DNA of 64,000 nucleotides, taken from positions 56,670,001-56,734,000 of the forward strand of contig NW_024704742.1 of the NCBI RefSeq assembly GCF_018977255.1. The letters are read 5' to 3'. The notes beneath the pieces are model-generated. The model saw nothing but the letters and a program-made list of their open reading frames with translations, searched no databases and had not been told where the DNA came from. Position numbers and translations under genes: made by a program. This document shows positions 1-64,000 of the stretch, one piece after another. This DNA comes from Callorhinchus milii (taxonomy: Eukaryota). Within the stretch, counting starts at the first letter, position 1. Each line of letters begins with the position of its first letter.

Positions 1-679
1 GCAAGGAATATTATTTTTCTTTTGCACCTTTAATTGATCACTGACTTTATTCAGCTGGATGAAGAAAAAAAATCTGCATTTTAAAGCAGAAATGGTTCAG
101 AAACCTTAAAGATGGAGCAAGTAAAACGACAAGCCCCACACCACGGTCAAGACATTGTGTTGATCCTTTCAAGCAGGAGGTAGTGTTCACCTTTATTAAA
201 GATAGTTTATATTTCATCCCTATTGCTCTTACAGGTGCACGTAAAGCATTACATATAATTGGGATGTCTTATCAGATGCTATATGATGTTATTGCAACAA
301 TACTAGCCAGTTGTGATAGAACACAGGATTGTAGAAGTAGCACATCTATGGGCACTTGGATTTCTGAATAATCAAACATTGAAATAGGGGATATAACCTG
401 CACTTGGTGAACGTTGGGTAGACCAGGATATGTTCTATCTCACTCTTCTGACCCCCTCCCACCCCGCTGCCCCCATAAAACAACACCACCACCTTGCATT
501 TATATACTGACCCTCACACCAGGGTAGCGTCCCAGAGAGCTTGACGGTGGGGGAGCACAACGTCAACCCGGAGTATACAACAGTTCTCTTTAAAACAATA
601 CAGTGTGAATCAGAAGTCCTTACTCATAGAGTTTTTAATTATTAATTATGTTCCTTTTATAAGACCACATTCGTAAAGA

Positions 680-812
680 GTGTGCAGCTATTACAGTTGT
701 CCGCAAAATATATAGTCAATTAATTCACTTTGCAGTATATTCTATAAAGTGCTTTGAGATGTATCAAAGACGTGATAAAGCGCTATATCAAATTCAAGGA
801 TTATTATTATTA
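680..812 (+). mobile_element. SINE 3' fragment (L2-type tail, (ATT)n end)
   Basis: aaaatatatagtcaat...cactttgcagtatattc...gacgtgataaagcgctatatcaaattcaaggattattatt matches the 3' half of the full SINE copies in this window. Confidence 0.8.
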
Positions 813-1874
813 ATCATTCTTGATGTGTGATCTACACAGAGAAATAATTCAGCTTAGGGAGTAGTCAAAGCTGAGCCTGATCTTATCTTCTCCAGCCATC
901 CACACACATACACATATACTTTGACAAGAGGTCATTCCATAGAAATCAAGATGGGAAACACTGGAAAATACAGCCTATTATGTTGCAAGTGTATATGTAC
1001 ACACATATGCATTTTGCCCTATGTGTAATGACACAGAGAATTATAGGTGCCATTAATGATTGAATTAACATCCCTTTTACTGGTTCTTCACACCCTCCTC
1101 GAAAATGATACTTGCCAGTGATTGTTAGATGGAAATATTGAAAATATATAATTGGGATTGCTTACTTTTGTGCCTTACATTATATTCACATACAACGGGT
1201 TTAACCGTAATGGGTCAAGTAATGCCTAAAAGTATGAGTAGCATCAAATACACTAATTTAGAGATTATGCCCAATGTTTTTGTAAATCCCAGATTGTCTG
1301 CTACCTGGACTATTTCTGAGCTGGCAGGCTTTGAGTTGCAGTGCTTCGGGTCAGAATTTAAGGTTAATTATTAAAGTTGATCTTTGAGGAACAGCCTCTA
1401 CTAGGTACCTCAAAGGATTAAGTTGAGCTGAGAGCTTTCTAAAACTAAAGGTTAATTATTAGAGGAGATAAATCATAACAAATTTAAGTGATATGGGAAA
1501 GATAGCTGGGTTTAAAACTCTTTCTTCCATTCATCACTTCATTGGCATTGCATCTCAATCCCAGAAAGATTCTCAAGAAAGAAAGATTTCTCCAGGGCCA
1601 TTGTTTGCTGGGTCATTTCAAGGAAAAACAGCAATTGTGTGTACCCGGAATGGAGCTTAGGAATGCATTTCATCCATGACTGAAGCATTCTGTTGGGCCC
1701 CATACAATGCCTTCTGTAACTCACAGTGAAATACCCTTTCAGATTAAATTCATTCTTTCCATGTTGCAGGAATAAGAAATGGCAATATTCTCTAACCCCC
1801 CACACAATCTAAGGCCAATGATAGGACTGCAGCTTAAATGCTATTTTTGTCTTCTTTGGTATTCCTTTGCCCTT

Positions 1875-1990
1875 CACCCACAAAATATACAGTCAATTCA
1901 CTTTACAGTATATTCCGTGAAGCACTTTGAGACATCTTGAAGACGTGATAAAGCGTTATAGCAAATGCAAGAATTATTATAACCTTTATT
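1875..1990 (+). mobile_element. SINE 3' fragment
   Basis: cacccacaaaatatacagtcaattcactttacagtatattc...gaagacgtgataaagcg...aaatgcaagaattattat. Confidence 0.8.
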
Positions 1991-2004
1991 ATCCATAAAA
2001 TCCA

Positions 2005-2483
2005 GATCATTAAAACTCTGCCACCCGCATTCTCACCCGCACCAAACTGCTCCCCGATCATCCCAGTCCTTGCCAGACTGCACTGACTGCCTATCCCAGA
2101 GAGGATTGACTTCAAGATCCTTACCCTTGTATTTAAATCCCTCCACTCTTTTGCACCCCACGAACTCTCTGACCTCCTCCCTCCTCAAAACAGTACCCGT
2201 TGCCTTTGTTCCTCCAGGTCTGGCCTCCTCCTCGTCCCCCGAGTCCTCCACTCCACCCTCGGCGCCGTGCCTTCAGCCACTATGCCCCGAGGCTCTGGAA
2301 TTCCCTTTGCCTCCCTCCCTCCCTTCCTATTTTCAGGTCTTTGCTGAAGACCTTTCTCTTCGACCGCGCCTTTGGTCACCTTCCTCCCCCTCCCCCTGGC
2401 TCGGTCCCGGGATCCTGTTACTGTAAAGCGCTCTGAGACGCCGTCCGGCGTGGAGGGCACTATATAAATCCAAGTTGTTGTTG
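2005..2483 (+). mobile_element. L2 LINE 3' end, 5'-truncated
   Basis: Degenerate ORF2 C-terminal motifs across frameshifts (PVLARLH*LPI..RIDFKI, RAFSHYAPRLWNSL, LKTFLFDRAF), stem-loop gacgcc-gtcc-ggcgtg and (TTG)n tail. Confidence 0.85.
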
Positions 2484-2575
2484 TATTATGATTTATGTTT
2501 CAGCAAATATTTTGCAGAAACTGCATAAAAAGGCAGACTGCTATATTTCTGCAAAGAGAATGATTTTAAGGTGCC

Positions 2576-2823
2576 AAGTCCTGTAGTGTATTGTTTAGAG
2601 CACGCGCCTTGCAAGCGAGAGACCTGGGTTCAATTTCTGGCAGGGCGAAACATTAGGTAAGTTTCCTTACTCCACACGCTTCTGTTTATCCAGCAGTAAA
2701 GAGGAACCCGGTTGTTAGTCAATTGGCGGATTGCTTTTCCAGGCATAATAATCCCTTCTGTATATTCTGTGAAGCTCGAAGATGTGATAAAGTGCTATAT
2801 CAAATGCAAGGATTATTATTATT
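2576..2823 (+). mobile_element. tRNA-derived SINE (long subfamily, internally deleted), followed by an L2 tail fragment to ~2940
   Basis: tRNA-like head gtcctgtag..ttagagcacgcgccttgcaagcgagagacctgggttcaat; body gtttccttactccacacgc; (ATT)n end. Confidence 0.8.
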
Positions 2824-3334
2824 CCTTTACCCTTTTCCTTCCACCCTCCTTGCTCCCTACCCCCAGCTCAGGTCAGAAGCACTTGGGATGGCCCCCCGAC
2901 GTGTAAGGCGCTATACAAATGTAGTTTTGTTATTGTTGTCTTTAAAATATTAAGGCATGCCTTTGCTGATATTATCTCAGTCGGTTTGTTTCACATGGGA
3001 CCTGAGCTCTTAATTTAGACTCACCCTCCACGACAATGTTTGCAACGTTCTTCGAGGTACTATCTTTCAGATGAAATGTAAAAGGCCCTTTATGCTTATT
3101 CAGGAGGTCATTACAAATGCCATTGCACAGTTTTAGGGGAATCTTGCTTTGGCTGACTGACATCAGTACATTGTTCTCTTTAGACTACTGTTGGAATACT
3201 TTGCAGGAAACTTGGCTCATTTGATCATATGGGCTAATGGATGAATATTGAATGACCATGGAAACTGTTGAGTTGATTGGGTGGATGGTACTGTTTTATG
3301 AGAATAGGCAGTAGTTTCTGGGGACATTATAAAA

Positions 3335-3740
3335 AATAATTTATTATATTCTGCCTTTCACATAGAGAGGATGGCTCCAAGCACTTCACAGGATTTACTG
3401 TAAAGTGTTGTATCTATATATTCTATAGGGGAACACAACAGCCATTTTGTGAACAGCAGTGTCCCACAAACAGCATGAAATGAATGACTTGGAAAATTAT
3501 TAGCCAGGACACTGTGAGAAACTCCCTTCTCTTTTTGAATAGCAATATGGGATCTGTAAAATCCACCCGAGCAGGCAGCAGAACCTCAGTTCAATGTATC
3601 ATCCAAATGACAGCACCTCCATCAATGCAACTCCCCAGCGTTGTGTTGAAGTGTCAGCCTAGACTATGAGCTCAAGATCCTGATGTGGGTCTTGAATCCA
3701 CATCCTTCTGACTCAGAGGCAACCAACTGATCCAATCTGA
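3335..3740 (-). mobile_element. DeuSINE (SacSINE1-like)
   Basis: Reverse complement shows head gcctctgagtcagaaggatgtggattcaag, Deu-like core ggaggtgctgtcatttggatgata..gatcccatattgc, and the shared 3' tail. Confidence 0.75.
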
Positions 3741-4624
3741 CCCCCCATTTGCAGTACACTGAGGTATAATCATGCAGAAATTCTAATCCCTTGAAAAGGC
3801 ATGAAGCTCACTAAGTTCAGAAATCAGCTCGCTGAGAGAGTCTCAAAAACCCTGCCCGTTAGGTTTGGAATCTGATCTCTATGAATTTCAAGCCCTGAGA
3901 GGAATCCAGCTCAAATCTTGGGGGACAATAGTCACTGAAGGATTGTCAAGACAACCTCTCTGGCCTGACTGACTCTCACATGTGTAAAGAAACAGTTAGC
4001 ATATTACAAATAAAAACTGGAGTTTGTTTCTCGACTGGAGAACTATGTGCGGTAAAAAGTTGAGGAGTGGACTGAGACAGAGATATTGGAAACAGAATAG
4101 TTTTGGAGAGAGCTGCTGAAGATTGTTTTCTCAAATAAATCTGTGAACAGAGCATAAAGAATGGGGATGAAGTACAGCCTTCTCTATTCATAAATACATT
4201 TACTGACCTTTGCCACTGTGAGTTTTATAGGGGACAATTGTTTGGCCACAAATAAATTTATAGACTGATGCGATGAGCTTATAATAGGATTTTCTGATTC
4301 AAAGCTCACGCGACAAGGTCAGTAAATCTACCGACGAGCAACGAATAAGATGCACTGGCTGACCAAGGTCAGTAAATTTACCAACAATAATAGAACCACT
4401 TTCTGCAAAATAGATCCTATTGAGTTATGTGGATTTAAGATGGCAAGGTTCACGGATTCTTAGTTGCTCATCCAGTATTGTCAAGCACTTTGGAGCATCC
4501 TCATGATGTGACAGGTGCTATATATAAGTGTAACTTGTAGTTATGAGGTAAGTTGTATAGGTTTTTTTAGAAAAGTAATAACATTTTAAAGTGTGCTTCT
4601 TTTCTAAAGAAATAATACATTTGT

Positions 4625-4992
4625 GCGTCAGGCTAGATCATGCTTCTGAATCAGAAGGTTATGGGTTCAACCCTATATAGGACTAGGTTGATAGTGTGCT
4701 GCATTGTCAGAGGTGCCTTCCTTCGGGTGAGGCGTTAAACTGAAGTCCCTTCTGCCTGTTCCGGTGAATGTTACAGTTCCCATGGTTTTATCTGAAATGA
4801 GGAGTTTCTCCCGGTGTCCTGGTTCAGAATTCCCCAAACAGAATTGGTCATCCACTTTAATACTGTTTGTAGAACAGAAAATATACCGACAAAATGTACA
4901 GTCACTACACTTTACAGTATATTCTGTGATCCGCTTTGAGACATCTTAAAGACGTGATAAGGCGTGATATCAAAGGCAATAATTATTATTAT
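4625..4992 (+). mobile_element. DeuSINE (SacSINE1-like)
   Basis: tctgaatcagaaggttatgggttcaa; Deu core gcattgtcagaggtgccttccttcgggtgaggcgttaaactga; ccggtgtcctgg; L2-type tail. Confidence 0.75.
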
Positions 4993-6439
4993 AGGACATT
5001 GCTGTGTGCAAATTGAATACCACATTCAGCTTCAAGGTACAGTCACTCCACTTTACAGTATATCCTGTGAATGATTTCAGCACATGAAAGATGCAATATC
5101 AAATGCAAGGATTATATATTCATTTATTTTCAAGGAAAGATGAATGTAAGATAAGTAGTATGCATTTATTGCTAGATGATTGACAGCTATTTGTATCTTT
5201 GTTGAAAAGGAACAAGGAATATAGCAGACCTTGGTGGCCATCTGTACGTGGAGGAGCAGAAAGAGAGAAGCCCAGAGGTGCAGAGCCCATTGAAGGATGA
5301 TCACTTATGATAGGTCGTAACCCAGATAAAGTACAAGAATTGTACAAGAGTAGATTAGCTATCGTCAGTTTAGAGAGGTGTTAGGTTCCGGGAGATAATT
5401 ATGCAAGGAGTAAGAAGTTAATTTCAGGTAGTCCCTTTTTTTAAAAAAAAGGATTGCACTGTATGACGACTTTGGTGATGGTCATTAACCACAGAAGGAA
5501 AGATAATGCCTTATAGTATCCAGGATCCTGGAGCAATTTACAGTTCTTTTCCACAGATGTCAGGTGTGGCATTTGACTTGGTTCAAAGGGAAGAAAGGGG
5601 GGATGTATTGGAGGATATATCTGTGGATCTGTATTGCTCATAAATGCCACTGATAGAGGCAATCTGCTCCAGATCCCTTCTGATTTGATCTATGTGAGTA
5701 TTGTGACACCCTCAGAAATTTCTAAATCCTTCTATGATGGTTGCCTACAAGAGATTTAAAGATGACCCTTAGTGCATTTTGGATATAAAACTTGAACATC
5801 TCAAAAATTAATGCTTCACAATGCTTGATTGTCCTCTCAAGGGTGTTGTGTAAATGCAAGTTGTTGTTGTAGCAGTTGGATAGTCAATTCATGAAAGATG
5901 CTCTGACTCTACAATAGATACTTGATACAGGCCACCAATAGATATCTGCACTGCATTGAAACACTTATTTGCCAGGTGCAACCAGATATGGATGTGGACT
6001 CCTTCACACAAACTAGATCAACCTTCCAACATAATAGAAGTAAGTGACTCCACATGGTTCATATTCACTATTAACCTCCATTTAAAAACATCCATTTACT
6101 CAATTAAAGTGCTCAACCTGTTGGGTCTGCAGCCTCTGCTGTCTAGACCTGAAACCAGTATTTTCTCAAAGTTACTTAAATCTCTCACAATGATTTTATT
6201 AACATTTATAAACTTAGTGTGCATATGTGTGTCGAGATCTTATTTTACGTAACTTATAACACTATGCATTAACTCTCTTTTCACTGAGATCTTTCTTAAT
6301 CTGTCAGAGGACCCTCAGTCACTTCCTGCATGTCTTTCACCTCCTCAGCTTTGTGGAATGTTGACCTTCCCCCATCAAAAAGGACAACAACAACTTGCAT
6401 TTACATAGCACCCTTCACACAGGCTGACGTCTTGGAGTA

Positions 6440-6672
6440 CTGAGGTCCTCACTCTGCTCCAGGGCATCGCTTTTCGGGGGTGATAATCTCTCGAAAAAAC
6501 ATATAATAATTTGATCACTCAATCCACAACTTTGTTGGACATTGATGTGCATCTGCCACGTTTCTCTCACAAAATACAGTTACTACACTTTACAGTGTAT
6601 CCTGAAGTGCATTGAGACAAATCTAGATGATGTGATAAGGTGCTTTATCAAATGCTAGGATTATTATTATTA
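6440..6672 (+). mobile_element. Degraded SINE 3' half
   Basis: atcgcttttcggggg..ataatc, ggacattgatgtgc, cactttacagtgtatcctgaagtgc, atcaaatgctaggattattattatt. Confidence 0.65.
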
Positions 6673-7637
6673 TCCTTGGGGGACAATACATCATTTATTA
6701 CACGTTTTAATGGCCATATTTGTAACCAGCTAAAGTCACACCTACCTAAAGTGTGAAGGGCACTATGTAAAATTGAAAGCTTAAACACTTCCCTTAAAAT
6801 TAAAATTTTTCTCTCCCTCTACTTTTAATGAAGGTAACATTTCCAAATATTCACAAATAAATCAGAGTGAAACTTGCTATGCTTCTGAACAGATTTGATT
6901 CTGTTTCTAGTTGTTAATTAAACACTACCCATGAGTGTGAAACCCCCCACCCCTTCTCTCCCAGTGGGTGGACCTAAAAGTCTGTCTGAAAATCCATCAC
7001 CCCACCCCCCCATTGTGTTTCCGACCATGGAATGTGCCATTTCATTGCCATTTCCCAGGATACAGGTTTAATTCAGATTGAGTTCAGTCAACATCCTGTA
7101 AAGTAGCACTAAAACACATTTGGCAACAACAATAGCAGCAATGACGTTTTCGGATCAACTTCAGTCTTTTCCAATCGACTGGAATTTGCAATGTTTCTTA
7201 ACAGATTCAACAACACAGATTCGAAGTTCCACCTATTCTTAGCCTATCAGACAATTTAGTCTTAAAATTTAAGATCGGGCAGAATTATCATTTTTTTTTA
7301 GTATTAATTTGGAAGTCTATTTTCCACCTAAATACAGTATTAAGAATTTTCCACAAGTCTGCGATCTTTTAAATTTTACAGGACAAAACTAAGTGGAATG
7401 TTGGTGCTCAAAAGTGTTAGAATTCATGGCAATTTTCATCCCATTCTATGCTGAGGCCACTGTAATAGTTATCTCGTCATCATTGGATAGCCTCAATGAC
7501 TGTTCACTGAGTTTGTTGATTTTGATTTCCTCTTAAATGCAAAATTGTCCATTATTATACATCATAAACTCAAGAAGAATACATTTGTGGTGATGAAGAA
7601 CAATTCAGCTTGTGACTGCACTTATAATCACCGTTTG

Positions 7638-9205
7638 ACACAACAACAACGTGCACTTATACAGCGCCCTCCACACAGAATAAAGTCTCAGAGCGCTTAA
7701 CAGTGTTGGAGCCTGACTCTGAGCCAGGGGAAGGGAGGAGGTGCCGTAAGCACTGTCGCACAGGAAGGTTTCAGGCGGGACTTGAAAGAGGGAAGAGAGG
7801 GGGCAAGGCGGAGGGATTGAGGGAGAATGTTCTAGAGTTTCGGGGCATAGTAGCTGAAAGCGCAACCTCTAATGGTGGAGCAGAGGGTGCGAGGGACAAG
7901 CAGGAGGCTTGTGCCAGTCGAGCGGAGGTGCCGGGTGGTGGATTGGGGAGTGAAGAGGTTGGAGAGGTAGGGAGATTCCAGGGAGTGAATGGATTTGAAC
8001 ACAAGAGTGAGGATCTTGAATTCGATCCATTCAGTGATGGGGAGACAGTGGAGTCTGGCCAGAACTGGTGACATGTGGGTACGGAGTTTGGCTTGGGTCA
8101 GTATGCGGGTAGCAGAGTTTTGAATGAGCTGGATCTTGTGATTGGTGGAGCTGGGGAAATCGGTGAGAAGTGCGTTGGAGTTATCCAGGCGGGAGGTGAC
8201 AAACGCATGCATGAGGGTTTCGGCAGCATTTGGGGTAAGGTACGGTCAGAGGTGGGCAATGCTGCGGAGGTGGAAGAAAGCAGTTCTGGTCAGGGACCGG
8301 ATGTGGGAGACAATTGGGGGTTCAACCGGATGCCTGGGTTGCACACTGGTTTGGTAAGTCTGAGGGAGAGCTCAGGGAGGTTGAGGAGTCTAGATCCATA
8401 GGAATGAAGCTGTTGATGGGAGCCAAGGAGTATGGCTTCTGTCTTGTCCATATTAATCTGCAGGAAGTTTACATTCATCCAGGCCTTGATGTCTGCCAGA
8501 CAAGCTGATAGAACATCAGCGGCTGGAGTTGGTACTGGAGGAGGCAAAATAGATTTCCTCATACATGTGGAAGTTTATCCCGTATCTGTGGATGACATCA
8601 TCCAGAGGGACCATATACATAAGGAAAAGAAGGATGGAGCCCTGGAGTACCCCGCAGGTGATCCGGTGGGGGCGTAAGGAGAAACCACTTGGTGAGGTAG
8701 TTGGTTAAGTAGGACTCGAACCATACATGCGGTTCCACTAAGGCCGATAAGGGAGGAGAGCCGATGGAGGAGGACGCGTGCTCAACTGTGTCGAATGCAA
8801 CAGAGAGATCCAGGAGGATGAGGAGGGAGGGGGAGCCCTGGTCACAGATAGAGAGGACGTCGTTTGTGGCTTTGACAATCGCTGTCTCTGTGCTGTGGAC
8901 AGGGCGAAAACCAGACTGCAGGGGCTCGAGGAGGAGTGGAGGGAGAGTTGTGACTGGTTGACCTGCAACAATGCATTCCACGACTTTGGCAAGGAAGGGT
9001 AGGTTGGAGATGGGATGGTAGTTTGAGAGATTAGAGGGATTGAGGATGGGTTTTTTGAGGAGGGGTGTGATGACAGCGGTTTTCAGGGGGAATGGAACAG
9101 AGCCTGAGGAGAGAAATCAGTTGACTCTGTCGGCCAGGAGGGGGGAGAGAAGGGGTAGTTGAGTGACCAGCAGCTGGATGGGGAGGGGATCTGCCGGACA
9201 ACACT
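7638..9205 (-). mobile_element. L2 LINE, RT domain and C-terminus of ORF2, inactivated by frameshifts
   Basis: Minus-strand ORFs give LEPLQSGFRPVHSTETAIVKATND..LILLDLSVAFDTV, CLADIKAWMNVNFLQINMDKTE, HAFVTSRLDNSNALL, PVLARLHCLPI; the expected YADD motif is disrupted; (CAA)n tail at 7638. Confidence 0.92.
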
Positions 9206-10376
9206 ACAGAATGGGAGAAATCAGGTATTAAAACACACCTCAACTTCCTAACAGTCCAATGTGTTACACAATGGGGTGATTCATAAACACATTTGATGTG
9301 ATAAGTATCACAACTATTATTGTGTATTACATGATTAAAATGTGCAACAAATGTTTTCATGGTTTACAAGCCCATTGTGAGGCTAATAATAGACATTTTA
9401 GGAAACTGTCACAAATCAGGGACTCTGGAGCACTGTTACATTTATCCATATATTGAATAGAGCAGGAGTTCAACCATCTTCCAGGTGCAGAGTAGGCAAT
9501 GAGGTAATTTTTAAATGGCCTATGCTCTTAGGATTTTGCTTAGGAGGCCTAATATCCTACAAGTGCATCTCTGAAATTTGATTTTATTATACTATAGTTC
9601 CAATAATTTAACACTATCACTCAACTGCAATTTATTCCAGTGCTAGGCAAGGTAAATGCAAAATGTGGGACAAGTCACTTGCAATATTGCAGTCACAGCC
9701 TCAAGGCATTCCAGTGGAAATTCTCTAGGGAGCAGGTGCAAATGCATCTATTGTCTGGAGTGCTGACTGGAATGATCCAGTGGTGCATGAAGGGGCTCTT
9801 CAGTTGTCGGCTAAAGATTGCTTCACTCTGAATGAGTACTGTATCTTATTAGTTACCTGCTGAATTGACAAGTTTCGGAAACACAATCGCTGTGACCCAT
9901 GCCTTAAAGCCAAAGGGTTAAAGTAAAATGAGTAAAATGGTATTCCAGCAGCACTGCTCGAAACATCGCTGGAAACAATTTGTGCATCATTTTTACTACA
10001 ACTGTGCAAATTTTATTTCTCTCGCAATTATCTTTGGCATCTTCCAATCATCCCATAACATGAATAAAACAAAGGAACTTAAGAAATGCAATTCGATATG
10101 TTAAAAATCATTTGCTTCTTACGCTTCCATTATCCGCATCAGAATATTTCAGTAAGGATAGTATTTGTTCCACCAATCAACATACCTAATTTTCTTATTT
10201 CAACATCCCCAATTACAGTGACAGCATCTGCTGGGCTCTCTGTGTAACCATGGTTGTATATTAGGAGCATGCTGCAATATTAAGGGGGCGTTAATAATAA
10301 GCTGCTGTCTGTATGTTGCAGCAAATGGTTGTAAACTTCAAATAAACTTGATCAGCTTTAAATTGTGAATTCGCAC

Positions 10377-10550
10377 AGGGGCAGTGGGGGGGGGGGAGGG
10401 GGGAATCACACCCATTTGCTTGAAAATGAGGAGAATCTGCACTGTTCTTCCCATTGACCTACACACGATCTGCCATATGCCTGAAGCACAAATCTCTCTG
10501 TTGCTTGTTGCTATAGTTACACAAAAGCCAGTGGTAAACCAATGAGCTTT
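10377..10550 (+). promoter_or_regulatory. Candidate proximal promoter: G-tract, RFX X-box and CCAAT box
   Basis: G-run 10377-10403; GTTGCTATAGTTAC at 10507-10520 (reverse complement GTAACTATAGCAAC fits X-box GTNRCnATRGYAAC); aaCCAATgag at 10537-10546; lies in a ~4 kb repeat-free island. Confidence 0.5.
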
Positions 10551-10639
10551 GTGCCACACTGCTGAAAAGGACCAGCCATTTTGGTTATGGGAGAACACTG
10601 GAATAATGCTCTGCTTTATCCAGGAATAAAATCATTCAG

Positions 10640-11200
10640 TCAGGAGGAGGAGGAGGAGGAGGTGGTGGTGGTGGTGGAGGAGAAAGTCAGGCTTTTCCAG
10701 GATGATAACTGAGCCTCAGAGTGCCATCGCACAGACTCAATGTCATGTTGCCAGTCACTGGCTGTGAAATAAATTGAAGGAGAGAGAGAGAGAAAAAAAA
10801 AAGCTGGATTGCAAAAGAGAAAGCAAATCTGCATCTGCCTGCCAGCAATTCAGCAGGGGCAGTGTTTGATTTCAACACCACCACCACCACCACCACAACA
10901 ACAACAAAAACACTCTGCAGCAACGTTACCTCAAACAGTGCAGCAGTTGTGTGCAAGCGCTGACCGAGGAGAAGGGTGTCGCCCTGCTCTGACATTGTTT
11001 GTGGGTATTGCTGATGCTTTATTTGGACAGATTCCACTGAAGGAGCAGGTGTGTGATTCATCTGAGGCTGCACTCGGGCTGCAACTGCTGTGGTTTACAT
11101 GCAGCCCCGCAGCCCAGGCTGCTCCACTCCGAACAGCTGCTCCGGAGACACTGAGAGTTAAACCCTCTCACTCGCTGCTTAGCTGATTCCTTTTATTAAG
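10640..11200 (+). other. Putative non-coding first (5' UTR) exon of an unidentified gene; start approximate
   Basis: Simple-repeat-rich, GC-elevated unique sequence ending at a strong donor AAG|GTAAGA (11200/11201), followed by a (CT)n tract; no ATG-initiated ORF crosses the donor. Confidence 0.55.
10641..10910. repeat. Microsatellite cluster (GGA)n(GGT)n, (GA)n/An, (CAC)n(AAC)n
   Basis: Directly visible at 10641-10680, 10780-10802 and 10874-10910. Confidence 0.9.
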
Positions 11201-13495
11201 GTAAGACGGAATTGATCAAGTCTCTTCTTTCTTTCTCTCTCTCTCTCTCGCTCTCTCTCTCACTCACTCACCCACTCACCCACTTTGAATATAGGAACGC
11301 AGGAAAGGATCATTTGTATCACTCGTGGTAATATTGCAGCCCCCAGTGGTTTTTCGAGGTTTCCCTTTTTTTTTAGTGCTGGAAATTCTCACACTGTGGA
11401 AGCGACTGGCGGCAAAACCACTGATTTGATACATCGGTTTCCCTTAACCAAATCTTTCATGGGATCGTGACCTGCAGGAGCAGCAGCTCCTTTAATTTCT
11501 GCAAACTCTTGCATAAATTAACACATGCATATACCCATGGCGTGCCTCCTATGGTTAGGGTTTGTGATGCTGTGTTACAGATGTCTACACAAACCCTGGA
11601 CTTGTATGTTGGTCCATCAACAAACCAACCCTCCCAGTCCCAGGGACTGTATTGTCGAGCTTCCCCTGTACTGTAGTGAAGGAATATCCCTCCACAAATT
11701 GCTTTAAAGGATCATTAAAAACGCACAAGGATGCAGACGGTTTGTAAGGTGCTTTTCCGAACTGTGATACATTCCTTTAAGCTCCCAATATCATTTTAAT
11801 TAAAAAAAAACAGCAGCATCAGTGTTCCAGCATCGGTTAGATTGCTTTAGATTATCCTGTGATGGGTGACAAATTCAAACTGTAGACCCAGTTCCCAATT
11901 CAGGAGCACTAAATTTGTATTGAACTCCTGCAAAAAAAAAAAAAGACTTTGTTTTGTGTTGCTCACTTTTCAGAATGCAAAAAAAAAAAATCTCATTGCT
12001 GTTTATTCCCACAGCAGGCAGCATTGGCTGGTGAGATCCTTCTCAATTCCAGCCCCTTCAAACAAATCACTTGCTCAGCTAACGTTCTCATTAAATTTAC
12101 TACAGGTCTGGTTAGCCTGAGATATGGTGTGACACCCTCAATGTGTTTGATGGTGACAAAGACGAAATGCTAGGTGCCTGGTATCTATCTGCTAGGCTGC
12201 TGCAGGTGTGGTGACAGTTTGGAGACAAATGTGGTCCAGCTTTATCTCTTTTTCTAGTTTGCATGGAGAGCAAAGAGCTTTAATGCAACACAGTAAACTG
12301 AAAATTCTGTCATTAAAAAGGGGGAAATGTAAATCGCTATAGAGTACGTTTTTGTGGACTCACTGGATTTTTTTGTTGGGCATCTGAAAACCCTCTCCCT
12401 TAATTGGATTTTTATCTGAAATTATTATGGTTGATTTTTTTTCCCCCCCTGGATGCAGTATTGGTATCTGTGACAAAGAATAATGTTGGATACAGTAGCT
12501 TCTCGTTGTGCACGCCCTGATCTACCACTCCTCAAGATTAATTTATTCTGTGTTCTGTTTGTTTATCCAAGAATGACACTTTTGCTGCAAATGTGTCTTT
12601 AGATTCTCCCCCACCCCCCAATTGTGCCATTTTTATTAAGCCTCACATCTAATCCTAGTTTTAGTGATGTAGTGAGTTAACTATGCCACTTATTTTGTAT
12701 TGAGTACAATATGTATTTGAAACAAGGGAATGCATATCTTAAATAATACCCAGAGCTTTGTTTTGTTTCATTTTGTGTTTTTGTTCGAAATACCAACTTA
12801 GCTGCTTTTTATACAGCTGATTCTTTTAAGCATATAAGATAGGATTATCTGTATTGATGGCTTCCCCCATTAACGATAAGATAATGACTTTTCTCCAAAA
12901 TGCCGCCTTCAACAGCAGGTCTTCCTCACCTCGATGAGATCTGTGGTGGCTTTCATAAATCTGGATTCTTCATTGCCACGTTCTTTATAGTTATATTATT
13001 TTCCGGGGTAAAGCACAGCTTGTCTATCACATGTTAATATTAGTGACATATCTGTTATGTGTTTATAATGACACTTTTGAGAGAATCACCAATGTTAATG
13101 ATCAGTCCATAATAGACCTCATTTCCATCTCAGATTCATTGTTCTCAATGATATTGAGTACACACGGTACAGGGTGGGCATTTACAGTGTATTGTGGTGA
13201 GGAGTGAGCTTTGCTGAATGGTTTATGGATGGTCTAAGACAAGTAAGTAACCAACTCTAGTGATTGGTACAAATATTTGGGTGTAGTGCTGCAGAGGCTT
13301 GTTGTCTAATAAATTTTTGGCTTCACTTCGATAGCTCACAAGCTGCCACAGAAAAGGGTGATTGTATGTTCTTCTTGGGCAGTGCCTGAGCTGCCTGGAA
13401 ATCATTGCCGGTATATTGGCGGTAAGCTAGCAATAGTAACCAGATACTGAAGCATTGCTCCTGAATCAACCTACGTAAGTACATTATGTTGTGTC

Positions 13496-13933
13496 AACCT
13501 GGCTCAGTTGGTAGCACTTTCACCTCTGATTCAGAAGCTTGTGAGTTCAAGCCCCATAATCAGGACTTGGAACTCATATGGTCTAAGATGACACTTCATT
13601 GCAGTGCTGGGAGTGTGCTGCATTGTTGGAGGTGCTGTCTTTCAGATGATAAGTTAAACCGAGGCGCCGTCTGCTTGTTCAGGTGGATGTTAAAGATCCC
13701 AAGGCACCATTCAAAAAGAGAAAGGAGTTTCTCCTGATTGCCTGGCCAATGATCCCCCAGATAAATTTGGTCATTCACTTTGTGGCTATTTGTGGGATAT
13801 TGCTGTGTACAACTTATCTGCTGTGTTTTCCCACAAAACACAATCACTACGCTTTACAGTATGTCCTGTGAAGAGCTTTGAGACATCCTTCCAATGTAAA
13901 AAGAGTCATACCAAATGTGAGGATTATTATTAT
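13496..13933 (+). mobile_element. DeuSINE (SacSINE1-like), full length
   Basis: A box ggctcagttggtagcac, B box gagttcaagccc, Deu core ggaggtgctgtctttcagatgataagttaaaccgaggcgccgtctgc..aaagatccca, tail ggattattattat. Confidence 0.85.
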
Positions 13934-15049
13934 CCTCTGATGGGGCTTCACCTTTCCCTAAGGCAGGTGGTGGGATAGGGAGGAGGAGGGAGAGAGAGTC
14001 TGGATGCCACCACTTTACAATTTGCACCTTGAGATCGAGTTTGGGGAGAGGTCGTCTGAGCTACTGTGGCTTTACATGCATGTATTGATATACATACGTT
14101 TTAGATTCTCCAAGATGAGTTTTATAGATCAGTGGCAAAATAAGCTCTTGTACTCTGATAGCCTCTGACAGCATTTCTGTCATTAATTTTGGTTTACAAT
14201 TGTCTTAAATCACATCTTCTTCTCAGTTCCTTTTGTTGCCTAGACCTGTTAGGGATGTATTTTATTTGTGAAAAGACTTATTGCCCTTAAAATTCATGAC
14301 TGGGTTTATCACACAAGTTCAGTTCATCTGTCTATCAAGAGCTAATACTTAATGACCGAGGCAATGAATATATCATCATAGTGCAAGATGAATGTTGTTT
14401 TAATCATCCAAATCAGACTTTGATATCCTGGAAGTGAATTAGCTGTTCTCTACACAGCCCATTTGAAGTGATGAGACCAGTAGTTTTCTACCTTAATGGT
14501 CCCTGAAGAACAGTAATATTTTCTCTTCCTTGTAGTCAAAAGTTACTTAACTAATCAGCAAAAAAAGAAATAACTTCCATCATTCTAACAGTAGTTTAAT
14601 TTATTTAAAATGGTTCACGACTCTGTTAATGAGAGTGTATTCCATCCGCATGTCAAAGAAAGCAAGCTAAGTTAGTTCATGGTTACTTCAATTTTCAGAT
14701 TTAGGGGGTTCAAACTTCCGACAGCCTGAATCCAACTCAACTCCAAGAGTTCAGAATAAAAAAAATGTTCAGCCATCAGTTACTCAGCAGATAAAATCAT
14801 GAACTTGACAAGCAACATCTCTGCTATTCGATCAGCCCTGCACCAGGAGGTCCAAGTACCCGTGTGCGAGACATCCACAAGAACATCAGAGACCAATACC
14901 TGAGTTAATGTATTAGATTTCCACTAGACCACCTGGCACTACTATCTGTGCTGTTAGATCTCTATTAAAACCACTGCAAGAAAGACATGAACTACTATAT
15001 TGTGCCACTTCATTTTTGGGATCAACCAACTGCACAAAGAAAATTGTGT

Positions 15050-15600
15050 TGCAGAAATATGCATTTCCTTCAGTTAAATTTTAACAAAACTGAAGCCTCC
15101 TGCTTGTTTGTTGCCAGTGTCTTTACACCTGCAGGCTCCAATTCCATCAAACTCTGGCTGCTTCCTCAGATTTAATCAGTCATTATTCTGTTCAAATCCT
15201 AGCTGTCCTCCATCAAATCCTTTGTCTGGTCTGTCACTAAGATCTTCTTTTTCCATCTCTGCTTATGGCCTTACCTGCTACTGAAATCCTCGTTCACCTC
15301 AAGGATGAACATCTCCAATGCCTCCTCACCTACTTCCCTATCTCCACCCTCCATAGGCTTTAACTCATGCAGTCCCTTTCGCCTCCAGTCCTACCCGCCT
15401 GTCCATATCAATGCCCTGGGACGTCTTTCCGAAATGAAGGGCGCGATACAAGTGTAATTTGTTGTTGTTGTACCCTCATCTTCTTCAATTCTGATCTGTT
15501 GCTTATTCTTCACTCTCTGATTCCCACTTCTCTCTCTTCCTTCCTTGAGTCTTCAGCACTGCACCCATACTCACTGGAACTCGCTTTCAAAACCTATTAG
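15050..15600 (+). mobile_element. Old degraded L2 fragment
   Basis: Translates to NMHFLQLNFNKTEA (L2 motif NFLQLNxxKTE); tgaaatcctcgttcac; ctttcaaaacctat; embedded tail at ~15410-15470. Confidence 0.55.
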
Positions 15601-16168
15601 CCTCTTATCCTCTCCTTAGAACCATAGAAATCAACATAGAAGAAACCATTTAGCCCATCTTGTCTGTGCTGGGTCTTTTAGAACAATGTTTTCAGGCCCA
15701 TTTACCTGTTTTAAGAAAGCATACTAAAAACATACCCACTGGACAAAATCATTATACTTAATTCTTTGATTCTGCACGTTCATTTAAATAAGTGCATTGT
15801 TAAATGGGTCCTGAAATGACAATATTTTGGAGATTTATCCTGCTAATGAATAAAAATACTTATTTGAGCGTTGGAGAGTAAGAAAATCTGACTTGAGTGC
15901 CTAACTAGTTGCTGGTTAGGTTTGTTCACATTTGTTGACGTAAAAATAACAGAATCACTTAGAAACTTCAATTGATTTCTGCTTATTGTTTCACAAGCCA
16001 AGTATATTTGTTGTTGCACAGAGATGTAGGGGAGTCGCCTAACTGGGAATATGTTTTGACTACTGACTGATATGTGAGATTGGCAAAAGGATTTCTAAAT
16101 AACAGATGATGTAGCTACTTAGACGGGTTTCAGTCTGTCCCCGATAGGAATGTTGTCAGATGATAGGT

Positions 16169-16534
16169 GGAGTTTCATAACTCAGTGGTTAGAGCACTCG
16201 CCTCGCAAGCAAGGGGACCAGTGTTTGATTCCCGGGCAGGGAGAAACTTTTGGCAAGTTTCCTTACTCCATAACTCTGTTTACCTAGCAGTAAGTAGGAA
16301 CCTAGTTGTAGCTGATTGGCGGATCGCTTTTCCGGGGTTAATAATTCATTCAAAATAAATAAAAATACTTTGGTCACTGAATCAACGACTGTTTGTAGGA
16401 CACTGCAGGGCGCAATTGTCTACCGCGTTTCGCCCACAAAATATACAATCAATTCACTTTATACTCTGTGAAGTGCTTTGCGACATCTCGAAGGAGTGAT
16501 AAGGCGCTACATCAAATACAAGGCTTATTATTAT
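16169..16534 (+). mobile_element. tRNA-derived SINE, long subfamily, full length
   Basis: Head ctcagtggttagagcactcgcctcgcaagc, internal ctgtttacctagcagtaagtaggaacc..gcggatcgcttttccgggg, (ATT)n tail. Confidence 0.9.
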
Positions 16535-16680
16535 ACTCTTGGACTATGGTCCGGCGTTACAGAAATAAAAACTGAGATTTGATGTTTGAGCAGAGTTGCA
16601 GAGACTGCACCGGGTCAGGCTAAAAGAATGAAAAATTGTCTCAAATCATTTTAAAAGTAAAATTGCGAATTTCTAAATTA

Positions 16681-18645
16681 CAACAACAACAACAAGATTT
16701 CATTTACAGAGCGCCTTTCATGTCGGGAGGATGTCCCAAGGCGCTGTACAGTTGGGTCAGGACCCGAGCAGGGGGGAAATGGTCAGGGTGAGGGGAGGGA
16801 AGAGAGAGAGCGAGGAGGGGGTAGGGAGTCGAGAGGGGAGCTGAAGGCACAGTCAAAGAGAAAGGTCTTGAGACCAGCCTTGAAGGAGGAAAGGGAGGAA
16901 GCAAGGCGAAGGCACTGGGGGATGGAGTTCCAGAACCTAGGGATTGAGAAGCTGAAGGCCTGGCCACGGATGTTTGGGCAGGGGTTGTGGAGCGGAACGG
17001 AGGGTACGGGCAGGTAACTTGGGGGACAATAGGTCGGAGAGGTAGGAGGGAGCAAGGCTGTGAATGGCCTTGTAGGTGAGGATGAGGATCTTGAATTCGA
17101 TCCTCTGGGGGATGGGGAGCCAGTGGAGGCGAGCGAGGGTGGGAGTGATGTGGTCCTGGTGCGGGACAGTACACGAGCTGGAGAGTTCTGAATGACCTGC
17201 AGCTTGTGGAGGGAGGTGGCGGGAAGACCGGCGAGGAGAGAGTTCCCATAGTCCAGCCTTGAGGTGATAAAGGCGTGGACCAGAGTTTCAGCAGCGTGAG
17301 GGGTGAGGTAGTGCCGTAGTCTGGCGATGTTTCGGAGGTGATGGAAGGCGGTGCCAGTTGTGGCGCGGATATGAGGAAGAAAGGACACCCTGTGCGGGGT
17401 GGCCGGGGGGACGGAGGAGTTGTGATGTGGTAGAGAACAGAAGCCTGGGTTGTTCTTTGCCTCCAGGATTATCCTGGAGTAGAAGGACGACTTGGCCGAG
17501 GCTAGAGTGGAGCGGTAGATTTTGAGGAGGTCCAGCCAGATTTGTCGGTGGACCGTTAGGCCAGATTTGAGGCAGGTGCGTTCAGTGGCATGGACCTGGC
17601 TCCTGGCTCTTCAGTGAGCGGAGGTGGGTGGTGAACCAGGGGGAGGAGCGAGAGTAGCAGACTGTATGGGAGGTGATGGGGGCAAGAGTGTCGAGTGTGG
17701 AGGAGAGGGTGTTGTGGAGGAGGGTGAGAACTGAAGAGGGGTCAGTGAGGGTTGAAGGCCAGAGGGAGAGGAGTTCAGAGGACTCCAAGGCAGCGATTAG
17801 GGATTGTGGGGGTAACTTCTTCCAGGGGCGGTAGAAGATGGTGGTGGGTCTGGTGGAGGTGGTGAAGGAGATGAAGTGGTGATCGGAGACGGCCTTGTCG
17901 GTAATGGTGACATCCGAAACACTGAGGCCCCGGGTGATCACCAAATTGAGTGGGTGGCCATGACTGTGAGTGGCGGAGTTGATGTGGAGGGAGAGGTTGA
18001 GCGAGGAGAGCAGGGAGGAGAAGTTTGAGGAGATGGAGTGGGTGAAGTGCAGCTTGAAGTCGCCCAGAATGATGAGGCGATCAGAGCAGAGGCAGAGAGA
18101 GGCTCTTGAACTCTATCCCCCAGTGCCTTCGCCTTGCTTCCTCCCTTTCCTCTTCAAGGCCAGTCTCAAGACCTTTCTCTTTGACCGTGCCTTCAGCTCC
18201 CCTCTCAACTCTCTACCCCCTCCTCGCCCCCTCCCTTCCCTCCCCTCACCCTGACCATTTCCCCCCTGCTCATGTCCTGACCCAACTGTACAGCGCCTTG
18301 GGACGTCCTCCCGACGTGAAAGGCGCTCTATAAATGGAATCTTGTTGCTGTTGTTGAGAGATGTTAGGAGGGTAGAAATATCGGAGATGAAGGTGGGAGA
18401 GGTTTTAGGGGGCCGGTAGAGGAGGAGAATTTTGAGTGAAAGAAAGGAGGGGTGGGAAAGGGTGAGGTGCTCAAAAGAGGGGAAAGAGTCAGAGGAGTAG
18501 GGAGATAGGGCAAGTGGCGTCCTTGAGAGATAAGGGCTATACCACCGCCATGGCGGTTGGGGCGAGGGATGTGGTGGAAGGTGTAGCTGGGTGGTGTGGC
18601 CTCCGTGAAGGGGAAGGTGTCGCTTGGGGTGAGCCCCCATTGGGG
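16681..18645 (-). mobile_element. Young L2 LINE with APE endonuclease region joined to the 3' end (RT domain missing)
   Basis: APE motifs (TPPSYTFHHIPRPNRHGGGIAL, LLLYRPPK, LGDF, SDHHFISF, SPWFT) at 17390-18645; C-terminus (HLRNIARLRHYL..HAFITSRLDYGNSLLAGLP) at 16783-17388; (CAA)n tail at 16681. Confidence 0.9.
18099..18356 (+). mobile_element. L2 3' end nested in opposite orientation inside the preceding L2
   Basis: Near-identical inverted copy of 16681-16935; the host APE frame (DISTLLTSL|CLCS) resumes on both sides; short agaga duplication at the junctions. Confidence 0.9.
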
Positions 18646-21600
18646 TGAGCACCAATTAGTCCCCATTTTTGTTAATTATACCTCATATAGTTTCAGGCCA
18701 TGTCATGGTGCAGTATAAATCAAGTGTTAGTATTGCTGTTTAGATTCTGAGTCCTACTTCCAAACAGGATCAATGTGTTAGCTGCAATGTAGGAAAGAGG
18801 TTTGAGCTGGGGTGGATTTCTAAAGCATTTTCAAACTCAAACTAAATTGGGTGATCATATGACCAGCTTTTTCATCACATTAAAACACTAACTGGCATTT
18901 GGCACCTGGTAGTGGAGTGCTCTGCATTATTTGGCTACATACAGAGTTCTCCTCAGTCTTGGCCAGTGTGATTTCCTGGGAAGCAAATGTAAATCCTGAT
19001 TCAAATCACTTTATTGCTGGAGGTGATGAGGAATTGTTCCAATAGCTGTCAAAGCAGAAAAGCTCTCTCCAGTACTCTTTATATTTGTGGTACTTAGAGG
19101 CCATACAAGTTATTCTTCAATGGTCTTAATCTTTATGAAACTTCTCATTGAATAACTTTGCTGAACCATGGCAGGAAGGAGAAAGAATCTCCAAACTCAA
19201 TTAAAAGCTTTCCAGCTTTACTTTTGTGGTTTATACGATCAGCTGAACTCTGCAATTATGTTACTGCCATGTGTACCATTTATTGCATAATAAACCCAGA
19301 GAAGAATAAGGTAGTTGCACCTCAGCAAATGAAGATTACGATCCCATTCTTCAATGTAGTATTGTATGTCATAATGTAATGTCCACTAATTTACAGCACA
19401 CTATTGTGCAATATCAATCAAGGTATGAGGATGCAATTGGCCTCTTCACTCATGCAGCAGTGTATACTTGCTTCTTTTGTGCACCAAAATAGTTAGATCC
19501 TGATATATTTTGTTATTTTTGAGATTTGCTCAAGGGCACAATGAAACCTAAGCTTATAAATATGCATGACATTCCTTTTAATTATATCTGTCCCTGTGCA
19601 ACATGAATCCACTTAAATATGAATACAGTTTCAAAAGGGAACTAGATACAATACCTGTATAATGTATGTTTAAACATTTTAATAATTCACTGAAGACTGG
19701 ATATGGTATACAACTGTGGTTTCAATTTGGATTTTAGTTGTCTTACAAACTGCTTCAAATGCTAGGCATAACATGAAAAAATGTTGCCCAGCTTTCTATT
19801 GAATAAAGACAATGCCTGGTATAGTGTGAAACCATGCAGAGCAAAAAAATTTAATTTCAAATCTCAATCTATACCGAATTAGGTGGATCAAAGCATATTG
19901 AGCATTTGAGAGGATCTTTCCCTGGACTAGGAAGGGGAAAGAAGCTGCCACAAAGGGCTCTCCTAAGGTCATTGTCTTCCCCCACCACGTACCTCCCCTC
20001 CCCACTCTAGTGGAAAATAATTTGTGTGATTATTGAGTAAAGACTTGCTTATAAACAAAATAAACATTTTGTTTGTCGCCAATGTAGGATTGTAGGAATG
20101 TTCCAATTTGAGACCAATTCTAAGATGACCCTGAAAGTCACTCACACCAATACTTCTTTGGAAGAGCACTGTTTTTTGGGCAGCTAAGGTCTGAGTTATC
20201 CGGAAACTCATCACCATGCTTAAGATTATCAACCAGGCTGAATGCTCCACATATCTATGCCATCCATGCAAGGAAATTTATAAGTTATCTGGAACTGAAT
20301 GCACATTCTCTTTCTACAGTGACCTACCCAGCTTACCTAATTCCAGAGACCATTAGGTGCAGGTTGGCAAGAGCCTTGAGAACACTGCCTTAAAATTTAA
20401 GGCAGTGCAGACTTTTGGGAGTGTTAAATACAGTCATGATTGGCTCTGTGTGGGTCAGTCTTTTATTGAATAAACGTCCTGTGCCAACAACAACTTGCAT
20501 TTATATAGATTGTTGGCCAGGACACCGGGAAAAATTTCCCTTCTCTTTTCAAATAATGCCATGGGATCATCAATGTTCACCTGAACAATGAAGATGATCC
20601 ATCACCAGCTACATTATAGCTAAGCTGGTTAATCATCTTATGAGCTAATGAATCTGGATACTCCTCCCTGTTGTGGGCCATTAGTGGATGTTTAAGAGAA
20701 CGTTTTTTGCTGGTGGCGCTAAGGATAATAAAATTTGTTGTTTGCCATCCAGCTGTGATGGACCAAGTGCTGGCTCGTGACTGTTCTCTCTATTTGTGTT
20801 GTCATGAAACACATGGTACTTGTACTCCACTGGTTACCCCATTGGAATTTGTTCTGGGTTACAAGCCTGAGCCCTGAGACACATCACCCTATAATTTTGG
20901 CTCTGGCATGTTCTAAACATCTCTCCTTTTACCTTCAACCGTCTATTTTTGTAAACTATAACTATATTTAAAAACTTTTGAATATTGGTTTGCTATAATA
21001 AATTTACAACTTGCATTTTTCACGCTTCCCCGTTTCACAGACTAGTTTTACTCGTAAAAGGACAACATTCATCTGGTTCATTTCAGCTGTATAAGTAGAA
21101 ATGAGAATATGAAATGAGAATATTCTGATTTAGGCCAGTGACCATCAAGCTTTGAAATAAGTTTGTTGCATCTGTCAATCACACATTTAAATAAGAAATG
21201 ATGTAATGTTGCAATGGTTCTGCTGACAGATTATCAACTCAGAACATTCATCTGCTACATCTTCTGGCTTCCTGCACAATCAATCATGTAACTTCCTCGT
21301 CACTCTCTTCTTCTATACATTCTGAAATATCCATTCTGCTGAACGCACAAGATTCAAGCTTTTAGCTCCGTCTGAGCGAACAATATTTGGTGGAATGGAA
21401 TTGAAATTCTGTTAACATCAGCAGCAATCTGCAATCTTTGGACCAAAACATTAGTGATAAACTCAGACACCTTTAATAATTGATCAAAAAAAATCAAGAT
21501 GGATAGCTCATTGAATTTAATTGTATCACGATTTTGACTTCCAGGTTTTTTGTGCCCCAACATATTTGCTTATTCTTTATGTAACACGATCCTGGCTAAA

Positions 21601-21974
21601 GTAAGGGTATTGTTTTCATTTTGCAAGTCTGCAGTTCAAGGCTGAAAAGGACATAACACGCACTTTTCTAAATTGTACTTACAAAGCAGACTGCGACTAT
21701 AATTGCAGGATGCAAAAGCATATTTGCTACTTTTAAAATGCGGCTGGCATTCTACTTTCAGGTTGACCAAAAATAATTGACTCTTGAAACCGAATGTTGG
21801 CTTTAGAACTGCCTTCACTGTGTTTAGGAGCATTGTTGTGCCCCCCGCCACACACAAACAGATTTTAGCAAATCCCACTGTTTTAGTCTAAAGCACAGGT
21901 TGCAACCAGCAAGCCAACTCATTCGTGGAATACTGCAATCTGGCTTCTTTTTCCAATTCTCAGGGTTGAGTATG

Positions 21975-22440
21975 TCAGATTGGTTCAATAGTAGCACACT
22001 CGTCTCTGAGTTAGTAGGTTGTAGGTTCAAGCTCCGCTCTGGGTCTTTGAACTTGTATTGTCCAGTCTGACACTGTAAAGCAATTCTGCTGGTTAGAGAT
22101 ACCATCCTTAGGATGAGACATTTAAACTACAGTCCCACCTGCCTGTTCAGGTGGATGTTAACTATTCCATGGCACTACTCATAAGGGGCAAGTTTTTCCA
22201 GGTGCCCTGGCGAGCAAGTATAATTAGTTATTCACTTCAGGGCTTTTGCGGGACATTGCCTTTGTACAAATTGGCTGCCATGTTTGCCTACAAAATGCAT
22301 GGGCTACGCTATACCATATGATACAATTTACATTTATGTAGCACCTTTCACATGTGGAATATGATCCTATGAACTGCTTTGAGACAGCTCTCTGACATGA
22401 AAGGTGCTGTATCAAATGTAAGGATTATTGTTTTATTATT
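21975..22440 (+). mobile_element. DeuSINE (SacSINE1-like)
   Basis: gtagcacactcgtctctgagttagtaggttgtaggttcaag; ggatgagacatttaaac..ctgcctgttcaggtggatgtta..ccatggcactac; tail. Confidence 0.75.
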
Positions 22441-22451
22441 ATTTATGTTTT

Positions 22452-22836
22452 AGCCTGGCTCAGTGTTAGCATGCTCCCCTCCGAGTTAGAAGGTTGTGGG
22501 TTCAAACCTGACATCGGGCGTTGAACTCACGTAGTCTTACAGTCCAAGGAGTTGCAATGTCAGAGGTGCTTTGGATGAGATATTAAAATCGAGGACCCAT
22601 CTGCGTGTTCAGGTGGAAATTAAAGATACCACCTGGTACTTTACCATTAAGCTAAAGATCTTTGGGACGTCCTCCCGACATGACGAATGCTATAACGAAT
22701 GCAAGCATAACTATTATTATATTATTTCGCCCACAAAATATACAGTCAATTCACTTTACAGTATATTCAGTGAAGTGCTTTGAGATGTCTTGAAGACTTG
22801 ATAAGGCGCTTTATCAATGCAAGAAATATTATTATT
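22452..22836 (+). mobile_element. Second DeuSINE (to ~22720) plus an adjacent SINE 3' tail
   Basis: agcctggctcagtgttagc..agaaggttgtgggttcaaa; gaggtgctttggatgagatattaaaatcgagg; second tail tttcgcccacaaaatatacagtc at 22724. Confidence 0.75.
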
Positions 22837-24595
22837 AACTGAAGCTCAGCCATGCTACCTTCGGAGTTTGCACCTGTTCTGCACAGTTGACTGAAAGCTT
22901 CCCAAATGCTACCTGTTTTGAGACTTGGCGTGAACAGGATATTAGACTAAATGATCCCCAGAAGAGCAAGCCACAATTGGCACATGGTTCAGGGCTTAAA
23001 TAGTGAAAATAATTTAAAATAAGGAAAAGAAGCAGCCTTCTAAACCCCCCTCCACCCCCCACCCCAAGTTGGCTCTCAAGGATATGGGCTGACCGCAGAA
23101 GTCATTAAATTAATTAAATTTAAAAGGAGACTTTTACTATCCTCCTGCATATTGCATTGTGAAAATTACCTTCAAAATAACTGATGGTAAATACGATGAA
23201 TAAAAAAGTGGTTAACCGATACAGTTTAACATTACCCGAGGAACGATCCAAAGAATTTGCAAGCCCTGAAATTTACTGGCCAAGTGACTTCTCTGAACGA
23301 TTTCAGTTTCACTCCATTCTCTTTACCTGATACTCTGGCCTGGTGCCAGTGTTACACAAGGGTGCTCCACAACTGACTCATGAGGGAACAGTTTGAGTCT
23401 GGAGAGAGCTTCATGCGAAGTTGGCATCTGACCCAGCAGTTTGAAGCAGAAATCCATTTGGTGGAGATTGGAACAGCCGGTGGGAGATGATCAGCAGATT
23501 GAAACCTTAGTGATCTATTCCTCTGGGAGGAAGGGGACTCTGCACACATTGCCACATTGCCATCCGGCGTGGAGGGCGCTATATAAATCCCAGTTGTTGT
23601 TGTCTATTGGTGAGGGAGTAGGTGCACGCAGTACTAACACCGAAGCCCTCAAGGCTGCTTTGAGGGAATTTACATTATAAATTTGTATTGCACTTGAGGA
23701 AGGCAGAAGATAGCCAGGGTCTTGTAGAAAAATGTCAGGAAAGACAATTTGCCTTTGAAGTGCCTTCACAAGTTGGTGAACTGGATTCTAAATGAGGCAG
23801 GGTTTCAGAGTCCAATTGTGGTTGTTATTATTTTTGTAATACCTATGCACAAGAAGTGTGACCCTCGTGAGTTGAATAGTAATGAGGAAACTATGCATTG
23901 AGCTAACGGCTATTGGGAGGAATTACCTGAAGTCTGCACTTATAAACCATGATCATATATCCAGGGCTTGGTATCTAACTTGTGCAGAGAGATGAACTGC
24001 TGCTGCTGAAGTTCTGAACTTCCAACTAGTGGAACCACCTTTTAGTGGGTAGGAAGATGTGTCTAAGCTGTGGGCAGAAGGATAGTGGCAATACACAGAC
24101 CACGCTAGTTTGTACTGCTCAACAGGAGGCTCACAGGGAATTCCTGGTGCCTGCTTTCCACCTAGTGAGGATTCGGCTTGTGCTTGCCAGATGTCAATTT
24201 ACTGTCTCGTTGAGAGGTAGTAAATTGGGTCTCCTTGGGGCTAAGCTGGTTCTGAGGTGATGTTTCTGTTGCTGGAATATTGGAATCTACTCAATCCTTA
24301 GTAGTCTAGTTCCTGAGCCAAGCTGGTCTGCAGTACTCCAAAACACTGTTGATGACAGATCAGTCAGCCTGGCTTGTCAGCAGCAACCTGGGAGAGGCAG
24401 ATCAGTCACTGGAAGGAATGTTTCCAACTTGTTAACCCTATAAGCCAAAGCCCTTAAAGGTAGGGTGGTCTTAGCTGGACAACCAGTGGAATGTTTTACA
24501 AACAATGCTTGCATTTATAAGATGTGCGATTTTTGTTTAGCTGGTTAAATTCCAACAGTATCCCAATCTAATTCTGGGGTCTTCTAGCTTTGAAT

Positions 24596-24913
24596 ATAAT
24601 AATAATAATAATCCTTGCATTTGATATAGCGCTTTTCACGTCGGGAGGACGTCCCAAAGTGCTTCACAGAACACACTGTAAAGTGAATTGACTGTATATT
24701 TGTGGGCGAACGCGGCAGCCAATTGCGCACAGCAATGTCCCACAAACAGTCGTGGATTGAAAATGACCAATTTATTATTGTTTTTGGTTTTTGGAGGGAT
24801 TATTATTAGGCGTGTGGAGTAAGGAAACTTGCCCAAGGTTTCGCCCTGCCTGGAATTGAACTCAGGTCTCTAGCTTGCAAAGCGAGTGCTCAACCACTGA
24901 GCTACAGGACTCC
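24596..24913 (-). mobile_element. tRNA-derived SINE, short young subfamily
   Basis: Near-identical to the 55297 and 59694 copies; aatat on both flanks (candidate TSD). Confidence 0.93.
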
Positions 24914-25999
24914 AATATCATCAATGTGCACCTAATACTTCCAGGCATTAGGTAAGCAGGTGGCCATCTAAGGAGAAAATGCACACTCTATTCCAGACAA
25001 ATGGGATATTTCCGTGTGCAGGTTGCATGTATGTGTGGAACTGGCTGGTGTGAACGCTCGTAAGTATGGTGATAGGTGTCAGACACCTGGCTGACCCACA
25101 AAATAAAAAACAGCTGCTGAAATTTCTCTGAAAAAATGAATTGAATTCTTCCACAGATTTTAGAGACTGTCCGATGGTAAGTTTCACTGAGCTCTGCCTA
25201 CACGATTCATATGTTACATTTAAACAGCAATTTTTTAGATGGTGTCAGACACTTTTTTTGCAGCATCAACGATGCTCTTGGTTTCTGATAAATCATCAGA
25301 ATCACGTACCTCGTCCTATCAATCGAGCTGTCAGGCTGGAGTTATTGCTGTCATTTTTATTATTGAGCTTGTGCTGTATCTCTGAATGATGCAGTGCCTT
25401 GTTTTCTGAAGTCACCTCCACCAATAGCCGGGCTATTCTTTGTTACACAGTACTTTAGCAGTGTAAATAAGGTCTCCTCTCCTGAGACAGCCTAATTTAC
25501 TGTTGACTTTCTCTCCACTAGTACAGTATTGCTCTTTCCTGTTACTGTCTTTTTTTCATGGGAGCAGTTTGAGATTGCTTTTTTTGTGTCTAACCTGAGT
25601 GGATGAACAAGCTCTAAGGCAATTAATAGACACATTTATATTTCATCGATGACACTGACCATCCATTACTTTGTGTTGCACCAATTTGCATTATATCACA
25701 TGTTAAGGGGTCATTGTTCATTGCTAATGAACAACCCTGGTTAAGGGATGCATAATGCCCCAATGACCAGCCGATGGAAAGAAATCCCTGTCTAATTATG
25801 CCACCCGATTTCCCTCTGTACTTTGATTCTCAAGAGTTTCGTGGGGGATCCAATTTTTCCTCTGCTGAAACATTTTTTGCTGCCACTATATATATAGGTC
25901 AGTACAATGTTCACGGGGTTGCGGGGGGGGAATCTAATGGTATCTTATTGAAGATGCACAGTCCATTTTGAGAATGCAGATCCATTTTCTGTGAATAAA

Positions 26000-26350
26000 A
26001 TAACAACAAATTACATTTGTATAGCGCCTTTCATGTCGGGAGGACATCCCAAGGTGCTGGATAATCAGAGATTTGGACCAAAGCACCAGTGGGGAGCAGG
26101 ACAAAGGACTGTTGGATGGAGTTCCAAAGGGTGGAGGCAGAGAAGCTGAAGGCCCGACCACCAATGGTGGGCCAGGTGTGGGCCGTGGCGCAGGTCAGAG
26201 CCTGGTAAACGGAGGAAGCGGACAGGTTGATATGGGGTTAGCAGATCACAAAGGTAGGAAGAAGCAAGGCAGTGAAGGAGAGGATGAGGATTTTGGCTCT
26301 ATCCTCTGGGGAATGGGAAGCAGTGGATCCAGGCGAGGGTGGGGGTGAAA
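26000..26350 (-). mobile_element. L2 3' fragment, degraded
   Basis: aacaacaaa..gcgcctttcatgtcgggaggacatcccaagg; gatggagttcca; gctgaaggcccgaccacc; cctctggggaatggg. Confidence 0.75.
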
Positions 26351-27146
26351 GGAGGTAAAGGGGTGTTTGTGACATTTGATAGTATATAATGTGATGTTTG
26401 TGAAGTGTGATGAACCATGGGGGGACATTTGTGATGCGCATGGGGGATGTTTATTCAAGATCTATTTGGTCTTGATCCTGACTTTCGGACGTCTTTTCCC
26501 CTTCCCACCCCGAGCTCAGGTGCTGGGAAGGGGTAAAAACATCCGAGTAGACGCTGGGAAGGAGAAAAGACTGTTAAGCACTTACAAACATTTGTCAGGA
26601 AGACATTTAATTTGTTTGAATGGTATGATGGTATATAGTATACTTAAAGTCATGTTCCAATGGTGGCTTCGAGCCAAACCACATTGCTGTTCCTATATGC
26701 AGTATTCTCATCTGTCACAAGCAAATATTTGAGGACTAGCTAGAGAAAACCCCTTCTTTCATGAAAGATTTTTAAACATGTGATCCTACAAGATATATTG
26801 TATGCAGTGATGTTAGCAGATCAGGTCATGATTTGCAATGGGTCTCACAGTTTATTAAATGGTACTGAATTCTACCAAATCTATTGTACCAACTGAGTTG
26901 TTAGATAAAACCTTCCTGGGGTTTGAAATATTGTGTTATAAACCTGTCTGCTCGGCATTCTAGTAGTTTGTCTTTGAGGTCTGGTGTCACTGTGGTTGCT
27001 GCCTGTGAGTCTAAAAACTGCCATGGCCAAAGAAATTCTGTACTCGTTTCACAGGAAATCTTGGTGAATAAAACCAAGTTTATTTTGGGAGGTAAAGGGA
27101 GCTTGCCCTTTTCTCCCATCTTTCTTTTCTAAAGTCGCTGACTCTT

Positions 27147-27420
27147 TATTTCTCTTTGACCGTGCCTTCAGCTCCCCTCTCGACTCTCTTCCCCCTCCTC
27201 GCTCCCTCCCTTCCCTCCCCTCACCCTGACCATTTCCCCCTCCTTGCTCCCTCCCTTCCCTCACCCTGACCATTTCCCCCCTCCTCGCTCCCTCCCTTCC
27301 CTCCCCTCACCCTGACCATTTCCCCCTGCTCGGGTCATGACCCAACTGTGCAGCGCCTTGGGACGTCCTCCTGACGTGAAAGGCGCTTTATAAATGGAAT
27401 CTTGTTGTTGTTGTTGTTGT
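27147..27420 (+). mobile_element. L2 3' end with tandemly duplicated 3' UTR segment
   Basis: tctttgaccgtgccttcagctcc; cctcaccctgaccatttccccc occurs three times; stem-loop and (TTG)n tail. Confidence 0.88.
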
Positions 27421-29924
27421 TTATTCTGGTACAGTTTCACAGATTTCATTTGCAAGTGAATCATTGACTTGAGGATGGGAGGGGAGCGAAGGGAAATGGC
27501 ATCACAGACAAACGTGTCATCACCGAGCCTCCTTTTTTTTTTGGCAGAGTGGTTGTCTTGACACATGCGGAAGCCCATCACTATGGTTTTGAATATCTAA
27601 ACCACACAGCAAGTTCCATGTATTATTCCATTGTCTTATTCATCTAATTTAATTAGACACTGCAACTTCATGCAGCTATTGGAATACTTTCACAAAAAAT
27701 CATTTGCAGTATGATGCACCTGCCTAAAAACATATTGAGCCTTAACTTAAAAGGTAACTATCCAATAATAATCATTGCTTTTGATACAGAGCTGAAATAT
27801 CTCAAAGCACTTCGCTGTACTGTAAAGTGGTGTGACTGTATGTTTCTTGTGGATGATGCGGCAGCCAATGAAATAAATAATTTAGCTAACTTACAGGAGT
27901 TTAATAATTGTTAATACATTCAACTGTGTTCTTCTTGATTACGTTTGGCAAGGGTTGCCAACCTTATGTACACGGCTAAATCTTGCATATTATCAGGGAT
28001 GTGTATTTTGCGTGCAAGATCTGTGTTGGGGTCGGTCCTGAGCCTAGCTACCTGAAAGAGAATAAGGCAAGGTTGTCCACTTTTGCTCATTTTACCCAAT
28101 CTGATTACCAATTATGTTATCTGCAATGATAGCAAGGTCCCATTAGGCTTGTAGCATATAAGATGTGTGTCCAAACTGTTCAACTTCAAGGCTTGTGGCT
28201 CCTGAACACACATTCCTTTCAAGACTTGCAAAGTCCAAGACCAAGCAGTTAGATGGATTTGTAATAAGAGCTGCAGGAAGAACAGTGCTGGTATATACTA
28301 ACCTGTTGCTCTGCAGCTTGGAGGTATGTCTCTTGCCAAGGCCCCTCACATGAGTCCCTGGATAAAACTAGAAGTAACAGTTGCTAGACCTTGGACCTCT
28401 AGAACACATGATACATGGCATTCAACTTGAACCTCCAGAACATCAAGATTGTTGGCAACTCACAATTTATCGAATACCGTACAAGCCCTTCCACCACGCT
28501 GAAGTCAGATATTCATCAAATAGCTGAGGAAGAACCCCTGAACCTTTGAACAATGACTGTTGAAAGGCATTACCTGAAGTCCTGCTTGATCAGTTCAAGC
28601 TCATATCCAGGGCTTGATACCTACCTTGATTGGTACGAAAGTAAACTTTACATTTACAACTGGTGGAACCAGTTCATTTGGTCTGTGAATAGGAATGTGT
28701 GTCTGAGCTCTGGGCAGGAACATCAATAGCAATTTTTAAGATAAGCTTCACTGTCCACAGTATGACTTGTGAACAGTTCCTGGTATATTATCTACCAACT
28801 GAAGACTCTAAACTGTGCTTGTCAGATGTCCGATGACTATTTAGTGACTATCCTTGTAAACCAAAGCACTTATGGGTGGTTGTCGTTGGACAAGTAGTGT
28901 GAAGCTTGTCAGTGTTCACAATGATTTTAGTGTGATTTAGCTGGTTAAACTCCAGCAATATCTTCATGGACACACTGGATTCTCCAGACTCAACTGGGCG
29001 GTTGGCAAAAGACGGCATCTCTCCAGCTGGAGAGAAAGCAAGACTGAAACAAGTTACCTCAACCATTCTCATGCATCTCTCAGCACCAATGCACAATGGA
29101 CTTGATAGATTGCCTGTTTCCCCTTTAATCTACAGGGTTCTAGGGTAAAATGGGAATTCCTATATTTTCCCAATTCCCAATGCAAATATCAAAATGGGAA
29201 GCAAATGGTGGGGGAGATATTCTTTTTATTAGGTTTAAGTACATTGACCAATGGTGAGACAAGAGAATGAAACGGAAAAATACTCCTAACTCAATTCAAA
29301 ATAGTACCAGGAATATATGTATTTCTTCTCCTTGCAGCAGGCTGTAGGCAAGGCAATTTTTAACTAAAAAATTATGCTGACACCTGAGTTTTGTTGTTTG
29401 CTACAGGAAGGCTAAAGGCAGACAACCAGGACAGGCCTAGACATTGCAGCAAGGGCAGGGGAGAGGCACTGCAGTGAGAGCAAGGGAATGACAGTGCAGC
29501 AGAGGGGAGGGCAAGAGAAATGGAAAGAGTCCAAATTGAGAACAAAGGAAGGAAGACTTGGATGTGAGACAGGGAAGAGAGAAAATGAAGATAAAAGGAA
29601 GCCCTGTAAGGTGTTTTGAAACATTTTGATGTAGGCACTGTAACAAATGTAAGGATATTGTAATAGATTGAAATAGAAGAAAAGAAAGCAAACTATAGGA
29701 TCTGCTAAGTGGTGATTTCTAATTGATTTCTGTAAGAAAACCTAGTTGGGACACCTGGTGTAACTGGAGGTAAGTTATGAAGGCTAGCTGAGCATAGATG
29801 ATGTTGGAGCAGAGCTCCTACCAGTTAGTGTAACGTACTTCCTGGTTTCTAACTTCATAGGTCCCATTACAAATCACTGCATGTTTGATCCCAGAATCAA
29901 CAAAAGCAAATTAGAAGCAATTCT

Positions 29925-30325
29925 GGATGTATGGCAGCACTCTTGCCTCTGAGTCAGAAGGATGCGGGTTCAAGCCCCATGTCAGGACTTTGCACTCACA
30001 ATCTAGGCTGACACACCAGTGCAACACTGGGGAACTGCTGCAATGTTGGAGGTGCCGACCTTCAGATAAGATGTTAAGCCAAGCTCCCGTCTGCCTGTTC
30101 AGGTAAATGTTAAAGATCCCGTGGCACTTTTGAAACAGAGAGAATGGAGTTTACAAGTCAAATAATCCCCCAGAATCAAATTGATCATTTTATTTACATG
30201 ATTACATTGCAGTGAGCTTGTTGATCGCCACGTTCACCTACAATTAGACAATCTCGTTACTCCTGTGAAGCACTTTGAAGCTTCTCAGTGACATAAGATG
30301 TAATTTCAAATGCAAGGATTATTAC
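29925..30325 (+). mobile_element. DeuSINE (SacSINE1-like)
   Basis: gcactcttgcctctgagtcagaaggatgcgggttcaagcccc; ggaggtgccgaccttcagataagatgttaagcc..aaagatcccgtggcac; tcaaatgcaaggattatt. Confidence 0.82.
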
Positions 30326-30494
30326 ATCGTCAGAATATTCAAGCAGCAATGGGAGAACAACAAAAAACAAGAGCGGTTTACATATTTTTAATCAAGTATT
30401 TGCAGTGAAATAAATTGCAAAACCAGGAAACATGAGTGGTAAAAACAGGGGAGGGGTGGAGAAGTGCTTGAATGCTTACATAATATATGTATGG

Positions 30495-30630
30495 TAATAA
30501 TCCTTGCGCTTGATAAAGCGCCTTTCACATCAGAAGGGTGTCTCAAAATGCTTCACAGGATTTTTACTGTAAAGTGCAGTGACCATGTATCTTGAAGGCG
30601 GACATGGCAGCCAATTTGCTCACAGCAGAG
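30495..30630 (-). mobile_element. SINE 3' fragment
   Basis: taataatccttgcgcttgataaagcgcctttcac..ggcagccaatttgc. Confidence 0.7.
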
Positions 30631-33600
30631 GTAAAGTCTGAAATGATGGGGGAGTTTTCCAAGCAACAGAATTGTGCATTTTGCGGGAAATTAATGGATC
30701 AAGTAGAAAATAAAAACAGGTATATCTGTGCAACGGAAAATGATTACGTGAAAAATAAACATGTTTGTTTGAGCCAAGGACATTGCATTGCTGAATAAAC
30801 TACTTTTAGATTTTAGTAAAACCCACTGGACTAACACTTGCTGAGTGAGTTTTAAAGATCTGGGTCAGTCGGCACAATGTGATTACGTCTCTGGGGATCT
30901 GTAAGGTTATAAGGAGAGTTTTTCACATGACTTGTTCCATGCAGTTCTCACTGACAATAGTGGTTTTCTTTCAGTCTTGGTAAGTGGTGCAATTTGCAAA
31001 GTGGAGGTATTTGGCATGGCTGTATTTGTATTTAAGAGGAGTGCTCACATGCTTGCAAGGATTACCAAACTCGTTCTATGTATATCTCCGACGATTAACG
31101 ATCTTAGTTGCTGGTGCTTTATTCAGTTGCTGCACGCAGTTCAGGAACTTTTTTTTATAAACTTCTAGTAGGTCCAAGTGACAGATCAGCAATGTCAACA
31201 CTTTTGAGCTGTATGTGTTTTAAAATAGGACTTTACGGAATTGAAATATCATTTCCAGAATTAAATTAGCTGCTCCCGTAAATCTCAAAAGGGTCTGCTG
31301 TTAACAAGTAGCGTGACTTGGGCATGTGAAGCATTCTTTGGAGGCTCTTTTTAGAATGTATTTTTGTATACTTGAGGAAAGCTTGCTGGTCAAACTACTC
31401 TATTGTGTTTGCTGTTGGGGTTACAAAGTGAGTGAGGAACTATGTTTCATTGAGGCTTCAGCCACGAAAGCTGCATGATGAGAAGGAGAGTTTGAAAAGT
31501 CAAGTCAATAGATATTACAAGTTTACCGTGAAAAGTAAACTGGAGAAGACATTCTTCTGATAAGATTTTTTTAAAAATGTTCTTCATATGATGTTGATGT
31601 CATTTTTTTTTTGTATTTTGTGTCTCCACACCCCCCTCCCCTCCCCTTCCCCTCCAGACACCCCACTTAGTATATACAGCTCTGAAACTTCAGAGGTTCT
31701 GAAGCTTCAGAGCTGTATAAACTGTACATAAAAGCTGATGACTTTTTTTTATTGACTTTGCAATTCATATGTTTGTTTTCAGTTTGTTGATTTTTTTAAA
31801 CCAACCATATTTCTGCAATTGTAACTTTTTGTATTCAAGTAAATGTTTCTGTAATATAGAAAGTTAGTGCGTATGAACTGATTATACTGTATATGTAGGT
31901 ATGGTTGATTGGGGAGGGATGCATATCTTCCACCACCATCCTCCCTAATCCCAGCTCACATGTAAATCCTTGACTGTCCAGTGCCTTGGGAAGTTCTCCC
32001 AACGTGAAAGGCACTATGCAAATGTAATTTGTTGTTGTTTAATTTGAGAACTTCCAAATGTTGCATTTCCTACTTTCCATTTCTTACACAGAACAGGTCA
32101 GTAATGTGCAGTAGGATCAGATGAAGAAAGTCATTTTTAAAACACCTTTGAATCTTTTAAATATGAACTAACATAGAAAAGCAGCAGAAGAAATTGTAAT
32201 GGGAATAAATATTTCCCTACAAACAAAAGTACTGTATTGTGGAATACATAACAAGTATATTATCCATGCACAAGTCTGTTCTGTTGGTGCTATTTCTGTT
32301 GATGGGCATTTAAAATAGGGTTGTGAATGGAGCTTTTTGCAGCTTGATTATATCTTAATGGGAAAGACCTCCGTTTAAAAAAAAGGTAGACACAGCCTTT
32401 TTATATTTTCACCTAATTGTACTGAAAGAAATACCTCCCAAAGGACTAGAGGAATTCAGGGCTGCTCACAAATGTTGCTCTGTGCTCCTGAAAAACAAAC
32501 AGCAACAGTATGTACAGCTCAGCACAAGGTAACAGTATGCCTTTTATCAATGTGCTGAATGTGGTGTCAGATTTTAGTGAACAAAAAATAAGCTCTTGAA
32601 CCATTATTTACATAACTGGATTCTGAGGATTCAATTTTTTTCAAAAAAGGCTTGTGCTTTTTCCACGGCAAGACATACAATGAAATGTTTCACTATACCT
32701 AAAATGTAGCTGATGATAATTGAACCAAAAAAAACGCGTTTCTAAGAATGTGATCAGGGTGATAAATACTTTGTGACTCAATTTTTTTTGTAGTAGAAAG
32801 GCTTAATAATATCCAGTTATGTGTATTAATGCATGGGCAGTTCTAACACAGTATGCTATCAATAGCTCTGTAAAGTGCTATGATTGCCAGCTCAGTGGGG
32901 CCCAGCTTTACTGGTTCTATTTACAATTTCTATCGACACTAAAAAATCCCTGTCTCCTGAAAAATAACTTTTTTTTTCCTCCTGTGTTTTCCCTTTCTGC
33001 CTTTATCCACTTAGTTTTTCCAGAAGCTATTTTACTTTCCCCTGTTTCCCTTTTGTTCCTTTCTTTCCATTTTTGGTTTTGATTGCTTCATATACAGTGT
33101 ACCTTTTGAACAATTTGATCTAAACTACAACATGATTCTTTCACAAGAGAGTAAGCAAATGGACCATTTGGTCAATTGAGCCCATTCCTTCGGATGGACC
33201 TTGTAAAGTTGGTAACATCATTATATATTCCACTGAACCTCCATTTAACAGTCATACCCTTGCTCCTCTTTCCTTACTTGGCATTCACCACTGTTCCTGA
33301 GATACCCTTTGAGACTTTATCCTATGTGAAAGGTGGTGTGTAAATTGTTGTTGATGTTAATCCCCTGAAGGATTATTCAATAATAAATTTGTTTGATTTT
33401 CTACATATTGCACGGTAGTTTGAAGCCGCATGCATGCAGTACTACACATGGCATTCTTTACTGTGGAATGATATAGTTTTTGAGTGGGTCTGCCAACTCT
33501 TCCACTTCATCAAGTAATAGTCCATTCAGCTTTCATACCTTAATTATTATTGAAGAGGAGAACTGAATCAGCAAGCTGTATCTTCTTTCTACGCCCTTCC

Positions 33601-34869
33601 TAATTTATTACAGATAATACTCAACTCTAAGTTGAAATAAACATTAGTGATGCGCAATAGAGAACCATGGAATTGCTGTTTCATTTTCTGTAACTCACAA
33701 AAAATATACAAGTGATTTACTAAATTTCTGTAGTAGAATGAATAGTCCATTATTACTCACTGAGCAGTCCCTTTCAAAGTTTTTTTTTGGGTCAATGGGG
33801 TTTATGACACATGGGGAAACCCATCACCATGCTTAAAAGTATCCAAACTAAAATGAAAGTTCTGTGCATCCCATCTATACTTGGAAATTCCAGAGATATT
33901 TATTGGAATGGAATGTGCACTCTTTCCCTGAAGAGACGTGGACAGTATTAAGTAAGTAGAATGTGTCCCTCCAAGGAGAGAGTGTGCACTCCACTCAATT
34001 TTTATATTGGATCTTGGAATGAATTTTTTTATAATGTTGTACGCTGCTTCGATCAATTAGAGTGTTGCTGGAGCCGGTGGTGTTCAAGTGGCCTTTGGTT
34101 GAAAACTGCGCAACCACAATGATGTAATTATTAAAATAGAGCTGGTGATTCATAAAGGAATTATTTGTCCATTCTAAAAAGTCAGGGGAATTCGGAGCCT
34201 AATTTATTATTGCAGTCCTAACATTATTTATTATTATTATAATTCTAAATTTTATAAGTTACTTTTTTTAAATTGTTGGTTGAAAATGCAACATTTCGTA
34301 ACTGATTTTGTTGGTCTGTAGTGATATATATTGAATATATTATCAAATGTCACCTGTTTAATCCTACCTGGGTTAAACAGAGTTCCAGGATGCTACCCCG
34401 CGTGAAAGGCGCTATATGAATTCAAGTTGTCATTGCCCACAGTTTAGCTTCTTTAAGCTACTCTGAGAAAACTTCTTTGATATCAGGAATAGTAATATTA
34501 CAAGGTGCAATGTGAGATATCAAAATGTTACTCCATGTCAAGGTCCAGGCTGGCCTGAAATAAATTGAAAAGATGTTGTGATTAATACAGTTGCTAGATA
34601 ATATTTCAACATAAGTGAGCACAACCAGATAAGGTATGAGTGGCAAAGGAATAATCTAATTTGCCTCTCATGTTTGTGGTCTGCATTGTCAGAAAATCTG
34701 ATACTGGCCAGAATCTCTACATTCCCTTTGTAGAGAGCAATTCAAAGTTTAAATAATTAAACTGCAGTCATGCAGTCGCTAGCTGGTACAGCAAACATGC
34801 TTAATTTTATTAAAATATGAATTTAATGTACCTGTTGTTTCTGCTCATTGATGTACGCCTCTTTGGTCG

Positions 34870-35190
34870 TAGTCTAGCCTTCTCTTGCTGGGTGAAGCTC
34901 CAGAGCCGCTGGTTGCTCTCTGGTACACTGTTCAAGTGGCCATTGTTTACATAGGAACCTTGGCAGAGTGTTGCCGATCTCTTAGACTCTAGAGGACATC
35001 ACAGCTGAGCCTTCTTCCCACTCGGCCACCCTACAAATACACACCCAATAGAGGCCACTGGAGCAGACTGCTCACGTTTCCCCTTCACCCATCCCGCTCC
35101 TCAACTCTGGATAGTCCAGGGCCAATTTGACCTTCCTATGTAGCCACAGTTGAGACCAGCATACTCAGCGCAGACAGGATTTGAACCTTG
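34870..35190 (-). mobile_element. Ancient SINE-like repeat, family unnamed (related pieces at ~43060-43545 and ~56125-56260)
   Basis: Shared motifs ggcagagtg/ggcaggctg, ggccaatt, gagaccagc/gagatca(a)gc..actcagc, and a B-box-like ggatttgaacc at the end. Confidence 0.4.
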
Positions 35191-36980
35191 CCTGTTGGCT
35201 GCAGCTTTACCCATGAAACAGTCAGACATTTTTCTTGGCTACTACCTGTGGTGTGTTTGTTCATTTACTTCTAATTTTGAAGCACACAGTTAACCCTGGG
35301 TGGGGGTGGGGCAGGACCACAGCTGTGAACACAGTGAATGACTGAGTACCTAACATACTTGGCACAGACCCAAATAGCCCCTAACTAGTCTTATCTCTAA
35401 TGCCAGTCATCACCACCACACTGCAGGACTATTCAAGTGATAGCTCTGGGATGCTTTTTTCTTGAACTCAGTCCCAGAACCCACAAATACATTGTTTGGT
35501 AAAAGAATAAAATACAGCTGCATGATGCAGATTTTTGCATTGCAATTCAATCCAAGGAAGCATTTCTCTGCACTGTCTTTGGGAATAAAAAAAAGTAACA
35601 TTTCATAATCAATTCAGACCAAATTGTTTACACAAGTGAAAGTGGGGGAGTTCAGATTTCTAACTAGACTTCTGAAATTGATGGTTCATGATTCATTTAG
35701 TATGTTGTATTTGTCACCCCAATGTTCTATGGCTGAGGTTTACAAGGAAAGTGAGGGAGTTTACAAGGAAAATTTGTGCTTGTATTGATTTTCCACTCGT
35801 CTCTTTTTATACATGAAGCCAGTTTTGATGTTCTTGGTGTACTATGAAATAGAAGGATTACACTGTCTGTCTGAAATACTAGTTTGTATGCACATAATCC
35901 CAAAACAATAAGAGCTAAATTGTCCAGCGATCAGTATACAGTCAGTTTGCAAAATCTGGACAGTTATACACATGTCACAGGAGAGATAGCAAGGATACTT
36001 TCTTTAAATCACAATGAAAATTGTATGACTGCTAGTCTGAGGAATGGTGTAGTCCGTGGATCTGGTAGTTGTAAAGACTCCCAACAACGTCTAAGCACAG
36101 CATCTAATCTGTGCACTATATGATGTAACTTTCTTTATATGGCACATACCAGCATTCCATGTAAAGATAGCAATGTTGTCTGAATACTGACGTGTGATAA
36201 GACTTGGCGAGGTGACTTTCAGACCAATAAGTGTTTTGGAGACTGTGTTGTAGAGATGCCTTTAAATGACTTTCCATCAGCTCTGGCATCTGCCCTTCAG
36301 TCCTAGCTCCAGACCCACATGGGCCGAACAGGGAGATCTATGGATTGTCCAGAACGCTTATGGAAATAATGTAGATAAATAGCAATTCATTAGGTAGAGA
36401 GGTCCACCAGAGGAAGGATTGATTGGGCCTGACTCATTCACTAAACACCACTGTAAAAAAGGATTTAAAGAATACCATTTTCATGAAGAATTATTTTCCG
36501 ACTAATTTATAGAATCCGGGAAAGTTTACACACTGCAGAGGAGGCCGTTCGTCCCATCATGTCTCTGCTGGTTCTCACTCCCTCACTGGAGCTATCTGTC
36601 ATTCCTTTTTCCCTTCTCTTTCGCTGTCCCCTTCAGTAATATTGTTTAAGTCTTTATCCAATTCCCATTTAATGCTGCTTCTACTCAGCTAGAACAGACA
36701 TTTGTGGTAAGATATTCCAAAATCTAATCACAAATGTAACAAAAATTCTTTCTCTATTTACCCTATGAAAATCATTCATGATTTAGAAAATCTCTGTTAG
36801 ATCTCTCGTTAACCTTCTCTATTCCAACGTTTAAAGTCTCCCTATTCCCTCTCATGCATGATGTTTGTGCTGGTGAATCTCCACTTCACCTGCTCCAATA
36901 TAGTAATGCCATTTATATAACACTAGCTGTACCCGTTGCAGCTACCCTTGCAACAAAAGTATTATTATCTTCTTCCTCTA

Positions 36981-37451
36981 TCTTATACTAATAAAGATGA
37001 AATGTCTGTTGTGTGTGTCTGCCAAGAATGCAATAACTGCCGAGAGTCTCCCCCTCCCCCCGCCCCCCCCCCACCCCGCCGAGAGTCTCCCCCGTCCCCA
37101 CCCCCCGGCCGAGAGTCTCCCCCCAACCCCCCGGCCGAGAGTCTCTCCCCCACCCCCGCTGAGAGTCTCCCCCCACCCCCTACCCCCCAGCCGAGAGTCT
37201 CCCCCCCACCCCCACCACCAAGAGTCCTCCCGCAGGAGTCCTCCCAACAGTAGTCCGCCTGACTGAGTCCTCCCAACAGGATTCCTCTAAAAAGGATATG
37301 TGTGCAAATATGTGAGCAAGAGATGATAGCGAGTTGAATAGCATATTTTCATCATCTTTCTGGATAAAGATGTCTAAGAAATGGCAGACCAAAGAGAGAA
37401 GGCCGATTAAATGAAACTGGTTGCAAACGTAGCTCCAACAGATATAGCTAG
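36981..37451 (+). mobile_element. Non-autonomous Helitron-like element (inner, inverted copy)
   Basis: A|TCTTATACTAATAAAG...GTTGCA-aacgtagc-TCCAAC-agatatag-CTAG|T; 5' ~55 nt homologous to the outer copy. Confidence 0.75.
37039..37285. repeat. C-rich minisatellite, core ccgagagtctccccc
   Basis: Six (gc)cgagagtctc-Cn units with variable C-run spacers, followed by degenerate gagtcctccc units. Confidence 0.9.
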
Positions 37452-39884
37452 TACTTTATATTATTATACTTTATATTATATTGTACTTTGTATAAGACAT
37501 TATAAATCATGTCTCTACATTGATCAATTATTACATTATTGGCAGACAGACAGATGTGTCTCTCTAAAAGGGTGTGTGATTTCCTCCTTTGTTGCAGAAT
37601 ACCTCATATTTTGGGCTTAATTAAAACATTTAAATATAACTCATCAACAATAGGAGATCCCCAGAAAGAAATATGCCCATGGCACTCCCCATGCAAGACC
37701 TTTCCGATGAGGTATAAATCATGTCTCTACGTCCATTGGTTATTGCGTTATTGGAAGACAGACAAACATACAAACATTTTGTCTTTATTCGTATAGAAGG
37801 TCCCCAAAAACTACACAGTAGACAGGCTATGATCTGACTAACTTTTAACATCTCCCTCCCTGCCTTGCATGTAATCATATCACAACACATGTAGCAGGAT
37901 TATGATGAAAATGACAAACAACAACAACTTGAATTTGCATAGTGCTCTTCACGCGGGTAGCATCCCGAGCGCTTCAGAGTGGCGGAGTCTGACATACCCC
38001 TCTTCTCTTTCTGCGGACTAAAATGTTTTTAATAAACAGATCAGACCTACTTGATGAAGACTGACATTTAAGGGGGTAGCAGCTCAGATTTCTTTTATCA
38101 TTTTTAAATATTTCGTTAGCATCCAAAGGCAGAAAACTCAGAAAATGTACTGGTTTGGAATCCAAAGAAAAACATTTTTTGTGTGTGTTCTTTTAAGTAT
38201 TTAAATGGGTGCGTTATTAAAGACTTTAGCTATCATGCTTCAAAATTTGGTAGATCTGCTTGAAAATAATTGTTTTTATATGTGTGTGGGTATGTATATA
38301 TAAGTTTTACATATATTGGCAATATGAAAAGTTTTAAAACCAAATATAATCTCTGTTTGTGAACCCATGTTGTATCTGGTGAAAGTAGAGGTTTCTGAAG
38401 TTCTTTTTGTTTCTCTTGGTCGATTGCCCTTATTTTACGGTCTCCCTGGTATTTATACAGCTCCCAATGCATGACCTCTGCGAGAGCATCAGTCATGTTT
38501 CACCTCAGCGTGACCCATCCAACAAGTGCTTAGTACTCTCGAAAGGAAAGGGGATGTGCACAGTTTTGCGAATTCGGCTTTAACAAACAATGGCAGTTTG
38601 AACCGATTAGGCTTTTCCACACAATCATTGAAGTGCTCTATAATGTAATACACTTGCAGTAGGAGTGGGCAAACATAACCTTGCATGGAAGGGTTGTGGG
38701 TACACGGCTCTTATAGTATTTTTAGCCCCTTGCATTGCTGATAATCTCTTCATGCCATTGCATGACCCTGACACTTGCAGCTGTAAAAGCCTTAGTTTGT
38801 GTACCTCAGTGAAGGTGGAGCAGATGCTCTCCATGTCAGAGACAGTGAATTGAGAATGGAGATTTGCTAAATTTATTGCACAGCACCATTCATAGAACAT
38901 GTGCTGTCTCATTCCATTCTCTGGATAAAGAAGAATTTCTTTGAACTTTTACTTGTTGGCACGTAAGTACAGAACAGACTTTTAACCATGTACAAAAAGG
39001 CTAGCACTGCGGTATGGCATTCACAGATCTCTAGTTTTGAAGAATATTGATTATTAATGGATATTAAGTCATCACCTACGCAGTAGTATTTTTCCCACTG
39101 CAGTCTGACCCACACACCCAGGACACATGATTCTTGTAAGTCTTTAAAGAGGATTAAAGGTGTTAATCTTCCAATGAACTGAGTAAGACCTGGCTGCAGA
39201 AAGCACTCCATAACACTGAGCCTATAATTCAAATGGCTGTCTGTGTGCTGGGAAAGTTTCATTTTTGACTGGTAAGTTATTTATTAATCAGTGGTTGAGA
39301 GAAATTATTGTGGGATAATGCCTATAATTTTAAATGGGTTTGACAAAATGTTGCTGTCTGGGTGATATGTTCTACATTTTCAGAAATGTTAAATGAGAAA
39401 GCTTTGGGACGTCCTCCCGACATGAAAGGCGCTATATAAATGTAATTATTTTGTTGTTGTAAATGATAAAGTATATTTATATTTTTATCCCCTCCAACAG
39501 CCCTGCCATATTTACAAACTACAATGCTCTATTTAATTGGGTCATCTGCACAGATCATTTTATCTTGTGACATGCTGGTCACTTCGTAGGGTCAGATATA
39601 GTGTGCAGAATTGATTGTCTCTATTGAGTTGACGTTTATGCTAGAATATTCACCTGTGCATTAGAAGTGGGGAATATCCAGTCAACAAAATGCAAATTTG
39701 TTTTCATACATATTTCTGTAGAAAGAATTTCATCAGGATAAATTGTCTAATGCAAAAAAGAAAATCTTGATGAATGCACGTGATGCTTGATGCAAGGAAC
39801 TCAAAGCTGTTCAATGCTCAGATTGACCAACTATTGTTTTGAGATTTTATGGTTATTATAATGGCAACAAACATATGGTAAATA

Positions 39885-40255
39885 ATATAATCTTGCATTT
39901 TATATAATACCTTATGTCGAAATGTCTCAAAGGATTTCACAGGATTGAGCGTGAAGTGTGCTAAAGACTGTTCATTTGTAGGTGAGGAGAGCGCTGTTTC
40001 ACAAACTTCCATGAAGTTTATGACCAATTTTATTTGGGAGATTGTTGGCAAGGAGACTGGGAGAAACTCCGTTCTCTTTTTGAATAGTGCCATGGGATCT
40101 TTAATATATTCCTGAAAAGGCAGTCGAGATTTGACGACTCCTCTGAGCATGCAGCCCCACCAGCTGCGTTGAAATGCCAGCTCAGACTGTGGGGTTTAAG
40201 TCTTGATGTCGGGCTTGAACTCATAACTTGATTTATAGACAAGAGTAAGCCAAAC
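39885..40255 (-). mobile_element. DeuSINE (SacSINE1-like)
   Basis: tagtgccatgggatctttaat; gggcttgaactcataac; agccaaactg; tail aatcttgcattt. Confidence 0.72.
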
Positions 40256-42244
40256 TGTCGAGAATAGGCAAATTGAAGTAGCATGAAATCTCATGTCCTC
40301 ATTCACCCTCACTGCACATACCCTACCTTGCCTCCACCTGCCCAGATGCATGAAGAAGAGGGAAAGTTTACCTGCGTGTGAGTGTGTGAGAGGGAGAAGG
40401 AAGGTGGCGTGTCTAAGATGTAAGAAGGTTGACTGGAATCCATTTATCCACTGCTGGTTAAGTTGTTAATACCAAAGCATTGAGGCTCTGTTTTCGAAAA
40501 ATTCACAGCAAAGCACAACAAGGATGCACTACTAATTTCAGAGAAACCCATATACTGTGATTCTGCATACAAAACTAAATCCAAAATAAAAAAATGTGCT
40601 AGTATAACAGCAATATAAGAGTGTGGCTTGTGAATTCAAATTAGGTTTGTAATATGCACTAGACATTTTTGGACTCATATCCATATGGCTATTTTCAAAG
40701 TCATTAATGTTGATTTTCGTTGGGTAAATACATAGTCAGATTGAGTAGCATTCTTTCTTTCTCTTGAAGTTTAGGATTAACAGGTCCAAAATGATGGTAA
40801 ATGGGAGAAATATGGAATGCTCAAGAATAACAGTCAATGTATGAATTGCCGTAAAATGGGCAGCAGTGGAATAATCCAGTCTGTTTTGAAATGAAGGTTA
40901 ATTTTAATTCTATAACACTCCATATACATTAACATATGCCATTATAGCTGGATCTCTTTTGGAGGCTGTCTCCGCCTTGTAAAAATTAATGGCTTGGCTC
41001 TTTAGAAGATACATAACTCCCACACATAAACCCATGATTCAGAGCTGTGGGGGAGTCTGCAAACCCACGCTCCAAACTGGGGTTGTGATGGTGCACAAAC
41101 AAGCTGGTAAAAGGAAAGCAAGAGAATATTAAAAAGATTTATCATGACTATTCTGATGATATTGTGCTCAGTAAAATCTTGTTCCACTGTTTGGTATGTA
41201 AACTCTTTCTGTTCCTACCCAATGCTGGAAATCCGACATCCGCAGTGACATAAAAACAAAAATTGAAGTGTAAACAAAAGATATTTGTATCAGTGTGACA
41301 TTTACAAACTTGTATATATCGTTGTCTGTGTTTAGGCGATTTACACATAATCTAAACAACCAAGGGCTGTGCAAAACCATCTTTATTCCTTAAAATGGAC
41401 AACACCACCTTTGTGAGCATTGCTTTATGTGGATCTGTTCAATGTGTTACAAAGGGCAGGCTTCGTTACAAAGGGGTAAGAATAACGCAATAATGTCTCT
41501 ATGGGGCATTTTACCTCCATAAGGACAATGGGTTTATTTGGCTGGGGGTGGGGGGGAGAGCAGGGACTGCATCTGGATCAGATGTGACTATAATGTAACT
41601 TGATTTGTTCTAGAATAATCAGATGGTGAGACCGCAACGCCACATGTGCTCTTTGTGAGTTCCATTGGTCAAGTGGTTGTTCTATTACAGTAACACCCAG
41701 AGGTTCAGAAATTGACCTCTGTGGTTTGAGAATCTCTTGCATTCAGTGTAAACCACCCTCCCCACTCACTACCACCATCAAATCACATTCACTCCACTCT
41801 TAAATTCTTGCATGGCTTATGGTGGTATCTGATGCATTGAAGTGAGGAAAGTTAATCATCTGGTAAGGACTGAATATTTCCATTATATATTAATGTTTGC
41901 CAGGAATGTCGCCCACGTTCACCCACAAACACACAGTCGTTGCACTTTATTGTTTCATGTGAAGCGCTTTGTGACATCCTTCCAATGTGAAAGGCTTATT
42001 ATTAAATACTTATCATCAAATAAGTATTATAACATTTGGCAGGAATGTTGCAGTATCAATAATATTAATAATCCTTGCATTTGCTGTTGTGCTTTATGTC
42101 ATTGAAATGACACAATGTGCTTCACAAGAATTACTGTGTAGTTGAAAGCAAATTGTGGGTGGAATTTGTGGTTGGACGAAAAACATTGTATCTCTTTTAT
42201 GGTGTAATTTTCTTACACTTTCATAAATTCAAAGCACAGTTAGG

Positions 42245-42530
42245 TAATATAATAATCCTTGCATTTGATATAGTGCTTTTCACGTCTTCTCGACATCTCA
42301 AAGCGCTTCACAGAATAGACTGTAAAGTGAATTGACTGTATATTTGTGGGCGAAATGCGGCAGCCAATTGCGCACAGCAATGTCCCACAAACAGTCGTGG
42401 ATTGAAAATGACCAATTTCTTATTGTTTTGTTCTTGGAGGGATTATTATTAGGCTTGTGGAGTAACTTGCCCAAGGTTTCGTCCTACCTGGAATTGAACC
42501 CAGGTGTCTCGATTGCAAAGCAAGTGCTCT
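42245..42530 (-). mobile_element. tRNA-derived SINE, short subfamily
   Basis: ataatccttgcatttgatatag..cccacaaacagtcgtggattgaaaatgacc..ggaattgaacccagg. Confidence 0.88.
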
Positions 42531-43578
42531 AGGTATGACAAGTTAGGCAGATGTGGAAATAATTTACCAAAACATGTATCTTTTAAGGAACCCCAACACA
42601 CTTGTGGTGTGGATTTAATAGTTAGGATGTTAGAAAGGGTAAGAAAATTGCACTGTAAACATGATTTGCAACCTAACACCAATTTGCCTACAAATATAGT
42701 TTCTACACTTTGAAGTGCTTTTGAGACATGTTAACTTGATAAAGCCCTATATCAAATACAAAGATTTATTTATCTTTCTCCATTTGTAAACAAGCCATCA
42801 ATTCACTGTCAGACATTTGTGAATGTCTTAGTTTATCATGGAAATTACAAAATATGTTATGAATTGAATAGTTGTGACTTCTTGCAATCGGGAAAAGTGC
42901 AGTGAAATGCAGTAATTTATTTCATACTCCATTATAATGCGCTCATTGTTGGGTGTCCAAATGTCTTAACTTTTTTTTCCTTTTTGGTTGTTAAAAATCA
43001 CACTGACTCATACTGAGTTCAATTAACTCCCTCCATTACCTCACCCAACTGGGATTCTTCAGATGGTGAGTATTGGCAGGCTGTTTGACTGCAGGGGGCA
43101 GAACCCAATCATGGTCTGACCATTCTTCACCCACATGCAACTTTGGGCATCACATAGGAGCAAGAATCCTGCCAGTTGTTTTTCCTTCCTTTTCCACATC
43201 CATCACCACCATCCTTCGTTGGCCAGGAATGTTGAGGTCCGTTATAACATATCTTTTGGTTAGCTACATGTCTGACACATGTGGAAATCCATCACCATGC
43301 TTGAGAGTATCCAAACCAGACTGAGAGTTCTTATACGTATGCCAACAAAATATGGAAATTTCTGGAATGGAATGCGCACTCTCTTCCCGGAGGACTCGCC
43401 TGATTTACATAATTCCGGTAAGCAGGGTGCATCCCTCCAGGGTGAGCATGTGTATTCCATTGTCCAGGAATGCTGAGGCCAATTATAACATCCCAGCGCT
43501 GCCTTGACTGAGATCAAGCAACTCAGCACGGGCCAGGGAACGCAATTCTGAGCTATTGTTTGTCCATGTATGTGTATT

Positions 43579-43948
43579 ATAATAATAAAAAGAATCCTTG
43601 CGTTTGATATAAATGCTTTATCACTCGTGGAGATGTCTCAAAGCGCTTCACAGAATATATCTAATGGGAATTGACTGTATATTTGCGGGTGAAATGTGGG
43701 AGCCAATTGCACACAGCAGTGTCCCACAAACAGTCAAGGACCAAATGACCAAATTATTTTGTATTATTTTTATTTGAACCGTTTATTCCCCCCGGAAAGC
43801 AATCCATCAATCGACTAACAACAAGGTTTCTACTTACTGCTAGGTAAACAGTAAGGAAATGTGCCTAAAGTTTCACCCTGCCCAAGAATCAAACCCGGGA
43901 GCTCTTGCTTGCGAGGCGAGTGCTTTAACCATTACACTACAGGACTCC
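43579..43948 (-). mobile_element. tRNA-derived SINE, long subfamily
   Basis: ctacttactgctaggtaaacag; gcttgcgaggcgagtgctttaaccattacactacaggactcc. Confidence 0.88.
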
Positions 43949-44299
43949 ACACTTGCTATCGCTAAGTTTCACGCTTTCAGTGGAACCAGTGGAGATCTAT
44001 TTTTAATCTTATTTATGTTTGTGTGAAAGACGAGGGACAGGTGGCAGTCACCGTTTTGGAAGGTTAATGTGGACACTGGGATGGAAATAGTTTCCTTCAG
44101 ATAATTAGGGTTGTATTGGTGGCCCAGGGAATTTGTTGGCTTGGACACAGATAGGGGGATGCAACTGTGTGGCCAGCAACTGGCTGTGATGAGACAAATG
44201 ATACTATTGTGTGGTCTGACAGCATGGGCTGGTTTTCCAATGTGTTTTTGAGGACAGCATGTGGCTTCTCTCTTGATGTATTTGTTGCACGGCCACCAT

Positions 44300-44865
44300 T
44301 GGCAGCCATTACACTCTGAAACTTTGGAACTCCTTCCATCAACCCCTTTGCTTCGCCCCTCCTTCCCCATCTTCAGGTCATGCCTGAAGACCTTTCTTTT
44401 CGACCGCACCTGTGGTCACCTTCCCCCTCCCTCTGGCTCGGCCTTGGGCGCCATCATTGCTAAGCGCCCTGAGACGCCGCTCGGCGTGGAGGGTGCTATA
44501 TGTGCAAGTTGTTGTTGTTGTTGCTTATGTTCACTGTGCCATAAGGAAGTGTTTACATGGCCTATTTAATTAAGTATTCATGATATCAGATGTCAGAAGT
44601 TACTCGAGATATTTCCACAGAACGCTTGTGTAACTGACTCCATTTCACTGGTGACACATTCTCAGCCTCTGCCTGCACTGGAACACTCTCCCTCAATCCC
44701 TCTGCCTTGTCCTCTTGCTCCCCTTTTTCAAGTCCTGGCTGAAAACCTTCCTCTTTGACCGTGATTATGGCCACCTCCCTCCCACCCAGCTTAGAGTCAG
44801 ACTCCGCCACTGTGAAGTGCTCTAATGCTACCCTGCGTGGAGGGCGCTATATAAGTTGGTGTTGC
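44300..44865 (+). mobile_element. Two L2 3' ends (44300-44523 and ~44660-44865)
   Basis: LKTFLFDR motif; tails gacgcc-gctc-ggcgtggaggg and atgctaccctgcgtggagggcgctata; (TTG)n on the first. Confidence 0.78.
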
Positions 44866-45384
44866 ATTGAAACACCCCAGGAAACTCTTTCCTCTGTCCC
44901 AGCTATCACAGTACAGTACATTAGTACATATGCTAATGTGAGCAATGTGAAAAGCCCACAATATAATGCTCTCACAGAGAAGGATACATTACATAGAAAT
45001 TTATTAGGTTGTATAATTGGTCTAAAAGCCTCCTGCTGCTGTGTAATACTGCTCATCTATGTTACTCAGTGCTATTATAATAGAATCATGTAACTTACAG
45101 CATAGAAGGAGGTTATTTGTTCCCTCAAGACTATTCTGGTGCTTGCTCTTCTGCTAGAAGTAGACATTCTAATCTTAATTGCATACTCTTTCCACATAGC
45201 TTTTATTTTCTTGCAACCTTCCTCATCACTGAATACATCACCTGAATCTTCAAAAAGTTTTTTTTTGGCTGCAGTTAAAAATTGGTCTTACATTTTTTAA
45301 AAAAGTTTCAGTAATGTTTATTATTTAAATAATTCGCCACATTTACTAAACGATAAATCTCTTGCAGGTAATTTATTCTTTCCA

Positions 45385-45615
45385 GGTCAGGAACCATTTC
45401 TTCCCCCAGAGGGTTGTGAAGATGTGAATACCCTGCTCCCATACAGCTGTAGAGGTCAAATAAATAGGGATATTTTTCGAGAGATGGTTTCTTGGGCAGT
45501 AAATGTATTAAAATATGGTGAAAAGGCAGAGAATTATGATCAAAAGATCTGCTGAGATTTAATAAATAAGTGAAACAGGCTCAATAAATTAAATTGGCCT
45601 GTTCCTGTTTCCAAT
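45385..45615 (+). mobile_element. Degraded CR1 3' end
   Basis: tttcttcccccagagggttgtgaa..gctgtagagg..aacaggctc..ggcctgttcctgtt. Confidence 0.6.
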
Positions 45616-48036
45616 GTATCAAATTGTAAAATGCCTTTTGTTTTAGTATTAACCAAAAGATACCGGTGAAGATTATTTAAGGATTAGGTGTTTATATGTA
45701 CTGAATAGAAGAATGCTAGGTATCTAAATAATATATGGAAATCAACACAATAAAATGTGCTCTGATTACAATTCTCATAATTTCACAGATTGGAGGCAGT
45801 GTAGGTGGAATAAATTACTATCTTCATAAGCATTTGGAGAAGTGGAAAATGTGTAGGCTAAGCAACTGTTCAGCATTTCAAAGAGGGTTGAAAGTAAAGT
45901 TGCTAATGATCTAACTAGGTGAAATGAAGAAGATTCCTAGTATGTATTCAAGTCCATCTGGAGAATTGCCAATTATGCAATATGGAAAGACTGAGGGGAA
46001 ACTAGTTTCTCAGCATGGATTTTAATGTAAGTGTGTTCTGCACCTCCCATTCCATTGCAAACTATACTGACAGGTAGTGCAATAATGTAAGGGGAGTAGC
46101 AATGCAGCTTCTAGAGCAGAGGCTTTGGAGGCAGCTGATTGAGGAACTTTCCTACAGGGATGCATACGTTTTGGGCTGAATTCTTAGCCTGCCTAAATTC
46201 TTTCCGTGCTCATAAGTGCTTCTCAAAGATTTTCCCCACACCATGGAGAATGATTGTGGCAAGAAAATAGAAGTTGCCATTTCATCACTTGTAAACAACT
46301 GCCTGTAGGTGTGAGCTCTTGCACTCAATATGCCATGGTTTGACTCTTTCTACTGATGCTGTAGAATACTTCTGTCTGTGTTATTAGGGGAGGCATTAGT
46401 TTCTCATCCTATTAAACTGGAGGAATGCTGTCATTAACATGCAGGAAAATGGGTTCAGGACCTAAATCCTGGTAATATCTGCACATTGAAAGAATAAATA
46501 ATGGGGGGTAAATACTGCTTCTCAAATGGAGCCATCAAATTCATTGCATGTTTCTTAACTGAGAAATTGACCAATATAGAAATACAGCATTTTTAATCAA
46601 ATGTCCAAAAGGCATCAAACTGAAAAATTACCACTGTGAAAAATCCATAGGGCAGTCATGTTACGGTACAGTGCATTCATTTGAGTTTATTGCTTTTGTT
46701 AAGTAAACTCCCATTAGTTGTTCCCCGTTGACATTCATTGGATTGTTGAATGGATTGTGCTTGTCACTCTAAGCCACAGGCATCAGCTGCTTACGTTTGG
46801 GTGTTTAGACAAGGAGAGTATTATTGAACTGTTCCACGACTTTGCCGTTGATATCTTTCATAATCATCATGTTCTTTCTGGTAGGGCGTTTTGGGGAGAT
46901 TCATTCACTTTGTACATATCATAACATAACAGATTTACAAATCACTTTTAATATCTGCATATAAATGTTTTGCCTAGGAAAGTCAATACTGTAAATTTAT
47001 GTAGCAATGGTTTCTACATGTATATCGGTTGCCTTGCTTTACTTCTTCTTTGCATTTATTCACAAACATGCAAAATTGCTTTCATGTGAAACAGTGTTTG
47101 CAGGTTCAGAGTTCCTCACCCACTGTTTGCTGCCTTCCCCTAGATGTCGCAGCACAAAACCAATCTTGTTGTAAATTCATTACTTCCAATTAAACTCAAA
47201 TGTTTCCCAATTGGCTTGTAGCTGAATGGAATGCAAGCTCATGTGAGAGGGATTGTTTTGAGGTAATGCACTGGTCCTGCAGTGTGAGGCATGTGTACAT
47301 GGTTGGTTAAATCTCCACACTGATTCATTCCTGTGGAATGCCTTTTGCTAGCTCAGAGTTATTGACTGGGTTCTTCTCTTGTACCCGTGTGCTGAATTGG
47401 ATTGATTTGTGGAAGAATTATCAGTACAAAGCTTTCACAAATGCGCAAATATACTTCAGTACTGCAGTAAAACCATTGAGCAACCCTATGCTTGTAAAGG
47501 TTTAATTCCCTGTTAATTCCACCATGTATCAGTGTTTGAAGGGAACCTTTCTCTCACAACTGAGGTGATCCTATTAGGATTTATTTATGATTTTTGTTGG
47601 AGGAGGAGTAGCGTACCATATAATGTGTGTCTGTATAATGTAGTGGGGAAGGGTGTTGTTTAATGCTTTTGGTGGATTTTCTGACTATTAAAATGTGAGT
47701 GTTGGAAAAGAGCAGTTTTCCATTTTATTTTGAACACTCAGTATTCAGGAATTTCTAAGTCAACACCATGTATTTAGCTGTAAAGTACATGGTTTATATG
47801 GCTTCCACAGTTTACCACAGCCCCAATCTCTGAATAGTGCTTCTGTTCATGCCACCTTTCCCAATTTCCACAGTAGCTATCTGGTAGGTACATACAGCAT
47901 CTTGCATTACATGGTGCTTTTCATGTAGGTTGAATGTTTCCAATCGATTCTCAAAGAGTCTGGAAAGGGGCAAACTATGACCAGGGCGGAAAGGATTTTT
48001 GGGGGCTTAGGTGGGTGTCTACCTCAGCAGAAAATC

Positions 48037-48114
48037 ATCACTCATACAAACCAGTCTCAAAATCACTCATGCAAACCAGTATCCAAATCACTCATGCAAA
48101 CCAGTATCCAAATC
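48037..48114. repeat. 25-bp tandem repeat x3
   Basis: aatcactcatgcaaaccagtatcca units. Confidence 0.9.
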
Positions 48115-51100
48115 AGACACATGGAAATTTCTCTGAATCTAGCACACTCTCTCAGGAGGGATGCACCCTGCCCACCTAACTCTGGAATGTGTTAGACACA
48201 AGTTGGTGAGACCCAAGGCTTGGTTACCCTAGAGTGTGGTTGTGGTACTGCTAGAGCTTAACTCGCTAAAGCTGTTAAGCTCGAGCATTGAGAGCTCTGT
48301 CTGGCAAGTTTCCTGGGACAACCCAATCCAATGGGGGCTATGGCTTGCAGGGTTAACATGAGCTGAGTTGGAAGAACCCCTGGCCCCAATATTTGGTCTG
48401 CCTCTCCAAATCCCATTGACATGCCACATTGGCTGGCTTCTCCTCATCATTGCCCTTGAGTACTGCAGCCCCATGTCGCTCAGGAGGAGGGCAGAGAGGA
48501 AAGCAAGTTTAAGTCTGATGAGCAAATGCACTATCAAGTAATGTTTTCAGAGAGGACACCATTCGTTTATTATTTTGACAGTAAAAATATTACCAACAGT
48601 GAAATGCATTATTTGTTCTTCAGGAGTAATAGAGTATGAGATGGGCAGATAGATGGGTGTGAATAGGGAGGAGGATTATTCAACAGAACCCTCATAGGAT
48701 CAGTAATATATATATTTTAGGGTGTCCATTGCCAGTGGTGTGTTGATGTAAATCATTGGAGCACAGGCTTAATTCTCTCATTCCTTCTTAATCTGTTGAG
48801 AATTGCCAATATCAGTCCCAATAGCTGGAGGGAGATCCCGAATGGTGGAAGGCAGAAACAGGGACAAGCAATACTGGGGCCTGTTAGATTCAGTTGCAAC
48901 TGGCTGCAGTTCACCTCCTATCTGCAGAAAGTACATGACCCTGTGAACACCAGAAAAAGTATTATTTGGGATTATTTAATAAGGAATCTGAGTAGGAACA
49001 TGTTTCTAGAAGTGCTGCATGTTCTACCTACTTGTGGGAACTGCACTCCGAAAGTAGATTGTGTAGGGGCAGTGTTCTAACAGGTCATCTTTCTGAAATT
49101 TTTCTCTACTCCTCTGCAGTCACCAAGAGGAGAATCCATCAAAAATCTCTCCGAGCTCTTGATGTGGATTATTAGCAGAATTCCACTAATCAAAATGCTA
49201 ACATGATAAACCAGGCCTCTAATGAACTGCCTCTTCACCAGTTTAAGGCACTAACTTGTGAGCTGCTCAACTAGGAAAGCACAATGAGTTCCCTCAGAGC
49301 TGTTAGTAGCCATGACAAAATGAGTACTTTGCCTGAATCCGAATTTGAAGTACAAAGTAACTAGGCAGTTAGAGCAAACAAATAGATCTAGGAGGTAGGT
49401 GCCAGATTACATCAAACTCTTGTTTTGGCATATTTCCCACATTCCCCCCCAGGTAGTGTCGCGCAGGAGTTGGCAAGAAGTTGTCATGTAGTCTGACGAT
49501 TGAGCAGTAATGGTGAAAAGTAGGGAATGAATAACAGGCGCTCTACTTATGAACGAAGGGATCAAGTAGAGCTGAGAAGCAGGTGAGCATAATGAGCTGC
49601 TTCCCCAGTCAGATTGCCAAGATCAACTGTTACATTAACAATGTCAAACTGTCAGACCAAACAAATGAATTACTATACAAAGTAACTCACAACGGAATAG
49701 ATCAATGTATTGCTCACAGGTATGCCAATTTTTTATTTGTCGGAGTATATTTTTGTAACTATTTTGACACAATGCGTTGGAACACTGTCACCTTGGACGG
49801 TGGGATTGACGGTGCGAGAATGTAATATGTCTGCTGTCTCACAGTTATTGCATTCCTGTAGCACCAAACAACTCTCAGATTTGTCACCAATTAGTAATAA
49901 ATTAAAAGCCTGGCTTGGGAGAGGTCAAAGACACAGAAATAGGAATGTGACACAGGGGGTAATCTGCAGAGCATGAGGTCAAAGTACTCTGTTAAGCAAC
50001 ACAGCCTTGCACTATATCTGACCTATGCCGTACCTGACCTTCGAATGCCTTCCTGATGCGGTCATTGAATACCAGGTAGAAAAATGTACCAATCCCCAGG
50101 ACTCGAATTGTTCCTGCACAGAGTATATTTAAAAATAAGTTTGTTTTTATTCAATATGAATAGTTTTTTTTAAATCTATTCTTTCAACAGAATAAGGCAA
50201 TTATGCAATGTACATTTGTTTCCTGCAGTGCTTTGTGGCTACAAAGTTTTTTTATTTCCAAAAGAAGGTTTAGATCCTCTTGTCAGAAGAAAACTAGCAT
50301 GATCATACATTGTACTTCATTATTCCAATCATTTTCTATTGACTACAAAGTGTTTAAACTTGATCTCTTAATTTACATGAGCTGAACTGACCCATTAACA
50401 AAAAAATTGTGGTGGTGTTTGTTGCCTGCAATGTGTTCTAATCCATATTTTCAGCAGGAGAAAGAGCTACTATAAGACTGGTTGATCATTAACTAAGTGG
50501 TATTAATAACCAGAGGTGACTTGTGTTCTAATAAACCGGTTTGTCAGTTCTGTTCCCATTCTCACAGTGTTGCCTGGAAACCGATTGCTCAGCAGCAATG
50601 TAACGTCTTGCTTTTCATTACATTAAATTCGCTTGTGAATTGGGTTATGATGAGTTTATTTGCTTGAAAATACTACGTTTGCATTTGGTAGAAATGTTTT
50701 TGCATATGCGTGGACCACAGCAGGAATTGCACTGGCTTTCAATAGTAGCACGACCCATGGGGATGGGCATCAAAGCGCCAGAGAGAAGGTATGGAAAGAA
50801 CCCTTTCACAAAGTGAAATCTGCATTTTAGTTTAAATGCTGAGTATTGCAATTGCTAGCTTAAAAGCACCAGGAATGTAAACCAACGTTGCAGTAAATCA
50901 ATAACTTAGCTTTGATGTTTTAAAATTGAGCAATTCTGTAACCAAATTAAGGAGATTGATTGACCTTGCCACAGGGCACAACTTGAGTCTTTTGTTCCAT
51001 GAATTTATGAATTGATATGTTTTCTTAACCTTTTTATTTTATGTGCATGGCTATCAGTTTATTAACGGTGTTTTCTCATTCTTCAAATGCTCTTGTTTAT

Positions 51101-52801
51101 GGTGAATTTATTGCTAACAGCTGCTGCCATGCTTGCAAGAAAAGAAAATATATCTTTCTGCATTTTCTTCTGGTCCCTGAAGCAAAGTCACTATCAGACC
51201 ACATTGACGTGTCTGACTTATCTTCTTCCAGCAGATGTACAAAAAATGCAGAGCGCACATTTAATGATTCATTTCTAGTTTTATCCAAAACTCTTGAGCG
51301 AACAAGATTCCCAACTCCTTTTGAACTCAACTGTGGCAACTGTTGGATCAAATTCCCTTGTTTTGGTTGCAAACAGAGATCTCACATAAATCATTTTGGG
51401 GAAGTGGGGGGGAATTTTCCCTCCACTTGCACAGAATGGAAGAGGGAAGAATTCGCCATTAATTTTGAATCATTTGCTGGGAATGTTTGTACCAGCATTC
51501 TTCAAAGGTTAATTAAGGGTTGCAGAAGGCTGCCTGAGTAAAGTGTCAGTCGTAAGAACAACAATTTCTACTTCCGACACATAGATGTTGTTAGAGAATG
51601 TAGTGAAACTGTGTTAATGAGTGGCTGTCATTTAGTGTGAATTCCAGCTTTTTGGCAACTTGTCAAAGAACACTTTTTTTAAAAATTGACTGCTTATTGT
51701 AAGGCTAAGCTATTTTGTTTCCCCCAGATACAATTGATCTTTTTGGCTGTTTGTGGGTATTGCTGTTTGCAAATTGGCTGCTGTGCTTGCCTACAAATGT
51801 GCAAATTTACTGTAAAGTTCGGTAACTAATTTATAGGCGAGCACGAATCCTGTGAAGCACTTTGAGATGTCCTTCCAGCATGGAAAGTGCTATATTAAAT
51901 GCAAGTATTGTCTTAATTTCCACTTCATAATCACAAAGTTGAACTTCTTGTTCTCTTGTAATTGTATTGCCTCACTATGGACTTTGTAGATAATTGGTGT
52001 CAAATATTGAGAGATTATCAGTTCATATCATTTCAGAATAGTTATGCTTGTTGTGATCAGTTTAAACACTGTACTGTCATCGACCATTAACGACTTTAAA
52101 ATGACGGTCAACCAAATCGCATTAACCAAGATAAATTTGCTATAACCTTTCGGAGGCTTATTGTCTTAATGTATGCAGAGTTATCTTCTTTCAGTATCAG
52201 ATCTATGTTATGTATTCAAATTAGTCTTTCCTCTGTTTGATTGAAATCTTTTTAAAATGTGTACAAATCGTCTCAAAAGCCTTCTCATGCTTTACACAAC
52301 ACATCTGACTTAGCTTCCAGCAGATGTACAAATGCAGGGTTTACATTTAATGATGTGAAGATGCAATTTTTATTGCACAATTTTAAGGAGACTGCAGTAT
52401 AAGCTGGCAGGCAGGGATGGGCCAGCCGGGCGAGGGGACAGTTTGGTAATTTACCAGAACTGTGTGCCACACAATACTATATATGGAAAGCAAATTTTAA
52501 ACATATCTTAAACCTCCTCCTTTTGTTGCAATTAAGGATTCCTTGAGGCAAGATTTTGAATTAGGTCTGCATTTGTTTTTTTGTCATTTAAACACCATTG
52601 TCCATTGCTGTGCAATGATTTATCTTGGTGCTGATCTTCTTCTGGAGTCTAACCTCTAACCTTTTCTTTAGTTTTAATTCGAAAGTTATGTGGTTTAATC
52701 ACTGGTAATCAGCTTCACAATAATGAGGGTAACCAGTATAAAATTGTACATAATCTAGGTATTTTCAAATTTCCTGCAGATCTCCTTACCTCCTGGAAAC
52801 T

Positions 52802-52907
52802 TAATAATAATCCTTGCATTTGATATAGCGCTTTTCACGTCTTCTAGACATCTCAAAGCACTTTACAGAATATGCTGTAAAGTGAATTGACCGTATATTT
52901 GTGGGCG
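52802..52907 (-). mobile_element. SINE 3' fragment
   Basis: taataataatccttgcatttgatatagcgcttttcacgtc..tatttgtgggcg. Confidence 0.85.
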
Positions 52908-53249
52908 TACCAATTAAAGCATTCAAAAATTAAAATTAAATTAAATATAAAAAAATTACCAGTTAAAGCATTCCAGTTCAATAATGCTGTGGTGAAAGAT
53001 CTCTTTTTGAATGCTTCTCTTTGCACATGATTGCTACATTGATTCTTTCTGCTCATTAGATTGGACGGGCTATTAATTTATCAGATCCTTTCAGCACTTT
53101 CAGTAAATATAGGCATCCTTATTCTAAAATTAAAGTTCTGCACACTAGGACATTCATAGTTGCTCTGTCATGCTACTGCTGCATTAACCACCTGCTCTTA
53201 AAAACAAATCGAAAAGGCCATTTGACCCATGAAACCTTGTTCCATTGGA

Positions 53250-54317
53250 TAATAATAATAATAATCCTTCCGCTTGATATAGTGCCAGATGTCTCAAAGC
53301 GTTTCACAAAATATACTGGAACGTAAATTGACTGTATATTTTGTGGACGAAATGCGGCAGCCAATTTCACACAGCAGTGTCCCACAAACAGTCGTGGATT
53401 GAGGGACAAATTATTATTATTTATTTATCTTTTGAAGGGATTATAACCACTGGAAAACTGATCCCCCAATCAACTCACAACCAGATGCCTATTTCCTGCT
53501 AGGTAAACAGAGGCGTGTGGAGTAAGGAAACTTCCCAACGTTTCACCGTGACAGTGAATCAAACTCAGGTCAACAACAACAAGATTCCATTTATAGAGGG
53601 CCTTTCGCGTCGGGAGGACGTCCCAAGGCGCTGTACAGTTGGGTCAGGACCCGAGCATTGGTCAGGGTGAGGGGAGGGAAGGGAGGGAGCGAGGAGGGGG
53701 TAGAGAGTCTAGAGGGGAGCTGAAGGCACAGTCAAAGAGAAAGGTCTTGAGACCGGCCTTGAAGGAGGAAAGGGAGGAGGCGGCGAAGGCACTGGGGGAT
53801 AGAGTTCCAGAGCCTCGGGGCTGAGAGGCTGAAGGCCCGACCACCGATGGTAGGGCGGTTGGGGCGGGGGGTGTGGAGCAGACTGGAGCCAGAGGAACGG
53901 AGAGTATGGGCAGGTAGGTAGGGGGATAGTAGGTCGGAGAGGTAGGAGGGAGCGAGGCCGTGAATGGCCTTGTAGGTGAGGATCTTGAATTCGATCCTCT
54001 GGGGGATGGGGAGCCAGTGGAGGCGAGCGAGGGTGGGAGTGATGTGGTCGCAAAGCCTAGTGCGGGACAGTACACGAGCTGCAGAGTTCTGAATGACCTG
54101 CGGCTTGTGGAGGGACGTCAGAGAGTTCCCATAGTCCAGCTTTGAGGTAATAAAGGTGTGGACCAGAGTTTCAGCAGCATGAGGGGTGAGGTAATGCCAT
54201 AGTCTGGCGATGTTTCGGAGGTGATGGAAGGCGGTGCCAGTTGTGGCGCGGATATGAGGAAGAATGGTCCCCTCGCTTGCGAGGCGATTGTTCTAACCAT
54301 TAAGCTACAGGGCTCCG
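53250..54317 (-). mobile_element. tRNA-derived SINE (long subfamily) split by an L2 insertion
   Basis: Body 53250-53571 ends ..aatcaaactcaggtc; head resumes ggtccctcgcttgcgaggcg..gctacagggctcc at 54266-54317. Confidence 0.88.
53571..54264 (-). mobile_element. Young L2 3' portion nested in the SINE head
   Basis: Highly similar to 16681-17383; (CAA)n tail; ggtc duplicated at both junctions. Confidence 0.9.
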
Positions 54318-54944
54318 TGGCTATCCAGGTCTTTGCTTTGGAGTAATTCACAAATGCAGCATCAACTGTTTTTAGTGGGAGTCTGTTTGTTTGGGTGTTT
54401 GTTTTTGGGAGGTGGGCAAGGGGAAAAGGGAAATCTTTAAATCGTTTTGTTTGCTGGAACCTTTATCACTTTTTTAACACATACTTTCTACTTTTACCTT
54501 GTCTAAACCAAATAGCTATCCTAAATCTATATCACTTATGCTTATCATAATGTCACCCAGACAATTGATAGTAAGTCCTCTTTTGAAAGCCTTTCCTAGT
54601 AACCTAGATCTGGAATCAACTGTGTTGCTCTTTTCTTTCTCCAATGCAGCAACTTCCTTTTGAAGGTTGAGTGGCCAGAAGTATATAGCTTTATCAGTTT
54701 GCTTCATTTGTGAGGGCAAAGAAACTTCAGCTTATAGTCAGAAATCTATCTTCGCATAAAGATTAATGTGAACTTTGACATTCTGTCTGCTGCTAACACA
54801 TCTTTTAAACATTTCCTGCCATTCTGTTTTTCTATTGTCAACTTGCACTTATATAGCGCCCTTCACACGGGGTAACGTCCCTGACTTTTTAGTTCCTCTA
54901 ATTCTCCTTCCAGTTAACTTTGCCTACTTTTACTCCCTTTACTG

Positions 54945-55965
54945 AGGTATGCACCCTCGATCCTCACTTTCGATGCCAAGAGTGAAGAGTTCTTTTTCTC
55001 TAAGATAGATAACATCACCCTCTCTTACCCCGTCCCCACCTTACACTCCTGTCCCCCATCTCTCCCTACTTCCTTTCCCCCACCATCGTTCATATAAAGC
55101 CCACCACCTGTTGGCTCAACCCCCACCCAGCTTCTGGTCATTCAACTACCCCTCCTCTGCCCACTGCTGGCTGACACAATCAACCAGACCCTCTCCTCAG
55201 GTCCTATCTTACTCCAACTCAAAACCGCTGTCATCACTCTTCACCTTAAAAAGTCTGCCCTCAATCTCTCCAACCTCCTGTACCTCCACCTCTTGTGGAG
55301 TCCTGTAGCTCAGTGGTTAGAGCACTCGCTTTGCAAGCGAGAGACCTGAGTTCAATTCCAGGCAGAGGGCGAAACCTTGGGCAAGTTTCCTTACTCCACA
55401 CGCCTAATAATAATCCCTCCAAAACCAAAAAAAATAATAAATTGGTCATTTCCAATCCACGACTGTTTGTGGGACATTGCTGTGCGCAATTGGCTGTCGC
55501 GTTCACCCACAAATATACAGTCAATTCACTTTACAGTGTGTTCTTTGAAGCGCTTTGGGACGTCCTCCCTATGTGAAAAGCGCTATATCAAATGCAAGGA
55601 TTATTATTATTATTATAACCTCGCAAACTTCAGACCCATCTCAAACCTGCCCTTCCTGGCCAAAGTTTTGGAACATGTCGTTTCAAATCAACTTCTCCAC
55701 ACCTTTCCCTCCACTGCCTACTCCAACCCCTCCCGTTTAGTTTTCGCCCTACCAACAGTACAGAGTCAACACTCATCAAAGTAACAAATTGCACTCTCTC
55801 TCTGTGACCAGGGCTCCATCTGCCTCCTCATTCTCCTGGACCTCTCCGCCGCATTCGACACAGTCGATCACGCTATCCTCCTCCAACGCCTCTTCTCCCT
55901 CATCCACCTCAGTGGAACCGCACTTGCATGGTTCGAGTTGTACTTAATTAAACCGCCAACAATAC
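54945..55965 (+). mobile_element. L2 fragment (RT N-terminal region) split by a SINE
   Basis: NLANFRPISNLPFLAKVLEHVVSNQL; ctcctcattctcctggacctctccgccgcattcgacacagtcgatcac = [16 protein letters not shown]. Confidence 0.88.
55297..55616 (+). mobile_element. tRNA-Ala-derived SINE, short young subfamily, full length
   Basis: A box tagctcagtgg, anticodon arm ctcgc-tttgcaa-gcgag (TGC), B box gagttcaattcc, (ATT)n tail, TSD aacctc at 55272-55277 and 55617-55622. Confidence 0.93.
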
Positions 55966-55971
55966 ATCTTG

Positions 55972-56118
55972 GCAAATTAGATATTTGTTAGGTCAGGGTA
56001 TTAAGGGATACGGGGCAAGGGCGGGTAATTGGATTTGAGGTACAGATGAGCCATGATCTTATAGAATGGCGGAGCAGGCTCGAGGGGCTGAATGGCTTAC
56101 TCCTGTTTCTATGTTTCT
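55972..56118 (+). mobile_element. CR1 3' end
   Basis: gtattaagggatacgggg..gccatgatcttatagaatggcggagcaggctcgaggggctgaatggcttactcctgtttctatgtttc. Confidence 0.85.
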
Positions 56119-56304
56119 ACACATTGCACCTTCCAGCCGGCAGTTCACTAGTTAGCAATCGGGAGCAGGTGTCCTACCTGATATTTGCCTCCAGACACCA
56201 GAGGTGCTACGTTCATTTGTAGTGCTCCAGCTGAGATCAGCCACCAGCGTACAAATCAAGATGTAACATTCTGATTGGGTGTCTGGTCAAATGCTACCAT
56301 GTGG

Positions 56305-56671
56305 TAATAATATATAATAATAATTCTTCATTTCATATAGCACTGTATCATGTCTTCAAGACGTCTCAAAGCGCTTCACAGAATATACTGTGAATTGACT
56401 ATATTTTGTGGTTGAAATGTGGCAGCCAATTGCACACAGCAGTGTCCCACAAATAGTCGTGGATTGAAGTGACCAATTTATTTTTTTTGAAGGGATTATT
56501 ACCCCCAGAAAAGCGATCCGTCAATCGACTAACAACCAGGCTCCTACTTACTGCTAGTTAAACAGAGGTATGTGGAGTAAGGAAACATGCCCAACATTTT
56601 GTCCTACCGGGGATCGAACCCAGGTCATTCGCTTGCAAGGTGAGTCCTCGGACCACTGAGCTATAGGACTG
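56305..56671 (-). mobile_element. tRNA-derived SINE, long subfamily
   Basis: aaagcgatccgtcaatcgactaacaaccagg..ggatcgaacccagg..accactgagctataggact. Confidence 0.88.
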
Positions 56672-59600
56672 CAAAGTACTTTTGGATATCTGGCTTATAA
56701 AAGCAGTACTTTTACCCACTCGGGAAACCCTACTAATTTCTACACAAATTCCATTGGGCAACTCTCCTGTTGTATCCTCTCTAGAGATGTCAGTCTTCTG
56801 CTTCACAGGTTTATTCTTGTAACTTTATAGTTCCATCTTGTGACCATCTTCTCATATTATCTATGTTTGTGAGCGGTCGTGAATGAATATCAGTCTTGCA
56901 AATCTGACATGAAAGCTAATGGATGGAGAATGTTGTCTGCAATTTTAAGTTTGAACCGTGCACGAACCAGAGTTTCTTTACCAGTGTGACATGTATCGCA
57001 CTTGTTATATGTCAGCCAAGCTCTCGAGTGCTAGGATGGTAGCAGTAAAGCTTCAGTCAGCTGTCGTCTACTGTCTGGTGCCTTGTAACCTAATATTATA
57101 ATCTGCCTTTCATTACAGATATGATTTATCAAAACACATTTAGCGTAACCTAGTAGTTCAGTTTATACGGTGAAGATTTATGGCTAGTTTAGATTTAAGG
57201 TTTATTTAAATGATGCCTTTTAACAGGGTTTTTTTTAAAAAATGCTAGCAGGTGATCTTTGCACCTTGCCTCTCATACCCACAACACATAAACAAATTGG
57301 TGTTTAAAACCATAGCAAAGGATGTTTAACAACCTGCTTTCCGAAAGGGATTTGTGAAAATCTGCAGTATAAAAATAGAAATGAACTCAATGTTGATCTA
57401 TATAATGATATGAAGACAGGTTTAGGTCAGTACAAATATTTCCATCGATCTCTACTCCATTCCACACTCAACAAATGATAGTGTCCTGGTGAAGTTGGCT
57501 ATTTGTTGGCGCTCCATCACATAGAATTAGACTTGTAGGGTGTGGACTTGTACCTTTTACTATAAATACAGTGACTATACCTCAAAGTAAAATCCTGTGA
57601 AACACTTTGAGATGTTTCGATGACATGAAAAGACACAGAGGCAGGAAAAGAAAACTAGATGTGCAAGTTGCCCAGGATATCCTGCTGTTTTGTACATACA
57701 ATGGACAACGGTTCCAGTGTCAGAGCCTTGGGAGAAGACAAGAACACAATCCTGATAAAATTAGAAAAGGGACCTAAGATAAATGGAAATTGCATTTAAA
57801 CACAATCATATTAGTCAAAACAAGCTGGATTTTCCGTCTTTTCCAGAATGTTACTTAAGGTAGGAATAATGCTCTATGTGGTGGTGAGTTTGGGTCCTTT
57901 GAACAACATGAGTGCTTTGGAGGGATGAGATGAAATGGCCTGATGGGCTATCATTGGAACGACTCTTATTTATTTGCAGTGGAATTTCCTATTGTCAGTA
58001 CACTTGCCTCCTAAAGTGAGCTAGAATTATCATTATCTCCGGTAACCTCAATATACCTTATCACACATTTTAACAAAGTCAAAAACTTGAATTGAAGTCA
58101 AAAAGGCTGTAGTGAGATTTATATTTTCTCAAAAATTCAACTATTAATCAACTTAAGTTTTTCAAATAAATAGGCTGAATATTGGGCAAAATCCTTTGTA
58201 CCGTTTTGTCTGCATAATCGTAACCTTGACTACAAGGTAAGTTTGTTTCAATTTATTTGCATTTGTAAGTTGAGGTAAACTGGCTCCCGATTGAATCCGA
58301 TATCCTTGTCAAATCTTTCTATGGTCTCATCCCACCCAACCTCTGGGACCTCCGCCAACCCTACTTTCCCCACTGTTCCCGCTGCTCAGCAAATCAGCCT
58401 CCTGCATATACCTTGTCGTGGTTATCAGCCATTCTCCCCACACTCTTGAGTTTCATCCCGCATTCCATTACCACTCCCACTCCATTACAGTGTAATATTT
58501 AAGAACCTAAGGGATAGCCCTAGGTATGATTTTCTAGGGGCATTATTTATCAGATCAAGACTGAGGCTGATCTGATAAATAATGAGCAATTAAATACTGC
58601 AATAAGTAAGTACCTGTGAGTGAATCATAATAATCTTTGTAGTAGTAAACAGGATGCTTTACAAATTAATTAGGTATTGTTAATTGGCTAAATAGGTGAA
58701 AAAGATTGGTTTAATGAAGCCCTGTATTCCTTCTTGGTTTGGTTACAGCTGGAGGCAGTGAGTGCAGTACACAAATGTGGTGGATGATTCAATGTTTATA
58801 TCACACTCTGAATATTCCAATATTTCCATTGTATTCCGACAAGATCCATATATCTCATTTGTTAATCTTCCAGAGGTCCATATGAAATTCTTCCTCAATC
58901 CTGACATTTATGGGCCCAGTAGAAACTGAGGCACCAACGTCGATTATATTTTTGTCTGGATATTTTGGAAATTTTTGCTTTATTGTATGATAAAGAATTT
59001 ATAAGCCAGATATCCAAGGTTGTGTGATGATTTGTACCATAAATATTCATTTGTAGGTAAGTAATTTGCTATTTGTGGCAATGTGGTAACATTTTTCATG
59101 TCATACCAGTATGCTCTAGGTATATTGTGGCGATTGACAAGACCCATACTATCCATTGAAGTGGTATGAAATCACTTAAAGAAGATAGACTGACATTTGC
59201 ACCAAAGTGCAAAGTAGCCCTTTTAGTTTGGGGCTGTGGGTTTGCTTAGATCTTGGGTCTCCTGTGAACCCACGCAAACCAGAAGGGCAATACACCTGAC
59301 AACCAGGGCTGAAAAATAGCCAATGTCCAGGGTTGCCAGGTCACAGCCAATCTGTTGCACACTATCTATATGCAAGAAATGACACTGACATTGCAGCACA
59401 CAGGAAGTGATGTTCACAGCGAACTGATGTTGTGGATGTGAAGTCTGCCTTTTTTTCATGCTTGCTAATAACTGGAGCCTAGTGTTGTACCCAGATGACG
59501 CTTTATAAGGAAGTTGTCCTGCATGAGGTTAACTTTGCAACCTTTGTAAACATTTTTAGTCTGGTGGACTGTGAAGAACAGAGAGTTCTGTCCCCTCTCA

Positions 59601-59693
59601 CTAACGTTGAACATTAACCAACATTCACATGGTATTATTGAGTTCTGCATACCATTTTTAGAATGGCTCAGTGAGAGAGAGATAATTGCCAGT

Positions 59694-60013
59694 ATAATAA
59701 TAATAATAATCCTTGCATTTGATATAGCGCTTTTCCCGTCGGGAGGACGTCCCAAAGCGCTTCACAGAATATACTGTAAAGTGAATTGACTGTATATTTG
59801 TGGGCGAACGCGGCAGCCAATTGCGCACAGCAATGTCCCACAAACAGTCGTGGATTGAAAATGACCAATTTATTATTTTTTTGTTTTGGAGGGATTATTA
59901 TTAGGCGTGTGGAGTAAGGAAACTTGCCCAAGGTTTCACCCTGCCTGGAACTGAACCCAGGTCTCTCGCTTGCAAAGCAAGTACGCTAACCACTACAGGA
60001 GCTACAGGACTCC
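59694..60013 (-). mobile_element. tRNA-derived SINE, short young subfamily
   Basis: Near-identical to the 24596 copy; tail ccgtcgggaggacgtcccaaagcgc. Confidence 0.93.
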
Positions 60014-63000
60014 ACAATTGTCCAGCTCTCATCATTCTACCACAATTTTTGACATGGTGCCTATAGCATAATTGAGATGGTGGCAAATTGTTGTTGTTTA
60101 TGGGTTCAGAATGTGTGAACTCTGCATAGCCTCTTCAAATGGTTGTTAAAAGGGACAAAAATAATTCTAATGATGTTTGTTTATTGACATCAAGAAGAAA
60201 TACAAAAAAAATCATGGAAACATCTGATTATTGCACAAAGCTACATTGTACATGCAGAATTAATATTGATGGTATGTTTGGAACTGATTTCTAACTTCTG
60301 AAATGATTCCATACCAAGTGAATGATTTGGTCTTTAAATATGTGTGCCTTCTGTAAACAATTTGTGTTAGTTAGAAGTGTTTAACCACAAAAATTGTACA
60401 TTTATATAGCTCCTTTCATATTGAGAGGATGTCTTTGAAGCACTTCAAAGAACGGGCTTAATGAAGGGGGCATGTTGACTAAAAAGCACAGTCACAAGGA
60501 ATGGTTGAGGTGGAGGGAACTCCAGGATTGCAGTTCCAGAGACCGGGAGAAGAATGGTTGAAAACTTACCCCACTGGTGGCGTTAGACACATGTAACCCA
60601 TGCAATTGTTTGAGATAGTGAGGGAACCTCCTGCCATTGTGACTCAGTTACTTGTTGGCTCACACGCTCCAGGCCAGGCTCCACTCTGCTCTGTAAATAG
60701 TTTCCAAAATTATGAAGGGTTTAAATTGATCCTCCCCTTCCTGCTTTCAAAACCCTCTTTTATAAATGGCGTCTCTTTGATTCTATATTTGCTCCCCATC
60801 CTTCAATTCTCCTTCACCCTGTTGTCTCAGTGAGGTGCTTTAACGTTCATCCGTCATGAAATGAATTGATTCCTTTTTGAACTGAGGAGATAGCTTCAGA
60901 CCCATAGAATATTAAAAGTGGCTTTCTTAGTTTTTTGTATTTTTAGTGATACATTTTTTGTAATCCTTTACCTGATCTTTCTTATGCTACGTGACTTTTG
61001 TAATCGTATACAGAACGTGATTTAATTTTGTTGACCCAGCTAGAAATTAGATTTTCACATAGAAGGGGGACCAAATAGATGCATGGTGTCCGTGCCAGGA
61101 TTAAACTACCCACAGCTTTGAATTATGTAACTTGTCAAGAGCATAAGGACGTAACTTATTTCTCCTTATAGATTTCTGTCCACTTTTGCTAGCAGTATCT
61201 GCCTGCTGACCACAGCATGACGGGAGCACATCGACCTCTTCCACATAATTAATTAGTAGAAAAGAATGTGGATGCAACTGATTTACTTATTTCGTCAATG
61301 TTATGAATGGCCTTTAAAAGGAGCAGGTTCATTTACAAAGCAGAGCTGTTGCAATATTGATTCCCAAACTCTACACTTTGCTCTTTCAATCTATAGGACA
61401 AAAGTGTTAGTTTTAGGCACTCTTTAAAAATTTGGTGTTGCCATGTGAGAGTCTCTGTCTGATTCTTTTCCAAGTTAATATGCTGGAAGGTGCAAAGTGG
61501 TGTAATTCATAGCAAAGATGCATACATCATTGTGCTTGAACTTAATGTAGGCAACTAGTGATGGGATAGTTGTCACTGGTGATAATTATCAATGGACAGA
61601 AAATACAGTCAAAACATATCCATAAAACCTGTCCTTATCAACACGTGTGAGAGCGAATTTCTTACCCCACCAACCCCGGGAGAATAGTTTCACCCAGACG
61701 ACCCTTAAGATTAGCGTCTACACCATGGTTTTTTTTAGCTAGTGAAGAGCTGATTTTAAATCCATTCATAGGAACAGTGTTTTAACGCAACTTCTCCAAG
61801 TACTGGCTTAAATTGCAAAGTTACTATAGTCTCTAACATATTGGCACAGCTGTGTCATTTACAGAGCCAGTTGTTCTGACTTTTCCAGTGATGAGTCTAA
61901 CTGAAGACTCCAAAAATGGTGGTAGTCCCTCCTGATGCAGATCAGGGATTTGAATGTGGGGAAGTTTCCATTATTCACTTTTGCATTCTAGTTTTGAGTG
62001 AGTTGATGCTATTATGACTTCTAAATAAATACTGTATTCACATTAAAGTCCAGCCAGGCCACTGACTGTAGCCTCACCTCTGGAGTTATGCTTCCTTTGA
62101 GCCAGGGTGGTATGTGTATTTTGCCTCTGAAAGAAGCAACAGAGTAAATGGTTCACCTCACAACTGTGTGGTGGTCTGAACACTGTGTTGTTCCAGTCAC
62201 AGCTAAGCTGCAAGGCCATCACAATAAGGCTGGTTTAACGTTGCTGGCCTGAAATGTCTGTGAACGGAAAAAAAGTCCCTGCTTTGAAACAAATGTGCTT
62301 ATACGTCAACAGTTGTTTCAATATTACTACTGGTCCTTTTGGATCTCATCCTGCAGTGCAAAAGCACAGGTTCCCAGCACTAGCAACCATAGACTACTTT
62401 ACATCCTGACACACAGAGCTTGATAATACAGACAATGCATCAAGTGACAATGACTGGAATCAGTTTACATCTGTAATCGATTTACCTAATTCTAAAATAT
62501 TGGCATTTCATTTGATACCCAGTTGTAGTAAGTAAGCACAGTTCAACCTGATCAGCTTTTGAGGTTTTTTTTAAAAAAGCTATCAATTTTCTATTATTTA
62601 TTATTATTATTTCATCCTTTCAATTAAATGTATATTGTTTTCTAGACGCAATTAATTGAATCTTTAGTCTCCTTCACTTTTGGGACAGACATTGTATAAG
62701 CTTGTATTCCTAGCTACAACATTTGTGAAATAACATTTAATTGCCCTCAAGTATAATATACTATATATTCTGTGTGTGTCTAATATATTCCACCACTGAG
62801 ACTGTCAGTGACCCACATATAATTTGCCTTAAGTGTTACTAGTTGTGACTTTCTTAATAGAATTACAAGAATATCAGATAAATTGTGCTGCATGTACCAG
62901 CAAGTCAGCTGAGTTTTAAAAGACTATCTTTTGAAAGACGTTCCTCCCTTCTTTGCCAACAGTATCACAAAGCAAAATGCCATCTGCTAAACATTGTTTA

Positions 63001-63756
63001 TGTAGCCACGGACATTTCTCAAATCTCATATCCGGCCCTCAGTCGCCAAAAGGTTTAACCACCCTGATCTACAAAATGCTGCTGCTCTCCTACAGAGAGG
63101 AAGATGGAGGCATTGTGGGCACTCCTTATCATCCCTAATGACTGGTTCAATGTTATGGCTTCTCCGGAGGCCAAACGCTTGCTCTCTCACCCACCGCTGA
63201 CTTGCATTTATAAAGTGACCTTCACTTAGAATAATGTTATGCAGCACTTTACAGTGATTGGGACGGATGCCTAACAGCAGGGAGAGGCGTAGGGGGAGAT
63301 AACATTGGCGCGGTCAAAGAGGTAGGTTTTAAGTTGAGGTGGGATTTGAAGACCGATTTTAGAGGGGGGGGTGAGACTGAGAGGATAAAGAGGGAGGGTG
63401 CAGAGATTGGGGGAAGTGGGTTCAGTGAAATAGCTGAATGAAGGGATTTTCATTCTTTTGGATTTTATATAATTCCTTTTTCTTTCCTTCATTATTTCCA
63501 GGATTGGAAAGACCTGCTCTGTAAATAACGTATCAGAGCAGCCCAGCAATTGTCTCTGTAATTTCCCACCTTCCACTTGACGCCTTCTTTTAACAATCTG
63601 ATGAAGATCAGGAACGCACTATGAGAGAATCGCTGGTGTAGAGTGGAATGCTAGTCATTCAGCGGGCTGCATTATCAGGCACAATCCTACCATTTTAATA
63701 TGTGATTCTGGGGTTCTAACCTCTAGATATGTTCAGCATCCTGTATGTTGTGTTAA

Positions 63757-64000
63757 GAACATAAGAACATAAGAAATAGAAGAAGGAGTAGGCCATTCGG
63801 CCCCTCAGCCTGCCCCGCCATTCAATAAGATCATGGCTGATCGATTCTAACTCCACCTACCTGCCTTATCCCCATATCTTTTAATCCCTTTATCCACAAG
63901 AAATCTATCAATCTCAGTCGAATATGTTCAAGGACTCAGCATCTATAGCCCTTTAGGGTAGAGAATTCCATAAATTCACTACCCTCTGAGTGAAGAAGGT
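63757..64000 (-). mobile_element. CR1 LINE 3' end (runs off the window)
   Basis: (aagaacat)n tail then ggagtaggccattcggcccctc..attcaataagatcatggctgatc..gagaattcca..accctctgagtgaagaa. Confidence 0.88.

Follow-up and report, generated by a model that had tools for sequence, protein, structure and literature searches.

What kind of event produced a block of repetitive DNA in Callorhinchus milii (elephant shark) that interrupts a decayed LINE and carries two sets of Helitron-type ends on opposite strands? We analysed this block within a window (the whole 64,000-nucleotide stretch of DNA under study, to which all coordinates refer), in which a minus-strand outer element (37797–36923) encloses a plus-strand inner element (36981–37451). 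We put at about 0.8 the probability that the two are canonical (HLE1) Helitrons belonging to a single clan, both dead and non-autonomous, with the inner inversely nested in the outer. The features are listed in Table 1; insertion sites are written with a dash at the point of insertion (for example, A-T).

Table 1 Features of the nested locus and its LINE flanks, in window coordinates
Feature	Coordinates	Strand	Basis or remark
Outer non-autonomous Helitron-like element, 404 nt without inner	36923..37797	-	TC start, stem-CTAG end, depth fall beyond both ends
Outer 5' terminus: TC, A/T-rich start, TGTY microsatellite	37739..37797	-	79% like 36984-37037
Subterminal core, first copy	37686..37764	-	Highest depth of stretch
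Second copy of microsatellite and core, 5'-truncated, 11-nt loss	37494..37554	-	83% over 52 nt, spacing 212
A/T-rich outer interior, target region of inner insertion	37452..37493	-	17-nt tandem unit
Outer 3' terminus: 6-bp stem, 8-nt loop, 8-nt spacer, CTAG, then T	36923..36954	-	
Inner non-autonomous Helitron-like element, 471 nt, A-T site	36981..37451	+	Termini; right junction bridged
Inner 5' terminus	36981..37037	+	79% like outer 5' end
C-rich 26-nt minisatellite grading into 14-15-nt unit	37039..37289	+	
Probable transposase-gene start remnant, two stops, cut at 37419/37420	37290..37419	+	43-codon frame
Inner 3' terminus: one-mismatch stem, CTAG, then T	37420..37451	+	28/38 nt like outer 3' end
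Decayed LINE 3' region downstream of outer, probably CR1, left edge approximate	36600..36922	-	
Upstream part of same decayed LINE, right edge approximate	37798..37870	-	Single-copy depth

A letter check of the window found the coordinates that an initial annotation had given for both elements to be exact and bore out its description of their ends. The outer element opens with TC at 37797–37796, has stem arms at 36954–36949 and 36940–36935 and closes with CTAG at 36926–36923 and a T at 36922, while its plus-strand relative is bounded by A 36980 and TC 36981 on one side and by CTAG 37448–37451 and T 37452 on the other. The inner element does lie near the outer 3' end, but at a distance of 58 nt rather than about 55. 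The A-T target, named there as a Helitron hallmark, is shown for the inner element (A36980, T37452) but not for the outer, which sits at a T-T site; the base preceding its TC (37798) is indeed T, as had been cautioned. No target duplication was found among repeats of 2–20 nt at the outer flanks, and a 2-nt TA repeat stands to each side of the inner one.

The hairpin motif is weak evidence when taken alone: across the 64 kb of the window, a hairpin followed by CTRR and T occurs 6 times in perfect form and 41 times with one mismatch. For the outer element a 6–7-bp stem is predicted to fold 8 nt before CTAG, whereas the predicted fold of the inner 3' end does not form its one-mismatch stem, and neither 3' end folds better than its shuffles (z of -1.0 and +0.4). 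The likeness of the two elements at both ends as a pair, and the repeat boundaries seen in contigs, do go beyond chance. The 5' ends of the two elements are 79% alike over 57 nt (E = 1.7e-8), the inner start carrying one extra T, and the 3' ends are 82% alike over 33 nt (E = 2e-4; 28/38 nt ungapped). Their interiors do not align, and so the earlier idea that one family had inserted into itself stands in an amended form, as related clan members rather than one family. That they share a clan follows from one contig per run that joins outer-type core to inner-type interior (junction 37293/37687, opposite strands). Within the 64-kb window there is no further copy of either element.

We compared the locus with contigs from four sequencing runs of the organism (X1, X5, X6 and X7 of X1–X14). 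In X5, X6 and X7, repeat depth, which is not a copy number, is 3,000–34,000 inside the block against 5–9 in the flanks, with steps in the very bins that hold 36923 and 37797. Depth is about 3,000 at the outer 3' terminus (bin 36893–36953) and peaks at about 34,000 in the core at 37686–37764, which is common to a far more abundant relative; loose ends at 37687–37694 and 37745 lead into other flanking sequence in 22–96 contigs per row. A depth of 0 at 37076–37136, within the C-rich repeat, proves nothing. At the outer 5' end, contigs from other loci break within 37795–37799: two break at 37795 and 37797 and are then unlike the window for 311 and 1,124 letters, and two joints still match through 37798–37799. 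At the inner 5' terminus, joints from other loci land at 36984–36991, and at the inner 3' end all three other-locus X1 contigs listed break at 37452, after CTAG and T, into unlike, A/T-rich sequence. Copies elsewhere share the same boundaries, and neither element is bounded by terminal inverted repeats or a target duplication; these boundaries, the TC and CTAG termini, the form of the hairpin and the paired end likeness uphold the non-autonomous Helitron assignment of the initial annotation.

Relatives at other loci vary in their internal make-up. Joints at 37007 to 37262 and 37009 to 37233 show other copies to be shorter in the inner minisatellite, and joints at 37476 to 37687 and 37677 to 37507 show other arrangements of the outer core units. 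The copy of the 5' subterminal sequence reported near 37500 is present (37501–37552 against 37713–37764, 83% alike, E = 4e-10) but is a truncated internal duplicate within the outer element; this second core may have arisen as an internal duplicate or as a captured second 5' part. No empty-site polymorphism was seen in X5, X6 and X7, where contigs of the locus span both outer junctions, so the 25–28% of missing words does not mean absence of the element. Searches elsewhere for short patterns gave 0 matches in viral contigs for the 3' motif, 2 in metagenomes and 0 in viral contigs for a 20-mer of the core, and 1 in viral contigs for a 19-mer of the coding remnant; the three loci match over the pattern only and were rejected as chance.

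Both elements have the 5' TC and the 3' CTRR (as CTAG) of HLE1, with a subterminal hairpin some 10 nt short of the 3' end that is present in form and weak in energy, copies that end alike but are scattered among differing flanks in contigs of the four runs, and no target duplication or terminal inverted repeat save the TA at the inner element. We weighed this against a reading in which the whole 875 nt is a single HLE2 (Helentron/HINE) element, the inner 5' end being its right subterminal inverted repeat. An inverted arm (11–18 nt) before the 3' stem-loop and a T-T target are traits of HLE2 (PMC11417382), and the composite has both, in a 14-nt arm that pairs its 5' end with sequence just upstream of the 3' stem-loop and in its T-T site. 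The inverted likeness, however, spans 57 nt and begins at TC on both arms, and the inner element has its own stem, CTAG and T, where other copies end. It is the nesting alone that creates the 14-nt arm: the longest arms are 10 nt in the inner element and 8 nt in the outer without it, the latter matched by 74 of 100 shuffles, and neither element taken singly has a terminal inverted repeat of at least 11 nt. Most contigs with the outer 3' end (35–37 of which match up to 36959) depart there into another interior. A single HLE2 element is very unlikely. T-T holds for the outer and not the inner element; for Helraiser, TT is described as a leading minor target, with A/T richness strongest on the 3' side (PMC4778049), as here (18/20 and 15/20).

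An unlikely, though less far-fetched, account is a cluster of Helitron fragments that mimics nesting, put together by independent insertions next to one another, by template switching or by recombination among copies. It would suit the mosaic outer element with its two cores and the many hybrid joints among relatives, and at the inner left junction (36980/36981) no bridge was found among the contig pieces listed. The right junction is bridged with 0 differences by one X1 contig piece (37409–37670). Excision of the inner element in silico leaves an AT dinucleotide within continuous A/T-rich sequence, and removal of the outer leaves its flanks in one codon register, judged by a CR1 motif that we assume. 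A joint from 36952 to 37456, in one contig each of X5, X6 and X7, fits an outer-type copy that lacks the inner element, although its short side is 21 letters with unknown letters between, a kind of joint that is often false. That the inner element is instead a TA-duplicating cut-and-paste MITE of Tc1/mariner type, or a repeat of another class, is extremely unlikely: TA does stand on both sides, but there are no terminal inverted repeats (3/15 end bases pair, and end-to-end pairing is at chance level), its ends resemble the outer 5' and 3' ends respectively, and a reading of STPR type continues past 37419.

At 37419, 15 X6 contigs depart from the inner element and read on in its frame with a pattern of STPR type, so that the inner element probably derives by internal deletion from an HLE1 Helitron that was autonomous, a point new to this analysis. 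The STPR repeat has 23 residues with named positions Glu1, Thr/Ser2, Gln5, Arg6, Arg9 and Leu10 (PMC4856987) and is described as found almost only in HLE1 (PMC11417382). All six named positions fit, Glu1 and Thr2 from the window and Gln5, Arg6, Arg9 and Leu10 from the loose end, with only 12 residues of one repeat visible and the fit judged by eye; its chance is roughly 2e-4 once rows, frames and offsets are taken into account, and it comes from one 30-letter loose-end consensus (agreement 0.76) in one run of four. The inner element would then keep the 5' end, a minisatellite and the first codons of an STPR-type N-terminus from its parent, joined at 37419/37420 to the final 32 nt. At the first stop codon of the remnant (37336), most other copies carry another base (21 contigs, X5). 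The 43-codon translation (P0002) had no match in Pfam, the protein collection or the PDB, Pfam found no Rep or helicase domain in the 188 stop-to-stop frames of at least 70 aa in the window, and no Rfam family or tRNA lies within the element. The sole Pfam match among the 188 frames was an L2-type RT at 8601–9116. A search with a candidate host exon (P0001) yielded no relative.

The flanking LINE is probably CR1 that reads through once the outer element is removed, as initially proposed. Its translation fits what we take to be the CR1 C-terminal motif, 1 nt having been lost a few bases ahead of the junction, and the codon register of the upstream part presumably fits that of the downstream part by the same motif. 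Depth reaches 47–70 at 36710–36831. Pfam identified CR1 in none of the three frames of the flank, there was no Atlas match at 0.9, and the window holds no second CR1 copy against which to align it; the L2 C-terminus in the window gave a weak match (E = 0.32). Two protein matches to the flank were rejected as repeat-rich, unrelated proteins with no tblastn match to the window.

The order of events would begin with the LINE 3' fragment, into which the outer element (about 400 nt) would have been copied at a T-T site; the inner element (471 nt) would have been copied last, in the opposite direction, at an A-T site in the A/T-rich outer interior. Directly after the inner 3' end, 18 of 20 nt are A or T, a level reached by 0.9% of the 20-mers in the window. 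By the Helraiser model, a RepHel transposase acting in trans would nick at the 5' TC, peel off one strand and stop at the hairpin before CTAG, and the copy would be joined into A/T-rich DNA with no target duplication. The nesting appears to be due to chance: as a rough estimate, a genome of 890 Mb with 400 to 4,000 copies, each 400 nt long, would have 0.07 to 7 chance nestings, and more with a preference for A/T-rich DNA, so no targeting is implied.

The two elements resemble Helibat1/Helraiser and HelibatN, as described in PMC4778049, in the 5' TC, CTAG 3' end, subterminal palindrome, lack of target duplication, an A-T target (here that of the inner element) with TT as a minor one (here that of the outer), A/T-rich 3' flank and short non-autonomous derivatives. 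The likeness is one of features, and the elements differ from Helraiser in having no transposase gene in the window and a short, decayed stem (6 bp perfect, where Helraiser has a palindrome of 19 bp). The non-autonomous Heli1Xen1 HLE1s of frogs, lizards and bichirs are alike by description in the TA-rich 5' end, CTAG and a similar 3' hairpin arm, with hundreds to thousands of short copies and internal tandem repeats in relatives; they are not reported there from cartilaginous fishes (PMC12001565). Helitron self-insertion has already been described for FoHeli of Fusarium oxysporum, with nested copies, duplicated short 5' parts, one 3' end and a proposed insertion in opposite orientation, as here; FoHeli are non-canonical fungal elements with inverted repeats (PMC5148889), whereas both partners here are canonical and non-autonomous.

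We found no description of the Helitron families of the window in the open-access literature. The suggestion that such elements are poorly annotated in this lineage is partly right, but autonomous HLE1s of the elephant shark and thorny skate are already in Repbase: Helitron-1_CM (C. milii) and Helitron-1/2_AmRa (Amblyraja radiata) are classed as HLE1 in Supplementary Table S1 of HELIANO, which also reports thousands of HLE1 copies in three rays and skates. Helitron-1_CM, of the same group and species, is the obvious candidate parent, and the 37419 breakpoint offers a direct handle on the autonomous parent. It is highly improbable that the composite was copied as a unit and is a fossil intermediate in which Helentron-type ends arose from canonical Helitrons by inverted self-insertion; if true, such an intermediate would belong to a clan in which short Helitrons number thousands. 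The nested pair is a clear but ordinary case of known mobile DNA and adds little beyond annotation, although it dates three insertions relative to one another. The C. milii genome has been described as very poor in, or nearly free of, DNA transposons (PMC4350176, PMC6817897); the present locus shows that short HLE1 Helitrons form an abundant clan in it.

Two dead, non-autonomous Helitrons of the canonical type (HLE1, defined by a TC start, a hairpin followed by CTRR and insertion between A and T; PMC11417382) lie one within the other in this region. The inverted nested pair of Helitron-like elements claimed in the initial annotation is real and was correctly read, and it is of a known kind. 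Helitron self-insertion, opposite orientation included, has already been described (PMC5148889). The sequence agrees with the proposed orientations and termini (see table) and with an insertion near the outer 3′ end, at a distance of 58 nt rather than ~55 nt. The outer 3′ end carries a 6-bp stem with an 8-nt loop and 8 nt between stem and CTAG, and the inner 3′ stem has one mismatch. Likeness between the two elements is 79% across 57 nt at the 5′ end (E = 1.7e-8) and 82% across 33 nt at the 3′ end (E = 2e-4; 28/38 ungapped); no alignment was found between their interiors. Because hairpins followed by CTRR and T are frequent in the window (6 perfect, 41 with one mismatch) and neither element's 3′ end folds better than shuffled sequence, we do not count this motif as evidence, which comes from the paired ends and the boundaries. 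Direct repeats of 2–20 nt flanking the outer element are absent, and the inner element is flanked by a TA direct repeat only. A TA-duplicating MITE is very improbable, there being no pairing between element ends (terminal inverted repeats).

Coordinates of the nested elements and of other repeats in the window
Feature	Position	Strand	Basis or remark
Outer element	TC at 37797 to CTAG 36926-36923, then T	minus	sequence
Inner element	TC at 36981 (A before) to CTAG 37448-37451, then T	plus	sequence
L2-type LINE remnants	7800-9400, 16700-18650, 53660-54290	minus	RVT_1 match at 8601-9116
tRNA-like heads, probably SINEs	2577-2648, 24841-24911, 55303-55365, 56599-56670		three called tRNA-Ala

Contigs from 4 of the 14 listed sequencing runs of the organism (sets X1, X5, X6 and X7) were aligned to 36100–37905 at 80% likeness. 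Summed depth in X5, X6 and X7, which is not a copy number, rose from 5–9 in the flanks (36832–36892 and 37808–37905) to ~2,300 at the outer 5′ end, ~3,000 at both 3′ ends and ~34,000 in the outer subterminal core (37686–37746). Repeat depth is thus hundreds of times the single-copy level, with edges in the bins holding 36923 and 37797. Aligned contigs mostly show 80–95% likeness, and C>T and G>A lead among the differences. The clan is therefore not a young one; the 64-kb window holds no further copy of either element. In X5, X6 and X7 each outer junction is crossed by locus contigs, and X1 record 5 crosses the inner right one without a difference; no piece among those listed spans the inner left junction. 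Among the eight X1 pieces listed, three from other loci contain the inner 3′ end, and all three stop at 37452, after CTAG and T, and continue A/T-rich. Two further other-locus contigs, both long, end at 37795 and 37797 before unlike sequence. These shared edges, with no end pairing, bear out the expectation of dispersed copies with the same termini and neither TIRs nor TSDs.

Only the core (37686–37745) is shared by a far commoner relative (depth ~18,000–34,000) with a different, microsatellite-bearing 5′ flank, which is probably the clan's main non-autonomous family. The 3′ end (36923–36959) is common to another relative, or the same one, with a different interior. Many contigs (depth 12–56) pass from a minisatellite unit at 37246 to 5′-end-like sequence at 36989 or 36991 via 7–11 variable letters, possibly as tandem arrays or through repetition of 5′ parts.

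In X5, X6 and X7 alike, one contig switches from 36952 to 37456, as expected for a copy of the outer type that lacks the inner element, a weak joint whose short side is only 21 letters with unknown letters between. In silico excision of the inner element leaves AT within A/T-rich sequence. Outer-type core is joined to inner-type interior (37293/37687) in one contig per run, and 37798 to 36984, two 5′ ends head to head, in a single contig from each of three runs (33-letter short side); such juxtapositions thus recur, and both elements belong to one mosaic clan. It is nevertheless unlikely that the locus is a jumble of Helitron fragments rather than a clean nesting. On a rough estimate, 0.07–7 chance nestings are expected at 400–4,000 copies; chance suffices, and targeting is unnecessary to explain the arrangement.

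Even less probable is that the whole composite is an element of HLE2 layout (the Helentron/HINE type). It does have a 14-nt inverted arm ahead of the stem-loop and a site between T and T, as in HLE2 (PMC11417382), but this arm is part of the 57-nt likeness between the two TC ends. Without the inner element the best arm is 8 nt, reached in 74/100 shuffles. Contigs that share the outer 3′ end mostly depart at 36959 into another interior.

Within the nested pair, the third copy of the 5′ subterminal sequence reported at ~37500–37560 holds as a likeness (37501–37552 and 37713–37764 are 83% alike); it lacks the TC end and has lost 11 nt relative to the first core. Joints at other loci include a relative with a single core ahead of the A/T-rich part (37476 to 37687) and one with the second core type ahead of the first interior (37677 to 37507). 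The copy may be a variable unit of the element's interior, or it may be left over from a capture in the same direction, a process put forward for Fusarium Helitrons that carry two 5′ parts (PMC5148889).

Insertion between A and T holds for the inner element but not for the outer, where T precedes TC, as the initial annotation had cautioned. Two other-locus joints match through 37798 and 37799, which would put T before TC there too, so an A-T site is not established for outer-type 5′ ends. Among Helraiser insertions, 46/1,751 were off AT, TT being a leading exception (PMC4778049). Past the inner 3′ end, 18/20 nt are A/T (equalled by 0.9% of window 20-mers), in agreement with Helraiser's 3′-side preference (PMC4778049).

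The window looks non-coding and carries L2 remnants and SINEs with tRNA heads; 1 of its 188 frames matched Pfam, as reverse transcriptase. Translations of both outer flanks fit what we take to be the CR1 C-terminal motif; in the register set by that presumed motif, codon count is continuous across the outer junction, with one base lost just before it. Pfam matched 0/3 flank frames, an Atlas search at 0.9 and a literature search for the motif returned nothing, and the 64-kb window has no second CR1 for alignment; two matches from an exhaustive protein search were unrelated proteins. A weak match to an L2 C-terminus (E = 0.32) and repeat depth of 47–70 at 36710–36831 agree with a decayed LINE flank. 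Near the LINE fragment end lies a short repeat (36527–36648; depth 290–400, then 50–80), and just past the upstream flank a dispersed repeat tail (37909–37993), probably of a SINE or L2, with at least six further window copies. At 51100–51381 (minus strand), a 94-codon open frame resembles a host exon; a search among longer proteins gave no relative.

The window's repeats fit the L2/CR1-rich make-up described for the elephant shark genome (PMC5381603), which two surveys call poor in DNA transposons (PMC4350176, PMC6817897). HELIANO's table of Repbase entries classes Helitron-1_CM (Callorhinchus milii) and two Amblyraja radiata entries as HLE1, and its survey reports HLE1 in 4/8 cartilaginous fishes, no chimaera among the 8; copy counts in three rays and skates range from 1,651 to 11,154 (PMC11417382). 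The suggestion of a poorly annotated lineage holds only in part: autonomous HLE1 elements are catalogued, and the open-access literature yielded no account of the short families, which may already carry names in Repbase or Dfam.

The inner element is probably (about 0.75) an internal-deletion derivative of a parent whose gene starts with STPR-type sequence, a 23-residue repeat. Its reading frame from 37290 has 43 codons and two stops; the first stop codon (37336) has a different base in most other copies (21 contigs, X5), and the second does not appear among the rows listed. Fifteen X6 contigs depart from the window sequence at 37419. A reading by eye across this point, in the same, verified frame, finds Glu1 and Thr2 in the final codons before the break and Gln5, Arg6, Arg9 and Leu10 in the loose end beyond, all positions named for STPR repeats (PMC4856987), which in HELIANO are nearly confined to HLE1 elements (PMC11417382). 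The fit extends over only 12 residues of a single repeat, seen in the table of one run; its rough chance is 2e-4, allowing for 24 rows, 6 frames and 10 offsets. The 43 window residues had no match in three libraries (Pfam, protein collection, PDB). At the break, the beginning of that gene would be fused to the 32 nt that end the element. Beyond what could be read from the sequence, the analysis adds the evidence of other copies and a probable tie to the parent's gene.
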